A stretch of 64,000 nt of DNA from NCBI GenBank assembly GCA_045543655.1, contig JAZPXN010000035.1, positions 955 to 64,954 on the forward strand. Reading direction: 5' to 3'. The translations under genes and the position numbers were made by a program. Positions 1 through 64,000 of the stretch are shown here, one piece after another. The number at the start of each line of letters is the position of its first letter. Position 1 is the stretch's first letter. The notes beneath the pieces are model-generated. The model was not told the DNA's origin. It saw only the letters and a program-made list of their open reading frames with translations, and did not search any database. This DNA comes from Eubacteriales bacterium. GTDB taxonomy: Bacteria > Bacillota > Clostridia > Oscillospirales > UBA644.

Positions 1-557
1 GCCCCGGCCAGGTCGGCGTTTCGGATCGGCTCGGCGTAATGATCCCGGATATACTGCAAAGCGGCCTCGATCTTCTCATTTTCTACGACGGAAAGGCCGT
101 AGGTGCGGCAAAGATAAGAGACCGCGGCAGACAGAAGATCCTCCAACTCCGAAAACACCGGCAGATCGGCCGACGGAAGATATTCCCCGTCCTTGCAGAA
201 AACGCCTTGCTCAATCAGGATCCGGGCGGTCTCAAAAAACGAGGTAACAACGGGATCCTTTTCCAGGGGAATTGACAGGATCTCCCGGCTGAGCAACGGC
301 GGAGTGCATTGAAAATCGAAATAGAGATGACGATAATTACTCCCGGGGATCTGCAGAAGATCCTGAGAATACCCGTTGATCAAAAGATATGCGCAACCGG
401 GCGTCAGAAGCCGCAATTCGGAGCCGTCCCGGTAATGAGCCCGGCCGGACAGCGGGAAATGAATCCGATTGACCCGATAGCCGGTGGCCCGCCAGTTTCG
501 GGCGCTGGCCTCGCAGATCCCTACGTGAGACAAACGAACGCTGCAGGCGCGAGACAC
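1..557 (-). CDS. AraC-family transcriptional regulator, N-terminal part (gene runs off the left edge)
   Basis: Absent from the ORF track because it has no stop in the window. My reverse-strand translation from GTG 557 reads ...HVGICEASARNWRATGYRVNRIHFPLSGRAHYRDGSELRLLTPGCAYLLINGYSQ... (cupin-like sensor). It continues ...EKIEAALQYIRDHYAEPIRNADLA, a typical entry into an AraC HTH. Start codon uncertain. Confidence 0.55.
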   Translation of the reverse strand, partial: MSRACSVRLSHVGICEASARNWRATGYRVNRIHFPLSGRAHYRDGSELRLLTPGCAYLLINGYSQDLLQIPGSNYRHLYFDFQCTPPLLSREILSIPLEKDPVVTSFFETARILIEQGVFCKDGEYLPSADLPVFSELEDLLSAAVSYLCRTYGLSVVENEKIEAALQYIRDHYAEPIRNADLAG

Positions 558-563
558 GGCAGA

Positions 564-2537
564 TCACTCCTGATATTCCACGACGGCCATGGCGTGGATC
601 TCGATTTTGGGGACGGTGAAGCGGACGGCACCGTTTGTAACGGTAACGTCCAGCGCTTCTCCCGAGGGGGCAAGAGATACCTTGCGGACGGGACGGCGGG
701 TGCGCAGAGTCACGGGAACATGGCAGAGGGGCACGCAGTCTTCAATAACCTCAATCTTTTTGGTGCCCTTCACCGTCCGGGGGGCGTACAGAAGATGGAG
801 CACCGAGCGGCCTTCCGAAGGCTGATCCATCAGCGTCACGATCCCCTGGCCGGGCAGATCGACGGCAACGGTCTTCTCGGGCAAAAGCCGATCCAAGGCA
901 AAGAGAACGGCCTGCTTTGCGATCTGAGGACCGATGGAGGCGTATTCGTAAAAAATACGGTTGGCAATATAGATACCGTTTTTCCCTTCCGCCATTCCGA
1001 CGCCGGCCACGTCGGGGGCTTGGGGCGCGTGGGAGTGGGAGCAGAAATGCTCCGGCGTCCGGACAAAATAGGGGAGCTTCTGATCTGCAAGAGCGTTGCC
1101 GCCGTCGGTCAGAGAAACCCGCTGAGAGGGGGCGTAGAGCACGTAATCCGCAACGCCGCAGACTCCCATAGGCTCGGTCAGGGAAAGATAGACCGGCTCC
1201 ACGGACTCCTCACCCTCGTATTTCACGCCAAAATCATAGGCAAAATCTTGGGAAGCAAGACCGGAAAGGCCGCTTGCCAACAGTTTTCCGCCGGCGGAAA
1301 CGAAAGCGTCCAGCTTTTCCTTCAGATCCCCGTCGATGCGAATGCCGTCGGGCAGTACGATCACCTTATAGGGAGAGAAATCGTCCTCCAGATCCAGCAC
1401 GTCAAAGAGATAATGACCTTCCAGCAGAACCCGCAGAGCGCCGATATCCGAGGATTTCGCATTGCTGAAATCCACCTCCGGATGGGCCCGGAGCCAGGCC
1501 TGACAGGACAGAAGCCCGATATCCGCCACGGGAGTCACGCCTTCCAGCCAGGGCTCCCGTTCCTCGATGCGCTTGTAAGCCTCGCCAATGATTCGATAGG
1601 TTTCGGGATCCATGACCCCGGAGGGGTGCAATTGATCTCCCACGGAGCATTTGGCGCCGTTTGCCACCGCAAGAGCGGTTTCATAGATCAAGGCGTTGGG
1701 ATGCTTGAACCCGCCGAATTCCCCCCAGGTGAGATGGAATTTTCCGGTCATACCAAGATAGCTCCGGCCGTCGTGGGACTGAATATTCCGGGCGGTGAAG
1801 GGAAGATCGTCATACCCCCAGCCCCCGGTGGGCAGAGATTCGATCTCCGAGTGAGAGCTGCGGTATTCCCAATCCCGGCGTCCCGGAGGCGTCGTTCCTC
1901 CGTTGTGATAAATGGGAAGCCCGGGCTTGACGCTGTCTACCGCCTCCCGCATCGTCTCGGTATACCGGGCAAAAACCTCTTCCCCGAATTGAAGGGCCGT
2001 GGCCTCGTCGTAGGGATCCAGCCCCTGGGCCCGCATCTCGTTGACGCAGTGATGGCAATAGCAGGGGCGGGGTCTTACGATATCGAGAAAGACGCCGTCC
2101 ACGTCGTAATTGCGGCACATTTCTTTTACCTGCTCCGCCAAAATTTTGACGTAGGGCGAATTGAGACAAAGCTGATGATACCCGGCCAGGTTCGCTCCGC
2201 GCAGGGGGCTTCCGTCGGGACGGCGGCAAAGATCCTCCGGATGCTGACGGACGTATTTTTCATCGTAGCCGGCAGAAATATAGCCGGGCGCTTTGACTCC
2301 GATCTCGTGGCAGGCCTCGATCTGCGCCTTCAGAAGATCAAACCTCAGCCCCGGGTGCATTTGGTTGGTCTCGGTGGGATGATAGGACCATCCGTGATGG
2401 CATTTGGAAAAGACGGTGATGGAATTCACGTGCCCAAGCTTCAGCATCTCCTGAAACTGCTTTTTGTCAAACCCATCGCCGATGGCTTCGATCTTTTCTC
2501 CGGTGTGGAAATCCAGATGAACCTGACGGAATTTCAT
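564..2537 (-). CDS. Glycoside hydrolase-like protein (GHL6 / GH42-like TIM barrel with beta-galactosidase-trimerisation-like C-terminus)
   Basis: The ORF 564..2675 is trimmed to ATG 2537 (MKFRQVHLDFHTGE...), preceded by GGAGG. The N-terminus MKFRQVHLDFHT...FSKCHHGWSYHPT is characteristic of this family. TGA stop. Confidence 0.8.
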   Translation of the reverse strand: MKFRQVHLDFHTGEKIEAIGDGFDKKQFQEMLKLGHVNSITVFSKCHHGWSYHPTETNQMHPGLRFDLLKAQIEACHEIGVKAPGYISAGYDEKYVRQHPEDLCRRPDGSPLRGANLAGYHQLCLNSPYVKILAEQVKEMCRNYDVDGVFLDIVRPRPCYCHHCVNEMRAQGLDPYDEATALQFGEEVFARYTETMREAVDSVKPGLPIYHNGGTTPPGRRDWEYRSSHSEIESLPTGGWGYDDLPFTARNIQSHDGRSYLGMTGKFHLTWGEFGGFKHPNALIYETALAVANGAKCSVGDQLHPSGVMDPETYRIIGEAYKRIEEREPWLEGVTPVADIGLLSCQAWLRAHPEVDFSNAKSSDIGALRVLLEGHYLFDVLDLEDDFSPYKVIVLPDGIRIDGDLKEKLDAFVSAGGKLLASGLSGLASQDFAYDFGVKYEGEESVEPVYLSLTEPMGVCGVADYVLYAPSQRVSLTDGGNALADQKLPYFVRTPEHFCSHSHAPQAPDVAGVGMAEGKNGIYIANRIFYEYASIGPQIAKQAVLFALDRLLPEKTVAVDLPGQGIVTLMDQPSEGRSVLHLLYAPRTVKGTKKIEVIEDCVPLCHVPVTLRTRRPVRKVSLAPSGEALDVTVTNGAVRFTVPKIEIHAMAVVEYQE

Positions 2538-2648
2538 AACGATACCTCCGTATCCTCTTTTTCTTTCAGTATACCATAAATAAAAAGGCTTTTCAATAGC
2601 GAAAAAAGGCAAAAATCGTAAAAAAAGTAACTTTTGCAAAAAAAAGCA

Positions 2649-2672
2649 CGGGCAGATCCGAGGATCTGCCCG
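2649..2672 (-). terminator. Rho-independent terminator for the 5585->2777 operon
   Basis: 11-bp GC-rich inverted repeat cgggcagatcc/ggatctgcccg. On the minus strand it is followed by a T8 run (plus-strand A-run 2636..2645). Confidence 0.6.
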
Positions 2673-2732
2673 CAATTCACAGATACCGTTCTCAATCCCA
2701 CGCAGGGATTGGTTGGCCGTCGCTTACTTTTC

Positions 2733-2776
2733 GGTTCTTTTCCACTTTCGTAAAAGGAAAAGAACACCGTCCCCCG
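2733..2776. repeat. Hairpin repeat element, copy 1 (GGTTCTTTTCC-loop-GGAAAAGAAC + ACCGTCCCC tail)
   Basis: 10-bp stem 2734..2743 / 2756..2765 followed by accgtccccc. A near-identical element lies at 52090..52133. Related hairpins lie at 18480..18509 and 51294..51327. Confidence 0.6.
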
Positions 2777-3193
2777 TCACAGATCCTCCACGTCCAAAAC
2801 GCGGAATCCGGCTTTCAGCAGTTCTTCCGCAAAGAGACCGTGACCGGGGATGCGCACGCCGGAGAAGGTGCCGTCGTAGATTTCGTTCACGCCGCAGGAG
2901 GGACTGCGGGATTGCAGGATCACCAGATCAACCCCCTCCTCTTCGGCAAGGCAAAGGGCTTTGCGAACGCCCGCAAGGCAGGCCTCGTGAACGTCTTTGC
3001 CGAATTCGTCAAAGACCCGGCCGCGCACCCGCTCGATACGGGGACGGGGCGTGGGAAAGCCGGCCAATACCTCCGGACAGACCTCAATTACAGTCTCGTT
3101 CCGCAAAAAATCCGCCAGTTTTTGGGAATAATTGTTCCCGCCGTTGTATTTACAATCCCGCCCCATCAGGCAGGCGCTGACCATAACCTTCAT
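2777..3193 (-). CDS. DUF523 family protein (YbbK / TudS-like)
   Basis: MKVMVSACLMGRDCKYNGG...PEVLAGFPTPRPRIE...SPSCG matches the DUF523 pattern. Confidence 0.85.
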   Translation of the reverse strand: MKVMVSACLMGRDCKYNGGNNYSQKLADFLRNETVIEVCPEVLAGFPTPRPRIERVRGRVFDEFGKDVHEACLAGVRKALCLAEEEGVDLVILQSRSPSCGVNEIYDGTFSGVRIPGHGLFAEELLKAGFRVLDVEDL

Positions 3194-3222
3194 TCCAAAT
3201 CCTCCGGATTTTTTCGCTTTTC

Positions 3223-3939
3223 TTAAACCGTTTCGGTTTGTTTTTCAGACGAATTCAATGGGTAAAAAGGACATTTTTCCTTGATACACTGGGCGTTTTT
3301 CGGATAATGGGAGCATCGGATCTCCGAAAGCTCCATCTCCACCCCAAGATGCTCCTTGACGAAGGCCACCGCCTCGGTAATGGCAAGATAAGAATCCCTC
3401 TTACAGCACCGGGGGCCCCCTACGGAGCCAATGGCGTCCAGCGCCCGGGCGGTCATCCGGTTCGAGAGCCCCCAGGTACGGCCGGACAAAGGGGTGGTAT
3501 CGGTCAGCACCGACAGGAACGTTCCCGTACTGATCCCCGCGCCGCAGGCACCCCAGAATCCGCAGACACCGCCGGGAACCTGCTGCCCCCGGGAAAGCAT
3601 CTCTTTCAGCGCCGCAGGAAGATCCACCTCTCCGCCCACGTTCCGGAAAGCGGTCAGAAGGGCCGCCCCCACCATCACGTGATGCTCCGGCCCGTGCATA
3701 TGACAGAAGGGCAACGCCGCAAGATCGGAAAAGATCCGAACGGGATCCTTCGACGGATGCGCAAGACAAAGACCGACGATCCGGTCAAGACCTTTGGTAT
3801 GACAGGCGTCGCATACGTAATGACCGTGGATACAGCGGGTCTTGGACCGTACGGTTTTTCCGCACAGTTCGCATACCATCTCCCGGTCAGCCGAAAGATA
3901 TTCCAGAGGCCCTTTGCAGATCAGACATTCTTCCCTCAT
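3223..3939 (-). CDS. Cys-rich protein (DUF5714-like), N-terminal CxxC...CxxC zinc-ribbon-like
   Basis: MREECLICKGPLEY...CELCGK...CDACH...CGFWGACGAG...PRCCKRD. Overlaps the upstream gene by 4 nt (3936..3939). Confidence 0.75.
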   Translation of the reverse strand: MREECLICKGPLEYLSADREMVCELCGKTVRSKTRCIHGHYVCDACHTKGLDRIVGLCLAHPSKDPVRIFSDLAALPFCHMHGPEHHVMVGAALLTAFRNVGGEVDLPAALKEMLSRGQQVPGGVCGFWGACGAGISTGTFLSVLTDTTPLSGRTWGLSNRMTARALDAIGSVGGPRCCKRDSYLAITEAVAFVKEHLGVEMELSEIRCSHYPKNAQCIKEKCPFYPLNSSEKQTETV

Positions 3940-4496
3940 TTTAATTCCAATCCGTCCCGGAAGGCGTTGCCCACCTTCTCGCCCAGCACCAAATAGGCGT
4001 TGTTCATGGGATCGAAGGTGATGGGGCGCAGCTTGGCAGGGTCAATCTTGCCGTCGGCATTGAGAACGCTCTCGTCGGCGCAGACGTTGACGATCTGCCC
4101 CACGAGCCGGCAGGTATCGGGATCAAAAGAGATATATTTGCACTCCAAGGCCATGGGCAGCTGGTCGATCAAGGGTGCGTTGACCCTTTCCGCCTTGGTG
4201 ACCGTCCAGCCGATCTGCTCCAGCTTTGCGGGAACGTGATTACCCGAAACGATGCCAACGTAGTCGCACTGCTTCACCTGATCGGCGGTCCCCATGCTGA
4301 CGGTGAAGGCCCCCGTTTCCTGCAAATTTTTCAGGGTCTTGCGGCCGGCGCCGATGCAGAGGGAGATCTCGTTCTCCTCGCTGATGCCGCCCCAGGCGGC
4401 GTTCATGGCGTTGGCGTTGCCCATATCGTCGTAGGCGGCCAAAATAAAGACCGGCTGAGGATAACAGACCGGTGCGGAACCGAAGCTTTTTCTCAT
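3936..4496 (-). CDS. Flavin reductase family protein (FMN-binding split barrel)
   Basis: ...PVFILAAYDDMGNANAMNAAWGGI...TVSMGTADQ... is typical of flavin reductase-like domain proteins. Confidence 0.85.
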   Translation of the reverse strand: MRKSFGSAPVCYPQPVFILAAYDDMGNANAMNAAWGGISEENEISLCIGAGRKTLKNLQETGAFTVSMGTADQVKQCDYVGIVSGNHVPAKLEQIGWTVTKAERVNAPLIDQLPMALECKYISFDPDTCRLVGQIVNVCADESVLNADGKIDPAKLRPITFDPMNNAYLVLGEKVGNAFRDGLELK

Positions 4497-4508
4497 ATCA
4501 GAATCTCC

Positions 4509-5126
4509 TTATCGAATAAAATTGGTGGATTTGCGGGGTTCTTTTTCCGGAAGGCCGAATTCCCGTTTTCCAAGCTCGATGCTCTTCATCAGGAAGGTCA
4601 TATTCCGGGCCAGCGTCCGCATGGTCTGCAGTCCTTCCCCGTCGGACAGCGCCTCCCCCGGCTTTCCGCCGTGAACCGAATTCCAATACTGGGAGGACGC
4701 CACCGGCATCCCGCAGATGGTAAAATATTTGTTCAATTCGTCGAAGGTAGCAGAGCATCCGCCCCGACGAGCCACCGCAACGGAGGCTCCCACCTTCATG
4801 GTCTTGTCGAAATTACTGCTGTAAAAAAGGCGATCCAGGAAGGAAATCAAAGTGCCGTTTGCCGATGCGTAATAGACGGGGGAGGCCAGCACAAGTCCGT
4901 CGCAGACCTCGAATTTTGCGGCGGCCTGGTTGACGATATCGTCAATGGCGCATTTCCCGGTCTTATAGCAGGAAAAGCAGGAAACGCATCCCCGCACCGG
5001 CAGATGACCCACCTGCAGAATTTCGGTCTCAACGCCCTGGGATTCGAAAACCTTCACCATTTCCCCCAACGCGACGGCGGTATTTCCCGCCGCCTTCGGG
5101 CTTCCGTTGATCAGTAAAACCTTCAT
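4509..5126 (-). CDS. NADPH-dependent FMN reductase / flavodoxin-like fold protein
   Basis: MKVLLINGSPKAAGNT...CVSCFSCYKTGKC...LASPVYYASANG. Confidence 0.85.
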   Translation of the reverse strand: MKVLLINGSPKAAGNTAVALGEMVKVFESQGVETEILQVGHLPVRGCVSCFSCYKTGKCAIDDIVNQAAAKFEVCDGLVLASPVYYASANGTLISFLDRLFYSSNFDKTMKVGASVAVARRGGCSATFDELNKYFTICGMPVASSQYWNSVHGGKPGEALSDGEGLQTMRTLARNMTFLMKSIELGKREFGLPEKEPRKSTNFIR

Positions 5127-5129
5127 CGC

Positions 5130-5585
5130 TTATCCTCCGTATACTTCCGTTTCCAGAATCCTTGCAAATTCCTCCAGCCCCACCCGGTCGGCCTCGGTAA
5201 AGCGGTCGAAGACCGGACTGTCCAGATCCAGTACCCCCACGGGGCGGCCGTTTTTCCGCAGAGGGATGACGATTTCGGAATTGGAGGCGCCGTCGCAGGC
5301 GATATGGCCGGGGAAGCGATGGACGTCGGGCACCAATTGGGTCTCGTTTTTCGCCACGGCGGTGCCGCAGACCCCCTTTCCCACGGGGATCTCAATGCAG
5401 GCGGGCTTCCCCTGAAAAGGCCCTAAGATCAAGGTCTCCCCCTCCAGCAGATAGAACCCGGCCCAGTTCAGATCGGGCAGAGTACCGTACAAAAGAGCAG
5501 ACGCGTTGGCAAGATTGGCAACGGCGTGATCAACGCCTCCGACGAGGGCGGCCAACTGCCGGTTCAGAGCGGTATAATCGGTCAT
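5130..5585 (-). CDS. GAF-domain protein (free methionine-(R)-sulfoxide reductase-like)
   Basis: ...WAGFYLLEGETLILGPFQGKPACIEIPVGKGVCGTA...FPGHIACDGASNSEIVIPL is typical of the fRMsr/YebR family. Confidence 0.85.
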   Translation of the reverse strand: MTDYTALNRQLAALVGGVDHAVANLANASALLYGTLPDLNWAGFYLLEGETLILGPFQGKPACIEIPVGKGVCGTAVAKNETQLVPDVHRFPGHIACDGASNSEIVIPLRKNGRPVGVLDLDSPVFDRFTEADRVGLEEFARILETEVYGG

Positions 5586-5706
5586 AAAAAACCTTCCTTT
5601 GCTTCATTGCTCTTATTATACCACATTTTGCCGCAGATTGCAATAGATTCCGCAAAAATTATCCCGGTTTTTCTCCCCGGTTTTATACCGATAAGGAATA
5701 AAAAAT

Positions 5707-5741
5707 CCGGGGAAATCCCACGGAATGCGGGATTCTCCCGG
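5707..5741 (-). terminator. Rho-independent terminator after the ferredoxin-like gene
   Basis: Imperfect inverted repeat (one mismatch) ccggggaaatccc...gggattctcccgg. It is followed on the minus strand by ATTTTTTATT. Confidence 0.6.
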
Positions 5742-5755
5742 ATCGGCGCTTTCGG

Positions 5756-6466
5756 TTATCGGTCCAAAAGCCGGCCGTCGGTAGAAACGGTGACCACCTG
5801 CCAGGGAAGAAACTTCCCGGAGGCCATCAGAGCGTTTTTCACCGCCGCCTCGATCCCGCCGCAGCAGGGAACCTCCATGCGAACCACGGTGACCGATTTG
5901 ATCTCGTTGCGGGCGATGATCTCGGTCAGCTTTTCGGTGTAGTCCACGGCGTCCAGCTTGGGGCAGCCGATGAGGGTGATGCGGTTGCGGATAAACTCGT
6001 TATGGAAATTGCCGTAGGCGTAAGCGGTGCAATCGGCGGCGATGAGAAGATGGGCACCGTCGAACCAGGGGGCGTTTCCCGGGGCAAGCTTGATCTGTAC
6101 CGGCCATTGGGACAGCTGACTGGCCGCAGACCCGGCGCAATCGCAGGCCGTAGGGGCGGGCGCAGTGGGGCGGGCAAAGGATTTGACGTTGGTGCCGGGG
6201 CATCCGCAGGGCAGTTTTCCGGCGGTATTTTCCGCCTTTGCCTTCAAAACGGCGGCCTCGTCGTAAGCGGGGGCTTCCCGTTCTTCAAAGGTGATGGCGC
6301 CGGTGGGGCAGGCGGGCAGCCAATCCCCCAATCCGTCGCAATAATCCTCCCGGGTCAGCTTCGCCTTTCCGTTGACCATCTGAATGGCCCCCTCGTGACA
6401 GGCGGCGGCGCAGGCCCCGCAGCCGTTGCATTTTTCTTCGTCGATCTTTATCATTTTACGGATCAT
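5756..6466 (-). CDS. 4Fe-4S ferredoxin-domain protein with Cys-rich C-terminal domain
   Basis: Trimmed to ATG 6466 (MIRKMIKIDEEKCNGCGACAAACHEGAI...), with GAAGGAG 7 nt upstream. The C-terminus reads ...IGCPKLD...VPCCGG. Confidence 0.8.
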   Translation of the reverse strand: MIRKMIKIDEEKCNGCGACAAACHEGAIQMVNGKAKLTREDYCDGLGDWLPACPTGAITFEEREAPAYDEAAVLKAKAENTAGKLPCGCPGTNVKSFARPTAPAPTACDCAGSAASQLSQWPVQIKLAPGNAPWFDGAHLLIAADCTAYAYGNFHNEFIRNRITLIGCPKLDAVDYTEKLTEIIARNEIKSVTVVRMEVPCCGGIEAAVKNALMASGKFLPWQVVTVSTDGRLLDR

Positions 6467-6502
6467 AATCGCTCTCCTTCGCAATTTGTCATACTTTTTT
6501 CC

Positions 6503-6531
6503 TTGACCTTACGGGGATATTATACTATAAT
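6503..6531 (+). promoter_or_regulatory. Sigma-A-type promoter for the Crp/Fnr gene
   Basis: TTGACC (6503..6508), 17-nt spacer, TATAAT (6526..6531). Confidence 0.5.
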
Positions 6532-6573
6532 AGAGGCAGAATGTATGTTGAATTTTCAACAAACGGAGGAGCT

Positions 6574-7233
6574 ATGGAGCAACTTTATCCGATTTTGAAG
6601 CGTTCTCCCTTATTTTCGGGAATCGAAGAGGAGAATCTTTCGGCCATGCTGGGGTGTCTCGGCGCAAAAAAGAGGAAATACCGCAAGGGAGAGACCGTCT
6701 TTGCAGAAGGGGAGCCCGCCACCCACATCGGTCTTCTCTGCCGCGGGGCCGCTCAGATCGACCGGGTAGATTACGACGGCAACCGCTCCATCGTATCGGA
6801 GGTGGAGGAAGGGGAACTTTTTGCCGAATCCTTCGCCTGCGCGGGGGTGGAGCATCTGCCCGTATCGGTGACGGCCACCGAAGAAAGCGAGGTACTGCTC
6901 ATCGACAGCCGCCGCATCACCCAATCCTGCTGCAACGCCTGCGCCTTTCATCAAAAAATGATCTATAATCTTTTGAAAATCACCGCCATGAAATCCATCC
7001 GTCTCCATCAGCGGGCGGAGATCATCTCCCACCGCACCACCCGGGATAAGCTTCTGGCCTATCTGGATTTTCAGGCAAGGCTGAAAAACAGCCGCCGCTT
7101 CTCGATTCCCTTCGACCGGCAGGAGCTGGCCGATTAGCTGGAGGTCGACCGCAGCGGCCTTTCGGCGGAGATCTCCAAGCTCCGGAAGGAAGGAATCCTG
7201 AACTGCCACCGCAGTGAATTCGAACTGTTATAA
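6574..7233 (+). pseudogene. Crp/Fnr-family transcriptional regulator interrupted by an in-frame TAG at 7135..7137
   Basis: ATG 6574 follows GGAGG. A cNMP-binding-like N-terminus (MEQLYPILKRSPLFSGIEEENL...) is followed by ...IPFDRQELAD-TAG-LEVDRSGLSAEISKLRKEGILNCHRSEFELL-TAA, all in the same frame. The stop sits where this family has the conserved Tyr of ...LADYLGVDRS... at the start of the HTH. Confidence 0.8.
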
Positions 7234-7263
7234 TTTTCTTACGCTTTTCACTGCAAAACCTTC

Positions 7264-7292
7264 TTGACGGAGGAGATTCCCTTTGTTATACT
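7264..7292 (+). promoter_or_regulatory. Sigma-A-type promoter
   Basis: TTGACG, 17-nt spacer, TATACT. Confidence 0.5.
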
Positions 7293-7321
7293 GAAAAAAA
7301 CGAAGCAAAAGGAGCATGTCC

Positions 7322-8227
7322 ATGAAATTTCTTCTTTTTTCCGACCTTCATTATTGGCCGGGCGCCTGGATCACAGATTGGAAACATCTGCATCAACTGC
7401 AAGCGCGGGCAGAGGAAACCGGCTGCGAAATGATCGTCCACGCCGGAGATTTTTGCCACGGAGCGGAGCGGGTAAAGGACTTCGTAGACGCCTACAATGA
7501 TTTTCCCATTCCCTCCTACCACTGTTTGGGGAACCATGACACCGACCACACGTCTTTCGAAGAAACGCTGAAATATTATCGGATGCCAAACAACTACTAT
7601 TTTCTGGACAGGGGCGGATATCGGTTCGTTTTCACCGATCCGAATTACTACAAAGACGGAGAGGAATTCGTACCTTATTCCTTGGGGAATTACTATGCAC
7701 ATCCCCATACCCGGGAATACATGCCCCCCGAACAGCTTCAATGGCTGAAGGAAACCGTGGAATCCTCCCCTTACCCGTGCATTCTGTTCAGCCACCCTTC
7801 CTTCGAACGGTGTGACGGCGTGCAAAACCGGGAAGAGATTCTGAAGATCATCGACGAGGCAAACCGGCGCAAACCCAACAGCGTTTTGATGTGCATCAAC
7901 GGCCATCATCACCGGGATTTCGTCCGGCTGAGGAATAACGTCATCTATTTTGACGTAAACTCCGCCACCTACGACATTCTCGATACCCCTCACGATCTTT
8001 ACCCCAAAGAAGATTGTGAACGGATGAAGAATCTCCGGCACACCGTCTGTTTCAACGACGCGCTGTCCGCCGTAGTGACGTTGGACGGGAACACGATTAC
8101 CGTGGAAGGGATGGAATCCGCGATGTATCGGGGCATCACCCGAACCATGACCGGAAACAGCGAATTCGATCCGGCAGGGAGAGACGTCAGACCGGAAATT
8201 CAATCCTTCAAAATTACATTAGGTTAA
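7322..8227 (+). CDS. Metallophosphoesterase (calcineurin-like)
   Basis: MKFLLFSDLHYW...VHAGDF...GNHD...INGHHH motifs. The second ATG (7322) is chosen because GGAG lies 7 nt upstream. Confidence 0.85.
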   Translation: MKFLLFSDLHYWPGAWITDWKHLHQLQARAEETGCEMIVHAGDFCHGAERVKDFVDAYNDFPIPSYHCLGNHDTDHTSFEETLKYYRMPNNYYFLDRGGYRFVFTDPNYYKDGEEFVPYSLGNYYAHPHTREYMPPEQLQWLKETVESSPYPCILFSHPSFERCDGVQNREEILKIIDEANRRKPNSVLMCINGHHHRDFVRLRNNVIYFDVNSATYDILDTPHDLYPKEDCERMKNLRHTVCFNDALSAVVTLDGNTITVEGMESAMYRGITRTMTGNSEFDPAGRDVRPEIQSFKITLG

Positions 8228-8230
8228 AAG

Positions 8231-8258
8231 AAAAGCAGAGTCATCCGACTCTGCTTTT
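8231..8258. terminator. Bidirectional terminator between convergent genes
   Basis: Perfect 12-bp stem aaaagcagagtc/gactctgctttt with A/T runs on both sides. Confidence 0.7.
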
Positions 8259-8274
8259 CTTTTAACTTTCTGTT

Positions 8275-9129
8275 TTATTTTTTCTTGAACGGCAACAGCA
8301 TCCGTGTTTCGGACTTATACTGTTCAAAACCGGGTTTTCGGGATTGACGGCGGTCGGCCATGGGGATGCTGACGAAGAAAAAGAGCAGGGTATTGGCCAA
8401 TGCCCCCGCCGAAAGATACCACAGATGGGGTGCAGAACAGACCACCGCAAGAGCGACGCCCCACCACGTCAGAATCTCGCCGAGATAATTGGGATGTCGG
8501 GAATAGCGCCAAAGCCCGGTGCGGAGAAATCCGCCGGTCTTCCCCTTACGGAAGCGGTGCATCTCAACGTCCGCCACGCCCTGCATCACCGCCGCCCCCA
8601 ACGAGAGCAAAAGGAACAGAACCCCTTGAACGGTCAACTCAACGCCCTCCCGAATCGCCGTCACCGCCGGCAGTACGCAAAGCCAGACGATCAGCGTGGG
8701 CACCAGATGGATGCCGAAAAGATTGACGAGGGGATAGAAACCCCCGGTCTTCTCCCGGAGCATGGTATAGCGCCAGTCCTGCCATTGCAGATTCTGAAAG
8801 GTATACGCCCAGTTGGCCGTCAGGCGGATGCCCCAGAAAAAGACGACCGAAAGAAGAAAAATGCCGAAAAGATTCAGGGGATGCAAAAGGGCGGCAACGG
8901 CCAGAATCACCATGGGCTGAACGCTCCAATAGGGATCGTAGACCGAAGCGTTGCCGAAAATCACGCTGAAAAGATAGACCACGAGGGTGGCAAACACGTC
9001 GGCCAGCAGAAAATTCAGCCACCACCCGAAGGGTAGAAAAAGATACAGACCGACGCCGCCCGCCCCGGCCAGCAGATAGACCAGAGTCACCGCAAGAAAG
9101 GACAGCGCCCGGTTTTCTTTGAATTTCAT
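8275..9129 (-). CDS. DUF1295 membrane protein (steroid 5-alpha-reductase / ICMT-like fold)
   Basis: Polytopic. Contains ...GLWRYSRHPNYLGEILTWWG... Confidence 0.85.
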   Translation of the reverse strand: MKFKENRALSFLAVTLVYLLAGAGGVGLYLFLPFGWWLNFLLADVFATLVVYLFSVIFGNASVYDPYWSVQPMVILAVAALLHPLNLFGIFLLSVVFFWGIRLTANWAYTFQNLQWQDWRYTMLREKTGGFYPLVNLFGIHLVPTLIVWLCVLPAVTAIREGVELTVQGVLFLLLSLGAAVMQGVADVEMHRFRKGKTGGFLRTGLWRYSRHPNYLGEILTWWGVALAVVCSAPHLWYLSAGALANTLLFFFVSIPMADRRQSRKPGFEQYKSETRMLLPFKKK

Positions 9130-9138
9130 AGCGCCTCC

Positions 9139-9894
9139 TTATCCCAGAAGCACGTCGGAGATCAGCATCAGACAGAATCCCGCCAAAAGAGCGTAGGTGG
9201 CGCCCCGCTGACTTCCGTGGGCGTGAGTCTCGGGAATCATTTCGTCGCTGATAACGTACAGCATCGTCCCTCCCGCAAAGGCCAGCGCAAAGGGCAGAAT
9301 GGCGGCGGAAAGAGATACGGCGAAATAGCCAAGCAGGGTTCCGATCACCTCCACAAGGCCGGTCAAAAGGGCCAATACCAGGGTTTTGCCCGGCTTTACG
9401 CCCGAAGCCAGCATAGGGCCGATGATGACCATGCCTTCGGGGATATTCTGCAGAGCAATCCCCCCGGCAATCAGCAAAGCCTGCTCCGTATCCCCGGACC
9501 CGAAGCCAACCCCGGCGGCAATGCCTTCGGGCAGATTGTGAATGGCAATCGCGGTGACGAAGAGCAATACCTTACTCAGCTTTTCGTTGCTTTTGTGGGA
9601 TTCGAAATCCGCCCCGGCCAGCTTGTGAAGGTGGGGCACCAGCTTATCGATCAGATTCAGACAGAGCGCCCCGGCGAAAATCCCGGCAACGGTGATGACA
9701 AGGCCGTATTTCCCGCCGTATTCCACCGAGGGCAGCACCAGTCCCAGCACCGCCGCCGCCAGCATCACCCCCGCCGCAAAGGACAGGATGATATCGCTGA
9801 AGCGGTGAGACATTTTCTTAAAGACGAAGCCGATCAAGGCCCCTACGGCAGTGGCTCCACCCACGCCCAGGGCCGTTAAAAGAACCATTTCCAT
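9139..9894 (-). CDS. ZIP-family divalent metal transporter
   Basis: ...AIAIHNLPEGIAAGVGF...ALQNIPEGM... Confidence 0.9.
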   Translation of the reverse strand: MEMVLLTALGVGGATAVGALIGFVFKKMSHRFSDIILSFAAGVMLAAAVLGLVLPSVEYGGKYGLVITVAGIFAGALCLNLIDKLVPHLHKLAGADFESHKSNEKLSKVLLFVTAIAIHNLPEGIAAGVGFGSGDTEQALLIAGGIALQNIPEGMVIIGPMLASGVKPGKTLVLALLTGLVEVIGTLLGYFAVSLSAAILPFALAFAGGTMLYVISDEMIPETHAHGSQRGATYALLAGFCLMLISDVLLG

Positions 9895-9922
9895 AAAAAA
9901 CCTCCGAAATTTTTTTTCTCTC

Positions 9923-10627
9923 TTATCTTTCTTCCAGCTTGACCAAAACCCGCCGGTCTGCCGTCACTTCCCCGGGAATCACGCGGCAATCCACCGCCAG
10001 TACCTCCACTCCTGCGGCGGCGGCCCGACGAAGAGCGTCCCCAAAGGCCTTGTGGGTGGCGTCGTTGGGGCGGAGATACGAGATCTCCTTCATCTGAATC
10101 ACGAAAAGCACGCAGGCCCGGTATCCTTCGGCAAGGCAGGCGGTCAACTCGTCGAGATGCTTGACACCCCGCTCGGTGGGCGCGTCGGGGAAGGAGGCCA
10201 CGCCGTCGGTCTCCAGCGTCACGCCCTTAACCTCCAGAAACGTCCGTTCTTCCCCGTCCTCCACGTAAAAATCGAAGCGGGACTTGCCGTAGGTCACCTC
10301 CCGGCGGAAGACCGCACGGGGCGAAAACAGGCCGCTTTTCGGCAGCCATTCGGCGGCGATGGCGTTGGCGGCCTGGGAATCCATATTCACCGTAAGGGGC
10401 GGACGACCGGGGCGAAGCTTTTCCACCGTCACCAGATCGTAGGCCGTTTTCCGGGCGGGGTTGAGGGATCGTTCCAGATAGACCGAACACCCCGGGATCA
10501 GCAGTTCCTTGCACCGTCCGGTATTTTTGACGTGGACGGTCTCTTCCCGTCCGTCGATCTCCACGTGGGCAATAAACCGATTGTCCCGCCGGAGAAATTT
10601 TGCCGAAACCACGTTATTATACTTCAT
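9923..10627 (-). CDS. sfsA: Sugar fermentation stimulation protein SfsA
   Basis: MKYNNVVSAKFLRRDNRFIAHVEIDGREETVHVKNTGRCKELL... Confidence 0.9.
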   Translation of the reverse strand: MKYNNVVSAKFLRRDNRFIAHVEIDGREETVHVKNTGRCKELLIPGCSVYLERSLNPARKTAYDLVTVEKLRPGRPPLTVNMDSQAANAIAAEWLPKSGLFSPRAVFRREVTYGKSRFDFYVEDGEERTFLEVKGVTLETDGVASFPDAPTERGVKHLDELTACLAEGYRACVLFVIQMKEISYLRPNDATHKAFGDALRRAAAAGVEVLAVDCRVIPGEVTADRRVLVKLEER

Positions 10628-11096
10628 TTTTTATACCGTTTTGGATTAAATCCGAAAGAAGCGCCTCGCATCCCCGCAGGATATCGGCGTAGGCCACGTC
10701 GAACCGATCGGAATACCAGGGATCGGCCACGTCTCCTCCTCCGGCGTAGTCCAGAAGCCTGCGCACCTTTCCCTTCGGATCAGAGCCGAAGATCCGAAGC
10801 GCGTTGCGCAGGTTTTTTCCGTCCATGCAAAGAAACAGATCGTAGGCCTCGTAATCGCTTTTTTTCAGTTGTACCGCCCGTTTCCCGTCACAGGAAAGGC
10901 CGTGGCGGGCCAACTCCTGCCGGGCGGGAGGATAGACGGGATTCCCTTTTCCGTTCCAGATCTCCTCGGTGCTGGTGGCGGAAGACGCGACGGAGATCTT
11001 ATCCCCAACACCGGCCTTTTCCGCCAAATCCCGGAAAATAAATTCCCCCATGGGACTGCGGCAGATATTGCCGTGGCAAACGAACATAATTCTCAT
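10617..11096 (-). CDS. Low-molecular-weight protein-tyrosine phosphatase
   Basis: MRIMFVCHGNICRSPMGE (CX5R P-loop) ... DPWY. Confidence 0.9.
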   Translation of the reverse strand: MRIMFVCHGNICRSPMGEFIFRDLAEKAGVGDKISVASSATSTEEIWNGKGNPVYPPARQELARHGLSCDGKRAVQLKKSDYEAYDLFLCMDGKNLRNALRIFGSDPKGKVRRLLDYAGGGDVADPWYSDRFDVAYADILRGCEALLSDLIQNGIKNEV

Positions 11097-11101
11097 ATTT
11101 C

Positions 11102-11656
11102 TTAAACCGTTTCGGTATTATCCGTAAGCTCCACCACGGTATATCCGTGACCGACGGCGGGAAGAAAGATCTTCAGAAGATCCTCCGTGGGAATGCGGAT
11201 CGAGGAGGTGTTGATGCAGGGATGACATCCGATCAGCGTTCCCCGAAGCACGTCCTTGTCGATCAAAAGCCGGACGGATTTCTCCGTGTCGTTCATCAAC
11301 CCCATGACCGACACCGATCCGGGCGTGATATCCAGATATTTTTCCATATCCTCCGCCGAAGCAAAGGAAAGCCGGGAGGAGCCGATCTGAGCCGAAAGAT
11401 CCTTGGTCTTAAAAGGCTTCTCCCCGGGCATCATGAGCAGATAAAAATCGGTCTTCTGCCGATTACAGAGAAAGAGATTTTTGCAGACGGTGGCGGCTAA
11501 AACTTCGTCGATGGCGGCGCAGGCCTCCATGGTCATAGCCACCTCGTGATCCACCCTCTGGTAGGGGATGCGCAGGGAATCCAACAGATCGTACACCCGA
11601 ATCTCTTTGGCCAGTCGCCCTTCACAGGAGGCAGGGCGCCCTTCGTGCAGCGTCAT
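11102..11656 (-). CDS. YbaK/ProX-type aminoacyl-tRNA deacylase domain protein
   Basis: ...CKNLFLCNRQKTDFYLLMMPGEKPFKTKDL...GCHPCINTSS... Confidence 0.85.
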   Translation of the reverse strand: MTLHEGRPASCEGRLAKEIRVYDLLDSLRIPYQRVDHEVAMTMEACAAIDEVLAATVCKNLFLCNRQKTDFYLLMMPGEKPFKTKDLSAQIGSSRLSFASAEDMEKYLDITPGSVSVMGLMNDTEKSVRLLIDKDVLRGTLIGCHPCINTSSIRIPTEDLLKIFLPAVGHGYTVVELTDNTETV

Positions 11657-11804
11657 AAAAGCACTTCCTTTTTCAAGATGCTCTTATTATACCATAGAAT
11701 TCCGGAAAATGCAAGGGGCGGAGAAATTTTTGATTGACCGAAAGGTCCGAAAGGGATTTCCGCCCGTCGCCAGGTTCCCGATCGCGGCACGGTTTTTCGG
11801 ATAC

Positions 11805-11836
11805 AAAACCCCCACCCGCGCGGTGACGGATGGGGG
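11805..11836 (-). terminator. Rho-independent terminator after abfA
   Basis: Stem cccccatccg/cgggtggggg (minus sense, one G-U pair), followed by TTTTGT. Confidence 0.6.
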
Positions 11837-11862
11837 CGTTCGTCCGATTTAAGGGAGGGGGA

Positions 11863-13332
11863 TCAACGGAGGCTGAGCGTCAGGGCAAGCACGCCGGCCT
11901 TAGGCACGGTAACGGGCGCCGAAAGATCCACGGTGATCGCTCTGGGGGTCACGGCGTCGGGGGCTTCGAAGGTATTGTGATCCCGCATATCGGCAGAAGC
12001 AAGCACCGAAGCGGATACGGAAAGGATTTCCCGATCCAGCCCCAAAAGCTCCAACGAAACTTCCGCGTCTTCCCGGCAGGAAAGATTGGCCAGGGTCACG
12101 GTCATAACGTCGTGATTTACCGAAGCAGAAACCGAAACAGCAGAAGAAATTTCGTCGTTATTGGAAATAAGCGTCCGCAAAGCCTTGCCGCCCTGATGGC
12201 CCTTGTAGAGGTCGAAAACGTGGTAGGTGGGGGTGGTGATACAATGCTCCCCGCCCGCCAGGAACAGGCAGTGCAGGTTATTGACCAGCTGAGCCACGTT
12301 GGCCATCTTGACGACGCCGCAATGATTGTTGAAAATATTCAGCGTCAAGGCCGAAACCACCGCGTCCCGCATGGTAGATTGCTGTTCGAAGAGGTTATAT
12401 CCCTTGCTGGGGCCGGAGCCGTCGGGATGCCAGCAGCCCCACTCGTCGACGACCAGCTTCATCTTATCCTGCATCCCGTGGGCCACGGTGAAGGCGGAAT
12501 GGCGGTTGATCAGAGTCTCCATCCGGGTGGCTTTTTCGATGAGGATATCCCAGTCCTCCTCCGTATAATCCACGCAATCGCCGGATTTGCCGCAATAATA
12601 GTGGAAGGACATTCCGTCCACGGGAATATTCCCTTTTGCGTGGGCCAGATTGGAAACGAGGCCTTCGGTCCAGTTATAATCCGCGCCGTCCGCGCCGCCG
12701 ACGATGACCTGGGCGCCGTAATTCTTACCGAAATTATGCAATACCGTGGCAAAACGGCGATATTCCATGGCGTAGTATTCCGGGGTCATATTTCCGCCGC
12801 CGCCCCAGTTTTCGTTCCCGATGCCCCAATAAGGAATGTCGAAGGGCTCGGGGTGACCGTTCTTTTCCCGCTCCAGAGCAAGGGTGGTGGTTCCCCGGGG
12901 AGAGAGACAGTAATCCATCCAATCCAAAGCCTGCAGAGGGGTGATGGAGGTGACGTTGACGGCGAAATAAGGCTTGGCGCCGATCAACTCGCACAGCTCC
13001 ACGAATTCGTGGGTGCCCACGGCGTTGGATTCGGTGCGGCCGTCCCGGTGCTGCCACCAATTGGTGCGCACGGGGCGGTTTTCACCGATACCGTCCCGCC
13101 AGTTATAGGCCTCCGCGTAGCATCCGCCGGGCCAGCGCAGGACGGGAGGATGAATGGCCTTCAGCTTTTCCACCAGGTCCTTGCGGAAGCCGTTGATATT
13201 GGGGGTCTCAGAGTCCTTGCCCACCCAAAGGCCGTCGTAAAAGACTCCGCCGATATGCTCGGAAAAATGACCGTAAATTTCGGGAGCCACGGTGCCGATG
13301 ACCTCAGGGCAAACGATCGTAACTTTTTTCAT
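11863..13332 (-). CDS. abfA: Alpha-L-arabinofuranosidase, GH51
   Basis: ...APEIYGHFSEHIGGVFYDGLWVG...VLRWPGGCYAEAYNWRDGIG...WGIGNENWG... Confidence 0.9.
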   Translation of the reverse strand: MKKVTIVCPEVIGTVAPEIYGHFSEHIGGVFYDGLWVGKDSETPNINGFRKDLVEKLKAIHPPVLRWPGGCYAEAYNWRDGIGENRPVRTNWWQHRDGRTESNAVGTHEFVELCELIGAKPYFAVNVTSITPLQALDWMDYCLSPRGTTTLALEREKNGHPEPFDIPYWGIGNENWGGGGNMTPEYYAMEYRRFATVLHNFGKNYGAQVIVGGADGADYNWTEGLVSNLAHAKGNIPVDGMSFHYYCGKSGDCVDYTEEDWDILIEKATRMETLINRHSAFTVAHGMQDKMKLVVDEWGCWHPDGSGPSKGYNLFEQQSTMRDAVVSALTLNIFNNHCGVVKMANVAQLVNNLHCLFLAGGEHCITTPTYHVFDLYKGHQGGKALRTLISNNDEISSAVSVSASVNHDVMTVTLANLSCREDAEVSLELLGLDREILSVSASVLASADMRDHNTFEAPDAVTPRAITVDLSAPVTVPKAGVLALTLSLR

Positions 13333-13347
13333 ATTTCAGTCTCCTTC

Positions 13348-14115
13348 TTAGTTATCCAAAGGATAAATTCGGTTTATCATGGGATATTTCGCCCCCGCAA
13401 GCTCGTTATAGGGCAATTGCTCCCAAGGGCAATCTCCCACGAACCGGCGGATCGCCTCAAGATTTTCCGCCCCGTCGGTATATCCGGGGATAAGAGGCGT
13501 GCGGAAGATAAAATCCTTGCCGCTTCTTTTCAGATACCGGGCGTTTTTCAATATCGTTCCGTTGCTCTGCCCGGTGGCACGGAAATGGGCGTTTGGATCC
13601 ATAATTTTCAGATCCATCAGAATACAGTCCACGGACTCCACCACCGCCCGAAAGATCTCGAAGGGAGCGTGTCCGCAGGTCTCCACCGCCACGTGAATGC
13701 CGTTTTTGCGGAGAAGATCGGCGCATTCGCACAGAAATTCCCATTGCGTCAGGGGCTCTCCGCCGCTGAAGGTCACCCCGCCGCCGGAGGCGGTCAGGAT
13801 CTCTTGAAACGGAAGGATACGGCCCACCAGCTCTTCGGGGGTAAGATCGGTGCCGGCCTCGGTGATCAAACCCTTGGGGCAGGCTGCGGGGTCCCGTCCG
13901 TAACGGAGGGAAAGCTCGCTCTCCTTGGGGCGAAGGCAATTGCCGCAATTCTCACACAGGGCGGTGCGGATCATCAATTCCTTTTCCGTCGTCTGCCCCT
14001 CCGGATTGTGGCACCACAGACACCGCAAGGGGCATCCCTTCAGAAAAACGGTGATCCGGGGACCGGGACCGTCGTGGACGGAAAATTCCTTGACGTCAAA
14101 GATCCGGCCGGTCAC
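13348..14115 (-). CDS. Glycyl-radical enzyme activating protein (radical SAM)
   Basis: GTG start overlapping the GRE stop (GTGA). ...HDGPGPRITVFLKGCPLRCLWCHNPEG... plus a CENCGNC cluster motif. Confidence 0.9.
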   Translation of the reverse strand: MTGRIFDVKEFSVHDGPGPRITVFLKGCPLRCLWCHNPEGQTTEKELMIRTALCENCGNCLRPKESELSLRYGRDPAACPKGLITEAGTDLTPEELVGRILPFQEILTASGGGVTFSGGEPLTQWEFLCECADLLRKNGIHVAVETCGHAPFEIFRAVVESVDCILMDLKIMDPNAHFRATGQSNGTILKNARYLKRSGKDFIFRTPLIPGYTDGAENLEAIRRFVGDCPWEQLPYNELAGAKYPMINRIYPLDN

Positions 14116-16106
14116 AGAGAATACTCCTGCCGGGCGATGACGTGATCCTGGAATTCTTTATCCAATTCGGTAAAATACGCGCTCCAGCCCCAGATGCGGA
14201 CGATCAGCCCCCGGTAGGCCTCGGGATTCTTCTGAGCGTCCCGCAGGGTATCGGGATTGACGGCGTTCAGCTGCAGCTGATGACCGCCCGCCTTCACGAA
14301 GGATTGCACGAGCAGAGCAGTCTTGCGAACCCCCTCGTCGGTATCAAAGACGGTGGAAGAGAATTCCATGGTCAAAGGGCCGCCGTTGCAGACCCGCTTC
14401 AGATTCGGCTTCGTAAAGGAAGCGATCACCGAGAAGGGGCCGCCGGTGCGGGCGAAAAGAGAGGGAGAATAGTTGGCGCCGTAGGGCTCACCCTTCCGCC
14501 GGCCGTCGGGGGAGGCGGGAAGATCCTCCACGTGGCGCAGATAGAACATGGCAGACCCGGTGCCGGCGCGCCAGCACCCGCCCATGCAGTTCTTCCGCCC
14601 CTCCAGAGCATCCGCGAAAAAGTCCAAAAGCCGGACGGCGGCAGTGTCGGGATAGTCCTGATTCTGCCCCATCTTCGGCGCGTCGTACCGCAGGGTGTGG
14701 AGCAGCTCCGGCTCGCCGGCGAAATCCGAATCCACGGCAGCCAGCAACCGGTCAAAGGACACGGTTTTTTCTTCAAAGACGTATTTCCGTAGCGCGGCCA
14801 TCGAATCGGCGGCGGTGGCAATCCCGGTGCCGTGCATCCCGAAATTATAATATTTTGGGCACATCATCGACTCCAGGAAGGGAGACGGAACGAACCAGAC
14901 GTGAATCCCCTCTTCCGCAGAAGCCTGATAATGCAGGTGATGTCTCTCGATAAGCCGGTCGCATTCAGCAAAAATTCCGTCCTTCACCGCATTCTCAAAA
15001 GCGGCGTAATCGGCAAATTTCCGGCCGGAATGAAGAACGTCGTTGATCACCTTCGGGAAATTCAGCGCAGAGATATTATCGATATCCATCCCGTATTTCG
15101 GCACGATCAGCTCCCAGCAGGCAGCAACCACGTAATCCCGGGCGTCTTCCGGATCGTATCCCTTGGCGATCAGAGCGTCGATGACGATATCGTCGTTGGA
15201 ATACTGGGGAAATCCCAGCCCCACCTTGGTCAGCTCGGTGCCCAGCTCGTAGATCTCCGTCGGCGTATCCGCAGAGACCCGCAGGTTGATCTTGGGGTCG
15301 ATCATCAGATTCTCCCGGCTGGCCTGCAGACACAGCTTGGACAGCAGATTGAAGGCAGGCTTCCCTTCCCGGGTCACACCGCCCAGAACCATGCTCTGGC
15401 CGTTGTCCCCCTGCTGAACGCCGGGATAAAGATCGTTATCCTTATTAAAGGACAAAAAGAAATCCTTCACCAGCTCCAACGCCTCTTCCTCGGTCAACCG
15501 GCCGGCCTCGAGATCGGCCTTCAGGTAAGGCCAGGCGTACTGATCGAAGCGCCCCACGGTAATGTGGTAATTGCCCTCCAGCCACAGGGCGAAATGGACG
15601 ATGCGGAACAGCTGCAGCGCCTCTCGGAAGGTCGTCGCCCCCTGCCGGGGAATCCGGGTAAGCAGATCTGCGATATCGTCTCTCCCCTGCCGGCGAGCCT
15701 CGTCCCGGTAGCGGTCGGAAAGATCCAGCAGCGCGTCGATCTCCCGGCGGACGAATTCGTCTCCCTTCTCCCGGTGCGCCAGGAGCCCCTCCCGCAGGAT
15801 GGTTTCGTAATCGGGGGAAACGTTGGAAAGGTAACCGAGCTCGTGAATAAAGCTTTTCTTCTTCTGCTCTTCCCATTCGGCTTGCGTGAAGCAGTCGGGA
15901 ATATTCGCCACCGTCCGCAGAAAAACGATCTGCTCTCCCGGAAGGATCACGGGGCGTTCCAGAGAGATGAGATACTCGAAACGGCGGGTCATCCGTTCCC
16001 GGGCAGAAAGCCCCAGGGCGGAAAACTCGGCCCCCAGATCCCGATCCACGGCGCGGCGGAAGGCCCGGTGCTTGCGGTCGATCAGATACTGTCTCAAGGT
16101 TTCCAT
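14112..16106 (-). CDS. Glycyl-radical enzyme, PFL2/glycerol-dehydratase-like, short form (664 aa)
   Basis: Trimmed to ATG 16106 (METLRQYL...) with GGAG 9 nt upstream. Contains ...VVAACWELIVP... (Cys-Glu region). The C-terminal Gly-radical motif is ...LIVRIWGWSAYF... (14181..14198). Confidence 0.85.
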   Translation of the reverse strand: METLRQYLIDRKHRAFRRAVDRDLGAEFSALGLSARERMTRRFEYLISLERPVILPGEQIVFLRTVANIPDCFTQAEWEEQKKKSFIHELGYLSNVSPDYETILREGLLAHREKGDEFVRREIDALLDLSDRYRDEARRQGRDDIADLLTRIPRQGATTFREALQLFRIVHFALWLEGNYHITVGRFDQYAWPYLKADLEAGRLTEEEALELVKDFFLSFNKDNDLYPGVQQGDNGQSMVLGGVTREGKPAFNLLSKLCLQASRENLMIDPKINLRVSADTPTEIYELGTELTKVGLGFPQYSNDDIVIDALIAKGYDPEDARDYVVAACWELIVPKYGMDIDNISALNFPKVINDVLHSGRKFADYAAFENAVKDGIFAECDRLIERHHLHYQASAEEGIHVWFVPSPFLESMMCPKYYNFGMHGTGIATAADSMAALRKYVFEEKTVSFDRLLAAVDSDFAGEPELLHTLRYDAPKMGQNQDYPDTAAVRLLDFFADALEGRKNCMGGCWRAGTGSAMFYLRHVEDLPASPDGRRKGEPYGANYSPSLFARTGGPFSVIASFTKPNLKRVCNGGPLTMEFSSTVFDTDEGVRKTALLVQSFVKAGGHQLQLNAVNPDTLRDAQKNPEAYRGLIVRIWGWSAYFTELDKEFQDHVIARQEYSL

Positions 16107-16161
16107 AGGCAGGCACTCCTTTTTTGGCATAAATTACTATCTTCATTATAAGAAGAAATCC

Positions 16162-16190
16162 TTGACATTTCTCGCAATTTATTGTATAAT
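16162..16190 (+). promoter_or_regulatory. Sigma-A-type promoter for the AraC-hydrogenase unit
   Basis: TTGACA, 17-nt spacer, TATAAT (perfect consensus). Confidence 0.55.
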
Positions 16191-16223
16191 ATTAGACAGA
16201 AGTTAACTTTTTCGGAGGACGTC

Positions 16224-17021
16224 ATGATCCTTTATCAATCCCACAACTCTTCGGTGCCTTACAACTACGACGCCGTAGATTACGACAATTTCGAATACAT
16301 CCCTCATTTGCATCGGGATCCGGAGCTGGTCTGCGTGCTGGAGGGGGCCGTCGAGGCGGTCATCGAAGACCGGACCGAAACCGTCCGGGCAGGACAGTTT
16401 GCATTGATTTTACCCAATCAGGTGCACACCTTCCGCACGCCGGAATTTTCCCGGGCCCGGGTCATCGTTTTTTCGGAAGAATACGTCCGGGAATTCCGGA
16501 AAAGTCTGGGAGACCGGGAGGGGAAAACCAGCGGCTTTACCATGCCCGAAGGGGATCGCACTCTGTTTCTGGAGCGCATGACGCTGACGCCGCCCCACCG
16601 GATGGACATTTGTGCCTGCCTGGCGTTGGCCTGCGGAGCGTACCTGAAGGAAAAGGAGCGGGAGGGAATGATTCCGGCCCGGCGAAAAAAGGAAGATCTG
16701 ATGCACAAGATCCTTTCCTATATCGCCGGTCATTACACCGAAAACGTGACCTTGACCGCCATGGCGGAGGCTCTGGGATACGAAGAGCATTATCTTTCCC
16801 GGTGCTTTCATCGGCTGTTCCGGAAAAACTTCAAGCAATTCGTCAACGAATACCGCATTTATCACGCCCGGCAGCTTCTGTCCGACTCCGACGATCGGAG
16901 GACCCTGACAGAAATTGCCTTTTCCAGCGGATTTCAATCGGTGCGGAATTTTAACCGCGTCTATCGGGATCTGATGGGATGCGAGCCCCGGAGGCAGAAG
17001 CCTACGAACGGCCCGGCTTAA
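16224..17021 (+). CDS. AraC-family transcriptional regulator (cupin sensor + HTH)
   Basis: ATG 16224 follows GGAGG. Contains ...YIPHLHRDPELVCVLEGAV... and the C-terminus ...IAFSSGFQSVRNFNRVYRDLMGCEP. Confidence 0.85.
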   Translation: MILYQSHNSSVPYNYDAVDYDNFEYIPHLHRDPELVCVLEGAVEAVIEDRTETVRAGQFALILPNQVHTFRTPEFSRARVIVFSEEYVREFRKSLGDREGKTSGFTMPEGDRTLFLERMTLTPPHRMDICACLALACGAYLKEKEREGMIPARRKKEDLMHKILSYIAGHYTENVTLTAMAEALGYEEHYLSRCFHRLFRKNFKQFVNEYRIYHARQLLSDSDDRRTLTEIAFSSGFQSVRNFNRVYRDLMGCEPRRQKPTNGPA

Positions 17022-17040
17022 TCAAAAAGAAAGGAAGCTT

Positions 17041-18453
17041 ATGCGCAAATTCGATACCAAAGTTCAACATTTAAAATACAAAGTTCTGAGAGAGGTTTCC
17101 CGGCAGGCCTGGAACGGAACTCTGCTGGAAAATCTGCTGGATATTCCCAAAACCATCGCCCCCGGACGGGAGCCCACCGTCCGCTGCTGCGTTTATAAAG
17201 AGCGCGCCATTCTCGAAGAACGGGTCAAGCTGGCCATGGGCGGCGAAAAAGAGAACGATCACGTCATCGAGGTCATCGATATCGCCTGCGACGAATGCCC
17301 CGTGGGCGGCTACGAGGTGACCAACGCCTGTCGGGGATGCCTTGCCCATCGGTGCGAGGACGTCTGCCGGAAGGGCGCCATCACCTTCGACCATAATCAC
17401 GTAGCCCATATCGACAAAAGCAAGTGCGTGGAATGCGGCCTTTGCGCGAAGGTCTGCCCCTTCACCGCCATCGTTCACCGGAAGCGGCCCTGCCAGTCGG
17501 CCTGCAAGATCAAGGCCATTTCCATGAACGAGCACAAGGCCGCCGCCATCGATCAATCCAAATGCACCGCCTGCGGTGCTTGCGTATATCAATGCCCCTT
17601 CGGCGCCATCAGCGACCGCTCCCAGATTCTGAAGGTGGTCGATCTGCTGAAAAATAAGCCCGGAAGGGTCTGTGCCATCGTGGCGCCCTCCATTGCAAGT
17701 CAGTTCCGATATGCGGAGCCGGGGCAGGTGATCTCCGGGCTGAAAAAACTGGGCTTCGACCGGGTGGTGGAGGCGGCGCTCGGCGCGGACATGGTGGCGT
17801 GGAAGGAATCGCAGGAATTGGCAGAAAAGGGCTTCGTCACCTCCTCCTGCTGTCCCGCCTTCGTGTCCTACGTGGAGACCGCCTTCCCGGAATTAAAAGA
17901 AAATATCTCCCACAATCTTTCCCCCATGGCCACCATCGCAAAGCACCTGAAGGAAAAGGATCCGACCCTCCGCAACGTCTTCATCGGCCCCTGTACCGCA
18001 AAGAAGGCAGAGATCCGGCGCCCGGAGGTCAAGCCCTGGGTGGATGCGGTTTTGACCTTTGAAGAGCTGCAGGCGCTCTTCGACAGCCGGGAGATCGAGA
18101 TCACGGAGCTGCCCGAAAGCCCCCTGGACACGGCCTCCTATTTCGGCCGCATCTTTGCCCGGTCGGGCGGCGTGGCCGACGCGGTAGCCCAGGCGCTGAA
18201 GGAGCAGAAGATCGATTTCACCGTCAAGCCCATGGTCTGCGACGGCATCGAGGCCTGCCGGACGGCCCTTCTGAAAAAATCCAAAAACGCCCTGGACGCC
18301 AACTTTATCGAGGGGATGGCCTGCTCCGGTGGATGCATCGGCGGGGCGGGGTGTCTGACCCACGGCGACCGCAACCACCTGCGCATCGACGCCTACGGCG
18401 AAGAGGCCCACGCCAAAACCATCGCCGAAGCCCTGAACGACTTGGAGGAGTAA
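17041..18453 (+). CDS. Monomeric [FeFe]-hydrogenase-like protein (4Fe-4S clusters + H-cluster domain)
   Basis: Ferredoxin motifs CVECGLCAKVCP and CTACGACVYQCP. H-cluster motifs TSSCCPAF, FIGPCTAKKAE and EGMACSGGCIGGAGC. Confidence 0.85.
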   Translation: MRKFDTKVQHLKYKVLREVSRQAWNGTLLENLLDIPKTIAPGREPTVRCCVYKERAILEERVKLAMGGEKENDHVIEVIDIACDECPVGGYEVTNACRGCLAHRCEDVCRKGAITFDHNHVAHIDKSKCVECGLCAKVCPFTAIVHRKRPCQSACKIKAISMNEHKAAAIDQSKCTACGACVYQCPFGAISDRSQILKVVDLLKNKPGRVCAIVAPSIASQFRYAEPGQVISGLKKLGFDRVVEAALGADMVAWKESQELAEKGFVTSSCCPAFVSYVETAFPELKENISHNLSPMATIAKHLKEKDPTLRNVFIGPCTAKKAEIRRPEVKPWVDAVLTFEELQALFDSREIEITELPESPLDTASYFGRIFARSGGVADAVAQALKEQKIDFTVKPMVCDGIEACRTALLKKSKNALDANFIEGMACSGGCIGGAGCLTHGDRNHLRIDAYGEEAHAKTIAEALNDLEE

Positions 18454-18479
18454 GACGGGAGATGGGGAAATAAAACGGC

Positions 18480-18509
18480 GTTCTTTCCTTTCACGAGAAA
18501 GGAAAGAAC
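18480..18509. repeat. Perfect 13-bp hairpin related to the GTTCTTTCC...GGAAAGAAC family
   Basis: gttctttcctttc-acga-gaaaggaaagaac, 27 nt after the hydrogenase stop. No T-run follows. Confidence 0.55.
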
Positions 18510-18570
18510 CAAAGGAAAGCGGCGGCGGACGAATTTCATTCGACCGGAAGATTACGAAAAACGTTCTGCT

Positions 18571-18603
18571 AAAAAACGGAGCCGGCTCAGATGAGCCGGC
18601 TCC
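18571..18603 (-). terminator. Rho-independent terminator (minus strand; may also stop the convergent hydrogenase transcript)
   Basis: 11-bp stem ggagccggctc/gagccggctcc. On the minus strand it is followed by GTTTTTT. Confidence 0.65.
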
Positions 18604-18653
18604 CGATCTTTAAGATCATGTTCAGTTTACGGAGATAACGGTTCGTCCGTCGG

Positions 18654-20564
18654 TTATTTCACGTCGATGACGGTTTCCTTGCCGATCTCGCATTGGGCGA
18701 TCAGCGCACCGTCCTTGTAGATCTTGCAAGCGTGTCCCCGCTCCATTTCCAGGCAGATGCGGTGGCCGCCCAGATGCCAGCCGTCGAATTTCAGATGAGT
18801 CAACTGGCCGGGCAGGGTGGGAGTGACGGAATATTTGCCGTCGCCCAAAGGCCACAGCTTGAACAGCCCTTCGGGAATAATACGGCAGAACAGGGCGCTC
18901 TCTCCGCTCAACTGCCGCCGCCCTCCTTCGGGATAGGCCTCCACGGCGTAGGGAACCCGTTCGCCCAAAAGGCGGGTATGGATATATTGCTTAAAGGAAT
19001 CCCAGGCAGGATTCACCCGGTCGGCAAGGAAAGACCCCTTGAAGCCGAAAAGGGTGGAGCGATCCCAGACCGTATCGTTCTTATTTTCCTCGCCCCGCTC
19101 GCAGGTCAGCATCCCGTGCTTCGTCCACAGATAGGGAGAGAACAGAGCGTTGAGGGTATCCTCCTTCCGGTCGAAGATCCGCATACACAGCGGCAGACAG
19201 ATCCAGGAGCGGAGGGTATCGTGCCCCTTGGTGTAGCGATAGGTCTGAAATCCGTGCATATCCTCTCCGAAATAGGTCTCAATGGCGTCCCGCAGGCTTC
19301 CGGCCCAGGCGCGGTATTGGGCGGCAAGGTCGGGTTCTCCCAGCTGGTCGGCCAGATTGGCGATCAGAAGATAACCGCCGTAAGCAAGGCAGGAGGTGGA
19401 GAGATTGGCGTAATTGTCGGTGGGGAAGCGGCCTTCCAATTCATCGGAATCGGAGCAGATCACCCCTTCGGGCGCAGTCTTGCGGTGGCAGAATTCGGCG
19501 CACCATTTCAGGGCGGGCCAGAGGCGCTGAACGTATTCCTCGTTGCCGCAGACCAGCGCGAAGAAGGTGCCGCCGAAAAGATACATCGCCCCGTCCCCCC
19601 GGTCGCCGGCGCCTTCCCAGATATCCAGCCCCTCAGCGATGACCGACGAAGGGATGGGGGTATAGGAATCGCTCATAAAGGGCATATAATGACCGTAAGC
19701 GTTCATGGAGGCGTTCAGGTCCACCTTATCGCCGGTCTGGGCGAACCAGGGGCCTGCGTATTCCACCTGATCGTTGCACCAGGAGGCGGCGAAGAAATTC
19801 GTTCCGCCGGGGGCGTGAATATCCCCGGTGATGGTGCGGAAAATATTTTCCCCCGCCCGCAGACAGGCAAAGCGGAACATGGTATCCAGCTCTTTATCGT
19901 CGGTGGTGAGCGTAACGGCGTTCATCAGCTCACGGCAGCGGCGGCGACGGCGAGCCTTTTCCTTTTCACCGTCCACGATCACCCGTGGCTCGTTGGCCTT
20001 CCGGGCGGTGCAGCAAAGATCGAAGGTCAGGGCTTCTCCGGGCAGAAGGATTTCGTCCACGCCGTCGTGGAGAACCTCCATCTGGTACATCCCCTTCGTG
20101 CCCCGCACCTCCGCGTCGAGAAGAACCTCGGGGGTGGACAGAGTCAATTGCACGGGACGGTCGGTAATATTTCTGACCGTCGTCCGTTCCACGGCGGCAA
20201 GGGCCAGCTCAGCGGGGAAAAATTCCCGGATGATCTCGTAATCCGGCGTTCTGGTCTTGGCGGTCAGAATGCCGTCGATGGTATAGGACACCGCCCGTTC
20301 CGGCTCGGCCCGGCCGTCGGCCAGAAGGACGGGGAAATTTTTCTCGTCGTATTGCTTCCGAAGAGAGGCGCTGGTATTATTGGGAATCAAGCGCAGCGTG
20401 GGGAATACGCAATAGCGCCGCAGAACCGCAGTCCCACCCTCGGCGACCCCGTAGGTAATCTGGTCGGAGGTAAAAAATCCGGCCATTTCCAGTTCGTCGG
20501 TGTGAACCTGCCCCTTACGGACGGTCCAGCGAATACCGTTTTTGCAAAGCTTGAAATAATCCAT
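18654..20564 (-). CDS. Hypothetical protein, possibly an (alpha/alpha)6 six-hairpin glycosidase-like fold
   Basis: 636-aa ORF with a GGAG RBS. The fold guess rests only on composition and pattern (...SWCNDQVEYAGPWF...CLAYGGYLLIANLADQLG...). Product uncertain. Confidence 0.7.
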   Translation of the reverse strand: MDYFKLCKNGIRWTVRKGQVHTDELEMAGFFTSDQITYGVAEGGTAVLRRYCVFPTLRLIPNNTSASLRKQYDEKNFPVLLADGRAEPERAVSYTIDGILTAKTRTPDYEIIREFFPAELALAAVERTTVRNITDRPVQLTLSTPEVLLDAEVRGTKGMYQMEVLHDGVDEILLPGEALTFDLCCTARKANEPRVIVDGEKEKARRRRRCRELMNAVTLTTDDKELDTMFRFACLRAGENIFRTITGDIHAPGGTNFFAASWCNDQVEYAGPWFAQTGDKVDLNASMNAYGHYMPFMSDSYTPIPSSVIAEGLDIWEGAGDRGDGAMYLFGGTFFALVCGNEEYVQRLWPALKWCAEFCHRKTAPEGVICSDSDELEGRFPTDNYANLSTSCLAYGGYLLIANLADQLGEPDLAAQYRAWAGSLRDAIETYFGEDMHGFQTYRYTKGHDTLRSWICLPLCMRIFDRKEDTLNALFSPYLWTKHGMLTCERGEENKNDTVWDRSTLFGFKGSFLADRVNPAWDSFKQYIHTRLLGERVPYAVEAYPEGGRRQLSGESALFCRIIPEGLFKLWPLGDGKYSVTPTLPGQLTHLKFDGWHLGGHRICLEMERGHACKIYKDGALIAQCEIGKETVIDVK

Positions 20565-20578
20565 AATCTATACTCCAA

Positions 20579-22285
20579 TCACGAAGATTTTTGTTTTTCT
20601 TCTTCCTCCAGCACCCGGTAGGCCACCTTTCCCACCAGAGTTTTGGGCAATTCCCGCCGGAATTCGATCTGCCGGGGCAGAGCGTAGCGGGCAACGTATT
20701 TGCGGCACCGGGCAAGGATCTTTTCCTTGGTTTCTTCGCTTTCGGGCACGCCCGGCTTCAGCACCACGAAGGCCTTCACCGCCCGGATGCGCACCGGATC
20801 GTCCACGCCGATCACGCAGGAAATCTGCACTTCCTCCATAGAATCGAGAACGTTTTCGATCTGCGAAGGATAAACGTTGTGTCCGTTGGTAACGATCATC
20901 CGCTTGATGCGCTGACGGAAATAGACGAAGCCGTCCTCGTCCATCATCCCAAGATCCCCCGTATGGACCCAACGCAGACCGTCGGCGTGAACCTGCAGAG
21001 CGTCCGCAGTCTCCCCGGGACGGTTGAGATAACCAAGCATCACCGTGGGCCCGGCAATACAGATCTCCCCTTCTTCTCCGTACGGGACCTCCTCCCGGGT
21101 GCCGGGGCGGACGATCTTATAATAGGTATCGGGGAAGGGGATGCCGATAGAGCCCTCCCGGTAGGCGTCGATGGGCGTGAGGCAGGAGGCGGTGACGCAC
21201 TCGGTCGTACCGTACCCCTCCCGGATGGGGACCGTCGATCCGTGGGCCTTCAGAAAGGCGTCAAAGCGCTTTTTCAGCCCCACGGAAAGGGAATCCCCGC
21301 CGCTGAAAACCCCCTTCAGGCAAGAAAGATCGGCGTTTTCCATGGAATCTTCCCGGAGCAGGGCCTCGTAAAGAGAAGGGACTCCGGCAACAAAATTACA
21401 TTTCTTCTTTCGCAGTAATTTCCCGTAGCTCTTCACCGTAAAACGGGGAACGAGAATGCACCGACCACCGTGAAAAAGCATGGAATGAATAGAAACGCCG
21501 AGACCAAAGCCGTGAAAAACCGGCATAACGGCCAGCATTTTGTCCCCCGGCCGAAACATGGGATTGGCGGCGATGACCTGCTGGGCTAAGGCGTTGAAGT
21601 TCCCGTTGGACAGAAGGATCCCCTTGGTGGTCCCGGTGGTGCCGCCGCTGTAAAGAATTACGGCGGGATCCTCCGACCGACCGGAGGGAAGATTTGGTTC
21701 CGAAAGAGCGCTCTTCCAAAAATCCTTCCAAAGTAAAACCGGAAGATTTTTCGGTATTTCCGGGATTTTTCGTCCTTCCGTCAGAGCGTATCCGATCCCG
21801 GTCAGAAGAGGCATCGCATCGGCTACCGAGGTAACGATCAAGGTCTGCAGAGGCGTATTTTCCCGGACGGCGGCAAATTTTCCGCAGAATTGATCCAGCG
21901 TCACCGCCACCCGGCTTTCCCCTTCGTTGAGATAAAATTCGATTTCCTTTTCCCCGGAAAGGGGGTGCACCATATTGGACACGGCGCCCAACGCGTTGAC
22001 GGCGTAAAACAGCACTACCGCCTGCGGGCAATTGGGAAGACAGAGCGTCACCCGATCTCCCGGACGAACGCCTGCGGCGGACAACCCTCCGGCGCAACGG
22101 AGCACGTCCCGGCAAAAATCCCCGTAAGAGGTGGACTTGCCCATAAAATCATAGGCAACAAAATCCTTATATTTCTCTCCAGCCCTTCGGACTCCCTCCC
22201 ACATCGTGCCGGAAAAATAATCCAGCCGGGCCGGGATCGGTCCGAAGGAAGCGAGCCATGGAGCTTTTGGGGGGGTCGGTGCCAT
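20579..22285 (-). CDS. AMP-dependent synthetase/ligase (acyl-CoA ligase family)
   Basis: ...ILYSGGTTGTTKGILLSN..., ...EGYGTTE..., ...HTGDLGMMDEDGFVYFRQRIKRMI... Confidence 0.9.
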   Translation of the reverse strand: MAPTPPKAPWLASFGPIPARLDYFSGTMWEGVRRAGEKYKDFVAYDFMGKSTSYGDFCRDVLRCAGGLSAAGVRPGDRVTLCLPNCPQAVVLFYAVNALGAVSNMVHPLSGEKEIEFYLNEGESRVAVTLDQFCGKFAAVRENTPLQTLIVTSVADAMPLLTGIGYALTEGRKIPEIPKNLPVLLWKDFWKSALSEPNLPSGRSEDPAVILYSGGTTGTTKGILLSNGNFNALAQQVIAANPMFRPGDKMLAVMPVFHGFGLGVSIHSMLFHGGRCILVPRFTVKSYGKLLRKKKCNFVAGVPSLYEALLREDSMENADLSCLKGVFSGGDSLSVGLKKRFDAFLKAHGSTVPIREGYGTTECVTASCLTPIDAYREGSIGIPFPDTYYKIVRPGTREEVPYGEEGEICIAGPTVMLGYLNRPGETADALQVHADGLRWVHTGDLGMMDEDGFVYFRQRIKRMIVTNGHNVYPSQIENVLDSMEEVQISCVIGVDDPVRIRAVKAFVVLKPGVPESEETKEKILARCRKYVARYALPRQIEFRRELPKTLVGKVAYRVLEEEEKQKSS

Positions 22286-22439
22286 ACGCAGGTCCTTTCG
22301 ACAAAAAAATACTGCTCAATTTCAATCGTTTTCTATTCAAAGTATAGCTTTTTTTCCAGTACCTGTCAAGACAATTCACATTTTTTTAAAGAATTATGCG
22401 GAGCAGGCGTTGATGTCAAAAAAAGTTTGTAGTTTTCTC

Positions 22440-22468
22440 TTGACATCGCGGAAACGATGTGATATAAT
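22440..22468 (+). promoter_or_regulatory. Sigma-A-type promoter of the pyr operon
   Basis: TTGACA (22440..22445), 17-nt spacer, TGaTATAAT (extended -10, 22460..22468). Confidence 0.55.
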
Positions 22469-22485
22469 ATATAAAGTAATTTAAT

Positions 22486-22593
22486 AGGACAATCTTTAAG
22501 ACGATACGAGAGATCGGCAAGATCGGTTCCCCCATCCGGACGGTGCAAAACTACCGTCGTTCTGTTCTGCCGTCCTCGGGCAGAATTTTTTTT
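22486..22593 (+). promoter_or_regulatory. pyr leader: putative PyrR-type binding loop plus transcription attenuator
   Basis: CUUUAAGACGAUACGAGAGAUCGGCAAGAU resembles the B. subtilis PyrR binding loop CUUUAAACAGUCCAGAGAGGCUGAGAAGG (quoted from memory). A terminator ttctgcc-N7-ggcagaa + T8 lies at 22565..22593. Upstream, ggacgg (22538..22543) can pair with ccgtcc (22570..22575) inside the terminator stem. Confidence 0.45.
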
Positions 22594-22607
22594 ATACGGA
22601 GGGCCTT

Positions 22608-23813
22608 ATGGCACAGGAAAAACCTACCCGCAACCTGAATATGCAGTACCTTCCGAAGACTCCTTCGGATCGGATGATCCGTTCCCTTCTTTCTTCCGTT
22701 GCCGACGATTCAAAAGAATATACGCTTCTTCCCGGCTTTTGCGACGTGCACGTTCATTTTCGCGAGCCGGGTTTTTGCTGCAAGGAAGATATCGCCTCCG
22801 GCTCGGCGGCCGCGGCAAAGGGCGGATATACCGCCGTCTGCACCATGCCGAACCTGGATCCGGTGCCCGATTCTCCGGAGCATCTGAAGGTCCAGACCGA
22901 CGCCGTTGAGGCAAAGGCGAAGATCGCCGTCTATCCCTACGGCGCTATCACCGTAGGCGAGCAGGGAAAAACGATGGCGGATCTGGAGGGAATGGCAGAA
23001 AACGTCGTCGCCTTTTCCGACGACGGGAGAGGCGTGCAGAGCGACGAAATGATGGCCGACGCGATGAAAAGAGCCAAGGCTCTGGGGAAAATCATCGCCG
23101 CCCATACGGAGGTGGACGCCCTGAAGGGAGGCTGCATCCATCAGGGAGAATACGCAAAAGCCCACGGGCACACCGGGATTCCCTCCGCCTGCGAATATCT
23201 GCAGATCCAACGGGATCTTGAGCTGGTGAAAAAGATCGGTTGCGCCTACCACGTCTGCCACGTATCGGCAAAGGAAAGCGTGGAAATGATACGGCAGGCA
23301 AAAAAAGCCGGACTGGACGTCACCTGTGAAACGGCACCCCATTATCTGATTTTCGACGATTCCCATCTCCGGGAGGACGGCAAATGGAAGATGAATCCCC
23401 CCTTGCGGGCCGCCGCCGACCGGGAAGCGCTGATCGAAGGAATCCTGGACGGAACCGTGGTTATGATCGCCACCGACCACGCCCCCCATACGGCGGAAGA
23501 AAAAAGCCGGGGGCTGGAGAAAAGCCTGTTCGGCATCGTGGGGCTGGAAACCGCCTTCCCCGCAACGTATACCCATTTCGTCCGGACGGGAATTATGACC
23601 ATGGAAAAGCTGCTGGAGCTGATGGTCTACGCTCCCCGCAAGCGCTTCGGCATTCCTTTGGGAGACGAGGATTTCTCCCTGTGGGATCTCAATGCGAAAT
23701 ATACCGTCGATCCCTCCACCTTCGCCACCCGGGGACGGGCAACGCCCTTCGAAGGCGCGGAGCTGTACGCAAAGCACGTCGCCACGGTATTCGGCGGCAA
23801 GGAACTCAAGTAA
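22608..23813 (+). CDS. pyrC: Dihydroorotase
   Basis: ...LLPGFCDVHVHFREPGF...TMPN...DHAPH... Confidence 0.9.
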   Translation: MAQEKPTRNLNMQYLPKTPSDRMIRSLLSSVADDSKEYTLLPGFCDVHVHFREPGFCCKEDIASGSAAAAKGGYTAVCTMPNLDPVPDSPEHLKVQTDAVEAKAKIAVYPYGAITVGEQGKTMADLEGMAENVVAFSDDGRGVQSDEMMADAMKRAKALGKIIAAHTEVDALKGGCIHQGEYAKAHGHTGIPSACEYLQIQRDLELVKKIGCAYHVCHVSAKESVEMIRQAKKAGLDVTCETAPHYLIFDDSHLREDGKWKMNPPLRAAADREALIEGILDGTVVMIATDHAPHTAEEKSRGLEKSLFGIVGLETAFPATYTHFVRTGIMTMEKLLELMVYAPRKRFGIPLGDEDFSLWDLNAKYTVDPSTFATRGRATPFEGAELYAKHVATVFGGKELK

Positions 23814-23850
23814 TTTTTTAACGATTGAATATATTAAGGAGGCCACGAAA

Positions 23851-26800
23851 ATGCCCAAAAGAACAGATATCAAAAAGATCCTCATCATTGGCTCCGGTCC
23901 CATCGTCATCGGCCAGGCTGCCGAATTCGACTACGCCGGAACCCAAGCCTGCCTCGCCCTGAAGGAAGAAGGCTACGAGGTCGTTCTCTGCAACTCCAAC
24001 CCCGCTACCATCATGACCGATACCTCCATTGCGGACAAGGTCTATATGGAGCCCCTGACCCTGGAATATATCGCCAAAATCATCCGCTACGAGCGCCCCG
24101 ACGCCATCGTCCCCGGCATCGGAGGACAGACCGGACTGAACCTGGCCATGCAGCTGGAGCGCAAGGGCATTCTGAAGGAATGTCAGGTGGAGCTTCTGGG
24201 CACCTCCAGCAAATCCATCGAGCGGGCCGAGGACCGGGAGCTGTTCAAGGAGCTTTGCCAGTCCATTAACGAGCCGGTCATTCCCTCGGAGATCACCTAC
24301 GATATTGAACAGGCCAAGGCCGCGGCAGCCCGCATCGGATATCCCGTGGTTCTGCGCCCCGCCTTTACGCTGGGCGGCACCGGCGGCGGCTTTGCTTACA
24401 GTGAGGAAGAGCTGGTCGAGGTCGGTCTCAACGCCTTCAAGCTCTCTCCCGTGCATCAGGTTCTGATCGAAAAGTCGGTCAAGGGCTACAAGGAAATCGA
24501 ATTCGAGGTCATGCGGGACTCCAACGATCACGCCATCACCATCTGCGGCATGGAGAATATCGACCCCGTGGGCGTGCATACCGGGGACTCTCTGGTGGTC
24601 GCCCCCATCATGACCCTGAGCGAGCACGACCAGAAGATGCTCAACGATTCCGCCATCAAGATCATCAAGGAACTGAAGATCGAAGGGGGATGCAACGTTC
24701 AGTTTGCCCTGAACCCCCATTCCTCCGAATACTATCTCATTGAAGTCAATCCCCGGGTCTCCCGGTCCTCCGCTCTGGCCTCCAAGGCCTCCGGCTATCC
24801 CATTGCCCGGGTCACCGCAAAAATTGCCGTAGGCATGGCGCTGGAGGATATCAAGATCGCCAACACCAACGCCGCCTTCGAGCCTCAGCTGGATTACGTC
24901 ATCGCAAAGCTTCCCCGCTTCCCCTTCGACAAATTCACCTCGGCCACCAACAAGCTGGGCACCCAGATGAAGGCCACCGGGGAAGTCATGGGCATCGGCG
25001 CCAACCTGGAGGAATGTCTGCTGAAGGGCATCCGCTCTCTGGAGATCGGCGCCAACCATATTTATCTTTCCAAGTTTGACAACATGTCCGTGGACGAGCT
25101 TCTGGACTATATCAAGGAATTCCGCTCCGACAACATCTTCGCCATCGCAGAGCTGTTCTATCACGGCGTTTCGGTGGAGAAGATCCACGAGATCACTCAG
25201 ATTACCGAATTCTTCCTGGAAGCCATCAAACGCATCGTGGACATGGAAGAGACCCTGAAAAAGAACGTCAAGGATCTCGATACTCTGAAGTCCGCCAAGA
25301 AGATGGGCTTCGGGGACAAATACATTGCCCGGATGTGGAACTGCACCGAGCTGGACGTTTACAACTTCCGGAAGGAAAACAACGTATTCCCCGTCTTCCG
25401 CATGGTGGACACCTGCCATACGGGGGCGTATATCCCCTACTTCTACTCTTCTTACACCGGCGAAAACGCCTCGGTCATCACCGATAAGAAGAAGATCGTC
25501 GTTCTCGGCGCCGGCCCCATCCGCATCGGCCAGGGGGTGGAATTCGACTATTCCACCGTTCACGCCGTGACCACCATCAAGAATTCCGGCTACGAAGCCA
25601 TTATCATCAACAATAACCCCGAAACGGTCTCCACCGACTATACCACCGCCGATAAGCTGTATTTCGAGCCCCTGACTCCCGAAGACGTGATGAACATCAT
25701 CGAATTCGAAAAGCCCGAAGGGGTGGTGGCTTCTCTGGGCGGACAGACCGCCATCAATCTGGCACAGCCCCTCACCGACCGGGGCGTGAAGATCATTGGC
25801 ACCGACTGCGCGGCCATCGACCGGGCGGAAGACCGTAACGCCTTCGAAAATCTGCTCAACGAGTTGAATATTCCCCGGGCCAAGGGACAGGCCGTCACCA
25901 ATATGGAGGACGGTCTGAAGGCGGCGGCGGAGATCGGATATCCCGTCCTCGTCCGTCCCTCCTTCGTCCTCGGCGGACGGGCCATGCAGATCGTGGCCAA
26001 CGAGGAGCAGCTGAAGCACTATCTGAAGACCGCCGTTGAAATCGACGAGGACAAGCCCGTGCTGGTGGACAAATACATTTCCGGCCGGGAGGTTGAGGTC
26101 GACGCCATCTGCGACGGACGGAACGTCTTCGTTCCCGGGATCATGGAACTGGTGGAGCGCACCGGCGTTCACTCCGGGGACTCCATCTCGGTCTATCCCT
26201 CCTTCTCGGTTTCCGACAAGGTCAAGGGCACCATCCTGCAGTACGCCAAGCAGCTGGGCCTCGGCATCGGCATCGTGGGGCTTTACAACATCCAGTTTAT
26301 CGTGGACAAGGAAGACAACGTTTATATCATCGAGGTCAATCCCCGCTCCTCCCGGACCGTCCCCTTCCTCTCCAAGGCTACCGGATATTCTCTGGCCGAC
26401 ATTGCCACCGAAGTCATTCTGGGCAAATCTCTGAAGGAGCAGGGCATCTTCGACATCTATCCCGACGAAAAGAAGCGCTGGTACGTAAAAGCACCGGTCT
26501 TCTCCTTCAATAAGATCCGGGGCTTGGACGCTTACCTCTCTCCCGAAATGAAATCCACCGGGGAAGCCATCGGATACGACGACAAGATGAACGGCGCCTG
26601 CTACAAGGCTCTCCAGGCCGCCGGAATGCACCTGCAGAATTACGGCACCGTCTTTGCCACCATCGCCGACGTGGATAAGGAGGAGGCTCTGCCCCTCATC
26701 CGCCGGTTCTATAACCTGGGCTTCAACATCCAGGCCACCGAGGGCACCGCGAAGTATCTGAAAGAAAACGGCATCCGCACCCACGCCCTGAAGAAGATCA

Positions 26801-27027
26801 GCGACGGCAGCGAGGAGATTCCCGACGCTCTGCGGCAGGGTCACGTGGCTTACGTGATCAACACCAAGGATCCCTCCTCTGACGGCACCGACAACAACGA
26901 CGGCGCCCAGATCCGGAACCTGGCCACCGAATACAACGTCACCCTCTTCACCGCTCTGGATACCGTCAAGGTGCTTCTGGACGTGCTGGAAGAAACCACC
27001 CTCTGCATCTCCACCATCGACGCGTAA
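23851..27027 (+). CDS. carB: Carbamoyl-phosphate synthase large subunit
   Basis: Trimmed to ATG 23851 (MPKRTDIKKILIIGSGPIVIGQAAEFDYAGTQA...) after AAGGAGG. 1058 aa with duplicated ATP-grasp halves. Confidence 0.95.
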   Translation: MPKRTDIKKILIIGSGPIVIGQAAEFDYAGTQACLALKEEGYEVVLCNSNPATIMTDTSIADKVYMEPLTLEYIAKIIRYERPDAIVPGIGGQTGLNLAMQLERKGILKECQVELLGTSSKSIERAEDRELFKELCQSINEPVIPSEITYDIEQAKAAAARIGYPVVLRPAFTLGGTGGGFAYSEEELVEVGLNAFKLSPVHQVLIEKSVKGYKEIEFEVMRDSNDHAITICGMENIDPVGVHTGDSLVVAPIMTLSEHDQKMLNDSAIKIIKELKIEGGCNVQFALNPHSSEYYLIEVNPRVSRSSALASKASGYPIARVTAKIAVGMALEDIKIANTNAAFEPQLDYVIAKLPRFPFDKFTSATNKLGTQMKATGEVMGIGANLEECLLKGIRSLEIGANHIYLSKFDNMSVDELLDYIKEFRSDNIFAIAELFYHGVSVEKIHEITQITEFFLEAIKRIVDMEETLKKNVKDLDTLKSAKKMGFGDKYIARMWNCTELDVYNFRKENNVFPVFRMVDTCHTGAYIPYFYSSYTGENASVITDKKKIVVLGAGPIRIGQGVEFDYSTVHAVTTIKNSGYEAIIINNNPETVSTDYTTADKLYFEPLTPEDVMNIIEFEKPEGVVASLGGQTAINLAQPLTDRGVKIIGTDCAAIDRAEDRNAFENLLNELNIPRAKGQAVTNMEDGLKAAAEIGYPVLVRPSFVLGGRAMQIVANEEQLKHYLKTAVEIDEDKPVLVDKYISGREVEVDAICDGRNVFVPGIMELVERTGVHSGDSISVYPSFSVSDKVKGTILQYAKQLGLGIGIVGLYNIQFIVDKEDNVYIIEVNPRSSRTVPFLSKATGYSLADIATEVILGKSLKEQGIFDIYPDEKKRWYVKAPVFSFNKIRGLDAYLSPEMKSTGEAIGYDDKMNGACYKALQAAGMHLQNYGTVFATIADVDKEEALPLIRRFYNLGFNIQATEGTAKYLKENGIRTHALKKISDGSEEIPDALRQGHVAYVINTKDPSSDGTDNNDGAQIRNLATEYNVTLFTALDTVKVLLDVLEETTLCISTIDA

Positions 27028-27039
27028 GGAGCAAGCGCT

Positions 27040-27771
27040 ATGATTCAATCCATCTTTACCGTCACGGAAAATATTCCGCTGACCAAAGACGTTATGAAAA
27101 TGACTCTGACCGGGGATTGCAGCGCCATCACCTGCCCCGGCCAGTTCGTCAATCTGAAGATCGAAGGCCGCTACCTGCGGCGCCCCATCTCGGTCTGTGA
27201 CCGGCAGGGAAGCGAGTTGACCCTGATCTATAAGATCGTGGGCGGCGGCACGAAGGATATGTCCGAAATGCCCGCCGGGACGAAGATCGACATCCTCACG
27301 GGGCTCGGCAACGGCTACGATCTGACCAAGGCGGGAGACCGTCCCCTGTTGGTAGGGGGCGGCGTAGGCGTGCCTCCCATGTATCTGCTGGCCAAGGACC
27401 TGATCGCCCAGGGCAAGAAGGTTTCGGTCATTCTGGGCTTCAACACCGCCGGCGAGGTTTTTTACGAAGAAGAATTCAAAGCCCTCGGATGTGACGTGCG
27501 CGTCACCACCGTGGACGGAAGCCGGGGAATCAAGGGCTTCGTCACCGATGCCCTCGACGGCATCGACGCCACCTATTTCTTTACCTGCGGTCCCGAGCCC
27601 ATGCTGAAGGCCCTGTATCACAAGACCGAGATTTCCGGCCAGTTCAGCTTCGAAGAGCGGATGGGCTGCGGCTTCGGCGCCTGCATGGGCTGCTCCTGCA
27701 AGACCAAATACGGAAACAAGCGCATCTGCAAGGACGGCCCCGTGCTGGAGAAGGAGGAAATTATATGGTAA
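27040..27771 (+). CDS. pyrK: Dihydroorotate dehydrogenase electron-transfer subunit
   Basis: FAD/NAD-binding fold with the C-terminal 2Fe-2S motif CGFGACMGCSC. Confidence 0.9.
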   Translation: MIQSIFTVTENIPLTKDVMKMTLTGDCSAITCPGQFVNLKIEGRYLRRPISVCDRQGSELTLIYKIVGGGTKDMSEMPAGTKIDILTGLGNGYDLTKAGDRPLLVGGGVGVPPMYLLAKDLIAQGKKVSVILGFNTAGEVFYEEEFKALGCDVRVTTVDGSRGIKGFVTDALDGIDATYFFTCGPEPMLKALYHKTEISGQFSFEERMGCGFGACMGCSCKTKYGNKRICKDGPVLEKEEIIW

Positions 27772-28673
27772 ATACGAAAGTAACGCTGTGCGGCATTGAA
27801 ATGGACAACCCCGTCATCCCCGCCAGCGGAACCTTCGGCTACGGATACGAATTTGCCGAACTGTACGATATCAATATTTTGGGGTCCTTCTCTTTTAAGG
27901 GGACTACCCTGGAGCCCCGATTCGGGAACCCTACTCCCCGCATTGCGGAATGCACCGCCGGCATGATCAACGCGGTCGGTCTGCAGAATCCCGGGGTGGA
28001 CAAGGTCATCTCCGAAGAGCTGCCCCGGCTGGCAAAATGCTTCCGTAAGCCGGTCATGGCCAACGTCAGCGGATTTTCCGTGCCCGATTACGCGGCCACC
28101 TGCGAAAAGCTGGACAAATGCGATCAGGTAGGTTGGCTTGAAGTCAACGTTTCCTGCCCGAACGTCCACGGCGGCGGGATGTCCTTCGGGACCTCCCCCG
28201 AGGCGGCGGCAGAGGTAACGAGAGCCGTCAAGGCCGTCACCAAGAAGCCGGTCATCATCAAGCTTTCCCCCAACGTCACCGATATCGTTTCCATCGCCAA
28301 GGCCTGCGAAGAAGCGGGCGCCGACGGCATCAGTCTGATCAATACCCTTTTGGGAATGCGCATCGATCTGAAAACGAAAAAACCGGTCATCGCCAATAAA
28401 ATGGGCGGATTTTCCGGATCGGCCATCTTCCCCGTAGCGGTGCGGATGGTCTATCAGGTGGCCCACGCGGTCGATATCCCCGTGGTGGGCATGGGAGGCG
28501 TGACCACGGCGGAAGACGTCATTGAGCTGATGCTCGCCGGAGCGACGGCCGTTCAGGTAGGCGCCGCAAATCTCATCGAGCCCTACGCTTGCAAAAATAT
28601 CATCGAAGATCTGCCGCGGGTCATGGAAAAGTACGGGATTTCCGACCTGAACGACATTATCGGAAAGGCGTAA
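27765..28673 (+). CDS. pyrD: Dihydroorotate dehydrogenase B, catalytic subunit
   Basis: ...NPVIPASGTFGYG...EVNVSCPNV... Confidence 0.95.
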   Translation: MVNTKVTLCGIEMDNPVIPASGTFGYGYEFAELYDINILGSFSFKGTTLEPRFGNPTPRIAECTAGMINAVGLQNPGVDKVISEELPRLAKCFRKPVMANVSGFSVPDYAATCEKLDKCDQVGWLEVNVSCPNVHGGGMSFGTSPEAAAEVTRAVKAVTKKPVIIKLSPNVTDIVSIAKACEEAGADGISLINTLLGMRIDLKTKKPVIANKMGGFSGSAIFPVAVRMVYQVAHAVDIPVVGMGGVTTAEDVIELMLAGATAVQVGAANLIEPYACKNIIEDLPRVMEKYGISDLNDIIGKA

Positions 28674-28678
28674 CCGTT

Positions 28679-29476
28679 ATGATATTCAAAACCATTCCCC
28701 TCCGCGCCGACGATCCGGAGATCACGCTGGACGCCTACGTTGCGGATCAATACAAGAAAAGTCTGCGCAAGGCCCTTCTGGTCATCCCCGGAGGCGGCTA
28801 CGGCGGCATCTGCTCCGACCGGGAAGGAGAGCCGATCGCTCTGGCCTTCCTGCCCTACGGATACAACGCCTTCGTGCTGAAATATTCCGTAGGACGCAAG
28901 CGTCCCTTCCCCGCGCAGCTGATCGAGGCAGCCACGGCAATCAAGCATATCAAGGATCACGCCGAAGAATACGGCATTGATCCGGAAGAGCTGTTCGTCA
29001 CCGGCTTTTCCGCCGGAGGACACCTAACCGCATCCTGCGGAATTCTATGGAAGCACCCTGCCGTTTACCAGGCGCTGGAGATGCCCTACGGATACAACAA
29101 GCCCAAGGGGATCATGCCCATCTACCCCGTCGTCAACGGTCACGAGGGTTCCTTTAAGAATCTTTGGTGCACCGACGATCCTACCGAGGATCAGCGGGCC
29201 CAGACCTATCTGAACCTTCACGTAGACGAAGACTCCTCCCCTGCCTTTATCCTGCATACCTTCACCGATCAGATCGTGCCGGTGCAGGATTCTCTGGATC
29301 TGGCCAACGCCTACATCAAGGCCGGCGTTCCCATTGAGATGCATATTTATCCCAAGGGTCCCCACGGCATGGCTCTGGCAAACCGAATCACCGCATGGGA
29401 CGGCCAGGAGGCCTACGTAAACCCCGAGATCGCCAAATGGGTCGGCATGGCCGCCGCATGGGCAGACAGTCTGTAA
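28679..29476 (+). CDS. Alpha/beta hydrolase (esterase/lipase-like) embedded in the pyr operon
   Basis: Trimmed to ATG 28679 (MIFKTIPL...). Contains ...LLVIPGGGYGG... and the nucleophile elbow GFSAGGH. Lies 5 nt after the pyrD stop. Confidence 0.85.
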   Translation: MIFKTIPLRADDPEITLDAYVADQYKKSLRKALLVIPGGGYGGICSDREGEPIALAFLPYGYNAFVLKYSVGRKRPFPAQLIEAATAIKHIKDHAEEYGIDPEELFVTGFSAGGHLTASCGILWKHPAVYQALEMPYGYNKPKGIMPIYPVVNGHEGSFKNLWCTDDPTEDQRAQTYLNLHVDEDSSPAFILHTFTDQIVPVQDSLDLANAYIKAGVPIEMHIYPKGPHGMALANRITAWDGQEAYVNPEIAKWVGMAAAWADSL

Positions 29477-29502
29477 ATTATTGATTCAAAAGGAGATATA
29501 TC

Positions 29503-30201
29503 ATGGGAAAAGACGTTATCATCGCCTGCGATTTTGACAGCGCGGAAAAAACCTTTGCCTTCCTCGACAAATTCACCGGCCGCAAGCCCTTCGTGAAAAT
29601 CGGAATGGAGCTGTACTACGCCGAAGGCCCTTCCATCGTGAAGGAGATCAAAAAGCGAGGGCATAAGATCTTCTTGGATCTGAAGCTCCACGATATCCCC
29701 AACACCGTAAAGAAATCCATGGCGGTCCTGTCCCGCCTTGACGTGGATATGACCAACCTCCACGCCGCCGGCACCTGCCGGATGATGGAGGCCGCCATCG
29801 AGGGGCTGACCCGTCCCGACGGCACCCGCCCCCTGCTCATTGCCGTCACCCAGCTGACCTCTACCGACCAGGAGAGCATGGAAAAGGATCTCTGGATCGA
29901 AAAGCCCATCGCCGACGTGGTCATGCATTACGCTCATAACGCCAAGCTCGCCGGTCTGGACGGCGTGGTCTGCTCTCCCCTTGAGGCGGGCAAGGTTCAC
30001 GATACCTGCGGCAAGGACTTCGTCACCGTTACCCCCGGCGTTCGCTTTGCCGACGGTGACGTCGGAGACCAGAAGCGGGTCATGACCCCCGCCCAGGCAA
30101 AAGAGATCGGCTCCGATTATATCGTGGTCGGCCGTCCCATTACCGCCGCCGAAGACCCCGTGGCCGCCTACGAGCGCTGCATTGCGGAATTCGTGGGGTA
30201 A
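29503..30201 (+). CDS. pyrF: Orotidine 5'-phosphate decarboxylase
   Basis: ...IIACDFDS...[12 protein letters not shown]...VVGRPI... Confidence 0.95.
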
Positions 30202-30205
30202 TCCA

Positions 30206-30823
30206 ATGAAAAAGGTAATTCTGCTTGGAGACTCCATCCGCATGATGGGATACGGAGACGCCGTAGCTCAGGCCTTGTCCGAGGACTTTCAGGTCTGGCA
30301 GCCCTCCGAAAATTGCCGCTCTGCCCAGCACACCCTGCGCGGGCTGTTCGATTGGAGAGAGAATCTGAACGGAGCGGACATCGTCCATTGGAACAACGGG
30401 CATTGGGATCTATGCAATCTGTTCGGAGACGGAAATTTCACCCCCATCGACCGCTACGTGGAGGAAATGGTCCGGATCGCGACCCTGCTGAAGGCGCAGG
30501 CAAAGACCGTGATTTTCGCCACCACGACCCCCGTCCGACCGGAGAACAGATATAATAAAAATTCCGACGTAGAGCGGTACAATCAGGCGCTGATTCCCCG
30601 GCTGAAGGAGATGGGCATCGAGATCAACGACCTCTACACTCCCCTTTCCCGGGATATCCCCCGCTATATCTGTAACGATCTGATCCACCTGAGCGAGGAA
30701 GGGATCTCCCTCTGTGCCCAATACGTGGAGCAGGCCATCCGTGCCGCCGCAAAAAACCTCCCGGAGGAAGATCCGGAGATTGCCGCTGCGGAAGGTTCCG
30801 GGGAATCCGGAGCACCCATCTGA
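30206..30823 (+). CDS. SGNH/GDSL hydrolase-family protein embedded in the pyr operon
   Basis: Trimmed to ATG 30206 (MKKVILLGDSIRMMGYG...). C-terminal ...DLIHLSEEG (DxxH block). Lies 4 nt after the pyrF stop. Confidence 0.85.
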   Translation: MKKVILLGDSIRMMGYGDAVAQALSEDFQVWQPSENCRSAQHTLRGLFDWRENLNGADIVHWNNGHWDLCNLFGDGNFTPIDRYVEEMVRIATLLKAQAKTVIFATTTPVRPENRYNKNSDVERYNQALIPRLKEMGIEINDLYTPLSRDIPRYICNDLIHLSEEGISLCAQYVEQAIRAAAKNLPEEDPEIAAAEGSGESGAPI

Positions 30824-30851
30824 CCAAGATTTAAACAAAGGAGATACAATC

Positions 30852-31508
30852 ATGGAAGCTTATAAGAGAGAGTTTATTGAATTTCTGCAATCCGCCGGCG
30901 TGTTGAAATTCGGCGATTTCACCGCAAAATCCGGCCGGAAGATCCCCTATTTCATCAATGCCGGCATGATCAAGACCGGAGACCAGATCACCAAAATGGG
31001 GGAATTTTACGCCAAAGCATACTTTGACAAGCTGGGCAAGAAGCAGACCGTCCTTTACGGCCCCGCCTACAAGGGCATCCCCCTGTCCATTTCCGCCGCC
31101 GTGGCTCTGTCCAAAAACGGTCTTGACGTGCCCTTCTTCTTTAACCGCAAGGAAGTGAAGGATCACGGCGAGGGCGGCACCTTCGTGGGATACGTTCCTC
31201 AGGCCGGGGAAGAGATCGTCATCATCGAAGACGTTATCACCGCCGGCACCGCCATCCGGGAAAGCATGGAGATCCTGAAGCATCTTCAGGACACCAAGGT
31301 CGTGGCAACCTTCATCATGGTCGACCGGAAGGAAAAGGGTCAGACCGACAAGGGCGCCATGCAGGAAATCGAAGAGCAATTCGGCTTCCCCGTCTATTCC
31401 GTGGTGGACGTCTACGATATCATCGAATATCTGGAAGAGGATCCCGCCAACGAAGAAAACGTGACCCGGATCAAAAATTATCTTGCCGTTAACGGAGCGA
31501 AAGCATGA
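30852..31508 (+). CDS. pyrE: Orotate phosphoribosyltransferase
   Basis: Trimmed to ATG 30852 ([12 protein letters not shown]...[16 protein letters not shown]...). PRPP motif [11 protein letters not shown]. Confidence 0.95.
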
Positions 31509-32419
31509 GAAGCCTGATTGATATTCTCGACCTGTCCCCCGCAGAGATCGACGAGCTGATCGCAAAGGCCAACGATATTATCGAAAACCCCGGAAAATAT
31601 TCGGAAAAATGCAGGGGGAAGAAGCTTGCCACCCTCTTCTTCGAACCGTCCACCCGCACCCGTCTCTCCTTTGAGGCGGCCATGTACGAGCTGGGCGGCA
31701 GCGTTCTGGGCTTTTCCGAGGCGCAGTCTTCTTCCGCCGCCAAGGGAGAAAGCGTTTCGGATACGGCCAAGACCGTCAGCTGTTACGCCGATATCATTGC
31801 GATGCGTCATCCCAAGGAAGGGGCCCCCTACGTGGCGTCCATGGCGGCGTCCATCCCCGTGATCAACGCCGGAGACGGCGGCCATAACCATCCCACCCAG
31901 ACCCTGACCGACCTTCTGACCATCTCCCGGGAGAAGGGCAAAATCGACGGACTGACGGTGGGCTTCTGCGGAGATTTGAAGTTCGGCCGGACGGTTCACT
32001 CCCTCATCGGAGCCCTGTCCCGCTATACCAACGTAAAGATCGTGCTGATCTCCCCCGAGGAGCTGAAGGTGCCCAGCTATATCAAGCAGGACGTACTGAA
32101 GAAAAACGGCATTGAATACGTGCAGACCACCGATCTGGAGGCGGCGTTGCCGGAGCTGGATATTCTGTATATGACCCGGGTTCAGCGGGAACGCTTCTTC
32201 AACGAAGAAGACTATCTCCGCCTGCGGGACAGCTATATTCTGACCCCCTCCAAGCTGAAAAACGCGAAATCCGACCTTTGCATCATGCATCCTCTGCCCC
32301 GGGTCAACGAGATCTCCGTAGAAATCGACGACGATCCGAGAGCCTGCTACTTCAAGCAGGTTCTGTACGGAAAATTCATCCGCATGGCCCTGATTCTGAA
32401 GCTTCTGGAGGTGGAATAA
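31505..32419 (+). CDS. pyrB: Aspartate carbamoyltransferase catalytic subunit
   Basis: ...[14 protein letters not shown]...HPTQ...HPLPR... Confidence 0.95.
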
Positions 32420-32420
32420 T

Positions 32421-32837
32421 ATGCATATCGATTCCATTCGCAACGGCCTTGTCATCGACCATATTTCCGCCGGGAAGGGCATGCAGATCTACGATCTGCT
32501 GGGGCTGGGCAATCTGGATTGCACCGTCGCCATCATTAAGAATTCCAATAGCCGGAAGATGGGGAAAAAGGATATCATTAAGATCGACGCGGAAATCGAC
32601 GTAGACCTGGATATCCTGGGCTACGTGGATCCGGGCATCACCATCAACGTAATCAAGGACGGCGTTCTCACGGAGAAGAAGACCGTGGATCTCCCCGCCA
32701 CCCTGACCAACGTGCTGAAGTGCAAAAATCCCCGGTGCATCACCTCCACCGAGCAGGAGCTGAAGCATATCTTCAAGCTGACCGACCCCGAAAAGCGCAT
32801 CTACCGCTGCATTTACTGCGAAACCGCCTCGAAATAA
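32421..32837 (+). CDS. pyrI: Aspartate carbamoyltransferase regulatory subunit
   Basis: ...IRNGLVIDHI... and the C-terminal zinc motif CKNPRCIT...YRCIYCE. Confidence 0.9.
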   Translation: MHIDSIRNGLVIDHISAGKGMQIYDLLGLGNLDCTVAIIKNSNSRKMGKKDIIKIDAEIDVDLDILGYVDPGITINVIKDGVLTEKKTVDLPATLTNVLKCKNPRCITSTEQELKHIFKLTDPEKRIYRCIYCETASK

Positions 32838-33123
32838 GTAACCGGGCGGAAGGAGCGCAACCTGCAATTACACTTTGAATACGGAACGGATCCGGGAGGA
32901 GGCCTGTGCGGGACGGCTGGAGGGGAACCCCATCCGTGAGGATATCGAGCAGGCAGGCAAAATCTGCGTCTATCAAAGCACCACAGTAGGACACAAGCAC
33001 ATCGCCACCTTCCCCACCGTTTTCACGAATAAGCTTCGCATCGGGATCGACGCAGAAGCTGCGCCCCATACCATGAAAACCGTGTCCGCTCATTATCTCA
33101 ACTGAAAAAACCGTCAAAAGAAC

Positions 33124-33154
33124 GAACCGCCTCGGCCAATTACCGAAGCGGTTC
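33124..33154. terminator. Bidirectional terminator (pyr operon / alpha-galactosidase gene)
   Basis: 12-bp stem gaaccgcctcgg/ccgaagcggttc (one mismatch). T7 follows on the plus strand and T-rich sequence on the minus strand. Confidence 0.65.
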
Positions 33155-33161
33155 CGTTTTT

Positions 33162-34967
33162 TTATTCTGTAAACAATGCGGCAAAGCTCTCGTGAGGCGC
33201 AAGGCTGACGGTCAAAGTCCCCTCGGACAATGCGAAGGGCTTCCGGGATTCCAGGGAATGCTTCACGCCGGGGACGGTCAAGGTGGCCGCCTCGTCACTC
33301 CAGTTGATCACCACCATACTCCGCTCGCTTTCCCAGACCGAGGGGCGGCGATCGTCGGTGACGAGATACCGGGGGCGGCCCAACTCTCCGGCCACGGAAA
33401 GGGCGTTTTTCAGGATCTCAACGCCCCGTTCGTTCAGCACGGACAACCGGTCGGATAGGAAAATATTCCCGCCACAGACCGCCACCAGATTGGCCCAGGT
33501 CTCCGCTTCCAGGGAATTGAACTGATCCCCATGCCGCCAATGGCGCTTAAAGCATTCCGACTCGCTTTCCAGGGCCCGGGCCGGGGGGATGAATCCGTTA
33601 TAGCCGCCCTCCCAAATCAATTCCTCGTCGGCGGTCTCCGCGCCCCGCACCACCATAAAATCGGGATCGATACGGGTGACCCTACCGTTATACACCCAGG
33701 TATATTTCAGCGAATCGGCAATCCAATACACGTGATCCCAATGGTTGTGAATATCCACGCCGATGCGCATGGACGGCGCCACGTCCGCCCCGCACTGCAC
33801 CGGAAGGGAGCATCCCAGAATCACCACGTCCTCTCCGGTAACCCGCCGGACGTCCTCCATCAGATTCTGCAGTGCCGAGTAGGGCGCGGCCTCGGGATCG
33901 TGGAAGGTCTTGACCTTCAGCAAAGGGCTGAGATAGTCGATTTTAAACAGACGATAGCCCGCCCGGTACTGATAGCGGTAATTATCCAGAATATATTCCC
34001 GCGCCTCAGGGTGAGTGGGGTCGAGATAATACATTCCGTCGGAAAAGAAGCTTCCGTCCGGCTCCTTACAGAACCATTCGGGATGGGACCTCCACAAAGA
34101 ATCCTCCTTCCGGACGGCCAAAGGCGCCATCCAGATCCCAGCCTTGAAGCCGGCCTTATTGATGGCCTCGGCAAGAGAGGCGATTCCGCAGGAGAATTTC
34201 CCGTTTTCGGTCCAGACGCCCCATTCCTTCTGCCAGCCGTCGTCGATCACCACGTAATCCAGCCGATCCCGGAAGGGCATCTTCTCCAGTGCCGCAAGAT
34301 TTTCCAGTACGTCCTCGGGGGTGACCCGATCCAGATAATAATCCCAGGTATTCCACCCCGTCAGCTTAGGCATGGGAAAGGAGCTTTGGGGCAGCAGATT
34401 CCGATACCAGTCTCCGAATTCTTCTGCCGTAAGCCCTTCCAGATAATAGGCTTTTTCGCTGACGAGGCGCTTCGAACGGGAGGCCTCCACGGTAAATTCC
34501 GTCTTGACGAACAGCTCCACGTCCCCCGAAAGCCGGGTGACCACGCCCGCACCGCAAAGATTCCGGAAGGGGGCAAGACCGCAGACCGTAACGCCGGGGG
34601 CACAAAAATTTTTATAGACCCCAACGCCGTCGGCCACGTATTCCCGGTCGATCCCTACCTCGTCGGGATATCGGGTCTCCCCGTAAGCGGAGGAATTGGT
34701 ATAAAAGCCGTAGCGTACCGGCCGTTCCTGCTTGCCGATCTCCAGAACGATGCTGTCCATCCGGCACACGTTCAAGGGCTTTTCCGAAGAAATCTCCAGT
34801 TCCGTTCCAAAACCGCCCGCCACGGGCACCAGCCGCCAGACGATGGAAACGCCCCGGTAGGTTCCGGTATAAACCCCGTCCTCTCCGGCAGTCAGATGAT
34901 CCTTGTTCAGATATAAAATACTTCCGTCGTTAAAACAGATCCGAATTCCCGGCGTCATAAAAAACAT
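33162..34967 (-). CDS. Alpha-galactosidase-like glycoside hydrolase (GH36/GH27 clan)
   Basis: Trimmed to ATG 34967 (MFFMTPGIRI...). Contains ...TGWNTWDYY...DYVVIDDGWQKEWG...GIWMAP...FKIDYL... Confidence 0.8.
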   Translation of the reverse strand: MFFMTPGIRICFNDGSILYLNKDHLTAGEDGVYTGTYRGVSIVWRLVPVAGGFGTELEISSEKPLNVCRMDSIVLEIGKQERPVRYGFYTNSSAYGETRYPDEVGIDREYVADGVGVYKNFCAPGVTVCGLAPFRNLCGAGVVTRLSGDVELFVKTEFTVEASRSKRLVSEKAYYLEGLTAEEFGDWYRNLLPQSSFPMPKLTGWNTWDYYLDRVTPEDVLENLAALEKMPFRDRLDYVVIDDGWQKEWGVWTENGKFSCGIASLAEAINKAGFKAGIWMAPLAVRKEDSLWRSHPEWFCKEPDGSFFSDGMYYLDPTHPEAREYILDNYRYQYRAGYRLFKIDYLSPLLKVKTFHDPEAAPYSALQNLMEDVRRVTGEDVVILGCSLPVQCGADVAPSMRIGVDIHNHWDHVYWIADSLKYTWVYNGRVTRIDPDFMVVRGAETADEELIWEGGYNGFIPPARALESESECFKRHWRHGDQFNSLEAETWANLVAVCGGNIFLSDRLSVLNERGVEILKNALSVAGELGRPRYLVTDDRRPSVWESERSMVVINWSDEAATLTVPGVKHSLESRKPFALSEGTLTVSLAPHESFAALFTE

Positions 34968-35085
34968 CCTTTTTCCGATTTTTTTACAGTATAGCATTTC
35001 CACCGGTCTGCTGTCAACCGTCTCGGGAAACGGTTCGATCAATTGTCACAATCTCAAAACAAAAAGACGAAAAACTGAAACAAAA

Positions 35086-35117
35086 AGAAGACGAAGCCTC
35101 TTAAGGCTCCGTCTTCT
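35086..35117 (-). terminator. Rho-independent terminator closing the tubulin-like operon
   Basis: 13-bp stem (one mismatch) agaagacgaagcc/ggctccgtcttct, 24 nt after the stop at 35141. On the minus strand it is followed by T-rich CTTTTTGTTTCAGTTTTT. Confidence 0.7.
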
Positions 35118-35140
35118 TTGCTTCATGAAATTTCGGGGGA

Positions 35141-38100
35141 TTACTTGCGCTGGAATTTGAAGGTGACCGTCCGGAGATTCTTGTTCCAGCCGTAGCGGAA
35201 ACGGTTAACGTCCAGCTTTTTGTCGGTCTTGGAAAGAACCTTCAGAAGATCGTATCCGTCCTTCCCGTCGGCACAGAGCTTGTTCAGCGCCGTTTCGTAC
35301 ACCTCCCGGGTGGTGCACTTAAAGGAGAAGGAATCTGCCTTGTTCTCGATTGCAATCTGGGCAATGGCGCGAATCTTGTTAAGATCGTAGGTCTCCAGGA
35401 CGTATCCGTTGTGATAGAAGTAATTGGCCTTGGTTGCCTCGCATTTTGGCATTTCCAGAGGGCACATCTTCAGATCGCGGGTACGGAGCAATTCTTCCTC
35501 GGTGATACAGAAATAATCGAAGCCGAGATCGTTGCTCTTGACGGTCTGCACCGTATTGGAGCTGTCGTCCCAGGTGGTATCGATATAATAATAATCGCCG
35601 TCGATCTTGATGATATTCCAGGCGTGGCCGCCGCCCAATTCTCCGGTATCCTTGATAATATTCCCGGCGGCTTCGGCGCATTCGACGCCGCATTTCTGCA
35701 GCAGATACTGCAGCGCCCGGGCATATCCCTCGCAGACCGCCTTCCCGTCCAGGAAGACGCCGTAGATGGAGCGCAGACGGTCGATCTCCTCCAGCTTGGG
35801 ACCGCCGGCCGCCTTCTCCCGGTTCAGAGAAACGGTATCGTAGTCCACGGAGGAAATCAGCTTCACGTGCATCCGCAGAGCCACGTCGTAAGCGCTCATA
35901 GCGTCGGTAATCCCGTCAAGGTACTTAGGCACGACCTCGTCGATGCGGCGCCGGATCTCTTCCGCTTCAGTTGCGGTAGCCCCGTACCAGAAGCGGATCT
36001 CCGACCCTCTCAGCTGCGCGATCTTATACCAAAACAGCTCCGGATGGTCGAAGGCAATGCATTCCGACACCGTGTCCACGTCAGCGGAGGTAACGCCCCC
36101 TTCGGCAGGAATGACTTCGGCGAAATCCCGGATTCCGTCCAGCATAGCGTCGTACAACGCCTGACGCTCCAAACTCAACCGGGCGTAATAGAAATAGGGA
36201 ACCGAGCCGTCCGTCGTCCGGTCGGGGGTGGTAGGCACGTAGGGCTTGCCGTATTCCCCGGCACCGATGACTCGGGGCGTAAGCACCCGCACCACGGGCT
36301 TTTCCGATCCGCCGGAGTACTCCGACAGATACAGGAAGGGATTGTTCTTATACTGAGGATTGGCCAAAAGCTCCCGGACCAGCTTCCGGTATCCTTCCCC
36401 GGAAAGGGAGCCGTTGCTTTCGTAATAGGTCGAACGGGCCGACGCCAGTCCGTCGTGTCCGAGGAACCGCAGGTACTGGATCCCGACCAGCGCGGGGAGA
36501 CCTTCTGCCAGCCCCTCTTCCAGATTGGGGAGGTGCTTGATCTGCCAAACGTGGGACAGCTCCCGAACCAACAACTCGGAGAGATTTGCCGACGGAAGCT
36601 CGTATTCCACGTGCACCTTCTTTTTCTCGTCCACGTAGGATTTCAAAGGAAGATCGGCGCCTCTCCGCCGAAAATCGGGATGCTGTCGCAGGCTGTTGAC
36701 GATATTGACCGTCGACTCGAAGCAGAACTCGTAATCGTTATCCAGGGAAATCCCGTAGGAGCTCTCCAGGAAAATGCGGGCCCGGTCCAGATGCTCCTTC
36801 AGCACCCGCTTATGATTGCCCACCAGCTTGGCGGCGCATTCACGGCACATCTTACGCCCGTCAGGCAACGCCGTGACGTCCGGCCCCTTGGGATAGCGTT
36901 TTCCGCAGAAATCGCAGGTATCGCAGAGGGCGACCTCTTCGATGGGAACGAATTGGATCTCGTAATTCTCGTCGCACAGAAGGTTGGCAAGCTTGGTAAG
37001 CCCGGCGAAATCGAAGCAGGCAGGCTCCGCATCGCCGCCGTAATAGAGATAAGGACTCTTCTCTTCCGCCGCAGAATACCAATTCAGATATTTGCAGATG
37101 GGGTCGAAGAGGGTACGAAGAACGTGATCCCCGGAAGACATCAGAACCGAGATCACGCCGATATCGCTGGGGCAATCCTCGATGATCAGAAGCTCAACGC
37201 AGCCCGGCTCGGCAGAATATCCACGGCAAAAGGCCTTGGGCAATCTGGTCCTGATCGCCGTGGGGACGTCGAGATCCGTTCCCTCCGGAAGCACGGGGCA
37301 GACCGCCACGGAATCCGCCACCGAGGGGAACACGGAGCGCATCAGCTCGTGGAGCATCGCCGCGGCGAGCGAAGCGATCCGGGGGGCGTTTTCGCCGAAA
37401 CTGCCGGTCATTTTCAAGGACATGACCAGTGCGCCGTTTTCCGAAGAAACGCAACTGCCCTTTCCGCTCAGAATCGTATCGGAAGAGCAGACGGCCTCTT
37501 CCGGCACGATCCGCCCGTAACGGCGATAGGTCTGCCGGAAGGCATCCTCCCGTCCTTCGCAGGTCAGATCCTCGTAAGGCAGAGCGTCGGCACCGTTCAG
37601 GGCAAGGGTCCGGTGATTGATGGGCGTATACCCTTTGGTCAAAACCTCCATGGGGCGGCGATAGACCGCAAGATACACGTCTTCCACCCGGACGTCATCC
37701 CCGGCGCCCAGGGTCATATGCTTCGTGGGATAGACCCGGTCGGCGTCGGAAGACCAATGAACGTAATATTCCCGGTCGGGGAGATACTGATAAGAAACGT
37801 TGTTCCGTCCACCGGTGACGCGGCTGACGTAAATCTTCCCGGACTCGGGATCCAGGTTATTGATTACGTAGACGTTTCCGTCGTAGAGCATATTCTGCCC
37901 CACGATGAAATTCTGCGTGATCCGGTCCTTGGGGATAGGCAAAAGCAATTCCGCTTTGGGCGTCACGAGGCGGATCATGTTGCGACCCTTGACGTAATCG
38001 TAAAGCGTCCCATGCTTGCGCAGACGAACCTTATCCTCCGCAACGAAAACCCCGTCTTTCCCGAATTCTCTGCGGCTGTCGAATTCGAAATAGTCGTAAA

Positions 38101-40468
38101 GATTATATCCGTTATCCCGGGGGACGTCGCAATCACCCAGGATTTTCCAGAGAATCCCGTTGAAATCGCCGGCTTTTTGCAGCTCTTCGTATTCCTTCAG
38201 GTTTGCATTGGACAAAATCGCGCAGGTCTCTTCCATGGAGATTCCCCCGGCGCTGGCCTGGACGAGAATCTTATGCAGAGCATCCTGCTTCCGGCTTTTT
38301 TCCACCGGGATGCGGAGCAGCTGCTCCGATTGCCATAGCCCGTTGATATTGGCGGCGTAATAATCCCGCAGAAGATAGGGCCGGGAAAAGACCATCACCA
38401 GAGCAGGACGGTCGGAGGTCATTGCCGCATAACGGCGGATCACGGCGGGAAGATTATCTTCTCCGTCAAAAGCAACGATCACGTTGTAGTGATCCGGATT
38501 ATACAACGGCGTATTGAAGAACAGCTGATTCTCCGGATTCGCAAAAAAGCCGTTGTTTGCGTTGGAATGGACACTTTCCCGGAAATCGCCGAAGGGGATC
38601 CGCTTGTCGGCGAAGAGGGAAACGGTTTCCGCGCCGAAGGAGACGGCGTAATCCGAGATATTGACGAGCACGCCCAATTCCTCCACCGCCATAGCGGACT
38701 GAGGAAGGACGATTTTGCCGTTCTCGTCGGGGCGGCCTTCAAAATCGTAACAGCAGACGGTGGTGGCAGGGGAATAATCCATGGCGTCCGCCGTCTTGAA
38801 TCCGGCGGAAAGCAGGTTTTTCAAGACCCGATCCAGCCCGGGGGCGCGGGAATCGTCAAAGCAGACGTATTTGATCTGCTTCGAGGTATAACGAACCCGA
38901 AACGCATCGTTCTTACAGGGATCGCCGGTCTTCGAGCGGCTGGATTTACTGCTGTTGCGGGCACGCAGGGCAGCTTCCTCCCGCACGTTGCGAAGATTCG
39001 TATCGAAAAGGGACATCTGCCGGGGATACTGATTGACGGAATTCAGCACGTCAACGAAGATCACCGTATCGATCAGGCAGGAAAAAGCGCTGTGATTTTT
39101 CTCAAAATCAGCAGAACAAAGATAAGGAAGATCCGTGACCAGAATACTGCAATCGTCAATACGGACCCGATCGATGTTGCTCCTCTCGCCGCTGACCGCA
39201 CAGACGTTCCAGACAGGATGATCCAGGGAAATCCCGGAATCGTCCACGGCGTCGGCGGTGACGGCACTCCCCGGATAAAGACTGTAAAGCTCTTCCATGG
39301 CCTGGGTCACGTATCCGGCCACCGCGTGGATCTGAACGTTGTCGTTACAGACGAAGACCACGTTGTCCCCGCGGGCGAGAACGGTAGAGAGGTATCTCAG
39401 AAAATAGGCAGAAAACTCAGAGAAGAACCCGCCGTTCACGATCACGCCGGTAGGAACCTCCCGCCCTTCGCCCTCGTGAACCGATTTTTTATCGTGCTTG
39501 ATCCCAAGGGAGTGCAGATCGTTGCGGACGATGACGTCAAGGCACTTGATATAGCCGGGCTTTGCGGGATGGGGATTGCGCTGATCCCCCTCGATCCCGT
39601 CGGCGATCATCCGGGTGACCGGAAGACAGTCGGTGGTGGAAATCTCCGAGGAATTCCGAAGATCCTCCAACTGACAGCGGAAGAAGTTTTTAAACAGCTT
39701 CCGGCACTGGTTGTTGACCTCCTCTACGTCCACGCTGTGATCCGCCGTCTTGGGCGGAACCTTCTGAAGCTCGGGGCATTTCGACTCCACGTACTCCAAG
39801 CCCCCCAGGAAAAACCACGCCTCGTACAGCGGAAGGAGGGTCAGCATGGGATAGAGATACCCGGCGTCAAAGATCTGAGAAAGAATGCCGTAAGGAATCC
39901 ACGCCGCCCCAAAGAAAATGGGGAGCTGATAAACAAGGAACAGCACGGCGTACAGCGCAGAGAGGGTAAGACAGAGAAATTTCAGGATCTTCCCGACGAA
40001 GAACCAGTATTCCTCTTTGAAAAACCGCAGAATCGCCCGTTCGATCTTCTGAAGCAGGGTAAAATCCCCGTTCTTCCCCCGGGGCATGGAGAGATCCTTT
40101 CCGGCCAACCCCATGCGGACGAACCGCAAAAGGAACCAGAAGAGAAGCCCGATCCCAAAATTGAGAAGAATGGCGAAGAACACCGAAACGGCGTAATCAA
40201 TACGGGCGTAGGTGGTGAAAAATCCTGCGATCCGCGTCAGCAGAGGCCAGGAAGTGATGGCATAGAACAGATCCTTCAGGGCGGTCATCACGATGGCAAC
40301 GACGATAAAATAGACCACGGTGAACAGCAGAATCCGAAATCGCTTATCGGAGATCTCGTTTTTCTTATCCTTCCGGAAGGAAAGGAATTCCAGAAGCAAC
40401 GGGATCGCCATCAGACAAACCAAAGCGATCATCAGAAAAACTCTCAGCAAAAGCCACAGTATTTCCAT
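35141..40468 (-). CDS. 1775-aa polytopic membrane protein: N-terminal TM block, large cytoplasmic region, zinc ribbon, DA1-like peptidase-like module, C-terminal transglutaminase-like Cys protease domain
   Basis: AGGAG RBS. About 6 hydrophobic helices in aa 1-225. Zinc ribbon CDTCDFCGK...MCRECAAKL (aa 1182-1212). ...LVRELSHVWQIKHLPNLEEGLAEGL... at aa 1300-1325. Transglutaminase-like triad context KAVCEGYA (Cys1579, codon 35732..35734), GGGHAWN (His1615), YYIDTTWDD (Asp1630). Confidence 0.85.
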   Translation of the reverse strand: MEILWLLLRVFLMIALVCLMAIPLLLEFLSFRKDKKNEISDKRFRILLFTVVYFIVVAIVMTALKDLFYAITSWPLLTRIAGFFTTYARIDYAVSVFFAILLNFGIGLLFWFLLRFVRMGLAGKDLSMPRGKNGDFTLLQKIERAILRFFKEEYWFFVGKILKFLCLTLSALYAVLFLVYQLPIFFGAAWIPYGILSQIFDAGYLYPMLTLLPLYEAWFFLGGLEYVESKCPELQKVPPKTADHSVDVEEVNNQCRKLFKNFFRCQLEDLRNSSEISTTDCLPVTRMIADGIEGDQRNPHPAKPGYIKCLDVIVRNDLHSLGIKHDKKSVHEGEGREVPTGVIVNGGFFSEFSAYFLRYLSTVLARGDNVVFVCNDNVQIHAVAGYVTQAMEELYSLYPGSAVTADAVDDSGISLDHPVWNVCAVSGERSNIDRVRIDDCSILVTDLPYLCSADFEKNHSAFSCLIDTVIFVDVLNSVNQYPRQMSLFDTNLRNVREEAALRARNSSKSSRSKTGDPCKNDAFRVRYTSKQIKYVCFDDSRAPGLDRVLKNLLSAGFKTADAMDYSPATTVCCYDFEGRPDENGKIVLPQSAMAVEELGVLVNISDYAVSFGAETVSLFADKRIPFGDFRESVHSNANNGFFANPENQLFFNTPLYNPDHYNVIVAFDGEDNLPAVIRRYAAMTSDRPALVMVFSRPYLLRDYYAANINGLWQSEQLLRIPVEKSRKQDALHKILVQASAGGISMEETCAILSNANLKEYEELQKAGDFNGILWKILGDCDVPRDNGYNLYDYFEFDSRREFGKDGVFVAEDKVRLRKHGTLYDYVKGRNMIRLVTPKAELLLPIPKDRITQNFIVGQNMLYDGNVYVINNLDPESGKIYVSRVTGGRNNVSYQYLPDREYYVHWSSDADRVYPTKHMTLGAGDDVRVEDVYLAVYRRPMEVLTKGYTPINHRTLALNGADALPYEDLTCEGREDAFRQTYRRYGRIVPEEAVCSSDTILSGKGSCVSSENGALVMSLKMTGSFGENAPRIASLAAAMLHELMRSVFPSVADSVAVCPVLPEGTDLDVPTAIRTRLPKAFCRGYSAEPGCVELLIIEDCPSDIGVISVLMSSGDHVLRTLFDPICKYLNWYSAAEEKSPYLYYGGDAEPACFDFAGLTKLANLLCDENYEIQFVPIEEVALCDTCDFCGKRYPKGPDVTALPDGRKMCRECAAKLVGNHKRVLKEHLDRARIFLESSYGISLDNDYEFCFESTVNIVNSLRQHPDFRRRGADLPLKSYVDEKKKVHVEYELPSANLSELLVRELSHVWQIKHLPNLEEGLAEGLPALVGIQYLRFLGHDGLASARSTYYESNGSLSGEGYRKLVRELLANPQYKNNPFLYLSEYSGGSEKPVVRVLTPRVIGAGEYGKPYVPTTPDRTTDGSVPYFYYARLSLERQALYDAMLDGIRDFAEVIPAEGGVTSADVDTVSECIAFDHPELFWYKIAQLRGSEIRFWYGATATEAEEIRRRIDEVVPKYLDGITDAMSAYDVALRMHVKLISSVDYDTVSLNREKAAGGPKLEEIDRLRSIYGVFLDGKAVCEGYARALQYLLQKCGVECAEAAGNIIKDTGELGGGHAWNIIKIDGDYYYIDTTWDDSSNTVQTVKSNDLGFDYFCITEEELLRTRDLKMCPLEMPKCEATKANYFYHNGYVLETYDLNKIRAIAQIAIENKADSFSFKCTTREVYETALNKLCADGKDGYDLLKVLSKTDKKLDVNRFRYGWNKNLRTVTFKFQRK

Positions 40469-40486
40469 ATTGTCGGTACTCCTTTC

Positions 40487-42748
40487 TCAGCGTTCGTAGA
40501 TCTTCCGCAAGAATTCGTCGTCAATGATCGAATAGATCTCACGGTTTCCGTCTTCGCAATAGGCCTTGGTGTAGTCGATTTTTTCCTGATTGGAGGGACG
40601 GCCCGCATCACAGTGGGAGCATTCCATATCCTCCAGAATATTTTCGACCGTCTCCCGCCATTCCTTCAGCTTCCCCAGATGATGGCTCAGCTTCGCATCG
40701 GCAATGCGGCAGCAATCCCGATAAAAATCCACGTCCAGAACGTATTCGTAAACCCAGCGAAGGGAAGGAATATGCTTTACGAAAAGATCGTCGAAGGCCC
40801 GGACGGCGGCCTTGTTTTTATTGATCACTTCATCCGAGAGCTTCACCAGCTCCTTCCAAAGCTTTTCCATCTTGCGCAAATGGAAATACCGGGCGATGCC
40901 AAATCCCACCCCGAGAAGGAAATAGGGAACCAGCACGAACAGGACGGCGATCAGGGGGCCCTGAGGACTGGAGTGGATCATCTCCCACTGAATCATAAAA
41001 TAGGGAACCAAAAATACGGCCAGCGCAACGGCAAGAACGATCAGCATCGCCATCAGCTTCTTCAGGCTGTTTTCAATTTTTTGCACCCGGTTGGCAAACC
41101 ATTTGCACTGCTCCTGAATATTGGTCATGGCGATATCCCGCCCGACGCTGAACTTCAGGTATTCGCAGAGAACGGTTTCGTAGGCTCTGCGGGAGGACCG
41201 CTCCAGGAAGGAAACGGGGGTCTTTTCGGCAGAAGGGGCCTTGCTTTCGCTGTACATATAATCGTTCTTGACCGCATCCTCGTCGTCGAGGCGGAGAACG
41301 CTCCGCTTCCGCAACACCGGAGGCAGATTGTTCTTCGACCGACCGGAATAATTGGCCATGCGGAGCTCCACGTGGTTGCTCAGCTCCCGCAGGAAATTCA
41401 GATGATGGTTCGCAAGACCGTCGGACCGCTGAATATAATCCTTCGCAGACGAACCGAAGGCGTCGGTCTTATATCCGTCGCCGCCCCCGTCGAAGGGCTT
41501 ATAGGCCTCTTCGTTGAACCAGGGCGCAACGTCTCCCGTTTCCAGCTCCATCCGGACGGGATCGTTCATTTTTGCCGTGTCATGCCTCCCGTTCGCGTCG
41601 GCCTTCTGCTCGGTCTTGGGATCGATGACCTTCGAAACGTATTGAGAGCTCCGGTTTCCGGCCGCGTCCAGACCAAACTTTTCGTGGGCAAAACGGCGGG
41701 GAGCGGGAGCCAGACCGAGGGAGGTATAATCGTCCTTCAAGGCGGCGGCTTCCCCTTCAAACCGGGCGTAGGTCTGCTTTTTCTTCAAAAGCATGCAGAA
41801 CAGCTCGTTCCACTGTTCGGAAGAGGGATTTACGATTTTCTTTCCGGGCAGATTCAGAGAATTCCCCTCCGACTTCCCGTAAACACTGCCGGTGCGGACG
41901 CACTCCAGCAGAAGGCATTGCAGAAGCAGATTCCGCTTCGTGCTCATTTCTTTGTTCGTTCTGCCGCCCCGGCGGTCGGTGACGAATTCGGAAACCACCG
42001 CCTTTCCGGCGCAATCCGACTCGTAAATACGGTCCACGGCGTAGGTCAGATCCATGGAAGCGCGGTCGGGGAGCACGTATTCCCCGGAATCGGGATCGGC
42101 GGAAATTCCCCGGAGCATAAGACCGATCTTTTCCCGATACAGGTTGCGGACGAAGGCAAGGCGGGGAGAAGCGTCGGCCGCCAAAGCAGACTCAAGAGCC
42201 TCTCCGGGATGGGCTTCCGCCAGACGGGCCATCTCCAAAGGATCGGGAAGCTCCAGCATCTTTAAAAGGACGTCCCGCTTCTGCCGGTCAAGATAGGTAT
42301 ATCCGTCGTCGTCGATCACGTTGTTGCCCACGTCGTCCGCGTCGATGCGGTTTTGCTCCATCAGAATCAGCATCCGCTCCACGGGACAGCGGCCGATGGA
42401 GACCAACGTCTCGTAGATCGTTTCCACGAGGAACCGGACGCACAGGCGGCGCAGCATCCCGTAGGCCGCGTTTTTATCGACCCGGTCGGGGCAGTTTTGC
42501 ACAAGCGTAACGTATTCCGGCATTTCCAGAAGATCGACGTAGACGACGAGATTGTAATCGTTGCCCATTTCCTTGTAATTGTCGATCATTTCGCCCAGCT
42601 TTTCCGCATGGGAAAGAAACCCCTCCTCCATCAGCGAAGAGAGGGATACGTCGATCTGGGTCAGCTTACGGAATTCCTTCTCAATTCCCAGAACGTCCAT
42701 CCGGCCGCCGACCGCGTTGGGGGACGTATTGATAAATACGGTATGCAT
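40487..42748 (-). CDS. 754-aa hypothetical protein with a TM hairpin near the C-terminus
   Basis: Trimmed from TTG 42775 to ATG 42748 (MHTVFINTSPNAVGG...), with GGAGGA 9 nt upstream. Two adjacent hydrophobic helices: LMAMLIVLAVALAVFLVPYFMI and PLIAVLFVLVPYFLLGVGFGIA. No recognisable catalytic motif. The stop lies 18 nt before the next start. Confidence 0.8.
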   Translation of the reverse strand: MHTVFINTSPNAVGGRMDVLGIEKEFRKLTQIDVSLSSLMEEGFLSHAEKLGEMIDNYKEMGNDYNLVVYVDLLEMPEYVTLVQNCPDRVDKNAAYGMLRRLCVRFLVETIYETLVSIGRCPVERMLILMEQNRIDADDVGNNVIDDDGYTYLDRQKRDVLLKMLELPDPLEMARLAEAHPGEALESALAADASPRLAFVRNLYREKIGLMLRGISADPDSGEYVLPDRASMDLTYAVDRIYESDCAGKAVVSEFVTDRRGGRTNKEMSTKRNLLLQCLLLECVRTGSVYGKSEGNSLNLPGKKIVNPSSEQWNELFCMLLKKKQTYARFEGEAAALKDDYTSLGLAPAPRRFAHEKFGLDAAGNRSSQYVSKVIDPKTEQKADANGRHDTAKMNDPVRMELETGDVAPWFNEEAYKPFDGGGDGYKTDAFGSSAKDYIQRSDGLANHHLNFLRELSNHVELRMANYSGRSKNNLPPVLRKRSVLRLDDEDAVKNDYMYSESKAPSAEKTPVSFLERSSRRAYETVLCEYLKFSVGRDIAMTNIQEQCKWFANRVQKIENSLKKLMAMLIVLAVALAVFLVPYFMIQWEMIHSSPQGPLIAVLFVLVPYFLLGVGFGIARYFHLRKMEKLWKELVKLSDEVINKNKAAVRAFDDLFVKHIPSLRWVYEYVLDVDFYRDCCRIADAKLSHHLGKLKEWRETVENILEDMECSHCDAGRPSNQEKIDYTKAYCEDGNREIYSIIDDEFLRKIYER

Positions 42749-42770
42749 ATGCAAAACTCCTCCGAGGACT

Positions 42771-42807
42771 CCCAAAGGGAGGTGTCGGAAAACACCTCCC
42801 TTTTGGG
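42771..42807 (-). promoter_or_regulatory. Strong intercistronic hairpin between the tubulin-like gene and the next gene
   Basis: 14 contiguous base pairs (aaagggaggtgt/acacctcccttt core) with a 6-nt loop, extended by 3 G-C pairs across a 1-nt bulge. No T-run follows on the minus strand. It lies in the 71-nt gap 42749..42819. Confidence 0.6.
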
Positions 42808-42819
42808 GTCAGGTTAACT

Positions 42820-45800
42820 TCAGATAATATCGGTGCCTTCAGCGTCGCCGGAATCGGTAGTTCCGTCGTCGTCAATGGCCAGCTTCAGCTCCTGGAAGTC
42901 CTTGATCCAGGTATACTTGAGATACCGGTTCTTGCCCTTCATGGAGCTCTTCTGATAGATCCGGTGGCAGAGACGGACCTTGGCTTCGGCGATCTGATCC
43001 TCACCGCGGATCATATCGTAGTGGTTGGCCACGTCTTCCATCAGCGCGGCAAAGCCACCGATCAGATTGCTGTAGATATCGTCGTTGCAATCCTTGGACA
43101 TGGCGTAACGGGTGGTCATGGTGACGGCGTTCAGATCGTTGTCCACCAGAAGCCCCTTCAGCAGCTTGGTGCCCACGTAAGTGGTCATATCGGTCAGATC
43201 AGCCTCGTATTCGGCTTCCAGCTCCCGGACGATGGTTGACTCGAAGGAGGAGCTGTTGCGCAGAGCTCTTACCAGACGGGTGATATCGGTCTTGCCGATG
43301 GGTCTGCCATTCTCCTCCAGAGCCACGACCTTGGGCTGACGGTTGCCGTAAGCGTCCTTCCGGTATTCGATCAGACAGAACCTGTCGTGATCGATCACCA
43401 GCCGGCCGTAAGCCACGGCGCGCCAGAAGGCCTGGTAGAATTTCCGGTTGGCCTCTTCCTGCTTTTCGGCGCTGACGTAGGGCAGGAATTCGTGCCAGGT
43501 CTTATCCAGGTGGGGAGAATCCACGTCGGAGCCCCTGGCGATCATATTGGTGATCACGGCGTCGTAGTGCTTATAGTAATCCCCGCCTTCGGTTTCCCGG
43601 AACTTGCTGACGGCAGAGGCGGTGACGCCGTAGATGGAGGTATAGCAATACAGCTCGTTTTCGCCGTAGCGCTCGTGAGCGGCAGTGGCCTTATTGGCGC
43701 CGAGATTTGCCTCCAGAGCGGGGCAACGGGCCACGGTGTTGGGATGGAAGCCCCAGAAGGTCAGCTCCGTCTGGATCGGCATATACAGCTTCTCCCCGTC
43801 GGAGGTGGTCATCCACACGGCGCTGTCCGTATCGGGCTCAAAGCCGTCGTCGGATTTCTTCACCACGACGTCGGGCTGAGCAATGAGGAAGGGCTGGGCC
43901 TTCTGAGAAAGGCGGTTGCGATATTCCACCACGGCAGCCTGATGGCGGACCATCGCCTTTTCCGCATCGTTGTTGACGGCAAAGGGATCCTCGGATTCGG
44001 GAGCCCGGTCCTGCTGATACTTATAATCGCTCTCCTTATAGATCGCGCTGATAATATCGAGATCCACCAGGTCTCTGCATTCGGAGACGATGGTCTTGGT
44101 GAAGGAGGAGATGATCTTGTCGTGGAAGGCAGAGATGATGGATTCCTTCAGGTATTCCGCATTCTTGGGAACGTTGGGACGGACGCGGGAGCAGAACTTC
44201 CCGTAAATGGAATCGATGACGTCCCGGTTCAACTCGTGATTCCGGCCGGTCAGATCAAGGTTGAGAGAATCGTAGACCTCCTGCTTGTGTCCTTCCCGGG
44301 CGTAAACGTAAAGGGTCTTGCTGGCGTCTTCCTCGGTGGAGGCCACGTTCTCTGCGATCTCGGTCTCAAGCCGTTCCAGAAGAGCGGGGAAATCCCGGAA
44401 CATCTTCTCGATTTCGGCGATGAGAACGGTCAGACGGTCGTTCAACTTGGTCAGGACCTTCTGCTTCAGGATCGCGACCTCGTAATCCTTGCACAGGATC
44501 GCGTTGGCGGTGTTATAAAGCTTATACTTCCGGATGAAGTGCTGGATCTCGCTCTTGCTGATATGCATACCGACCTGAGACCAGTATTCCTCCAGCGTTT
44601 CGTTCTTCCGGGTCTTTTCGATATTGAAGGAGACCTTCTGATCCCCCTTCAGGGCCTTGGAGCGGCTCTTGGCGGGAGCAAGCATGCTCAGCTCGGTTTC
44701 AATGCGGCGGGCCAGCTTATACAGAAGATACTTGGCGGCAATGGGATGAACGAAGAATTTCTTGCCGTTGAAGTCTTCCTTCACGAACAGGCCGTAAAGG
44801 GTCTCGACGTCGTTCATATTGACCGACCCCATATCCATGGGAACGAAGGAACGGACGATGGAATCGGCGTAATCCTCACAGTTCTCGTCAAACTGATCGA
44901 GGACCTTGGCCACGATCCCCTCTTCCTTGGCGCGGATGCCCTTAAGGTCCTGCACGATGGTAGCGGGGAAGTTTTCGGGGTTCTCCGGATCGGCCAGATT
45001 TCTGCCCAACCGGGAAACCTTTCCGGTATCGCCGTTGGCCTCCACGGAAGCGCTGACGGCGTTATCCAGAAGGGATACGAAGCCTTCGATCTTGCAGGAG
45101 GGGATGACGATCATCTCACTGCCGTCGGCGGAGGGCTCCCGGGTCTCGTTGAAGATATCGTTGCGGATGGAGACGAAGAGACGGTCTTCCTTCCCCACGT
45201 GATCGGTCTTGGAGGTCTTCTCGTCGAAGATCTCGATAAACTTATCCCGGCGGCTGACGGGCTTGGGATCAAGACCGTCCTTTTCGGCGAGCTTCGCCTC
45301 TTCTTCCAGGGCGTCGATCTCCGCGTCGATGCGGTTCCATCCCTCGTTGACCGAATCCTTAGCGGCCCGCAGGGCACAGTACTCGGTCACGACGTCTCTG
45401 GGATATTCGGCCTTGGAGGTGCCGCAGGATCCGTAGACCGGCTCCTTGCTGGAATTGAAGGCGCGGAAGAGGTTGTCTTCCACCGAGTACAGCTCGGAAT
45501 ACATGGGAGCGTACAGCTGCATGTATACGATCTGGGCCACGATCTTTTCATATTCACCGATGCTGGTGAAGGCAGCGCCGCCCTTATCCACGTCGTCGAT
45601 AAAGAAGGCGTTATCAAAGACCTGACGGACGCCGGGCTTGCGGCTGTCGAAAAGATCCTGAATAATAATGGGGCGTTCGGGCAGGAAGTTCTTGCGAACC
45701 ACCTTGTTGATGGCGTTCAGCTCCCGGATGGCGGCGTAGGCGTTGGCGTAATAGTACAGCTTCTTCCGGGCGTTGTTCTTGGCGTTGGGGATGGTGCGCA

Positions 45801-46389
45801 GGAACACGTCGGGCAGGAGCAGGATGCCGCGGATGGTAGCCTCGCAGTTCCGTTTTTCAAAGAACTGACGGAGCCACAGAGCAACCTGGATGAACATCCC
45901 GGAGCCGGTACCGCCGGCCAGGGAAGAAACCAGCATCACGCGGAGCTTTTCCGGCTTGCCGGACTTGTTATGGAACACCTTCTCAATGGCGTTTTCCAGC
46001 TCCTGGATCTTACCGGTGGACATGGTATCCATAAAAGCAATACGGGATTTGATGCGGATCTCGGAGGCGCCGTCGATCATCGACTCGTCTCCGAAGGTCT
46101 CGTCGGAGGTACACCAGTTTTTGGTGTCCTTATTGGCATAAAGCGCCAGATATTCGCGGATCTTCCGATCGTCGCAGGTGGGGATAACGGGAATATCGGT
46201 ACCGCTGTCGGTGATATTCGTGTTATCGTTCTGATTGGTATCCATGACGGCGCAGGTGACCTTACCGTCGTTGATGGCAATGGAATTCTTCCGCAACAGC
46301 ATTGCCACGTTGTTCACGACCCGGCTGCCGGTGCCACCCAGACCGATGAGAACGGTCTGCGTGTCCATCCGAATCAAATCTTGTTTCAT
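42820..46389 (-). CDS. Tubulin/FtsZ-superfamily GTPase-like protein with about 850-aa C-terminal extension (1189 aa)
   Basis: Trimmed to ATG 46389 (MKQDLIRMDTQTVLIGLGGTGSRV...), with GGAGG 8 nt upstream. T1-like loop GLGGTGS (46324..46344). Tubulin-signature-like SLAGGTGSG (45898..45924). Long extension, then an acidic tail ...AIDDDGTTDSGDAEGTDII. Confidence 0.85.
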   Translation of the reverse strand: MKQDLIRMDTQTVLIGLGGTGSRVVNNVAMLLRKNSIAINDGKVTCAVMDTNQNDNTNITDSGTDIPVIPTCDDRKIREYLALYANKDTKNWCTSDETFGDESMIDGASEIRIKSRIAFMDTMSTGKIQELENAIEKVFHNKSGKPEKLRVMLVSSLAGGTGSGMFIQVALWLRQFFEKRNCEATIRGILLLPDVFLRTIPNAKNNARKKLYYYANAYAAIRELNAINKVVRKNFLPERPIIIQDLFDSRKPGVRQVFDNAFFIDDVDKGGAAFTSIGEYEKIVAQIVYMQLYAPMYSELYSVEDNLFRAFNSSKEPVYGSCGTSKAEYPRDVVTEYCALRAAKDSVNEGWNRIDAEIDALEEEAKLAEKDGLDPKPVSRRDKFIEIFDEKTSKTDHVGKEDRLFVSIRNDIFNETREPSADGSEMIVIPSCKIEGFVSLLDNAVSASVEANGDTGKVSRLGRNLADPENPENFPATIVQDLKGIRAKEEGIVAKVLDQFDENCEDYADSIVRSFVPMDMGSVNMNDVETLYGLFVKEDFNGKKFFVHPIAAKYLLYKLARRIETELSMLAPAKSRSKALKGDQKVSFNIEKTRKNETLEEYWSQVGMHISKSEIQHFIRKYKLYNTANAILCKDYEVAILKQKVLTKLNDRLTVLIAEIEKMFRDFPALLERLETEIAENVASTEEDASKTLYVYAREGHKQEVYDSLNLDLTGRNHELNRDVIDSIYGKFCSRVRPNVPKNAEYLKESIISAFHDKIISSFTKTIVSECRDLVDLDIISAIYKESDYKYQQDRAPESEDPFAVNNDAEKAMVRHQAAVVEYRNRLSQKAQPFLIAQPDVVVKKSDDGFEPDTDSAVWMTTSDGEKLYMPIQTELTFWGFHPNTVARCPALEANLGANKATAAHERYGENELYCYTSIYGVTASAVSKFRETEGGDYYKHYDAVITNMIARGSDVDSPHLDKTWHEFLPYVSAEKQEEANRKFYQAFWRAVAYGRLVIDHDRFCLIEYRKDAYGNRQPKVVALEENGRPIGKTDITRLVRALRNSSSFESTIVRELEAEYEADLTDMTTYVGTKLLKGLLVDNDLNAVTMTTRYAMSKDCNDDIYSNLIGGFAALMEDVANHYDMIRGEDQIAEAKVRLCHRIYQKSSMKGKNRYLKYTWIKDFQELKLAIDDDGTTDSGDAEGTDII

Positions 46390-46431
46390 AGGGGGTACCT
46401 CCAAAACTGTATTTGTATATTTTTTTTTTGC

Positions 46432-49068
46432 TTACTGATTTGCGGGAAGCGCGTAGGCAACGATCATCCCGTTGGCGATGACCGCAATGCCGTCCACCAG
46501 GGTATCCTTCGTCATATCGGTGAAAACGTAATACATTTCATCCGACGGACGGTCGATGGTGGCGATGGGTTCCACGGCATCCTCGTCGTAGGGGCTTAGG
46601 ACCTGAATCTTCAGACTGTTGTCCTGCACGTATTCCGCCACCTTTGCGGGATGATCGAACCGGTTGCGAAGATTAAACTGCACGGGAGTGATCTCGCCGC
46701 GGTACCAGACCTGGCCGTGGCAAAGAATACTGCCCCCGTCCCCGGCCGAAATGGATACTCCGTTCTGGAGCGGAATGATCTTGGTCTTCATGGTGGGGAT
46801 CAGACGGAAGCGGTACTTGAATTTGTTATACTGATCCAGCGCGATGGGCTTAAAGGTTCCGATCTCGTGATAACGGTTTCCGCGGGTGCCGGAGTGGGTC
46901 AAGTCCCCGAGATACAGCGTGGCGTTTTTCAAAAACCTGGGCTTATTGACCGTCGTATAGACCTGGGCGACGGCATAGGCAAGAATCAACACCTCCAGAA
47001 GCAGCGGAAGCACCACGTTCAAAAGGAGATACGGAACGCTTTCCTGCCGGACGTCGAGGACGTTTTCGGCGGTGCCGTAGGGATGCTGAAGCGTGACGGT
47101 AACGTCGTCCCCTTCCAGAAGGAAGAAGTACTGGAACCAATGCCAGAGCCAATTGACGCCCTTCAGCCCGTAATCCTTCTCGGAGTAGGGAGTGACGGTG
47201 ATCACGCCGTCGTTGGCGACGGAAACGTCGTATTTCAGATCCTCGTGGGATTCGTTGAACAGAACGGAAATCCCCTGCTCCACGTCGGCCTTCAGCAGCT
47301 GCTTGCCGTCCTTGGTGACGTAAAAGGAAACGCCCTTGGTATTTCCGTGAAGCTCGGTCTTTTTGACGCTCTCGTTATGATCCACGGGGATCACGTCGAA
47401 ATCAGCCAGAAGCACCGTATAGGTCTCGGTCGCGGAAATATTGCCGTTAACGGTGCAGGTCACGTCCACGTTATAGCTGTCCACGGTGCCTGCGGGAGCA
47501 ACGCCGGCGTTGGGCAGATAGACGATCCGACCGTCGGCGTCCACGGAGGTCACGCCGCTGTTGCCGTTCAGGGAAACGTTCACCTGGGGATTCAGCGCCT
47601 TGACGGCTTCGGGATCGGTCATCTCCACGCCGTCGGCAAAAACGGTGAAGCGGATCGACAGATCCTTGTTGGACGGAAGATCGCTCAGGCTGACGCTCTT
47701 CACGGCGCCGCCGAAGGAGGGAACCAGCGTATAGACGACCCTGCGCTCGGTGGGGGTAAATTTTTCGGAATATTCGATGGGATGGAATCCGTCGATGATG
47801 ACGGCGGCGGTGATCTTGGTCTCGATGTTTTTCAGCTCGTAATCCTTGAGCTCCATCTCTTTTCCGTCCTCGGTGCGGACGACCTTACCGTCCTCCGTAA
47901 CGGAGACCTCAAACCGGGTTCCGGGAGGAAGCAGGGAGGGATCGACCTCCACCTCCGTTCCCATTTCGTAGATCTTACAGGAAACGGTGACCTTATCCCC
48001 TTCGGCAACGTCGTCGAGCTGTGCGGGATCGGAGATCTCCACCCCGTTGACGGCAATCACCATCCGGGTCTCAAGGGCAGGCTCGAACAGGATGACCAGG
48101 TCCTTCAGGTCCACGTCGCGGTCGAAGGTGATCTTATAGGTGCCGGCACCGATGATATTTTTGGAATCCCCCAACAGGAACGCGCCGCCTACCAGATCCC
48201 GATGACCGGGATACCGGAGCGAAACGCTGCGGCTGACGGGAATGCCGATCTCGCTGCTGTAGACCGCCTTTGAGATCTTCGCCTCGGACTTCTGAGACAG
48301 AACGGCGATATTCAGCAAGGGGATGGTGGAAGAGACCTGAACGGTCTTTCCGTCAATCTGCTTGACGTCTCCGGTCCCGAGCCGGGTGCGGCCGGAGATC
48401 TTGTCGGCCATTTCGGACATAGCGCCGATAATCCCGGAGGCGTTGGAGGCGGAGTAAGTATAAATTCCCTTCGCCGCGTCTTCCTTGGGCGATACCACGT
48501 CCCCGATCCCGAGGAAGGTGATCTGGGCGTTACTGCCGTTGGGCATCTTGGCGGAAACGTACTCCTCGAATTTCTCGTTTAAAAATTTTTCCGCTCGGGA
48601 AACGGTCATACCGTACATTTCGTTAAAGCTGCCGTCGGTGATAACCACCAGCCAGTACTGGGTATTGGGGTTCGTATCCTTCACGTCGGTCAACTTCTTG
48701 AAGGCGGTCTCCACCGAATCGTAGGGCGTGGAGGCGGCGTCGTCGTGATCGCGGATGGAATCCACGGATCCCTGAATGCCGCCGGAGGACAGATCCAACT
48801 CCTTCGGATCTCCCCGCCGTCCGTTGTCACATTCGGACATATAGGTGATAAACAACTGATCGTCGCTGTTCAGCAACCCGGCGAAGGCCTGGGTGGCGTA
48901 ATTGGCGTAAGCCCAGCGGTCGCCCCCGTTCATACTCGTAGAATCGTCGTATACCAGAGAAACAACCTTCCGGATATACATCGACTCGGCGGAGGCAAAG
49001 ACGGGCAGGCTCACAACCACCGCCGCCGTCAGCACCAGCGCAAAAACGGAGAACAGTATTTTCTTCAT
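46432..49068 (-). CDS. Secreted vWA-domain protein with beta-rich ectodomain, single TM anchor and about 170-aa cytoplasmic tail (878 aa)
   Basis: Signal peptide MKKILFSVFALVLTAAVVVSLPVFASA. MIDAS motif VVSLVYDDSTSM (DDSTS = 48934..48948) ... WLVVITDGSF. TM VPYLLLNVVLPLLLEVLILAYAVAQVY (about aa 678-704). GGGAGG RBS. Confidence 0.85.
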   Translation of the reverse strand: MKKILFSVFALVLTAAVVVSLPVFASAESMYIRKVVSLVYDDSTSMNGGDRWAYANYATQAFAGLLNSDDQLFITYMSECDNGRRGDPKELDLSSGGIQGSVDSIRDHDDAASTPYDSVETAFKKLTDVKDTNPNTQYWLVVITDGSFNEMYGMTVSRAEKFLNEKFEEYVSAKMPNGSNAQITFLGIGDVVSPKEDAAKGIYTYSASNASGIIGAMSEMADKISGRTRLGTGDVKQIDGKTVQVSSTIPLLNIAVLSQKSEAKISKAVYSSEIGIPVSRSVSLRYPGHRDLVGGAFLLGDSKNIIGAGTYKITFDRDVDLKDLVILFEPALETRMVIAVNGVEISDPAQLDDVAEGDKVTVSCKIYEMGTEVEVDPSLLPPGTRFEVSVTEDGKVVRTEDGKEMELKDYELKNIETKITAAVIIDGFHPIEYSEKFTPTERRVVYTLVPSFGGAVKSVSLSDLPSNKDLSIRFTVFADGVEMTDPEAVKALNPQVNVSLNGNSGVTSVDADGRIVYLPNAGVAPAGTVDSYNVDVTCTVNGNISATETYTVLLADFDVIPVDHNESVKKTELHGNTKGVSFYVTKDGKQLLKADVEQGISVLFNESHEDLKYDVSVANDGVITVTPYSEKDYGLKGVNWLWHWFQYFFLLEGDDVTVTLQHPYGTAENVLDVRQESVPYLLLNVVLPLLLEVLILAYAVAQVYTTVNKPRFLKNATLYLGDLTHSGTRGNRYHEIGTFKPIALDQYNKFKYRFRLIPTMKTKIIPLQNGVSISAGDGGSILCHGQVWYRGEITPVQFNLRNRFDHPAKVAEYVQDNSLKIQVLSPYDEDAVEPIATIDRPSDEMYYVFTDMTKDTLVDGIAVIANGMIVAYALPANQ

Positions 49069-49107
49069 GCGTTATCCTCCCAATTTCGGAAACACTTATA
49101 ATTATAT

Positions 49108-49136
49108 ATTATACTACAAAATATTATATTTGTCAA
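49108..49136 (-). promoter_or_regulatory. Consensus sigma-A promoter of the four-gene operon
   Basis: Minus strand: TTGACA (49131..49136), 17-nt spacer, TATAAT (49108..49113). It sits in a strongly AT-rich 200-nt intergenic region, about 40 nt upstream of ATG 49068. Confidence 0.6.
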
Positions 49137-49276
49137 TATTTTTTCGTTTCTTTTCGCAGAGGGGCCACCAAAAAATCGACGGAATTTTTGTGCATACTGA
49201 CATAATAAACAGCCGCGCGAGGGGAATTTCGCACGGCTGGCAGGGAAAAGTTGTTAAATTATTGTAAAATCCCGGC

Positions 49277-49810
49277 TTATTTGCAAAAGCATTCAATATA
49301 ATTGTCGAGAGCGCCCTGAATGACCTTGACGGCGTCGTCGCGGCCGTGAACCTCGCCGGCGACGGTCTCTTTGTCCTCGAGGGCCTTGTAGACCTTGAAG
49401 AAATGACGCATTTCGTCAAAAATATGAGCGGGCAGCTCACTGATGTCCCGGTAGGCGTTGTAGGTGGGGTCGGCAAAGGGAATGGCGATGATCTTTTCGT
49501 CGTTCCGGCCACCGTCGAGCATGGAAATATAGCCGATGGGGAAGCAGCGGACGAGGGTAAGAGGCTCCAGAGACTCGGAGCAGAGAATCAGCACGTCAAG
49601 GGGGTCTCCGTCGTCGCCGAAGGACCGGGGAATAAAGCCGTAATTGGCGGGATAGTGGGTGGAGGTATAGAGAACCCGGTCCAGCATGATCAGGCCGGTT
49701 TCCTTGTCAAGCTCGTATTTTTTCTTGCTCCCCTTGGAGATTTCCACCACCGCAACGAAATCCTCGGGGGTGATGCGCTTCGGGTCGATATCGTGCCAGA
49801 TATTTTTCAT
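49277..49810 (-). CDS. ppa: Inorganic pyrophosphatase (family I)
   Basis: Trimmed to ATG 49810 (MKNIWHDIDPKRI...VVEISKGSKKKYELDKETG...YPANYGFIP...DGDPLDVL...). Confidence 0.95.
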   Translation of the reverse strand: MKNIWHDIDPKRITPEDFVAVVEISKGSKKKYELDKETGLIMLDRVLYTSTHYPANYGFIPRSFGDDGDPLDVLILCSESLEPLTLVRCFPIGYISMLDGGRNDEKIIAIPFADPTYNAYRDISELPAHIFDEMRHFFKVYKALEDKETVAGEVHGRDDAVKVIQGALDNYIECFCK

Positions 49811-49899
49811 GATCCGTTCCTTTCCGTAAAAAATCATAAGACAAAAAAGAAAAAATAACCGGAAGGCGAAGCGTCTTCCGGTTATAGGTTGAATTCAAA

Positions 49900-50175
49900 T
49901 TACTTCTGGCTGCGGAAGCAATCGCTGCAGTAGACCGGACGGTCATCGTGGGGTTCGAAAGGAACCTTGCATTCTTTGCCGCAAGCAGCGCAAACGGCAT
50001 CATACATCTGACGCTCGGTGTTTTCGCCACGGGCATTTTTGCGAGCCTGACGGCAGGCTTTACAACGCTGGGGCTCGTTGGTGAAGCCCTTTTCGGCGTA
50101 AAATTCCTGCTCACCGGCAGTGAAAGTGAATTCCTGTCCGCAATCCTTGCAGACCAAAGTCTTGTCTTCGTACAT
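49900..50175 (-). CDS. Zinc-ribbon domain protein (two CxxC...CxxC pairs)
   Basis: MYEDKTLVCKDCGQEFTFTAGEQEFYAEKGF.NEPQRCKACR...CAACGKECKVPFEP..DRPVYCSDCF. ATG 50175 is preferred (AGAGG upstream) over 50196. Confidence 0.75.
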   Translation of the reverse strand: MYEDKTLVCKDCGQEFTFTAGEQEFYAEKGFTNEPQRCKACRQARKNARGENTERQMYDAVCAACGKECKVPFEPHDDRPVYCSDCFRSQK

Positions 50176-50358
50176 TGGGATAAACCTCTTTTCCATATTC
50201 CGCAGCGGCAGAGCGTCGCCACACTGGACTCATTATATACGATTTCCATAAAAAAGTCAATACTTTCCACATTTTTGAAACATTTTGGAATTCATTTTCG
50301 TCTGTTTAACCGTATTTTCAAATTAAAACTCCGTTGCGTTTGTGTATTTTAACCACCT

Positions 50359-51225
50359 TCATTTTTCCCCGAAAACCCGCGCCATCACCGCTTCGGTAGT
50401 CTGTCCCGCAGGGCGGTTAAAGCGGCCGAGAGAATAGAGATCCTCCGGGCGGCCGGGCGAAAGGTAATTGACCCTTTCGTTACAGGTCAATGCGGCGGAA
50501 AAACCCAGGGATTGCAAGACGAAAACCGCCTCCTCGCTGACGGCGCCGTAGGGGTAAGCGAAGACGGTGGGAGTAACGCCGGATTTTTCGGTCAGGACGG
50601 TCTGCAGCTTGCTCAGGTCGTTAGACAGCGTGGCGGAATAAGCGGCCACCGATTCCCCGGCCAGCTTCATGCACCCCCGCCGCTCCCCGTAGGTGTGCAT
50701 GTCGTAGGTATGGTTTCCGATTTCAAAGAAGCCGGATTTTGCCAGATCCGAAACGTCGCTCCAGGTGAGATAGGCGTAAGAAGGATCGGGGTCGGAATGG
50801 GTGGAATAGGTCTCACAGAAGCTGCCCACCACGTTGACCACGGCCTTCATACCGTATTTCTGCAGGATCGGCAGAACGTAGGTGCGGTTATTGAGAAATC
50901 CGTCGTCCAGCGTGATGACCACGGGCTTTCGGGGAAGGGCGGTCTTGTGCAGCACGAAATGGACGAGATCCGACACGAACACCGCCGTATAACCGTGATC
51001 GGAAAGCCATTTCATATCCTCCTCGAAGGCCTCGGGGGTAAGAATATATTGGGATTGGACCCGGTCGTTATATCCAACGCTGTGATACATCAGAATCGGC
51101 ACGGCAATTCCCCGGGAGACCGCCGCGGCACCCCGCACCCACAGCGCCGACAGCAGCACCGCCAGCGCCACGATCCCTCCGGTCACCGCAAGAACCCCCT
51201 TCCGGCCGCTTACCACGATTCGCAT
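50359..51225 (-). CDS. Polysaccharide deacetylase (CE4) with N-terminal membrane anchor
   Basis: ...VPILMYHSV...VVITLDDGF...FAYPYG... Confidence 0.85.
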   Translation of the reverse strand: MRIVVSGRKGVLAVTGGIVALAVLLSALWVRGAAAVSRGIAVPILMYHSVGYNDRVQSQYILTPEAFEEDMKWLSDHGYTAVFVSDLVHFVLHKTALPRKPVVITLDDGFLNNRTYVLPILQKYGMKAVVNVVGSFCETYSTHSDPDPSYAYLTWSDVSDLAKSGFFEIGNHTYDMHTYGERRGCMKLAGESVAAYSATLSNDLSKLQTVLTEKSGVTPTVFAYPYGAVSEEAVFVLQSLGFSAALTCNERVNYLSPGRPEDLYSLGRFNRPAGQTTEAVMARVFGEK

Positions 51226-51371
51226 ACCATCGCCCCTTTCCGTTCATTGTATGCGAAGGATGGGGAAAGAATGAGGGGAGGGAGAAAAACGATGTGCTTT
51301 CTTTTTTCAGGAGAAAAAAGAAAGCACCAAAGAAAAAAGCCGAGGCCGGCGCAATTCTTGCGCCGGAAAAC

Positions 51372-51398
51372 AAAAAAACCCGGCGGAAATACCGCCGG
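51372..51398 (-). terminator. Rho-independent terminator, first of three stacked hairpins
   Basis: ccggcgg-N5-ccgccgg followed on the minus strand by GTTTTTTTGTTTT. Further hairpins lie at 51346..51366 (with a T-run) and 51294..51327 (14-bp perfect stem). Confidence 0.6.
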
Positions 51399-51415
51399 AA
51401 ACCTCATAAAACATT

Positions 51416-51979
51416 CTACGCTCGAAATGTTGTATCGCACCAAGGACAGTCTACAGTTTTCCCCTTCATTCTGTTTGGGAAAGAGCACGTCTTTCCACAA
51501 CTGGGACAAACAACGTCAAACAGAGGGTCTTCCATTAAGACAGTAGACCCCTCAACATCCTCAGGTATATCAGAAAAACCTTTCACAGACACATTCTTTT
51601 TTTCACTATGCTGATTTCTCTCATTGGTAGAATCCGTATTGGACACCTTCCGAGGCACGTTAGACGGATTCGCTTTTTCGGCCACTTTCGACAGCGCCGC
51701 ATTACTATAGTGGTATGCCGCTTCCACCTTTTGGGCTTCTCCCAAAACAAAGAGATGAAGAACATATGCACTTGCAAACTCCACAAAGCCACCCCCCAAA
51801 ACGATAAACGGGACATATACCAGCCCGTCGTCCATCACTTCGGTGGCAAGAAGAATAAAAAGAACTGGAACTGCAGCCAATGCCAATATCAAAATCCCAA
51901 GGCCGAAGAAATAAATTCCCCGCCCCAAAGATTCTATTTTTTGACTCACTTCATATCCGTTTGCCGGAGAACGAAACAT
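51416..51979 (-). CDS. Small membrane protein with C-terminal zinc ribbon (187 aa), low-GC gene
   Basis: Trimmed to ATG 51979 (MFRSPANGYEV...), with AGGAGG 8 nt upstream. Two TM helices. C-terminus ...VVCPSCGKTCSF...VDCPWCDTTFRA. This is the only called gene ending in TAG. Local GC is visibly lower (about 42-45% by eye). Confidence 0.7.
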   Translation of the reverse strand: MFRSPANGYEVSQKIESLGRGIYFFGLGILILALAAVPVLFILLATEVMDDGLVYVPFIVLGGGFVEFASAYVLHLFVLGEAQKVEAAYHYSNAALSKVAEKANPSNVPRKVSNTDSTNERNQHSEKKNVSVKGFSDIPEDVEGSTVLMEDPLFDVVCPSCGKTCSFPNRMKGKTVDCPWCDTTFRA

Positions 51980-52000
51980 AACCATACCTCCTTTTTTTCC

Positions 52001-52029
52001 ATTATACCACATAAATCACCTAAATTCAA
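52001..52029 (-). promoter_or_regulatory. Sigma-A-type promoter for 51979<-
   Basis: Minus strand: TTGAAT, 17-nt spacer, TGgTATAAT. Confidence 0.5.
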
Positions 52030-52089
52030 TATGCTGTGTGCATAATTTTAAGTTTATCCACATCTCACGCCGGCCATGGCTTTCTTTTT

Positions 52090-52133
52090 GGTTCTTTTTC
52101 CTTCTCCCGAAAGAAAAAGAACACCGTCCCCGC
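52090..52133. repeat. Hairpin repeat element, copy 2
   Basis: ggttctttttcc-loop-gaaaaagaac followed by accgtccccg. Compare 2733..2776. Confidence 0.6.
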
Positions 52134-52140
52134 TTCCTTC

Positions 52141-52169
52141 TTGACATTCTCTCCGAAAAGTGGTATACT
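52141..52169 (+). promoter_or_regulatory. Sigma-A-type promoter for the DUF3737 gene
   Basis: TTGACA, 17-nt spacer, TGgTATACT. Its position implies a TSS near 52176, so the track start at 52160 cannot be used. Confidence 0.55.
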
Positions 52170-52204
52170 GTAGGAAAATCACGAATAAAGTCGAGGAATT
52201 TATT

Positions 52205-53047
52205 TTGACCATCATTTCCCATCAGACCATGGACGAAGAACGGGCGCTGTACGCCCTGAAGGACGCAACGGTGGAGCATTGCGTATTCGCCGGCCCCGCC
52301 GACGGGGAATCTGCCCTGAAGGAAGCGAAAAACGTGGCGGTATCCCATTGCCGGTTCTCCCTGCGGTACCCCTTCTGGCACACGGAAAATTTCACGGCGG
52401 AGCATATCACAATGGACGAAAACGTCCGGGCCTCCCTGTGGTACGCAAAAGGAGGCAAGATCTCCCACAGCGACCTGCACGGCACGAAAGCCCTGCGGGA
52501 ATGCGAGGATATGTCCTTCTTCATCTGCGATATCGTCTCCGACGAATTCGGCTGGCGCTGCCGGGGCCTGGAAATGGAATATTGTGACGTTACCTCCCAG
52601 TATTTTCTCTTCGAAACCAAAGACGGACGGCTGAACGACGTCTCCCTGAAGGGGAAATATTCCTTCCAGTATACCGAAAATATGACGGTGGAAAACTGCG
52701 ATCTCGACACGAAAGACGCCTTCTGGCACAGCAAGAACGTCACCGTCAAAAACAGCACCGTCCGGGGCGAATATCTGGGCTGGTATTCGGAAGGGCTGAC
52801 CCTGATCAACTGCAAGATCCTCGGCACCCAACCCCTTTGCTACTGCAAAAATCTGACTCTCGTGGACTGCACCATGGAGGGCACCGACCTGGCCTTCGAA
52901 TACTCCGAGGTCAACGCCACGGTATCCGGGAAGATCGATTCGGTGAAAAACCCCGCCTCCGGCAAAATCGTGACCGACGGCATCGGCGAGATCATCCTGG
53001 AAAATTCGGTCATGGAGACCAATTGCGAAATCATCGTAAATTCCTAA
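52205..53047 (+). CDS. DUF3737-family protein (right-handed beta-helix repeats)
   Basis: Repetitive ...NV.V..C.F... pattern (HCVFAG, SHCRFS, EYCDVT, ENCDLD, KNSTVRG, INCKILG, VDCTMEG). Start is uncertain: TTG 52205 (GAGGAA upstream) or ATG 52229. Confidence 0.75.
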   Translation: MTIISHQTMDEERALYALKDATVEHCVFAGPADGESALKEAKNVAVSHCRFSLRYPFWHTENFTAEHITMDENVRASLWYAKGGKISHSDLHGTKALRECEDMSFFICDIVSDEFGWRCRGLEMEYCDVTSQYFLFETKDGRLNDVSLKGKYSFQYTENMTVENCDLDTKDAFWHSKNVTVKNSTVRGEYLGWYSEGLTLINCKILGTQPLCYCKNLTLVDCTMEGTDLAFEYSEVNATVSGKIDSVKNPASGKIVTDGIGEIILENSVMETNCEIIVNS

Positions 53048-53067
53048 ACCGTATCGATTAAAAAAAC

Positions 53068-53098
53068 AACCGCTCCGACAAGCACTGCCGGGGCGGTT
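53068..53098 (+). terminator. Rho-independent terminator
   Basis: aaccgctcc...ggggcggtt stem followed by TTTTTCTTGATTTT. Confidence 0.65.
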
Positions 53099-53150
53099 TT
53101 TCTTGATTTTATCGCATTTTCAGCGGACGATCCGGTTAAAAAACGGCGGA

Positions 53151-53756
53151 TTACCGTTTCACACCGTCGAAGGCCGGGTTATACATATAAAAATTCTTGC
53201 AGTTCAGTTTTTCCTGCACGAGGCGGGCGCATTCGGCGAAGCGTTGATAGTGGACGATCTCCCGCTCCCGGAGGAATTTGATGGGATCCCGCACGTCGGG
53301 GTCGTCGACGAGGCGCAGGATATTGTCGTAGGTCACCCGGGCCTTTTGCTCGGCACCGAGAGATTCGGCGATATCGGCCAGAACGTCCCCCTTCACGTTG
53401 AGCGTGGCGGCGGTGAAGGCTTCGCCGGAGGAGGCCTGGGGATAAACGCCGGTGGTATGCTCCACGAAATATTCCGAGAAGCCCTGCTTTTTCAATTCCT
53501 CTTCGCTGAGGCCCTTGGTCAGCTGATGGACGATGGTGCCCACCATTTCAAGATGGGAAAGCTCTTCGCTGCCCACGTCCGTGTATACGGCCTTCAGCTC
53601 GGGGTAGGGCATGGAATAGCGCTGGGACAGATACCGCATAGCCGCCCCCGCTTCCCCGGAAGGGCCGCCGTACTGGGCGATGATGAATTTGGCCATGGCG
53701 GCGTTGGGCGTCTTGATCTTCACGGGGTATTGCAATTTTTTCTCATAGACAAACAT
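53151..53756 (-). CDS. cotJC: Manganese catalase-family spore coat protein CotJC
   Basis: Trimmed to ATG 53756 (MFVYEKKLQYPVKIKTPN...AQYGGPSGEAGAAMRYLSQRY...EELSHLEMVG...). Confidence 0.9.
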   Translation of the reverse strand: MFVYEKKLQYPVKIKTPNAAMAKFIIAQYGGPSGEAGAAMRYLSQRYSMPYPELKAVYTDVGSEELSHLEMVGTIVHQLTKGLSEEELKKQGFSEYFVEHTTGVYPQASSGEAFTAATLNVKGDVLADIAESLGAEQKARVTYDNILRLVDDPDVRDPIKFLREREIVHYQRFAECARLVQEKLNCKNFYMYNPAFDGVKR

Positions 53757-53779
53757 AATTCTCAAATTCCTTTCCCATA

Positions 53780-54028
53780 TCAATCAAGGTCCCACGGCCA
53801 GGGATCGCAGATCCATTGCCAGCGGCTCCCGGAATTGGGGCAACGGTGGGTCAGCATCCCGTAGGATTCGTTGTATTTTTTCTTCAGCTCTTCTGCGGCG
53901 GCGGAATATTCCCGATGCGCCTTCAGGGCGCTTTCGCAATTGGGATGGGTGTCTAAAAACAGCGCCGTTTCGTGAGCGGCAAACTGTTGCTCGCTGAGGC
54001 GGCGAAGCAATTTTTCACGGTCGTTCAT
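53780..54028 (-). CDS. cotJB: Spore coat protein CotJB
   Basis: ...LSEQQFAAHETALFLDTHPN...WQWICDPWPWD... Confidence 0.9.
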   Translation of the reverse strand: MNDREKLLRRLSEQQFAAHETALFLDTHPNCESALKAHREYSAAAEELKKKYNESYGMLTHRCPNSGSRWQWICDPWPWDLD

Positions 54029-54282
54029 CTTGCACTCCCTCCCCGGAAGGGCAGATCCAGTTCGCAGAACAAGGTTCCGCGTTCCAGAGCTTTTTCCGGC
54101 GCATAAAGATTACGGAAAACCTGCATGGGGGCGTAGGTCATGCCCAAAGGCAGAGAATCTACCACGCTCAGATCGCAGGAGCATCCCCCGTCGGGCTTGG
54201 GCGGCTGAGGCTTGGGGAACAGAGCGGCGGATTCAACGGCGCCGTCGGTTTCCTCTTCGATATTGAAATAATCCGGGATCAT
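54025..54282 (-). CDS. cotJA: Spore coat-associated protein CotJA
   Basis: Only the last 85 aa of track ORF 54025..54606 (MIPDYF...LGMTYAPMQVFRNLYAPEKALERGTLFCELDLPF...). ATGA overlap with cotJB. Confidence 0.8.
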   Translation of the reverse strand: MIPDYFNIEEETDGAVESAALFPKPQPPKPDGGCSCDLSVVDSLPLGMTYAPMQVFRNLYAPEKALERGTLFCELDLPFRGGSAR

Positions 54283-54407
54283 TCTATCATTTCCTTTCGC
54301 AAGTTCCGGGCCGGGGATCGGCCCTCTTTCCAATCTATGAAAAGGATGTCGAAAGGGTGCAAAAGATCCGCAAAGGATTGCTCCCCTGCGGATCTGTTTT
54401 CTTTTAT

Positions 54408-54950
54408 TTATCGGGTCACGGTCTCTTCGAAGCTGCGCAGCTTGCCCCGGTAGATCACGGTGCCGTCCGGCAGATCGAGGAATTCCACGGGCTTCGGGAA
54501 ACGGCTGAAGGAAAAATCCTTCGCAAGACCGAATTCCCACAGAAAATCCCGAACGAAGGAGGAACAGTAATAGGTGTTCTGCCGCACGTACAGGATCTTG
54601 ATCCACGCCAGCAGGAGCCCCAGGGTATCGTAACGGTACTCCCGGCGGTTTTCGTACATTTCCTTCAGCCGGTCTTCCATCGCAAGGCGCATCTCCGGGG
54701 TGACCGGAAGGGCCAGCACCACCGCTTCGGTGCCGGAAAAGCGCTTAAAGGTGCCGAAATGAGGAGATTCCATCACAAATCCGCCCCAGAAGGGATTGTA
54801 GGGATTTTTTCGCCCGAAGGAGTAGAGAATCCCCAGAGAGGGGTCCGCCGACAGAGAAACGTGATTGTAATCGGCGTGGGTGATGATCTTCAGAAGCCGG
54901 GACAGGACGGTGCCGGTCTGGGTCACCACGATATAAACGTGTTCGGTCAT
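54408..54950 (-). CDS. Permuted papain-like (NlpC/P60 clan, YiiX-like) protein
   Basis: His-before-Cys order: ...THADYNHVSLS... then ...NTYYCSSFVRDFL... The family assignment is a pattern-based inference. Confidence 0.65.
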   Translation of the reverse strand: MTEHVYIVVTQTGTVLSRLLKIITHADYNHVSLSADPSLGILYSFGRKNPYNPFWGGFVMESPHFGTFKRFSGTEAVVLALPVTPEMRLAMEDRLKEMYENRREYRYDTLGLLLAWIKILYVRQNTYYCSSFVRDFLWEFGLAKDFSFSRFPKPVEFLDLPDGTVIYRGKLRSFEETVTR

Positions 54951-54969
54951 TGGGAACCTCTTTTCAGTA

Positions 54970-55938
54970 TCAGAGACCGGGAATCTCGAAATAGTTGAGC
55001 AAAATCTCGCTGAGCCACACGATCAGCGTAAGGCCGCCGTAAACGCCGGAAAAGATCCAGAAGGTGGGAGCCTTGATCACGGCGCCGAAGGCCTGACCGG
55101 CGGTGAGGGAATGGGGAATTTCCTTCAGGGTAAACTGCTTCTTGACCAGAAGCCAGATCAAAGAGGCGATGCCGAAGAGCAGGAACAGGATATCCGAGCC
55201 GTAGCCCACCCAGTTCAGCACGCTTTCCCCGGCCCAGACCGACAGATAAGTAAGCACGCAGGCCCAGGCGTTGTTGACGAAATGGAAGAGAATGGGATAA
55301 AGCAGATTGCCGGTTTTGATATAAACCATACCCAAAATAATGCCCAGGGCAAAGGCAAAAGGAATCTGCTGAATGGTGCCGTGCATCATTCCGAAGGCGT
55401 AAGCGGAAAGGAAGACCGCCGCCCAGGGATTGAAATTCTTCAAAACCCCCGTCCCTGCGGCCCGGCAAAGGACCTCCTCGCAGACGGGAGGCAGAATGGC
55501 AAGAATAACGAAATAGCAGACGGCCTGGGGGAAATCCTGCGGATCGAAGGAGTCAAAGGCGCCGGAGGCGGGAAGTCCGATCTGCTCCAACAACCAGAGA
55601 AGGCCGGTGACCAGATAATTCATCACCACGGAAACGCCCATAAAGACCCCCAGCCAGGGAATGAAATCCGCCTTCAGAGGACGGAAGGTGACGAAACGGT
55701 CGGCAGGGATTCGGATCAGCTTCAGCGCCAGCAGAGCCAAAACGCAGGTCCCGATGGGATAGAGCAGCTGGGGCAGAACGAAGCCCGTATAGTATTCCGC
55801 AAAGGAAAGATCCACGAATTGCGAGATCATTTCAATGGCCATGGTGGGCAGGGTAATAACCGACTGCACCGCAACGGTCAGCAGCATGATCAGAAAAACG
55901 GTGTTTACCCGGCTTGTCATCAGTTTTTGAGGGGTCAT
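54970..55938 (-). CDS. CPBP-family intramembrane glutamic endopeptidase
   Basis: Trimmed to ATG 55938 (MTPQKLMTSRV...). Motifs PPVCEEVLCRA, FGMMHG, FHFVNN. Confidence 0.85.
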   Translation of the reverse strand: MTPQKLMTSRVNTVFLIMLLTVAVQSVITLPTMAIEMISQFVDLSFAEYYTGFVLPQLLYPIGTCVLALLALKLIRIPADRFVTFRPLKADFIPWLGVFMGVSVVMNYLVTGLLWLLEQIGLPASGAFDSFDPQDFPQAVCYFVILAILPPVCEEVLCRAAGTGVLKNFNPWAAVFLSAYAFGMMHGTIQQIPFAFALGIILGMVYIKTGNLLYPILFHFVNNAWACVLTYLSVWAGESVLNWVGYGSDILFLLFGIASLIWLLVKKQFTLKEIPHSLTAGQAFGAVIKAPTFWIFSGVYGGLTLIVWLSEILLNYFEIPGL

Positions 55939-55994
55939 AAGGGTTCCTTTCTCTGCGTTTCTGTGGAAAAACGCAGTTTCCGATGAAAAAATAC

Positions 55995-56022
55995 TTGACA
56001 TTTTTGGAAATAATGGTATAAT
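55995..56022 (+). promoter_or_regulatory. Sigma-A-type promoter
   Basis: TTGACA, 16-nt spacer, TGgTATAAT. Confidence 0.5.
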
Positions 56023-56072
56023 ATATTTGTATTGATTGTTTATTCGACCTACGACCGAAGGAGTTTGAACCG

Positions 56073-56930
56073 ATGAAATTGAAACATTACGGCGTTGCCC
56101 TGGTCCCGGCCTGTCTTGCGGCCTTTCTGTTCCGGGCCGTGGTGCTGATCCTTGCCGTGGATCCCAAAACCGGATATTTTGCTTCCGGCACCGTCCTGCC
56201 CATGATCTTCGACGGATTTCTGGGCGTGGTGGCCCTCTTCTTCTGCTCGGTTCTTCTGATGAGGAAGGAGCCGAAGCCCACGGTGGTGCGCCTCTACCGG
56301 GCGTCGGTCTTCGACACGATCTTCGGCATTGCCGGTGCGGTGCTTCTGGTAACGAAGAGCGTCTTCGGCCTGCTCAGCGGAATTGCCTCCGGCACGGTTA
56401 CGGTAGACAAGTCCCTTTTGATCAACGGCGCCGTATGGGAAACGGTCTTCGCTCTGCTGACGGCCGTCTTCCTGATCTTCTTCGTGACCTACCCCAAGAA
56501 GAGCGCAAAGCAAAACGGCTGGCGGGTCATGTCTCTGTCTCTGACGGTCTACTATCTGTTCCTTCTGGTGACGAATTTCCAGAATCTGGACGTGGTCTTC
56601 TCCCGTTCCTTTGGCATCTACCTGATCACCTTTTACGGTCTTACGGCGGCGGCCGGCATCAACTTCTCAAAGATCCTCGCCCGGTTGTTCGGCCGGAAGG
56701 TTTTCACTCTGTTCACCTGCCTTGCGGCGGTGCTTCTGGCGGTGCGGCTGGCCGATGCGGTGCTGTATCTTATCCCCGGCAATCCTTACGCCATCCCCAT
56801 GGATCTCTTCGGATTCGGGGCAGACGCGTGCGTAACGGCGCTGATGCTCTCCCAGATGGGAAAGCTGATGAAGCGGAAAAAGAAGAAGGCGGAAGAGCCC
56901 GCCGAGCCCCTCCCCGCAGAACAGGCTTAA
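56073..56930 (+). CDS. Polytopic membrane protein, unknown function, Lys-rich C-terminal tail
   Basis: About 8 hydrophobic segments. Ends ...KLMKRKKKKAEEPAEPLPAEQA. Confidence 0.7.
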   Translation: MKLKHYGVALVPACLAAFLFRAVVLILAVDPKTGYFASGTVLPMIFDGFLGVVALFFCSVLLMRKEPKPTVVRLYRASVFDTIFGIAGAVLLVTKSVFGLLSGIASGTVTVDKSLLINGAVWETVFALLTAVFLIFFVTYPKKSAKQNGWRVMSLSLTVYYLFLLVTNFQNLDVVFSRSFGIYLITFYGLTAAAGINFSKILARLFGRKVFTLFTCLAAVLLAVRLADAVLYLIPGNPYAIPMDLFGFGADACVTALMLSQMGKLMKRKKKKAEEPAEPLPAEQA

Positions 56931-56945
56931 CGAAAGATCTTACGG

Positions 56946-56967
56946 TTCCCCGGATCATTCCGGGGAA
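56946..56967. terminator. Bidirectional terminator
   Basis: 9-bp stem ttccccgga/tccggggaa with a 4-nt loop, followed by T7. Confidence 0.65.
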
Positions 56968-56972
56968 TTTTT

Positions 56973-57920
56973 TTACGCCTTGCAGACGTAACAGACCCAT
57001 TCCTTCTTTTGCTTGGTCTCACAGACGGTAAATCCGTTGGCCTCCAGGGCGTTGCGGACCTCTTCTGCCCGGGGGGACAGAATCCCGGAGGTGATAAAAT
57101 AACCGTCTTTTTTCAGGTGACGGCGGATCTGCGCCGACAAAGGGATAATGACGTCAGCCACGATATTCGCAACCACGAGATCGTAAATCTGTCCGTCGAG
57201 GACGTTTTTCAGGTTTGGATCGGAATCCTCCTCCAGAATATTCCCCGCAAGGGCGTCAAACTGCCCCGGGAAGGGATTGAGGGCGGCGTTTTCCTTCGAA
57301 ACCCGGGCGGCGGCGGGATCGATATCGATGCCCAAAGCGCTTCCGGCGCCGCAAAGCAGAGACGCAATGGAGAGAATGCCGCTTCCGCAGCCCACGTCCA
57401 GCACCCGGTCTCCGGGGGCAACGCAATCGGCCAGGGCTTCAATGCAGGAGGCGGTAGTCTCGTGGGAGCCGGTACCGAAGGCAAGACCGGGATCAATAAT
57501 CAGAATCTTCTCCCCTTCTTTGGCGTCGTATTCCTCCACCTGCCAGGCGGGAACGATGGTGATGGGGCCCACGGGCAGAGGGTGATAATACTTTTTCCAG
57601 CCGTTGAGCCAATCGGTATCCTCCACCTGGGCGTAGGAAACCTGATAAGAGATCCCCTCGGCCCCCAGCCGACCTTCGATATATTCCATGGCGCCGGCCA
57701 GGTTGGCGTCCTTTTCAAAATAAATATGTAAGATGGCGGTGGAACGGTCCTTGTTCATCAGATCCTCGTCCACCAGGTTGATGGCCTTGACCAGCTCGCA
57801 ATCCATCATATCCGAATAATCTTCCAGATAGATGCCTCCGATATCGGTCATTTCCGCAATATCCACGGCGGTCTGGGCCGATTGGGAGGGCAGAGTAAGG
57901 GTCACTTCAATATATTCCAT
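56973..57920 (-). CDS. prmA: Ribosomal protein L11 methyltransferase
   Basis: ...IIDPGLAFGTGSHETT...VLDVGCGSGILSIA... Confidence 0.95.
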   Translation of the reverse strand: MEYIEVTLTLPSQSAQTAVDIAEMTDIGGIYLEDYSDMMDCELVKAINLVDEDLMNKDRSTAILHIYFEKDANLAGAMEYIEGRLGAEGISYQVSYAQVEDTDWLNGWKKYYHPLPVGPITIVPAWQVEEYDAKEGEKILIIDPGLAFGTGSHETTASCIEALADCVAPGDRVLDVGCGSGILSIASLLCGAGSALGIDIDPAAARVSKENAALNPFPGQFDALAGNILEEDSDPNLKNVLDGQIYDLVVANIVADVIIPLSAQIRRHLKKDGYFITSGILSPRAEEVRNALEANGFTVCETKQKKEWVCYVCKA

Positions 57921-57923
57921 AGC

Positions 57924-58550
57924 TTACGAATCCTTTCGTTGATACTCCCGGCAAAGATCGGTGAGAAAACATTCCTCGCAACGGGGCTTGCGGGCGTCAC
58001 AGCATTCCCTCCCGTGGTGAACCAGCGCGTGACAGAAGCGCATGCTTTCGCCGGGGGGAACGATTTTCCGCAGAGCCATTTCCACCTTGACGGGATCTTT
58101 GGTATCGGCAAATCCCAACCGGTTGGAAAGGCGGATGCAATGAGTATCGGCCACGATCACCCCGGGAGCGTCGTACAATTCTCCCATGAGAAGATTTGCG
58201 ATCTTCCGTCCTACGCCGGGCAATTCCAAAAAGCCCTCCAGGGAGTCCGGGATGCCGGTCTCGGTCAGCCTACCGGCCATCCGCACGATATCCCGGGATT
58301 TCATCCGGTAAAGCCCGCAGGGACGCACCACCTCTTCCACCTCGGAAAGATCGGCGGCGGCAAGGGACTCCGCGTCCGGCCAACGGCGGAACAGCTCTTC
58401 GCAGACGATATTCACCCGCTTGTCGGTGCATTGGGCAGACAACCGGGAGGCTACCAGCAGCTCGTAAGCGTTCCGAAAATTCAAAGCGCACTTCAATTCC
58501 GGATAATGGGAAAAGAGGCGGGCCGAGATTTGCTTGTAATCCGGGGTCAT
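57924..58550 (-). CDS. nth: Endonuclease III
   Basis: Trimmed to ATG 58550 (MTPDYKQI...ELLVASRLSAQCTDKRVN...LPGVGRKIAN...). C-terminal 4Fe-4S Cys cluster C..C.EC.L..LC. Confidence 0.9.
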   Translation of the reverse strand: MTPDYKQISARLFSHYPELKCALNFRNAYELLVASRLSAQCTDKRVNIVCEELFRRWPDAESLAAADLSEVEEVVRPCGLYRMKSRDIVRMAGRLTETGIPDSLEGFLELPGVGRKIANLLMGELYDAPGVIVADTHCIRLSNRLGFADTKDPVKVEMALRKIVPPGESMRFCHALVHHGRECCDARKPRCEECFLTDLCREYQRKDS

Positions 58551-59821
58551 TTTTGTTCCCCCTTGATCAGTTCCCAATATTTTTTGGCGGCCTGCTCGGT
58601 TTTGTTCTCTCCGTATTCGTAATAGCAGTCCCGCTTCAGCCCGTCGGGCAGATATTGCTGGGGTACGTAATGCCCGGGATAAGCGTGGGGATATTTGTAG
58701 CCGACGCCGTGCTCCAGCTTTTCCGCACCGCCGTAGTGGCTGTCCTTCAGATGGGCGGGAATATCCCCCGCGCCGGAAGAGCGGATCTTATCCATGGCGG
58801 CGTCGATGGCGTTGATGGCGCTATTGGATTTGGGAGCGGTGGCCAGAAGCAAAGTGGCCTCTGCCAGGGGGATGCGGGCCTCGGGAAAGCCCAGCTGCAG
58901 AGCCGCGTCCACGCAGGCCTTGACCACGGCGATGGCCTGGGGATAGGCAAGACCGATATCCTCGGCGGCAATCACCAGAAGCCGGCGACAGATCGACGGC
59001 AGATCCTCGGCGATCACCAGCCGCGCCAGATAATGGACGGCGGCGTCGGGATCGGATCCCCGAATGGACTTCTGAAAGGCCGAGAGAATATCGTAATGGG
59101 AATCTCCGTCCCGGTCGTAGCGCATACTGCTTCGTTTGGAGACTTCTTTGGCCGCTTCCAGGGAAACGCAGATCTCCTTTTGTCCCGGCTTGCGGCTGCA
59201 GAGCACCTCCACCGTATTCAGCGCCTTGCGCACGTCTCCCCCGCAGGTGGCGGCGATATGAGAAACGACGCCCTCCTCCACCGTTACGGTGACGGGAGCC
59301 CCGTTCATAGCCTCAAAGCCCCGCTTGACCGCCGTTTCCAGATCCCGCTTTTCCAGGGGATGGAATTCGAAGACCGTGCAACGGGAAATAATGGCGCCGT
59401 AAATATAAAAATAGGGATTTTCGGAGGTGGAGGCAATGAGGGTGATCGATCCGTTTTCGATAAATTCCAGCAGGATCTGCTGCTGTTTTTTCGTGAAATA
59501 TTGCATCTCGTCCAGATACAGAATGATGCCCCGGTCGTTGCCCAGAGCGCCGATCTGCCCGATGACGTCCTTGATATTATCGGTATTTGCGGTGGTAGCG
59601 TTGAGCTTATAGAGGGTTTTATCGGTCTGTTTGGCAATGATCTGCGCAAGAGTGGTCTTCCCGATCCCCGCGGGGCCGTAGAAAATCATATTGGGGATAT
59701 TCCCGCTCTCGATAATATTCCGCAAGGGCTTGCCGGGACCCAGCAGATGGCGCTGACCCAGCATATCGTCCAAAGACTCCGGTCGGAGACGGGCGGGCAG
59801 GGGGGTATACACGAAGATCAC
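58547..59821 (-). CDS. rarA: Replication-associated recombination protein A (AAA+ ATPase)
   Basis: ...PLPARLRPESLDDMLGQRHLLG...FYGPAGIGKTTLA...ILYLDEMQYF... GTG start. Confidence 0.9.
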   Translation of the reverse strand: MIFVYTPLPARLRPESLDDMLGQRHLLGPGKPLRNIIESGNIPNMIFYGPAGIGKTTLAQIIAKQTDKTLYKLNATTANTDNIKDVIGQIGALGNDRGIILYLDEMQYFTKKQQQILLEFIENGSITLIASTSENPYFYIYGAIISRCTVFEFHPLEKRDLETAVKRGFEAMNGAPVTVTVEEGVVSHIAATCGGDVRKALNTVEVLCSRKPGQKEICVSLEAAKEVSKRSSMRYDRDGDSHYDILSAFQKSIRGSDPDAAVHYLARLVIAEDLPSICRRLLVIAAEDIGLAYPQAIAVVKACVDAALQLGFPEARIPLAEATLLLATAPKSNSAINAIDAAMDKIRSSGAGDIPAHLKDSHYGGAEKLEHGVGYKYPHAYPGHYVPQQYLPDGLKRDCYYEYGENKTEQAAKKYWELIKGEQK

Positions 59822-60031
59822 CTCTCATGAAAGCATACTACGTTATATTATATCACATTTTCCTCCGTTTGTAAAGAGACTTCGGAAAATCTTAAAACAT
59901 TAAAAAAAGGCCGCCTCCGGCCAAGTACAAACCGAAGAGAGAAAAGGAAGAGAAGCCCCCGTTCAAAGGGCGAAAAAGCAGGGACCTCCCACCCGGTTTT
60001 TTATTTTATTTCAAACTCCCCGAAAACCGTA

Positions 60032-60060
60032 TTGACAAACGGGGAAGAATGTGCTACAAT
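60032..60060 (+). promoter_or_regulatory. Consensus sigma-A promoter for the small ORF / GH20 unit
   Basis: TTGACA (60032..60037), 17-nt spacer, TGcTACAAT (extended -10, 60052..60060). Confidence 0.6.
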
Positions 60061-60080
60061 AACCCCAAGGAGTGATTTTT

Positions 60081-60371
60081 ATGTTATTTCCGGAAAAAAT
60101 GTCCGCCGTTCCCCAGCCCCGGAGAGCCGATCTCTGGCGGGAATACCGCACCCTTTGCACCGCCCTTTCCCTGCAGGTGAAGCTGCGCCGGGAAGGAAGA
60201 ACCGCCACGGAAGCGGAGCTGTCTCCCCTGCGGGAAGCCGCTGGCAAGGCCAACGGAATTCTGGCGGAATTCGGAATGACGCCCTCTTTCTTCCCCACAG
60301 ACGCAGATTTTTTCGCAAAGCTTCTGGAAGAACTTTCCGCCGCCATGAAAGCGCCCCGCCGACCGGATTAA
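60081..60371 (+). CDS. Small hypothetical protein (96 aa)
   Basis: ATG 60081 lies 8 nt after AAGGAG and about 15 nt after the predicted TSS. Product MLFPEKMSAVPQPRRADLWREYRTLCTALSLQVKLRR...FFAKLLEELSAAMKAPRRPD. No recognisable family, so coding status is uncertain. Confidence 0.4.
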   Translation: MLFPEKMSAVPQPRRADLWREYRTLCTALSLQVKLRREGRTATEAELSPLREAAGKANGILAEFGMTPSFFPTDADFFAKLLEELSAAMKAPRRPD

Positions 60372-60400
60372 AATGCTTTTTGAAAAAGGAGAAAGAAACC

Positions 60401-62035
60401 ATGATCGTCCCCCGCCTGAAAAACGAGCCGCAGAATCCAAATACCCTTTCCTTTTCCCGGACGCTGACCGTCAGCGCCGGAGAATTCACCGAAAAAGCGG
60501 TGAAGCTGCTCGGCTATTTCCTGCCCTACGGCACCTTTTCCGCCGCAGAATCCGGGCAGATCGAAGGAATCTTGACCGATCTTCCGTCGGAAGAATACGA
60601 GCTGACCGTCAAAGAAGGCAAGGTCACCGCGAAATACGGCGACTACCTCGGCCTTCGCAACGCCCTTTCGACCTTTGCGCTTTCCGTGAAGCTGAGGGGA
60701 GACGCTCTGGTTCTGCCGGAATTTTCCGCCGCCGATGCTCCGGCCTGCACGTTCCGGGGTATTTTATTGGATCCCGCCAGAGGGAATCCTCCCTTTGAAA
60801 ATTTCTGCAACGTGCTGATCCTGGCGGCAAAATGCAAATACAACTATTTTCAGTTCCATATTGCGGAGCATCAATGGCTGAGCGTCGAGATGGACTGTCT
60901 GCCTGCGGAATACCGGCACCCCCGTTGCTTCACGAAAGCCCAGATCAAGGAGCTGAACGGGCTTTGCGACGTTCTCGGCATTGAGATCATCCCCGACTTT
61001 GACATTCCAGCCCACGCCACCCGGCTGGTGGAGCTGTTTCCCGAGATCGCCTGTGAGCCTCCCGAAGACGCCATCCCCAGCAAGTGGGTCGCCTGCACCG
61101 GGTCGGAGAAAACCTACGCGCTATACGAAAAGATCATTGCAGAGGTTCTGCAGCTCTTTCCGAACGGAAAATTCTTCCATATGTGCGGCGACGAGCTGGA
61201 ATTTGCGGAAAAAGCTCACGTGCGCCCAAATTCTCTCTGCCATTGGACCATTTGCAGAAAATGCAAGGAATTCCGGAAGAAGCACGGGCTTCGGGACCGG
61301 ACGGAGCAATATTACTATTTCGTCAACCGCATCAATCGGATCGTCAAGGGGCACGGCCGCAGGCTGATGATGTCCAGCGACCAGATCGACTGCACCCGTC
61401 CGGCGGGGATCGACCTTGACGTGCTGATGGTCTTCTGGCGCATCGCAATGCCCGGCCGAGGGCCCTACGACGGTTGCTCCTTCGACGGCCAGCTGAGCCT
61501 GGGATATCAGGTGGTCAACGCCTATTATCCCGACACCTACATCGACGAAGAGACCTACATGAACGACGAGACCATCCGCACCTGGCGCTGGGACGAGCGT
61601 CCGAAATGCGCACCGGAACACAAAAAACAGATCGTCGGAGGCGAGCTGAACGCCTGGAACTACGGAGACGAAGATCCCCACTACGCCTTCAACGACCGGG
61701 TCCTGCCCACCACCGTAGCCCTGATGGGTGACAAGTTGTGGAACGGGGACGTGCTTCCCTACAGCGCGGAATACGACGAGGCCCTGAATCGCACCGTCTT
61801 CGGTGCCGGAACCCCCGAAGGACTGAATATATTCCCCGGCATCGGCGCCCGTATCCCACCCCGGACCGCGGCCTGGTCCTACCCCGATCGGGTGACCTGC
61901 TCCAACGAAGAGATCGAACGAATCCTCAAAACCCTCAACGAAGGACGGTATCTGGCCGGAGACTCCTTCCGGGCCGGAGTCTATGAAAAATGTCTGCGTT
62001 ATACGCTGAACAACAGAAAGGATGGAAAAAAATGA
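60401..62035 (+). CDS. GH20-like glycoside hydrolase (beta-N-acetylhexosaminidase family), paralog 1
   Basis: Trimmed to ATG 60401 (MIVPRLKNEPQNP...) after AAGGAG. ...FRGILLDPARG...IPDFDIPAHAT...FHMCGDELEF (GH20 H-x-G-x-D-E region). Confidence 0.8.
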   Translation: MIVPRLKNEPQNPNTLSFSRTLTVSAGEFTEKAVKLLGYFLPYGTFSAAESGQIEGILTDLPSEEYELTVKEGKVTAKYGDYLGLRNALSTFALSVKLRGDALVLPEFSAADAPACTFRGILLDPARGNPPFENFCNVLILAAKCKYNYFQFHIAEHQWLSVEMDCLPAEYRHPRCFTKAQIKELNGLCDVLGIEIIPDFDIPAHATRLVELFPEIACEPPEDAIPSKWVACTGSEKTYALYEKIIAEVLQLFPNGKFFHMCGDELEFAEKAHVRPNSLCHWTICRKCKEFRKKHGLRDRTEQYYYFVNRINRIVKGHGRRLMMSSDQIDCTRPAGIDLDVLMVFWRIAMPGRGPYDGCSFDGQLSLGYQVVNAYYPDTYIDEETYMNDETIRTWRWDERPKCAPEHKKQIVGGELNAWNYGDEDPHYAFNDRVLPTTVALMGDKLWNGDVLPYSAEYDEALNRTVFGAGTPEGLNIFPGIGARIPPRTAAWSYPDRVTCSNEEIERILKTLNEGRYLAGDSFRAGVYEKCLRYTLNNRKDGKK

Positions 62036-63687
62036 TTGTCCCCCGCCTGAAAAACGAACCGAAAGATCCCAAATTCCTGGCCTTCCCCCGGACGCTGACC
62101 GTCAGCGCCGGAGACTTCACCGAAAAAGCGGTGAAGCTGCTCGGCTATTTCCTGCCCTACGGCACCTTTTCCGCCGCAAAATCCGGGCAGATCGAAGCGG
62201 TCAAGACCAATCTTCCGTCGGAGGAATACGGACTGACCGTCGAAGAAGGCAAGATCACCGTAAAATACGGCGATTACCTCGGCCTTCGCAATGCCCTTTC
62301 CACCGTCGCGCTGTGGGCGAAGATCGACGGAGACGCCCTTCTTCTGCCGGAGGGAACCGTAAAAGACGCTCCCGCCTGCGGCTTCCGGAGCGTGATGCTG
62401 GATCCCGCCCGGGGCAATCCTCCCTTTGAAAATTTCTGCAACGTGCTGATTTTGGCCGCAAAATGCAAGATGAATTATTTCCATTTCCACATCGTAGAAC
62501 ATAAATGGCTCAGCGTGGAGATGGCCTCCCTCCCCCGGGAATATCTCTACGAAGGCTACTACACCAAAGCGCAGGTCAAGGAACTGAACGATCTGTGCGA
62601 TATTCTGGGGCTTGAGATCATTCCCGAATTCGATATGCCCGGCCACGCAACGAAGCTGATCGAGTTTTTCCCCAATCTGGCCTGCACGCCGCCGGAGGAT
62701 ACCCCCCAAAGCACCTGGGCCATCTGCACCGGGTCGGAGGGCACCTACGAATTATACGAAAAGATCATCGACGAGGTTCTGGAGATGTTCCCCAACGGCC
62801 GGTACTTCCATATGGGCGGGGACGAGCTGGAATTCGCGGATCTGGCCCACAAGCGCCCCAACAGCCTCTGCCATTGGACGATCTGCAGTAAGTGTAAGGA
62901 ATTCCGCAAAAAACACGGCTTGAAGGATCGGACGGAGCAGTATTATTATTTCGCAAATTATATCAACGGGCTGGTGAAAAAGCATGGCCGCCGGATGATC
63001 ATGTGGTCCGACCATATCGACTGCGCCCGTCCCGTGGGAATGTCCACCGATATTCTTATGCAGTTCTGGCGCATCGCCGCACCCGGCCGGGGCCCCTACG
63101 ACGGGTGCTCCTTCAACGAACAGCTGAACATGGGCTATCAGATCATCAACTCCTACTATCCCGAAACCTACATCGACGAAGAATCCTATATAAACGACGA
63201 AAAAATTCGCACCTGGCGCTGGGATGAGCGGCCGAAATGCTCGGAGGAGAACAAGAAAAACGTGCTGGGCGGCGAATTGTGCGTCTGGAATTACGGGGAC
63301 GTATTGCCTTACGGCGGCGCCGTTCCCAAATTCCACTTCCAGGAATCCACCATCCCCACCACCGTGATTCTGATGGCGGACAAGCTCTGGAACGGAGACG
63401 AGCTGCCCTATAGCGAGGAATACGACCTTGCCATGAACCGCACCCTCTTCGGCGCCAACACCCCCGACGGGCTGAATATTTTCCCCGGCATGGGAAGCCG
63501 CGTCCCGCCCCGCACCGAGGCCAAGACCTACCCCGAAAAGGCCACCGCAAGCAACGCCGAGATCAAAGCGGCGCAGAAGTTGTTGGAGGAAGACCGGTAT
63601 CTGGCCGGGGACGCCTTCCGGACGAAGGTCTACCGGGATTGCCTGCAGTATACCGTCGAGCACAGGAAGGACACTGAAAATCAATGA
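62032..63687 (+). CDS. GH20-like glycoside hydrolase, paralog 2
   Basis: Trimmed to ATG 62032 (MIVPRLKNEPKDP...), with an ATGA overlap with paralog 1. ...FRSVMLDPARG...IPEFDMPGHAT...FHMGGDELEF. Confidence 0.8.
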   Translation: MIVPRLKNEPKDPKFLAFPRTLTVSAGDFTEKAVKLLGYFLPYGTFSAAKSGQIEAVKTNLPSEEYGLTVEEGKITVKYGDYLGLRNALSTVALWAKIDGDALLLPEGTVKDAPACGFRSVMLDPARGNPPFENFCNVLILAAKCKMNYFHFHIVEHKWLSVEMASLPREYLYEGYYTKAQVKELNDLCDILGLEIIPEFDMPGHATKLIEFFPNLACTPPEDTPQSTWAICTGSEGTYELYEKIIDEVLEMFPNGRYFHMGGDELEFADLAHKRPNSLCHWTICSKCKEFRKKHGLKDRTEQYYYFANYINGLVKKHGRRMIMWSDHIDCARPVGMSTDILMQFWRIAAPGRGPYDGCSFNEQLNMGYQIINSYYPETYIDEESYINDEKIRTWRWDERPKCSEENKKNVLGGELCVWNYGDVLPYGGAVPKFHFQESTIPTTVILMADKLWNGDELPYSEEYDLAMNRTLFGANTPDGLNIFPGMGSRVPPRTEAKTYPEKATASNAEIKAAQKLLEEDRYLAGDAFRTKVYRDCLQYTVEHRKDTENQ

Positions 63688-64000
63688 TCCAGGATCTTCA
63701 TTCCCATACCTATTATTCCTTCTGCGGCAAGGATAAGCCGGAGGAAATCGTCGAAGCCGCCATCCGGGGAGGAATCCGCCTGTTCGGAATCACCGATCAC
63801 GCCCACGGCGTGGGGCAGGGGCGCAGAGAGGTCTATAAGGCCGCCGCAGACGGCGTCAGCTTCCGGGATTACGGCAGAACGCTGACCCGGTATTACGACC
63901 ACATCAACCTGCTGAAGGAGAAATACGCCGACGAAATTACCCTTCTGCGGGGCATTGAAATCAATACCCAGGGGCAATACCCCCACGCCGCCCTGCCGGA
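63684..64000 (+). CDS. PHP-domain (histidinol-phosphatase-like) protein, N-terminal part, runs off the right edge
   Basis: ATGA overlap with the preceding stop. MIQDLHSHTYYSFCGKD...GITDHAHG... Not in the ORF track because it has no stop in the window. Confidence 0.7.
   Translation, partial: MIQDLHSHTYYSFCGKDKPEEIVEAAIRGGIRLFGITDHAHGVGQGRREVYKAAADGVSFRDYGRTLTRYYDHINLLKEKYADEITLLRGIEINTQGQYPHAALP

Follow-up and report, generated by a model that had tools for sequence, protein, structure and literature searches.

Organization of the operon

The window analysed here is a 64,000-nucleotide stretch of contig JAZPXN010000035.1 from a Eubacteriales bacterium. Its minus strand carries four long open reading frames, g1 to g4, between a perfect sigma-70 promoter and a strong intrinsic terminator (Table 1). 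Start codons were picked by their ribosome-binding sites, and the resulting products have the sizes given in an initial annotation of this DNA, which had likewise recognized the four same-strand genes, the promoter and the terminator. The g1 start codon follows the promoter after 39 nt, and matches to all twelve consensus positions occur three times in the window versus none in 100 shuffles. The genes are separated by 42, 68 and 18 nt; the second gap had been put at 71 nt, one stop codon having been left out. The GC content of the operon (0.53-0.58) is similar to that of the rest of the window, as noted earlier. A terminator-like hairpin of the upstream unit is found at 49210-49239, just ahead of the g1 promoter. 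The next downstream gene encodes a Melibiase/GH31-like hydrolase (Pfam PF02065, PF01055; 33162-35042) and has a separate promoter at 34988-35017; the flanks of the operon within the window are carbohydrate enzymes.

Table 1. Positions of the operon features and of the domains encoded by g4
Feature	Position	Strand	Remarks
Promoter, sigma-70 type	49108..49136	-	TTGACA-17-TATAAT, 12/12 consensus positions
g1	46432-49068	-	ATG 49068, 878 aa
g2	42820-46389	-	ATG 46389, 1189 aa
Stem-loop between g2 and g3	42767..42810	-	No U-tract; upstream of g3 ribosome-binding site
g3	40487-42751	-	ATG 42751, 754 aa; N-terminus MHTVFINTS is that of the family
g4	35141-40468	-	ATG 40468, 1775 aa
MrfA-like SF2 helicase + DUF1998-like fold, g4 ~330-1215	36824..39481	-	Predicted by AF2 + Foldseek
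4-Cys zinc site, C1185, C1188, C1208, C1211	36836-36916	-	End of g4 helicase-like core
Zincin-like module, g4 ~1270-1400	36269..36661	-	RELSH instead of HExxH; active site degenerate
Transglutaminase-like (papain-fold thiol enzyme) domain, g4 ~1430-1775	35144..36181	-	Triad Cys1579-His1615-Asp1630
Intrinsic terminator, operon end	35084..35119	-	16-bp stem, 7 GC pairs, 4-nt loop, T-run

The region between g2 and g3 contains a conserved hairpin. The 71-nt spacer of the window has a folding energy of -32.7 kcal/mol, and the corresponding spacers fold with z < -2 relative to shuffles in 30 of 31 loci (median z -5.35). RNAalifold reports a 10-bp stem, nine pairs of which are preserved through changes on both sides. 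The hairpin probably sets the levels of g1 and g2 above those of g3 and g4.

A receptor-like protein and a tubulin-like GTPase

The first gene encodes a type-I membrane protein. Its signal peptide (residues 1-27) is followed by an extracellular vWA domain, whose MIDAS motif is complete, and by Ig-like beta-sandwich repeats spanning about 450 aa; hydropathy then places a TM helix at 676-707, which leaves a cytoplasmic tail of 171 aa. This is the architecture first proposed for it, down to a tail of about 170 aa. All 44 orthologues have the MIDAS residues D41, S43, S45, T114 and D145, and nine of them match Pfam VWA/VWA_2; matches to Big_9, CshA and Cadherin_5 are found as well. Cys is rare in the ectodomain (3 in 653 residues). 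Pairwise identity is 57% in the vWA region, the most conserved part of g1, versus 33% in the tail. With this 57% identity within the clade, the vWA ectodomain also surpasses every other part of the cassette in conservation, and its HMM detects distant cassettes with E values of 1e-159 to 1e-205.

The second gene product is clearly, as judged from its sequence and its model, a cytoplasmic tubulin/FtsZ-fold protein of the Tubulin_2/FtsZl1 family and a predicted GTPase. PF13809 (Tubulin_2) matches it with E 3.1e-50 (171.8 bits, cut-off 27) and PF00091 with E 4e-5. The GTPase domain spans approximately residues 14-360 (in the numbering of a 1194-aa ORF that served for alignment and model, from which 5 is subtracted for the 1189-aa protein), and is followed by long helices or coiled coil and then by an alpha/beta and helical C-terminal region. 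All 30 sequences compared keep the nucleotide loops GLGGTGSR (T1) and GGTGSG (T4) unchanged; a T7-like loop, L251-F252-D253-S254, is assigned only by the order of secondary-structure elements. Sequence profiles of g2 reached none of the solved structures. The AF2 model (pLDDT 83, pTM 0.68) adopts a tubulin fold, and its best 50 Foldseek matches in the PDB are all CetZ, FtsZ, tubulin, gamma-tubulin, BtubB or TubZ, over 328-382 aligned columns; the tubulin/FtsZ assignment in the initial annotation is thereby upheld. g2 has the two-domain fold and the T1 and T4 loops in common with these proteins, but identity is just 10-17%, and FtsZl1 carries family-specific inserts and about 800 extra residues and lacks an FtsZ_C or Tubulin_C domain. 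FtsZ, CetZ, TubZ and tubulin are filament formers, whereas polymerization of FtsZl1 is only predicted; no functional study of FtsZl1 was found in the searchable literature.

The membrane-anchored partners

The g3 product belongs to the family called B5. In the numbering of a 762-aa ORF (minus 8 for the 754-aa protein), it consists of a cytoplasmic N-region to about residue 568, a TM hairpin at 569-631, as previously noted, and a conserved cytoplasmic C-region, a topology based on hydropathy and flanking K/R residues. The family has an invariant N-terminal motif, MHTfFINTS, and its HMM detects the equivalent gene in distant cassettes (L051-L053, E 1e-26 to 1e-33). No above-threshold match to g3 was obtained in Pfam, NCBIfam, PADLOC or the PDB; the hairpin is covered only by sub-threshold matches to SLATT_1, DUF4231 and holins.

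The g4 product, of the B12 family, combines a polytopic membrane anchor (four to six hydrophobic segments in residues 1-225) with a large cytoplasmic multi-domain body. The 41 Cys in the remaining 1545 residues argue for a cytoplasmic location, which is also implied by the helicase-like fold. Hydropathy, the positive-inside rule and Cys content thus all agree with the arrangement suggested earlier for the operon, an extracellular vWA module with cytoplasmic or membrane-tethered partners. The g4 family was studied using 28 aligned orthologues and 316 related cluster representatives.

The AF2 model of g4 residues 231-1430 (pLDDT 82.4, pTM 0.74) has as its top Foldseek match 6znp_A, the Bacillus subtilis DUF1998 helicase MrfA (YprA; PDB 6ZNP/6ZNQ/6ZNS), with E 2e-22 over 994 columns (TMt 0.57), followed by Pol-theta helicase, Lhr, Brr2, RecQ and Hel308. 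The overall fold is common to MrfA and g4: a pair of RecA-like domains, accessory domains and, at the C-terminal end, a 4-Cys zinc module, in which C1185, C1188 and C1208 are conserved in 28/28 orthologues and C1211 in 27/28. Sequence identity to MrfA is only 8-10%, however, and Walker A and DExH motifs at conserved positions are absent from all 182 g4 relatives examined; NGGFFSEFS stands where motif I would be, and VFVDxL where motif II would be. Unlike MrfA, g4 is membrane-anchored, is fused to peptidase-type domains and has no apparent link to DNA repair. The core is therefore predicted, from motifs and model, to be an ATPase-dead pseudo-helicase scaffold.

Two peptidase-type modules follow this core. 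In the zincin-like module, R1302 is present in 28/28 orthologues, E1303 in 24/28 and H1306 in 18/28, and the module is still 58% conserved. Short relatives of g4, which have no transglutaminase domain, retain HExxH at this site (HELTHxWQ); they match DUF6782 and BSP, both zincin families, and in P0244, P0257 and P0299 these matches exceed the cut-off. The C-terminal domain aligns with PDB 9crn_A ("Transglutaminase-like domain-containing protein") with E 1.5e-33 and the triad in register; all 28 members match Transglut_core, and NCBIfam MAG6410 matches g4 at 2e-19. The triad is invariant in all 33 cluster representatives that bear the domain. Where the domain is lacking, the zincin motif is intact (58/61 representatives); where it is present, the motif is degenerate (26/28). 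This pattern implies that catalysis passed from one peptidase-type module to the other in an otherwise retained protein. On these comparisons, the transglutaminase domain is a late C-terminal addition to a family with an ancestral zincin catalytic module; the coupling between its gain and the loss of the zincin is seen in essentially a single evolutionary transition, not in a series of repeated events. Transglutaminase-like domains can be non-proteolytic too. The original description of the 1775-aa protein was thus sound with respect to the TM helices, the zinc site and the Cys-His-Asp triad, but the DA1-like module it listed is catalytically degenerate, and the helicase-like core of about 900 aa had been missed.

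Conservation and prior descriptions

All four genes are found in the same order and on the same strand in 33 of 46 related Clostridia loci. Of the other 13, twelve are cut off by a contig end, and L044 carries an internal deletion; every locus on a contig that reaches far enough (33) keeps the four-gene order. The genes therefore form a real, self-contained operon of gut Clostridia, and the single unit claimed at the outset, together with the synteny expected of it, is what these loci display. Gene order is also kept in distant cassettes, one with a short, zincin-active B12 (L052) and one with both modules (L053), while a Bacillus relative has only vWA and FtsZl1, and neither g3 nor g4. The carriers come from gut and rumen habitats. 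The distribution of the cassette is patchy and its genomic context variable, with no flank family in more than 8 loci, and it is almost missing from plasmids and phages. Most flanking genes are housekeeping genes; defence genes occur in some flanks (CARF-PD-(D/E)xK in 6 loci, and single matches to IetA, DolB, mREase_IV and PbeA). A small DUF5640 lipoprotein is encoded downstream of g4 in 7 loci. No PADLOC model matched any of the four proteins, and MoxR genes are absent from the cassette and its surroundings.

The initial annotation presented the arrangement as a candidate uncharacterized system, and pointed correctly to Pfam Tubulin_2 and to Makarova and Koonin (2010, Biol Direct 5:33). The arrangement had already been described, since the order vWA–FtsZl1–"B5"–"B12" is tabulated in Additional file 5 of the latter paper for 'Bacteroides' (Pseudoflavonifractor) capillosus (BACCAP_04124-04121) and Ruminococcus lactaris (RUMLAC_01529-01526). 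Gene order and host class, Clostridia, are common to those operons and the window, as compared by tabulated order, not sequence alignment. We assign the window operon, from its gene families, to this clostridial vWA–FtsZl1–B5–B12 subtype, an arrangement known since 2010. The window B12 differs in its 1775-aa length, its extra C-terminal transglutaminase-like domain and its degenerate zincin motif. What is new for B12 is the membrane anchor, the ATPase-less MrfA-like fold, the dead zincin and the invariant transglutaminase triad; the helicase-like core and the covarying g2-g3 hairpin, also a new detail, are absent from the 2010 account. We found no experimental study of this operon type.

Tubulin/vWA neighbourhoods were later re-read as NTP-dependent conflict systems with SLATT effectors (Kaur et al. 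2020, eLife 9:e52696). The GTPase-centric systems of the GAP1-N2 type from Kaur, Burroughs, Iyer and Aravind (2020), interpreted as NTP-dependent, threshold-setting assemblies near the membrane, include a Firmicute tubulin-coiled-coil protein and an extracellular-vWA membrane protein, as in the window. The window nevertheless lacks their GAP1 and DO-type P-loop GTPases, FNIII-repeat proteins and second tubulin and vWA genes, and B5 and B12 are not described there.

Possible functions

What could such an assembly do? Membrane remodelling was predicted for the vWA–FtsZl1 operon class (Makarova and Koonin 2010): with g3 and g4 as anchors and a coupling to the vWA protein, filaments of FtsZl1 would bend or constrict the cytoplasmic membrane (vesicles, septa-like structures, repair), and g4 catalysis would be an accessory. 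In its favour, three proteins of the operon are embedded in the membrane, the two-domain fold of filament formers is complete in g2, and strong vWA conservation suits a structural or housekeeping ligand. We nonetheless regard this reading as rather unlikely: the patchy distribution and variable context suggest an accessory and not a basic cellular process, ESCRT, dynamin and lipid-binding domains were not detected, and neither the helicase-like scaffold nor the peptidase-type site maintained across the zincin-to-transglutaminase exchange is explained. The highly conserved ligand-binding domain would also fit an integrin-like adhesion complex, in which g1, as a surface adhesin, attaches through its MIDAS vWA to a conserved ligand of host, fibre or cell-wall origin, is clustered and anchored by cytoplasmic g2 filaments together with g3 and g4 (inside-out control), and has the transglutaminase to cross-link components. 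The vWA domain and Ig-repeats, with their CshA, Big_9 and Cadherin_5 matches, resemble Gram-positive adhesins, and the gut and rumen carriers and the DUF5640 lipoprotein after g4 in some loci can be counted in its favour. Such a complex is very unlikely, however, because a transglutaminase domain on the cytoplasmic side, as predicted here, could not cross-link surface proteins; moreover, there is no sortase signal or pilin gene, and the pseudo-helicase and ancestral zincin have no place in it.

DUF1998 modules are also found in the DISARM defence system, and the closest fold to the g4 core is a DNA helicase of this type with its ATPase motifs lost. Perhaps, then, the membrane-tethered MrfA-like module binds nucleic acid that comes in at the membrane during phage injection or conjugation, g2 polymerization amplifies the signal, and the transglutaminase or zincin, maybe with a SLATT-like g3 pore, executes arrest or death. 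This kind of abortive infection draws on the SLATT effectors of tubulin/vWA conflict systems (Kaur et al. 2020), the weak SLATT_1, DUF4231 and holin matches of the g3 hairpin, the defence genes in some flanks and a patchy distribution apparently shaped by horizontal transfer. We judge it distinctly unlikely, given that the SLATT matches are all sub-threshold and TM segments attract chance matches, that nucleic-acid binding is read purely from the fold, that PADLOC recognizes none of the four proteins and plasmids and phages nearly lack the cassette, and that no component is hypervariable, the receptor being the most conserved part. MoxR–DUF58–TM-transglutaminase triads such as B. subtilis yeaC-yeaD-yebA provide a further comparison. 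The initial annotation proposed such a triad with its AAA+ ATPase swapped for a tubulin-like GTPase, and, compared by description only, an NTPase, a vWA fold and a membrane-anchored transglutaminase-like domain do co-occur in both. In Actinobacteria, tubulin/GTPase and MoxR-vWA systems are mutually exclusive, and functional equivalence has been suggested (Kaur et al. 2020). As an evolutionary relation the parallel fails, and we consider the analogy highly improbable: the NTPase is of another class, no MoxR gene is present, g1 is a secreted type-I vWA receptor and not a cytoplasmic DUF58 protein, the transglutaminase is a late, secondary replacement for a zincin (intact, and presumably active, in the same operon of most representatives without it) on a helicase-like scaffold, and the Bacillus relative consists of vWA and FtsZl1 only. 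Common descent with these triads is not supported.

Our best guess, with about an even chance of being right, is that the operon encodes a GTP-gated, envelope-spanning assembly with a peptidase-type output. By its predicted topology, g1 displays its MIDAS-competent vWA domain extracellularly on an Ig-like stalk and keeps its 171-aa tail inside, while the two-TM hairpin of g3 and the polytopic anchor of g4 fix large cytoplasmic domains to the membrane. When g1 clusters or binds a ligand in a metal-dependent manner, the signal would be relayed via its tail and lead to GTP-dependent self-assembly of g2 at the inner membrane face, tethered by g3 and g4. Acting as a threshold switch, this assembly may gather or activate the peptidase-type module of g4, the sole enzymatic output of the cassette, ancestrally a zincin and in this clade a thiol transglutaminase/peptidase, which would then cleave, deamidate or cross-link cytoplasmic or membrane-proximal targets.

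The variable genomic contexts, the defence genes in some flanks and the placement by Kaur et al. (2020) lend this GTP-gated assembly an accessory or conflict flavour. Speaking against a conflict role are the mostly housekeeping flanks, the carbohydrate enzymes beside the operon in the window and the lack of any PADLOC match in the four proteins, and the strong conservation of the vWA ectodomain is the opposite of the pattern expected of an arms-race sensor. Most likely, the operon serves these bacteria in an accessory envelope stress or conflict response, and not in cell division.

Organization and conservation of the operon

The four minus-strand genes, encoding a vWA receptor-like protein (g1), an FtsZl1/Tubulin_2 protein (g2), a B5 protein with a hairpin of two TM helices (g3) and a B12 membrane multi-domain protein (g4), constitute a real, well-delimited operon that is a member of a catalogued class. 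The initial annotation described a single promoter, four same-strand ORFs and a single terminator, all of which stand, as does its remark that GC content resembles that of the flanks, whose base composition the operon shares. Its spacers of 42 nt (g1-g2) and 18 nt (g3-g4) are likewise confirmed, and the g2-g3 spacer is corrected from 71 to 68 nt. The start codons of g2 and g3 agree with other features: a longer, TTG-started g2 ORF would overlap its own GGAGG ribosome-binding site, and the g3 N-terminus MHTVFINTS is the conserved start of the family.

Features of the operon and its borders (start codons set from ribosome-binding sites)
Feature	Coordinates	Strand	Details
g1, vWA protein	46432-49068	-	start codon 49068; 878 aa
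g2, FtsZl1/Tubulin_2 protein	42820-46389	-	start codon 46389; 1189 aa
g3, B5 protein	40487-42751	-	start codon 42751; 754 aa
g4, B12 protein	35141-40468	-	start codon 40468; 1775 aa
Promoter TTGACA-17-TATAAT	49136..49108	-	12/12 positions match
Terminator	35119..35084	-	16-bp stem
Terminator-like hairpin	49210-49239	-	11 pairs, 8 GC; 74 nt upstream of operon promoter
Stem-loop between g2 and g3	42767-42810	-	spacer (71 nt as folded) at -32.7 kcal/mol

The window has three perfect TTGACA-17-TATAAT sites, against none in 100 shuffles; the two outside the operon lie on the plus strand at 16162-16190 and 22440-22468, and by chance none would be expected. The terminator-like hairpin ahead of the operon's promoter presumably closes the previous transcription unit and shields the operon from it. 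Next to the operon in the window lie genes for a Melibiase/GH31-like hydrolase (PF02065, PF01055), which has its own promoter, and for a polysaccharide deacetylase; scanning the window for tRNAs and against Rfam gave no hits. Within the operon, the stem-loop between g2 and g3 recurs in the equivalent spacers of related loci L001-L036, with z below -2 against shuffles in 30 of 31 loci and a median of -5.35. The hairpin sequences differ, the stem is kept, and compensatory changes are found at 9 of 10 pairs. No U-tract follows, and the hairpin may be an intercistronic mRNA stabilizer or attenuator, giving g1 and g2 higher levels than g3 and g4.

Do the four genes travel together? One genome for each GTDB species was scanned, with gene order established by tblastn and ORF calling; this yielded 46 loci, all in Clostridia MAGs from gut, rumen and digesters (Oscillospiraceae, Acutalibacteraceae, Faecousia, Lawsonibacter, Ruminococcus and Lachnospiraceae). 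The neighbours do co-occur across genomes: all four genes are found in identical order and strand in 33 of the 46 loci, a further 12 are cut by a contig end, and an internal deletion interrupts the last one, L044. The flanking genes show no such conservation, and the most frequent family among them is present in 8 loci; since gene order is kept across loci and the flanks are not, the four genes are the module. An origin from a mobile element was considered and rejected, as g2-like genes are nearly missing from plasmid and phage collections.

Three cassettes are damaged. In L044 (5080-8860), g2 ends at about residue 437, g4 restarts at about residue 932 and g3 is gone, a gap that is either a deletion or a misassembly. 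L030 carries an insertion of about 3.1 kb between g2 and g3 (4609-7768), and in L035 g3 is cut down to a 314-aa ORF (7807-9899).

The vWA gene adjoins the FtsZl1 gene in all 46 loci and also in the Bacillus locus L047, which carries this pair only; this makes the pair the core, with B5 and B12 as a clostridial addition to it. Most FtsZl1 genes were shown to adjoin a vWA gene together with lineage-specific membrane partners (Makarova & Koonin 2010). In the same work, the downstream genes expected for the clostridial subtype are B5 (about 660-890 aa) and B12, in which a membrane-associated zincin is joined to a Zn finger, and the example from 'Bacteroides' capillosus (Additional file 5) has proteins of 861 (vWA), 1183 (FtsZl1), 658 (B5) and 1435 aa (B12). 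Compared by tabulated order and sizes, the window operon matches this B5/B12 subtype in its vWA-FtsZl1-B5-B12 arrangement.

The tubulin-like GTPase and its membrane partners

The g2 protein scores 171.8 bits (E 3.1e-50) on PF13809 (Tubulin_2), whose cut-off is 27; its residues 18-352 cover positions 1-355 of the 356-position profile. The same family is carried by all 120 homologues among the matches listed, and the match of g2 to Tubulin (PF00091) is weak. Tubulin_2 corresponds to the FtsZl1 family (Makarova & Koonin 2010). A sequence-profile search against the PDB reaches no solved structure, and an hhalign comparison of the g2 alignment with E. coli FtsZ was uninformative, aligning only the T4 motif at a probability of 0.6%. 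The tubulin/FtsZ fold suggested by the initial annotation was recovered with an AlphaFold2 model built from 30 homologues (pLDDT 83, pTM 0.68). Foldseek against the PDB placed only CetZ, FtsZ, tubulins, BtubB and TubZ among its 50 best matches, with probability 1.00, a best E of 2e-5, 328-382 aligned columns and target-normalised TM-scores of 0.32-0.50; the aligned span takes in the second domain as well as the GTPase domain.

The nucleotide loops are conserved in 30 sequences: T1 (GLGGTGSR) is invariant at G21, G23, G24, T25, G26 and R28, and T4 (GGTGSG) at G164, G165, T166, G167 and G169. A conserved L-F-D-S loop after the core helix 212-238 would sit at the T7 position, judged solely by the order of secondary-structure elements in the model. 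The N-domain is followed by long helices (483-520 and 617-691 by DSSP) and then by an alpha/beta and helical C-terminal region, mixed in the model and mostly helical. This architecture agrees with that of published FtsZl1 proteins, which have an FtsZ-like domain at the N-terminus, a long coiled coil and a mostly helical C-terminus in about 1000-1200 aa; whether FtsZl1 forms filaments was left open (Makarova & Koonin 2010). Among 50,697 phage records, one alone matched g2: a human faecal contig of 9.8 kb labelled 'Bacteriophage sp.' (MT836542.1), which encodes at 6931-7962 a Tubulin_2-like N-domain sharing 31% identity with g2 residues 8-351.

The g1 protein consists of a signal peptide, an extracellular vWA domain, Ig-like repeats, one TM helix and a 171-aa tail. 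Its MIDAS (DxSxS, T, D) is intact and invariant in 44 sequences. Conservation within g1 is highest in the vWA region, which stays very close also in cassettes that are distant (HMM E 1e-159 to 1e-205). A profile search of g1 against PDB sequences gave no meaningful match. The g3 protein is cytoplasmic apart from its hairpin, and neither family-profile searches (including PADLOC and NCBIfam) nor PDB searches detected a family for it. In six clade fragments, the hairpin produced sub-cut-off matches to SLATT_1 (3 of 6, E 0.012-0.057), DUF4231 (3 of 6) and Phage_holin_3_6 (2 of 6), and the SLATT_1, DUF4231 and holin profiles found nothing in three distant B5 proteins. The homologue search for g3 returned only 11 proteins. 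The invariant residues of g3 include no Walker A motif, and hhalign detected no relationship between g3 and g2.

A pseudo-helicase scaffold and an exchanged catalytic module

The g4 protein begins with 4-6 TM helices, and the cysteine richness of the remainder (41 Cys in 1545 residues) argues that this part is cytoplasmic. An AlphaFold2 model of residues 231-1430 (pLDDT 82.4, pTM 0.74) matched the DUF1998 helicase MrfA (6znp_A) in Foldseek with E 2e-22 over 994 columns (TMt 0.57), followed by further SF2 helicases. What it shares with helicases of the MrfA/DUF1998 type is the fold, with two RecA-like domains and a DUF1998-type zinc domain of four Cys. The zinc ribbon noted in the initial annotation is indeed present as a conserved four-Cys site (C1185, C1188, C1208 and C1211) at the C-terminal end of the helicase-like region, the place where a DUF1998-type zinc site is expected. 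A helicase function was nonetheless rejected because the ATPase motifs are missing: none of 182 g4 relatives has a positionally conserved Walker A (GK[ST]) or DExH motif, and the corresponding positions read NGGFFSEFS and VFVDxL. The core is thus a pseudo-helicase scaffold with a dead ATPase site and is not to be classed as a helicase.

The transglutaminase-like Cys-His-Asp domain predicted at the C-terminus, with its papain-like core, was borne out by a match to PDB 9crn_A at E 1.5e-33 with the triad aligned; a literature search on 9CRN found no paper. In NCBIfam, the transglutaminase-related MAG6410 family was the one significant match in g1-g4. Pfam Transglut_core matches 28/28 g4 orthologues (best E 7.7e-10), the window copy scoring 21 bits against a cut-off of 23, and the intact triad Cys1579/His1615/Asp1630 is invariant in all 33 domain-bearing representatives. 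The 'DA1-like' module of the initial annotation did not hold up: its HExxH is lost, the Pfam DA1-like match is marginal, and for the short relatives BSP and DUF6782 are the better fit. The window's version of the zincin (HExxH metallopeptidase) motif is RELSH; the first zinc ligand is replaced by Arg in 28/28 orthologues, 18 of which retain the second His. The zincin module is retained and its catalytic site is dead.

How did one protein come to carry both modules? A full-library search found 316 clusters related to g4, in two length classes. The short relatives (about 1200-1370 aa) have the TM helices, the four-Cys site and an HExxH (HELTH), and match the zincin families DUF6782 and BSP around that motif. 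Among 89 representatives, 58 have HExxH without the transglutaminase domain, 26 have the domain with a degenerate motif, two (P0249 and P0251) have both and three have neither. A rough neighbour-joining tree groups the degenerate forms in one clade, and the exchange is essentially one transition with a surviving intermediate; repeated convergence is not seen. The catalytic output of the system is therefore a peptidase-type site, which passed from a zincin to a thiol enzyme with the rest of the protein unchanged in kind. The window's clade is the variant whose B12 effector exchanged its catalytic module.

The four-gene order is kept in the short-form cassette L052 and in L053, which has the dual form. 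In L053 (GCA_900104495.1, FMXS01000005.1), the dual cassette is followed by a D5_N/DUF5906 primase-like gene (15472-16920) typical of phage or plasmid elements, a hint that this intermediate may have a mobile setting. In L052, with its zincin-active B12, three same-strand genes lie directly downstream (13851-19866), encoding an AAA ATPase of 664 aa (PF00004 with AAA_lid_6) and two proteins without a family, 644 and 682 aa long; they may be added components of that variant.

Possible functions

For the operon class as a whole, a membrane-remodelling machine was proposed (Makarova & Koonin 2010). Firmicute and actinobacterial neighbourhoods that combine a tubulin and coiled-coil protein with an extracellular vWA were later assigned to GAP1-N2 GTPase-centric conflict systems (Kaur et al. 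2020). The window operon shares with the latter a tubulin protein with a C-terminal coiled coil and a membrane protein with an extracellular vWA, but it lacks the defining GAP1 protein and the DO-type TRAFAC P-loop GTPases with N-terminal zinc ribbons, and no P-loop GTPase family matches g1-g4 or their neighbours in the window. The initial annotation drew an analogy to the MoxR-DUF58-TM-transglutaminase triad, which now looks highly improbable: no MoxR/AAA+ or DUF58 gene is detected in the operon or its neighbours, and the g1 vWA, with its signal peptide, is extracellular, unlike the DUF58 vWA-like protein.

We favour an accessory role in envelope stress or conflict, and the overall model has, in our judgement, about an even chance of being correct. 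A metal-dependent binding event outside the cell would be relayed through the g1 tail, g2 would assemble with GTP at the membrane, tethered by g3 and g4, and this assembly would gate the thiol active site of g4. The patchy distribution and varying context argue for such a role, as do defence genes in some flanks: a CARF-PD-(D/E)xK gene in six loci and single instances of IetA, DolB, mREase_IV and PbeA. On the other hand, the flanks are mostly housekeeping genes, the receptor domain is unusually conserved, and PADLOC gave no match in g1-g4. Pure membrane remodelling, the role originally proposed for the class, is unlikely, and an integrin-like adhesion complex, built around the conserved extracellular vWA domain, very unlikely. 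It is also quite unlikely that the operon is a tubulin-based immune or abortive-infection device, in which nucleic acid coming in at the membrane and sensed by the membrane-tethered g4 pseudo-helicase, or a surface event sensed by g1, would set off FtsZl1 polymerisation as an all-or-none threshold, with the transglutaminase-like protease and a SLATT-like g3 pore then bringing about growth arrest.

Two recurrent downstream genes deserve mention. A small DUF5640 lipoprotein gene (about 111 aa) begins no more than about 15 nt after g4 in seven loci (for example, L048:21048-21383, L005:15195-15530 and L010:14134-14493) and is absent from the window, where the terminator directly follows g4. The CARF-PD-(D/E)xK gene (Card1/Csx1-like) is the first or second gene downstream of g4 (D1/D2) in its six loci, as in L004:15600-16859.

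Implications

Of all branches of the tubulin/FtsZ superfamily, FtsZl1/Tubulin_2 has diverged the most, the searchable literature yielded no experimental study of it, and the two predictions made for it, membrane remodelling and a conflict system, are incompatible. The locus is not categorically new; it refines a catalogued system, and the clostridial cassette, with four genes, one promoter and one terminator, is a compact test case with relatives in the cultured strains R. lactaris ATCC 29176 and P. capillosus ATCC 29799. Handles are provided by the catalytic residue C1579, by the natural series of zincin-active, dual and transglutaminase-only forms, and by the pseudo-helicase as a candidate for nucleic-acid binding; as the receptor ectodomain is conserved, the g1 ligand should be findable. 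If the immune device were true, it would be the first functional role for the FtsZl1 branch and the first cytoskeletal-type polymer to serve as a defence switch.

What the first reader, a model, noticed from the sequence alone, without database searches (positions are those of the whole stretch)
42820..46389. Tubulin-signature GTPase domain fused to about 850-aa extension with an acidic C-terminal tail
- Both hallmark glycine loops are readable directly: GLGGTGS at aa 16-22 (46324..46344) and VSSLAGGTGSGMF at aa 154-166 (core 45898..45924).
- These match the tubulin/FtsZ signature [SAG]-G-G-T-G-[ST]-G.
- The protein continues for about 850 residues with no other motif I recognise.
- It ends in a very acidic, Gly/Thr/Asp-rich tail, AIDDDGTTDSGDAEGTDII (42823..42879).
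- That tail is reminiscent of tubulin E-hooks and of the FtsZ C-terminal peptide, both of which recruit partners.
- The size and the lack of an obvious FtsZ-type C-terminal domain set it apart from FtsZ, TubZ and BtubA/B.
Basis: partly seen in the sequence, partly recalled or inferred. Interest (0 to 1): 0.8.

Follow-up and report, generated by a model that had tools for sequence, protein, structure and literature searches.

The report
FtsZl1 tubulin-like GTPase membrane operon
This gene encodes a real but very divergent relative of tubulin and FtsZ that belongs to a family (FtsZl1, Pfam Tubulin_2) first described by computer analysis in 2010; here it sits in the family's usual four-gene membrane operon, and nobody has yet tested what the family does.

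Summary
ORF 42820..46389 (-) encodes a 1189-aa protein carrying GLGGTGS, AGGTGSG and an acidic tail at the stated coordinates. The N-terminal 350 aa match Pfam PF13809 Tubulin_2 (E=3e-50). An AlphaFold model (pLDDT 84) retrieves only CetZ, tubulins, BtubB and FtsZ from the PDB. Both glycine loops are present in 119 of 120 homologue clusters.

It is not a new kind of protein. It belongs to the FtsZl1 family of Makarova and Koonin (2010): an FtsZ-like domain, a helical stalk and a C-terminal domain, encoded next to a vWA protein. Their supplementary table already lists the same four-gene cassette in 'Bacteroides' capillosus and Ruminococcus lactaris: vWA, FtsZl1, 'B5' and 'B12'.

In the window the cassette is a single transcription unit (49136..35084, - strand) in a core chromosomal region of a gut Oscillospiraceae-type Clostridium. 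The cassette is kept in about 40 related loci. The 'B12' partner carries a transglutaminase-like domain with a conserved catalytic triad.

The acidic tail is specific to one clade: a variable acidic linker ending in a conserved DII. It is absent, or basic, elsewhere in the family.

The function is untested. My best inference is a GTP-regulated scaffold under the membrane. It would couple a surface vWA protein to a cytoplasmic cysteine enzyme.

The parts
49108..49136 (-). Promoter-like site TTGACA-17-TATAAT upstream of gene A, the likely start of the four-gene transcription unit
   Evidence: 12 of 12 match to the sigma-70 consensus. It lies between the terminator of the upstream pyrophosphatase gene (49239..49210) and the start of A at 49068. 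This is a consensus match only.
46432..49068 (-). Gene A, 878 aa: signal peptide, extracellular vWA domain with MIDAS motif DDSTS (aa 41-45), about 500 aa of beta-rich Ig-like region, one TM helix (about aa 682-705) and a cytoplasmic tail of about 170 aa
   Evidence: Pfam VWA_2 E=0.008 and Big_5, both below threshold. MIDAS and TDG motifs are invariant in 17-51 homologues. The weak top PDB profile hits are vWA domains. Hydropathy. It corresponds to the COG2304 vWA gene of the cassettes listed by Makarova and Koonin.
42820..46389 (-). Gene B, the finding: 1189-aa FtsZl1/Tubulin_2 protein, cytoplasmic, no TM segment (coordinates include the stop codon)
45349..46353 (-). Tubulin_2 (FtsZ/tubulin-fold) GTPase domain, aa 13-347. 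Includes T1 loop GLGGTGS (46324..46344) and T4 signature loop AGGTGSG (within 45898..45924)
   Evidence: PF13809 E=3.1e-50 over the full model. Foldseek top 50 PDB hits are all tubulin superfamily: CetZ2 4b45_A E=1e-5, CetZ 3zid, tubulins, BtubB 7quq_B, FtsZ 5zue. Motifs present in 119 of 120 clusters.
45472..45480 (-). Invariant E304-D305-N306 at the start of a helix after a flexible loop (aa 296-300). Candidate counterpart of the T7/H8 catalytic acidic residue
   Evidence: Invariant in alignment A1. Loop 296-300 has pLDDT below 50 and is followed by helix 298-313. The assignment is an inference from position only and was not verified on coordinates.
44332..44958 (-). Helical stalk region, aa 478-686, with helices of 38, 54 and 20 residues (coiled-coil-like)
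   Evidence: DSSP on the AlphaFold model. Consistent with the extended coiled-coil described for FtsZl1.
42880..43902 (-). Family-specific C-terminal alpha/beta plus helical domain, aa 830-1170, with invariant FWG, Y..Y...YG and PH....W....P motifs
   Evidence: Invariant columns. Only 129 representative clusters among 1.84 billion proteins carry it, always at the C-terminus of 1100-1330 aa proteins. 8 of 8 distant carriers tested have an N-terminal PF13809. No PDB fold match.
42823..42879 (-). Disordered acidic tail, aa 1171-1189, ending in DII
   Evidence: pLDDT below 50 for aa 1176-1189. 8 acidic and 1 basic residue in the last 25. DII terminus conserved in 25 of the 38 closest clusters and absent beyond.
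40487..42775 (-). Gene C, 762 aa from a TTG (alternative ATG at 42748): poorly conserved cytoplasmic N-terminal region of about 570 aa, TM hairpin (aa 577-627) and Cys-rich C-terminal 135 aa. Counterpart of family 'B5' of Makarova and Koonin
   Evidence: Hydropathy. No profile or PDB match. Conserved in position in all sufficiently long loci at 25-40% identity. 'B5'.
35141..40468 (-). Gene D, 1775 aa: N-terminal polytopic membrane region (4-6 TM, aa 1-225), about 900 aa with no match, Zn ribbon (aa 1182-1211; 36836..36925), degenerate zincin-like motif RELSH (about aa 1302) and C-terminal transglutaminase-like cysteine-enzyme domain (aa 1426-1733; 35270..36193). Counterpart of 'B12'
   Evidence: Transglut_core E=4e-4. 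NCBIfam MAG6410 TGase-related 2e-19, far below its 450-bit cut-off. PDB 9crn_A E=3.4e-19. Cys, His, Asp and both CxxC pairs conserved at 90% or more in 35 homologues. Hydropathy. [quoted passage not shown]
35084..35119 (-). Terminator-like hairpin (16 pairs followed by a T-run), 22 nt after the stop codon of D

Best explanation
Gene B is a member of the FtsZl1 family (Pfam Tubulin_2), the most divergent branch of the FtsZ/tubulin GTPase superfamily. It is the only nucleotide-binding protein of a conserved four-gene operon that encodes a membrane complex.

Shown:
- The tubulin fold, with intact T1 and T4 GTP-binding loops.
- A helical stalk and a family-specific C-terminal domain.
- Strict linkage to three partners. 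A is a surface-exposed vWA protein with one TM helix and a cytoplasmic tail. C is a TM-hairpin protein. D is a polytopic membrane protein with a Zn ribbon and a transglutaminase-like Cys-His-Asp domain.

Inferred mechanism:
- B binds GTP and self-assembles on the cytoplasmic face of the membrane, held there by the cytoplasmic parts of A, C and D.
- The vWA domain of A binds an extracellular or cell-wall ligand through its metal site.
- B's nucleotide-controlled assembly couples that event to the positioning or activation of D's cysteine enzyme, which cleaves or cross-links proteins.
- In the window's subclade, the disordered acidic tail ending in DII probably serves as a docking peptide for one of the partners.

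The physiological role is not established. It could be envelope or membrane remodelling, or a conflict or defence response.
For: Family membership:
- PF13809 E=3e-50.
- PF13809 is the FtsZ-like family of Makarova and Koonin (PMC9871819).
- The architecture matches their description.
- The same cassette sizes and order appear in their Additional file 5: BACCAP_04124/04123/04122/04121 at 861/1183/658/1435 aa, and RUMLAC_01529-01526.

Fold: pLDDT 84.3. All 50 listed PDB hits belong to the tubulin superfamily, and the top viral hits are phage tubulin and FtsZ.

Conservation: both GTP loops are in 119 of 120 clusters.

Operon:
- One promoter-like site and one terminator-like site flank the genes, with intergenic gaps of 18-70 nt.
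- A-B-C-D are in the same order and strand in every locus long enough to show it, about 35 of 49.
- Two relatives whose C-terminal domain is only 25-29% identical also keep the cassette.

Sole NTPase: none of A-D has a Walker A motif.

Topology: signal peptide and TM segments. Cys content is 0.46% in the extracellular part of A against 2.5-3% in the soluble part of D.

Enzyme: the TGase triad is conserved at 90% or more.

C-terminal domain: it is found only in this architecture. Residues 833-972 are confident in the full-length model but not when the GTPase domain is removed. This suggests the region packs against the GTPase domain.
Against: - No biochemical or genetic data exist for any FtsZl1 protein in the literature I could search.
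- GTP hydrolysis and polymerisation are assumed from the fold. Makarova and Koonin could not identify T6, H7 or T7 in this family and raised the possibility that it does not form filaments. My T7 candidate (E304-D305-N306) rests on conservation and position only.
- Foldseek TM-scores are modest, at 0.35-0.50 on the target.
- Physical contacts between B and A, C or D are inferred from gene linkage alone.
- The topology of D is uncertain, because an odd or even number of TM helices changes the side. TGase homologues such as 9crn_A and the MAG6410 lipoprotein family may be extracellular.
- The vWA assignment of A is below threshold in Pfam.
Confidence: 0.55

Rival explanations
1. Conflict or defence system. 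The cassette is a reduced relative of the tubulin- and vWA-containing 'GAP1-N2 GTPase-centric' systems that Kaur et al. 2020 predicted to be regulated counter-invader systems. The vWA protein senses an invader at the surface. The tubulin-like protein forms an NTP-dependent higher-order assembly that sets a threshold. The transglutaminase-like peptidase is the effector.
For: - Kaur et al. describe firmicute systems combining tubulin plus coiled-coil proteins with membrane vWA proteins, and interpret them as conflict systems (PMC7159879).
- The cassette sits in different chromosomal neighbourhoods in different genomes.
- In 10 loci a gene with a Card1-like endonuclease domain follows D on the same strand (PF09002 E=4e-4, below threshold).
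- In L051 a TIR-TIR-Zn-ribbon protein and a TGase-kinase protein lie directly upstream.
- Transglutaminase-like peptidases are recurrent effectors in such systems.
Against: - The defining P-loop GTPases (GAP1 and DO-GTPase) are absent from the window's cassette and flanks.
- There is no PADLOC hit.
- There are no mobile-element or other defence genes in the window. The flanks are the pyr operon, a glycosidase, pyrophosphatase and cotJ.
- The extracellular vWA region of A is among the best conserved parts (60-70% column identity, MIDAS invariant). That is unlike a fast-evolving invader sensor.
- All four proteins diverge in parallel, as expected for long-term co-inheritance.
Confidence: 0.28
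2. Housekeeping membrane or envelope-remodelling cytoskeleton, as Makarova and Koonin proposed. The complex shapes membranes, vesicles or the cell surface. The vWA protein anchors it to the wall, and the TGase-like domain remodels envelope proteins. No sensing or immune role is involved.
For: - Makarova and Koonin proposed this from the membrane-associated partners.
- Three of the four proteins here are membrane proteins.
- The context is core chromosomal, and a consensus vegetative promoter lies upstream.
- The extracellular domain is conserved.
- The cassette is retained over deep divergence within gut Clostridia.
Against: - The family is small and patchy. Only 129 clusters at 50% identity carry the C-terminal domain among 1.84 billion representatives.
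- Genomic location is variable, and nuclease, TIR and sigma/anti-sigma genes are occasional neighbours.
- There is no direct evidence of any membrane-shaping activity.
Confidence: 0.3
3. Sporulation-specific machinery. The complex acts during spore formation, with the transglutaminase-like domain cross-linking coat proteins as Tgl does in Bacillus.
For: Sporulation genes lie within 10 kb in several loci: cotJA and cotJC in the window, spoIIID in L001, spoIIR in L050 and spoIID in L054.
Against: - Sporulation genes are frequent in these genomes. By my own rough estimate, not a computed figure, finding one among about 17 flanking genes is expected by chance more often than not.
- The neighbouring sporulation genes differ between loci and are not in the operon.
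- The promoter-like site is a perfect vegetative sigma-70-type consensus, not a sporulation-sigma type.
Confidence: 0.05
4. The glycine motifs are incidental and the domain belongs to an unrelated Rossmann or P-loop family.
For: - PF00091 itself is below its gathering score, at 24.4 bits against 33.
- The best NCBIfam hit is a spurious ThiF-like match at E=0.01.
Against: - PF13809 matches at E=3e-50 over the full model.
- The fold search returns only tubulin-superfamily structures, over 325-375 aligned columns.
- There is no Walker A motif.
- Both loops are conserved in 119 of 120 clusters.
Confidence: 0.01

Closest known systems
FtsZl1 (FtsZ-like 1) family, Makarova and Koonin 2010; Pfam PF13809 Tubulin_2. 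In particular BACCAP_04123 of 'Bacteroides' (Pseudoflavonifractor) capillosus ATCC 29799 and RUMLAC_01528 of Ruminococcus lactaris
   Same: - N-terminal FtsZ-like GTPase domain with the GGTGSG loop, a long helical or coiled-coil middle and a C-terminal domain with no known relatives.
- Length of about 1100-1200 aa.
- No recognisable FtsZ_C or Tubulin_C domain.
- The vWA gene lies upstream, and the 'B5' and 'B12' genes lie downstream in the same order.
   Different: - In the window and its relatives D is about 1735-1780 aa and ends in a transglutaminase-like domain. The two B12 proteins listed in 2010 are 1418-1435 aa and are annotated only as zincin plus Zn finger. I did not have their sequences, so I could not check whether they lack the TGase module.
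- The zincin motif here is degenerate (RELSH).
- The acidic tail ending in DII is specific to the window's subclade.
Tubulin- and vWA-containing GAP1-N2 GTPase-centric systems (Kaur, Burroughs, Iyer, Aravind 2020, eLife 9:e52696)
   Same: - A firmicute tubulin-domain protein fused to a C-terminal coiled coil.
- A membrane protein with an extracellular vWA domain.
- Other components rich in TM segments.
- Predicted assembly of cytoskeleton-like complexes at the membrane.
   Different: - No GAP1 or paralogous P-loop GTPase, and no YtkA-vWA protein.
- One tubulin gene instead of two. The exception is the L032 variant, which has a second, degenerate copy.
- A giant TGase-bearing membrane protein that is not mentioned there.
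FtsZ, CetZ, tubulin and BtubA/B (canonical cytomotive tubulin-superfamily proteins)
   Same: - The fold of the nucleotide-binding region, and loosely of the following domain. Foldseek aligns 325-375 columns, at 10-16% identity and target TM-score 0.35-0.50.
- The T1 and T4 loops.
- In the window's clade, a disordered C-terminal linker plus a conserved terminal peptide, formally like the FtsZ linker and C-terminal peptide or the tubulin E-hook.
   Different: - Three times longer.
- Below threshold on PF00091, with no PF12327 or PF03953 hit.
- T6, H7 and T7 are not identifiable by sequence.
- Not in a division gene cluster.
- Encoded with membrane partners.
- Polymerisation has not been demonstrated.
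TubZ and PhuZ (plasmid and phage tubulins)
   Same: Divergent bacterial tubulin-fold GTPases. Phage tubulins are the top BFVD structural hits.
   Different: - Chromosomal context, with no TubR/tubC-like partner or phage genes.
- No PHROGs match.
- Far larger, with membrane-protein partners.

Membership tests
FtsZl1 / Pfam PF13809 Tubulin_2 | Significant match to the family profile over its full length | tested here: met
   PF13809 E=3.1e-50, 171.9 bits against a cut-off of 27, aa 13-347 on model positions 1-355 of 356. PMC9871819 equates Tubulin_2 with the FtsZ-like family of Makarova and Koonin.
FtsZl1 / Pfam PF13809 Tubulin_2 | Architecture: N-terminal FtsZ-like domain, extended coiled-coil or helical region and a mostly helical C-terminal domain, about 1000 aa or more | tested here: met
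   AlphaFold secondary structure shows helices 478-515, 612-665 and 667-686, then an alpha/beta plus helical region to aa 1167.
FtsZl1 / Pfam PF13809 Tubulin_2 | GGGTG(S/T)G-type signature GTP-binding loop retained | tested here: met
   AGGTGSG at aa 158-164. Present in 119 of 120 homologue clusters.
FtsZl1 / Pfam PF13809 Tubulin_2 | Predicted operon with a vWA-domain protein | tested here: met
   Gene A lies immediately upstream on the same strand. The MIDAS DxSxS motif is invariant. Pfam VWA_2 is below threshold (E=0.008) and the PDB profile hits to vWA domains are weak. The same position is held by the COG2304 genes in the 2010 table.
FtsZl1 / Pfam PF13809 Tubulin_2 | No detectable counterpart of the FtsZ or tubulin C-terminal domain, or of T6-H7, at sequence level | tested here: met
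   No PF12327 or PF03953 hit. PF00091 aligns only to model positions 3-140 of 190. At fold level, alignments span 325-375 columns, so a loose structural counterpart may exist.
Tubulin/FtsZ superfamily (fold level) | Tubulin/FtsZ fold of the nucleotide-binding domain | tested here: met
   Foldseek on a pLDDT-84 model. All 50 listed PDB hits are CetZ, tubulins, BtubB or FtsZ, with best E=1.1e-5 and probability 1.00.
Tubulin/FtsZ superfamily (functional level) | GTP-dependent head-to-tail polymerisation, with a T7-loop acidic residue completing the neighbouring subunit's active site | not testable with these tools
   There is only a candidate, the invariant E304-D305-N306 after a flexible loop. 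No coordinates or multimer prediction were available.
Canonical FtsZ | PF00091 above threshold, plus the FtsZ_C domain (PF12327) | tested here: not met
   PF00091 scores 24.4 bits against a cut-off of 33. There is no PF12327 hit at E of 0.1 or less.
TubZ/PhuZ-type plasmid or phage tubulins | Encoded on a plasmid or phage with partition or phage genes | tested here: not met
   The flanks are the pyr operon, a glycosidase, pyrophosphatase, cotJ, prmA and mgsA. There is no PHROGs hit.
GAP1-N2 GTPase-centric conflict systems (Kaur et al. 2020) | TRAFAC-clade P-loop GTPase(s) and the GAP1 component in the neighbourhood | tested here: not met
   None of A-D has a Walker A motif. No GTPase family appears among the flanking genes scanned.
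GAP1-N2 GTPase-centric conflict systems (Kaur et al. 2020) | Tubulin plus coiled-coil protein together with a membrane protein carrying an extracellular vWA domain | tested here: met
   Genes B and A.
Known anti-phage defence systems (PADLOC-DB 2.0) | Match of any component to a defence-system profile | tested here: not met
   The only hit is a spurious PDC-M16B match at E=0.0055 in the coiled-coil region of B. A, C and D have none.

The most novel reading that the evidence does not exclude
The cassette is an outside-in signalling or immune machine built on a tubulin-like polymer. Ligand or invader binding to the surface vWA protein triggers GTP-dependent assembly of the FtsZl1 protein under the membrane. 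That assembly switches on the transglutaminase-like cysteine enzyme of the giant membrane protein. In some genomes it would also switch on a Card1-like nuclease or TIR protein. This would be a bacterial counterpart of integrin-to-cytoskeleton coupling, or of polymer-based immune signalling, and would give the FtsZl1 family its first function.
Probability: 0.2. Interest if true: 0.8.

Novelty: new member of a known kind. Interest (0 to 1): 0.35.

Why it matters
FtsZl1/Tubulin_2 is the most divergent branch of the tubulin superfamily. It was predicted 16 years ago and, as far as the searchable literature shows, has never been studied experimentally. It is unknown whether these proteins polymerise at all.

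This window adds no new kind of protein. The analysis does sharpen the picture for one well-populated gut-Clostridia clade:
- A fixed four-gene transcription unit.
- A clear membrane topology.
- A single NTPase.
- A conserved transglutaminase-like catalytic triad.
- A C-terminal domain found only in this architecture, and possibly folding back on the GTPase domain.
- A clade-specific terminal DII peptide.

Cultured carriers exist (P. capillosus and R. lactaris, from the 2010 table). The question of what a membrane-tethered, non-division tubulin relative does in bacteria is therefore directly testable.

Tried and rejected
- PADLOC, PHROGs and NCBIfam scans of all four proteins gave nothing meaningful.
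- A PDB sequence search with the full-length family profile found no relative, not even FtsZ.
- hhalign of the family profile against E. coli FtsZ aligned only the T4 loop, so it could not locate T7.
- Foldseek of a separate model of aa 350-1189 against the PDB gave no hit better than E=0.096 and TM below 0.15. The extension has no recognisable solved relative.
- Weak Pfam hints were considered and not adopted: CTD9 of ABC-3C systems in B, and DA1-like, DUF6782 and ClpX zinc finger in D.
- A family profile of D aa 1150-1430 found no zincin in the PDB. The putative HExxH motif is RELSH/RELTH and only partly conserved. I therefore did not confirm the 'zincin protease' label of the 2010 table for this clade.
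- The sporulation link was considered and rejected as a base-rate effect.
- A phage or plasmid origin was rejected on context.
- The long + strand ORF 43387..46599 (1070 aa) opposite gene B, and similar antisense ORFs, are treated as shadow ORFs of a GC-rich coding strand. The Pfam and homology evidence lies on the - strand.
- Literature searches for any experimental work on FtsZl1/Tubulin_2 or tubulin-vWA defence systems found only the computational papers.

Full report
**Observation.**
ORF 42820..46404 on the minus strand is 1194 aa from a TTG. GLGGTGS (aa 16-22), VSSLAGGTGSGMF (aa 154-166) and the tail AIDDDGTTDSGDAEGTDII (aa 1171-1189) are all at the stated nucleotide positions.

**What the N-terminal domain is.**
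- Pfam places aa 13-347 in PF13809 'Tubulin like' (Tubulin_2) over the whole model, at E=3.1e-50 and 171.9 bits against a cut-off of 27.
- The classical PF00091 model matches only to the T4/H4 region and stays below threshold (24.4 against 33).
- FtsZ_C and Tubulin_C are not found.
- An AlphaFold2 model built on 30 homologues is confident (mean pLDDT 84.3, pTM 0.69).
- Foldseek against the PDB returns only tubulin-superfamily structures among the 50 listed hits: CetZ2 4b45_A at E=1.1e-5, CetZ 3zid, beta and gamma tubulins, BtubB 7quq_B and FtsZ 5zue.
- Those hits align over 325-375 columns at 10-16% identity, with target TM-scores of 0.35-0.50.
- Against viral models the best hits are phage tubulins and FtsZ.
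- No protein of the operon has a Walker A motif.

The T1 motif G[LIVM]GG[TS]G and the T4 motif [SAG]GGTG[SA]G are each present in 119 of 120 homologue clusters. Both are invariant in the 30-sequence alignment at 37-59% identity.

**What the rest of the protein is.**
- The model shows long helices (aa 478-515, 612-665, 667-686), further helical bundles, an alpha/beta region (about aa 858-1030) and a terminal helical region to aa 1167. Residues 1176-1189 are disordered.
- The C-terminal part carries many invariant aromatic and glycine positions: FWG 878-880, Y916, Y920, G921, P959, H960, W965 and P970.
- A phmmer search with aa 830-1189 against 1.84 billion representative proteins found only 129 clusters at E of 1e-3 or better. 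In every full-length hit the match lies at the C-terminus of an 1100-1330 aa protein.
- Eight of eight distant carriers tested have an N-terminal PF13809 domain. This domain therefore exists only in this architecture.
- A separate model of aa 350-1189 found no PDB relative; the best hit was E=0.096 with TM below 0.15.
- Residues 833-972 are confident in the full-length model but fall to pLDDT 41-67 when the GTPase domain is left out. I read this as a sign that the region packs against the GTPase domain. This is an inference.

**The tail.**
- In the window's subclade the last 20 or so residues vary in sequence but are acidic and end in an invariant DII. This holds for 25 of the 38 closest clusters; others there end in acidic xDE or ETE.
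- Homologues below about 45% identity have no tail. Two have basic K/T-rich repeat tails, in L014 and L046.
- The tail is thus a clade-specific appendage, not a family feature.
- Its layout (disordered variable linker plus a conserved terminal tripeptide) is that of a short docking motif. The comparison with the FtsZ C-terminal peptide is reasonable but untested.

**Surroundings.**
B is the second gene of a tight four-gene unit on the minus strand. The unit is framed as follows:
- A terminator-like hairpin of the upstream pyrophosphatase gene at 49239..49210.
- A 12-of-12 sigma-70 consensus site at 49136..49108.
- A 16-bp hairpin followed by a T-run at 35119..35084, just after the last stop codon.

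The other three genes are:
- **Gene A** (46432..49068, 878 aa). It has a signal peptide and a vWA domain whose MIDAS DDSxS and TDG motifs are invariant in homologues. About 500 aa of Ig-like beta structure, one TM helix and a 170-aa cytoplasmic tail follow.
- **Gene C** (40487..42775, 762 aa). It has no recognisable domain except a TM hairpin at aa 577-627.
- **Gene D** (35141..40468, 1775 aa). It has an N-terminal polytopic membrane region, about 900 aa of unknown sequence and a conserved CxxC...CxxC zinc ribbon. A degenerate zincin-like motif (RELSH) and a C-terminal transglutaminase-like module follow.
  - That module matches PDB 9crn_A at E=3.4e-19, and its Cys, His and Asp are conserved at 90% or more.
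  - Cysteine content is 0.46% in the extracellular part of A and 2.5-3% in the soluble part of D. This suggests the bulk of D is cytoplasmic, which is an inference.

The wider window is ordinary chromosome. It holds the pyr operon at 22.6-32.4 kb on the + strand, glycosidases, pyrophosphatase, a polysaccharide deacetylase, cotJA and cotJC, prmA and mgsA. There are no tRNA, phage or plasmid genes.

**Related loci.**
- More than 500 full-length homologues exist, all unnamed. They come from gut and rumen Clostridia metagenome bins: Oscillospiraceae, Faecousia, Lawsonibacter, Acutalibacteraceae and Ruminococcus.
- In 49 fetched loci, A-B-C-D occur in the same order and orientation wherever the contig is long enough. 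The flanking genes differ.
- Two relatives whose C-terminal domain is only 25-29% identical keep the cassette, including a 1738-1739-aa D with a transglutaminase core.
- Some loci add accessory genes that the window lacks:
  - an ECF-sigma-like gene plus a putative zinc-finger anti-sigma gene (11 loci);
  - two YbjN-like paralogues (13-14 loci);
  - an XRE-type HTH gene (8 loci);
  - a Card1-like endonuclease gene after D (10 loci, Pfam below threshold);
  - in L051, a TIR protein and a transglutaminase-kinase protein.

**Comparison with what is known.**
- Makarova and Koonin (2010, PMC2875224) defined the FtsZl1 family. [quoted passage not shown]
- They could not identify T6-H7 and noted that these are the most diverged members of the superfamily. 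The genes usually sit in operons with vWA proteins, and the authors proposed membrane remodelling as the role.
- Santana-Molina et al. (PMC9871819) state that these FtsZ-like proteins are the ones carrying Pfam Tubulin_2.
- Additional file 5 of the 2010 paper lists the very cassette found here. In 'Bacteroides' capillosus it is BACCAP_04124 (vWA, 861 aa), 04123 (FtsZl1, 1183 aa), 04122 ('B5', 658 aa) and 04121 ('B12', 1435 aa).
- Kaur et al. (2020, PMC7159879) later placed firmicute tubulin plus coiled-coil and membrane vWA proteins in 'GAP1-N2 GTPase-centric' predicted conflict systems. The defining P-loop GTPases of those systems are absent here.
- I found no experimental study of any FtsZl1 protein.

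**How it most likely works.**
Shown: the tubulin fold with intact GTP loops; a single NTPase in a co-transcribed, strictly conserved set of three membrane proteins; an extracellular vWA domain with an intact metal site; and a conserved transglutaminase-type catalytic triad.

Inferred:
- B assembles in a GTP-dependent way on the cytoplasmic face of the membrane, in contact with the cytoplasmic parts of A, C and D.
- This assembly couples ligand binding by the vWA protein to the positioning or activation of D's cysteine enzyme.
- The invariant E304-D305-N306, at the start of a helix behind a flexible loop, is my candidate for the T7/H8 catalytic residue. I could not verify it.

Whether the output serves envelope remodelling or a conflict response is open. 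The conserved extracellular domain, the core chromosomal context and the consensus vegetative promoter favour remodelling. The variable location and the occasional nuclease or TIR neighbours favour a conflict response.

**Verdict.**
The finding is real and correctly recognised as a tubulin-superfamily protein of an unusual type. It is nevertheless a new member of an already described family, in an already catalogued operon type.

The parts I could not find described elsewhere are the transglutaminase-like end of the B12 partner in this clade, the exclusive coupling of the C-terminal domain to Tubulin_2, and the clade-specific DII tail.

Interest is moderate. It comes from the family being experimentally unexplored, not from this instance being exceptional.

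Noticed in passing
L032:4795-7632 (+), between the B and C homologues: One lineage carries a second, tandem paralogue of the tubulin-like gene (945 aa, 33% identical to B). Its T4 loop is degenerate (SLCGAAGSGM instead of GGTGSG), it has no T1 loop and its C-terminus is truncated. It is possibly a non-GTP-binding partner subunit, reminiscent of the two-tubulin firmicute systems of Kaur et al. 2020.
   Followed up: partly
L001:21112-22368, with equivalents in L007, L008, L012, L014, L018, L023, L026, L050 and L051: In 10 loci a gene of about 415 aa follows gene D on the same strand. It has a Card1-like endonuclease domain (PF09002, E=4e-4, below threshold; ...ISCKNG motif). It is absent from the window and hints at a defence connection.
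   Followed up: partly
L051:639-4586: Directly upstream of the cassette in one locus lie two genes: an 802-aa protein with two TIR domains and a zinc ribbon, and a 506-aa protein combining a transglutaminase core with a protein kinase domain.
   Followed up: no
L001:5054-7232, with equivalents in 11-14 other loci: A recurrent upstream accessory block. It comprises a 295-aa protein with a weak sigma-70 region-2 match, a 92-aa protein with an HxxxCxxC motif (anti-sigma-like by my reading) and two paralogous YbjN-like proteins of about 157 aa. It is absent from the window.
   Followed up: partly
L014 and L046, C-termini of the B homologues: Instead of an acidic tail, these homologues end in basic K/T-rich repeats (KKTTKKTTKKTT..., KKSTTKKSTTKK...). 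The C-terminal appendage of this family therefore changes charge between clades.
   Followed up: partly
L009:4458-9962: Two tandem paralogues of the vWA gene A (924 and 900 aa) precede the tubulin-like gene. L051, L049 and L024 have enlarged A proteins of about 1020-1100 aa.
   Followed up: no
L047:5101-8854: The B homologue stops matching at aa 422 and is followed at once by sequence matching D from aa 932. C is missing. This is a deletion or an assembly artefact in that metagenome bin.
   Followed up: no
window 22608..32419 (+): A complete pyrimidine biosynthesis cluster: dihydroorotase, carB, pyrK, pyrD, pyrF, pyrE-like and pyrB, with two hydrolase genes interspersed. The long minus-strand ORFs over it (for example 23818..27621, 1267 aa) have no family match and appear to be shadow ORFs. 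The same applies to the + strand ORFs 43387..46599 and 38489..42265, which lie opposite genes B, C and D.
   Followed up: yes
window 53151..54606 (-): cotJC-like manganese catalase and cotJA spore-coat genes lie about 4 kb upstream of the operon. This shows the organism is a spore former. Different sporulation genes lie near the cassette in L001 (spoIIID), L050 (spoIIR) and L054 (spoIID). I judged this a base-rate coincidence.
   Followed up: partly
window 35270..36193 (-), D aa 1426-1733: The transglutaminase-like module of D is homologous over about 310 residues to the solved but apparently undescribed structure 9crn_A ('Transglutaminase-like domain-containing protein', E=3.4e-19).
   Followed up: no
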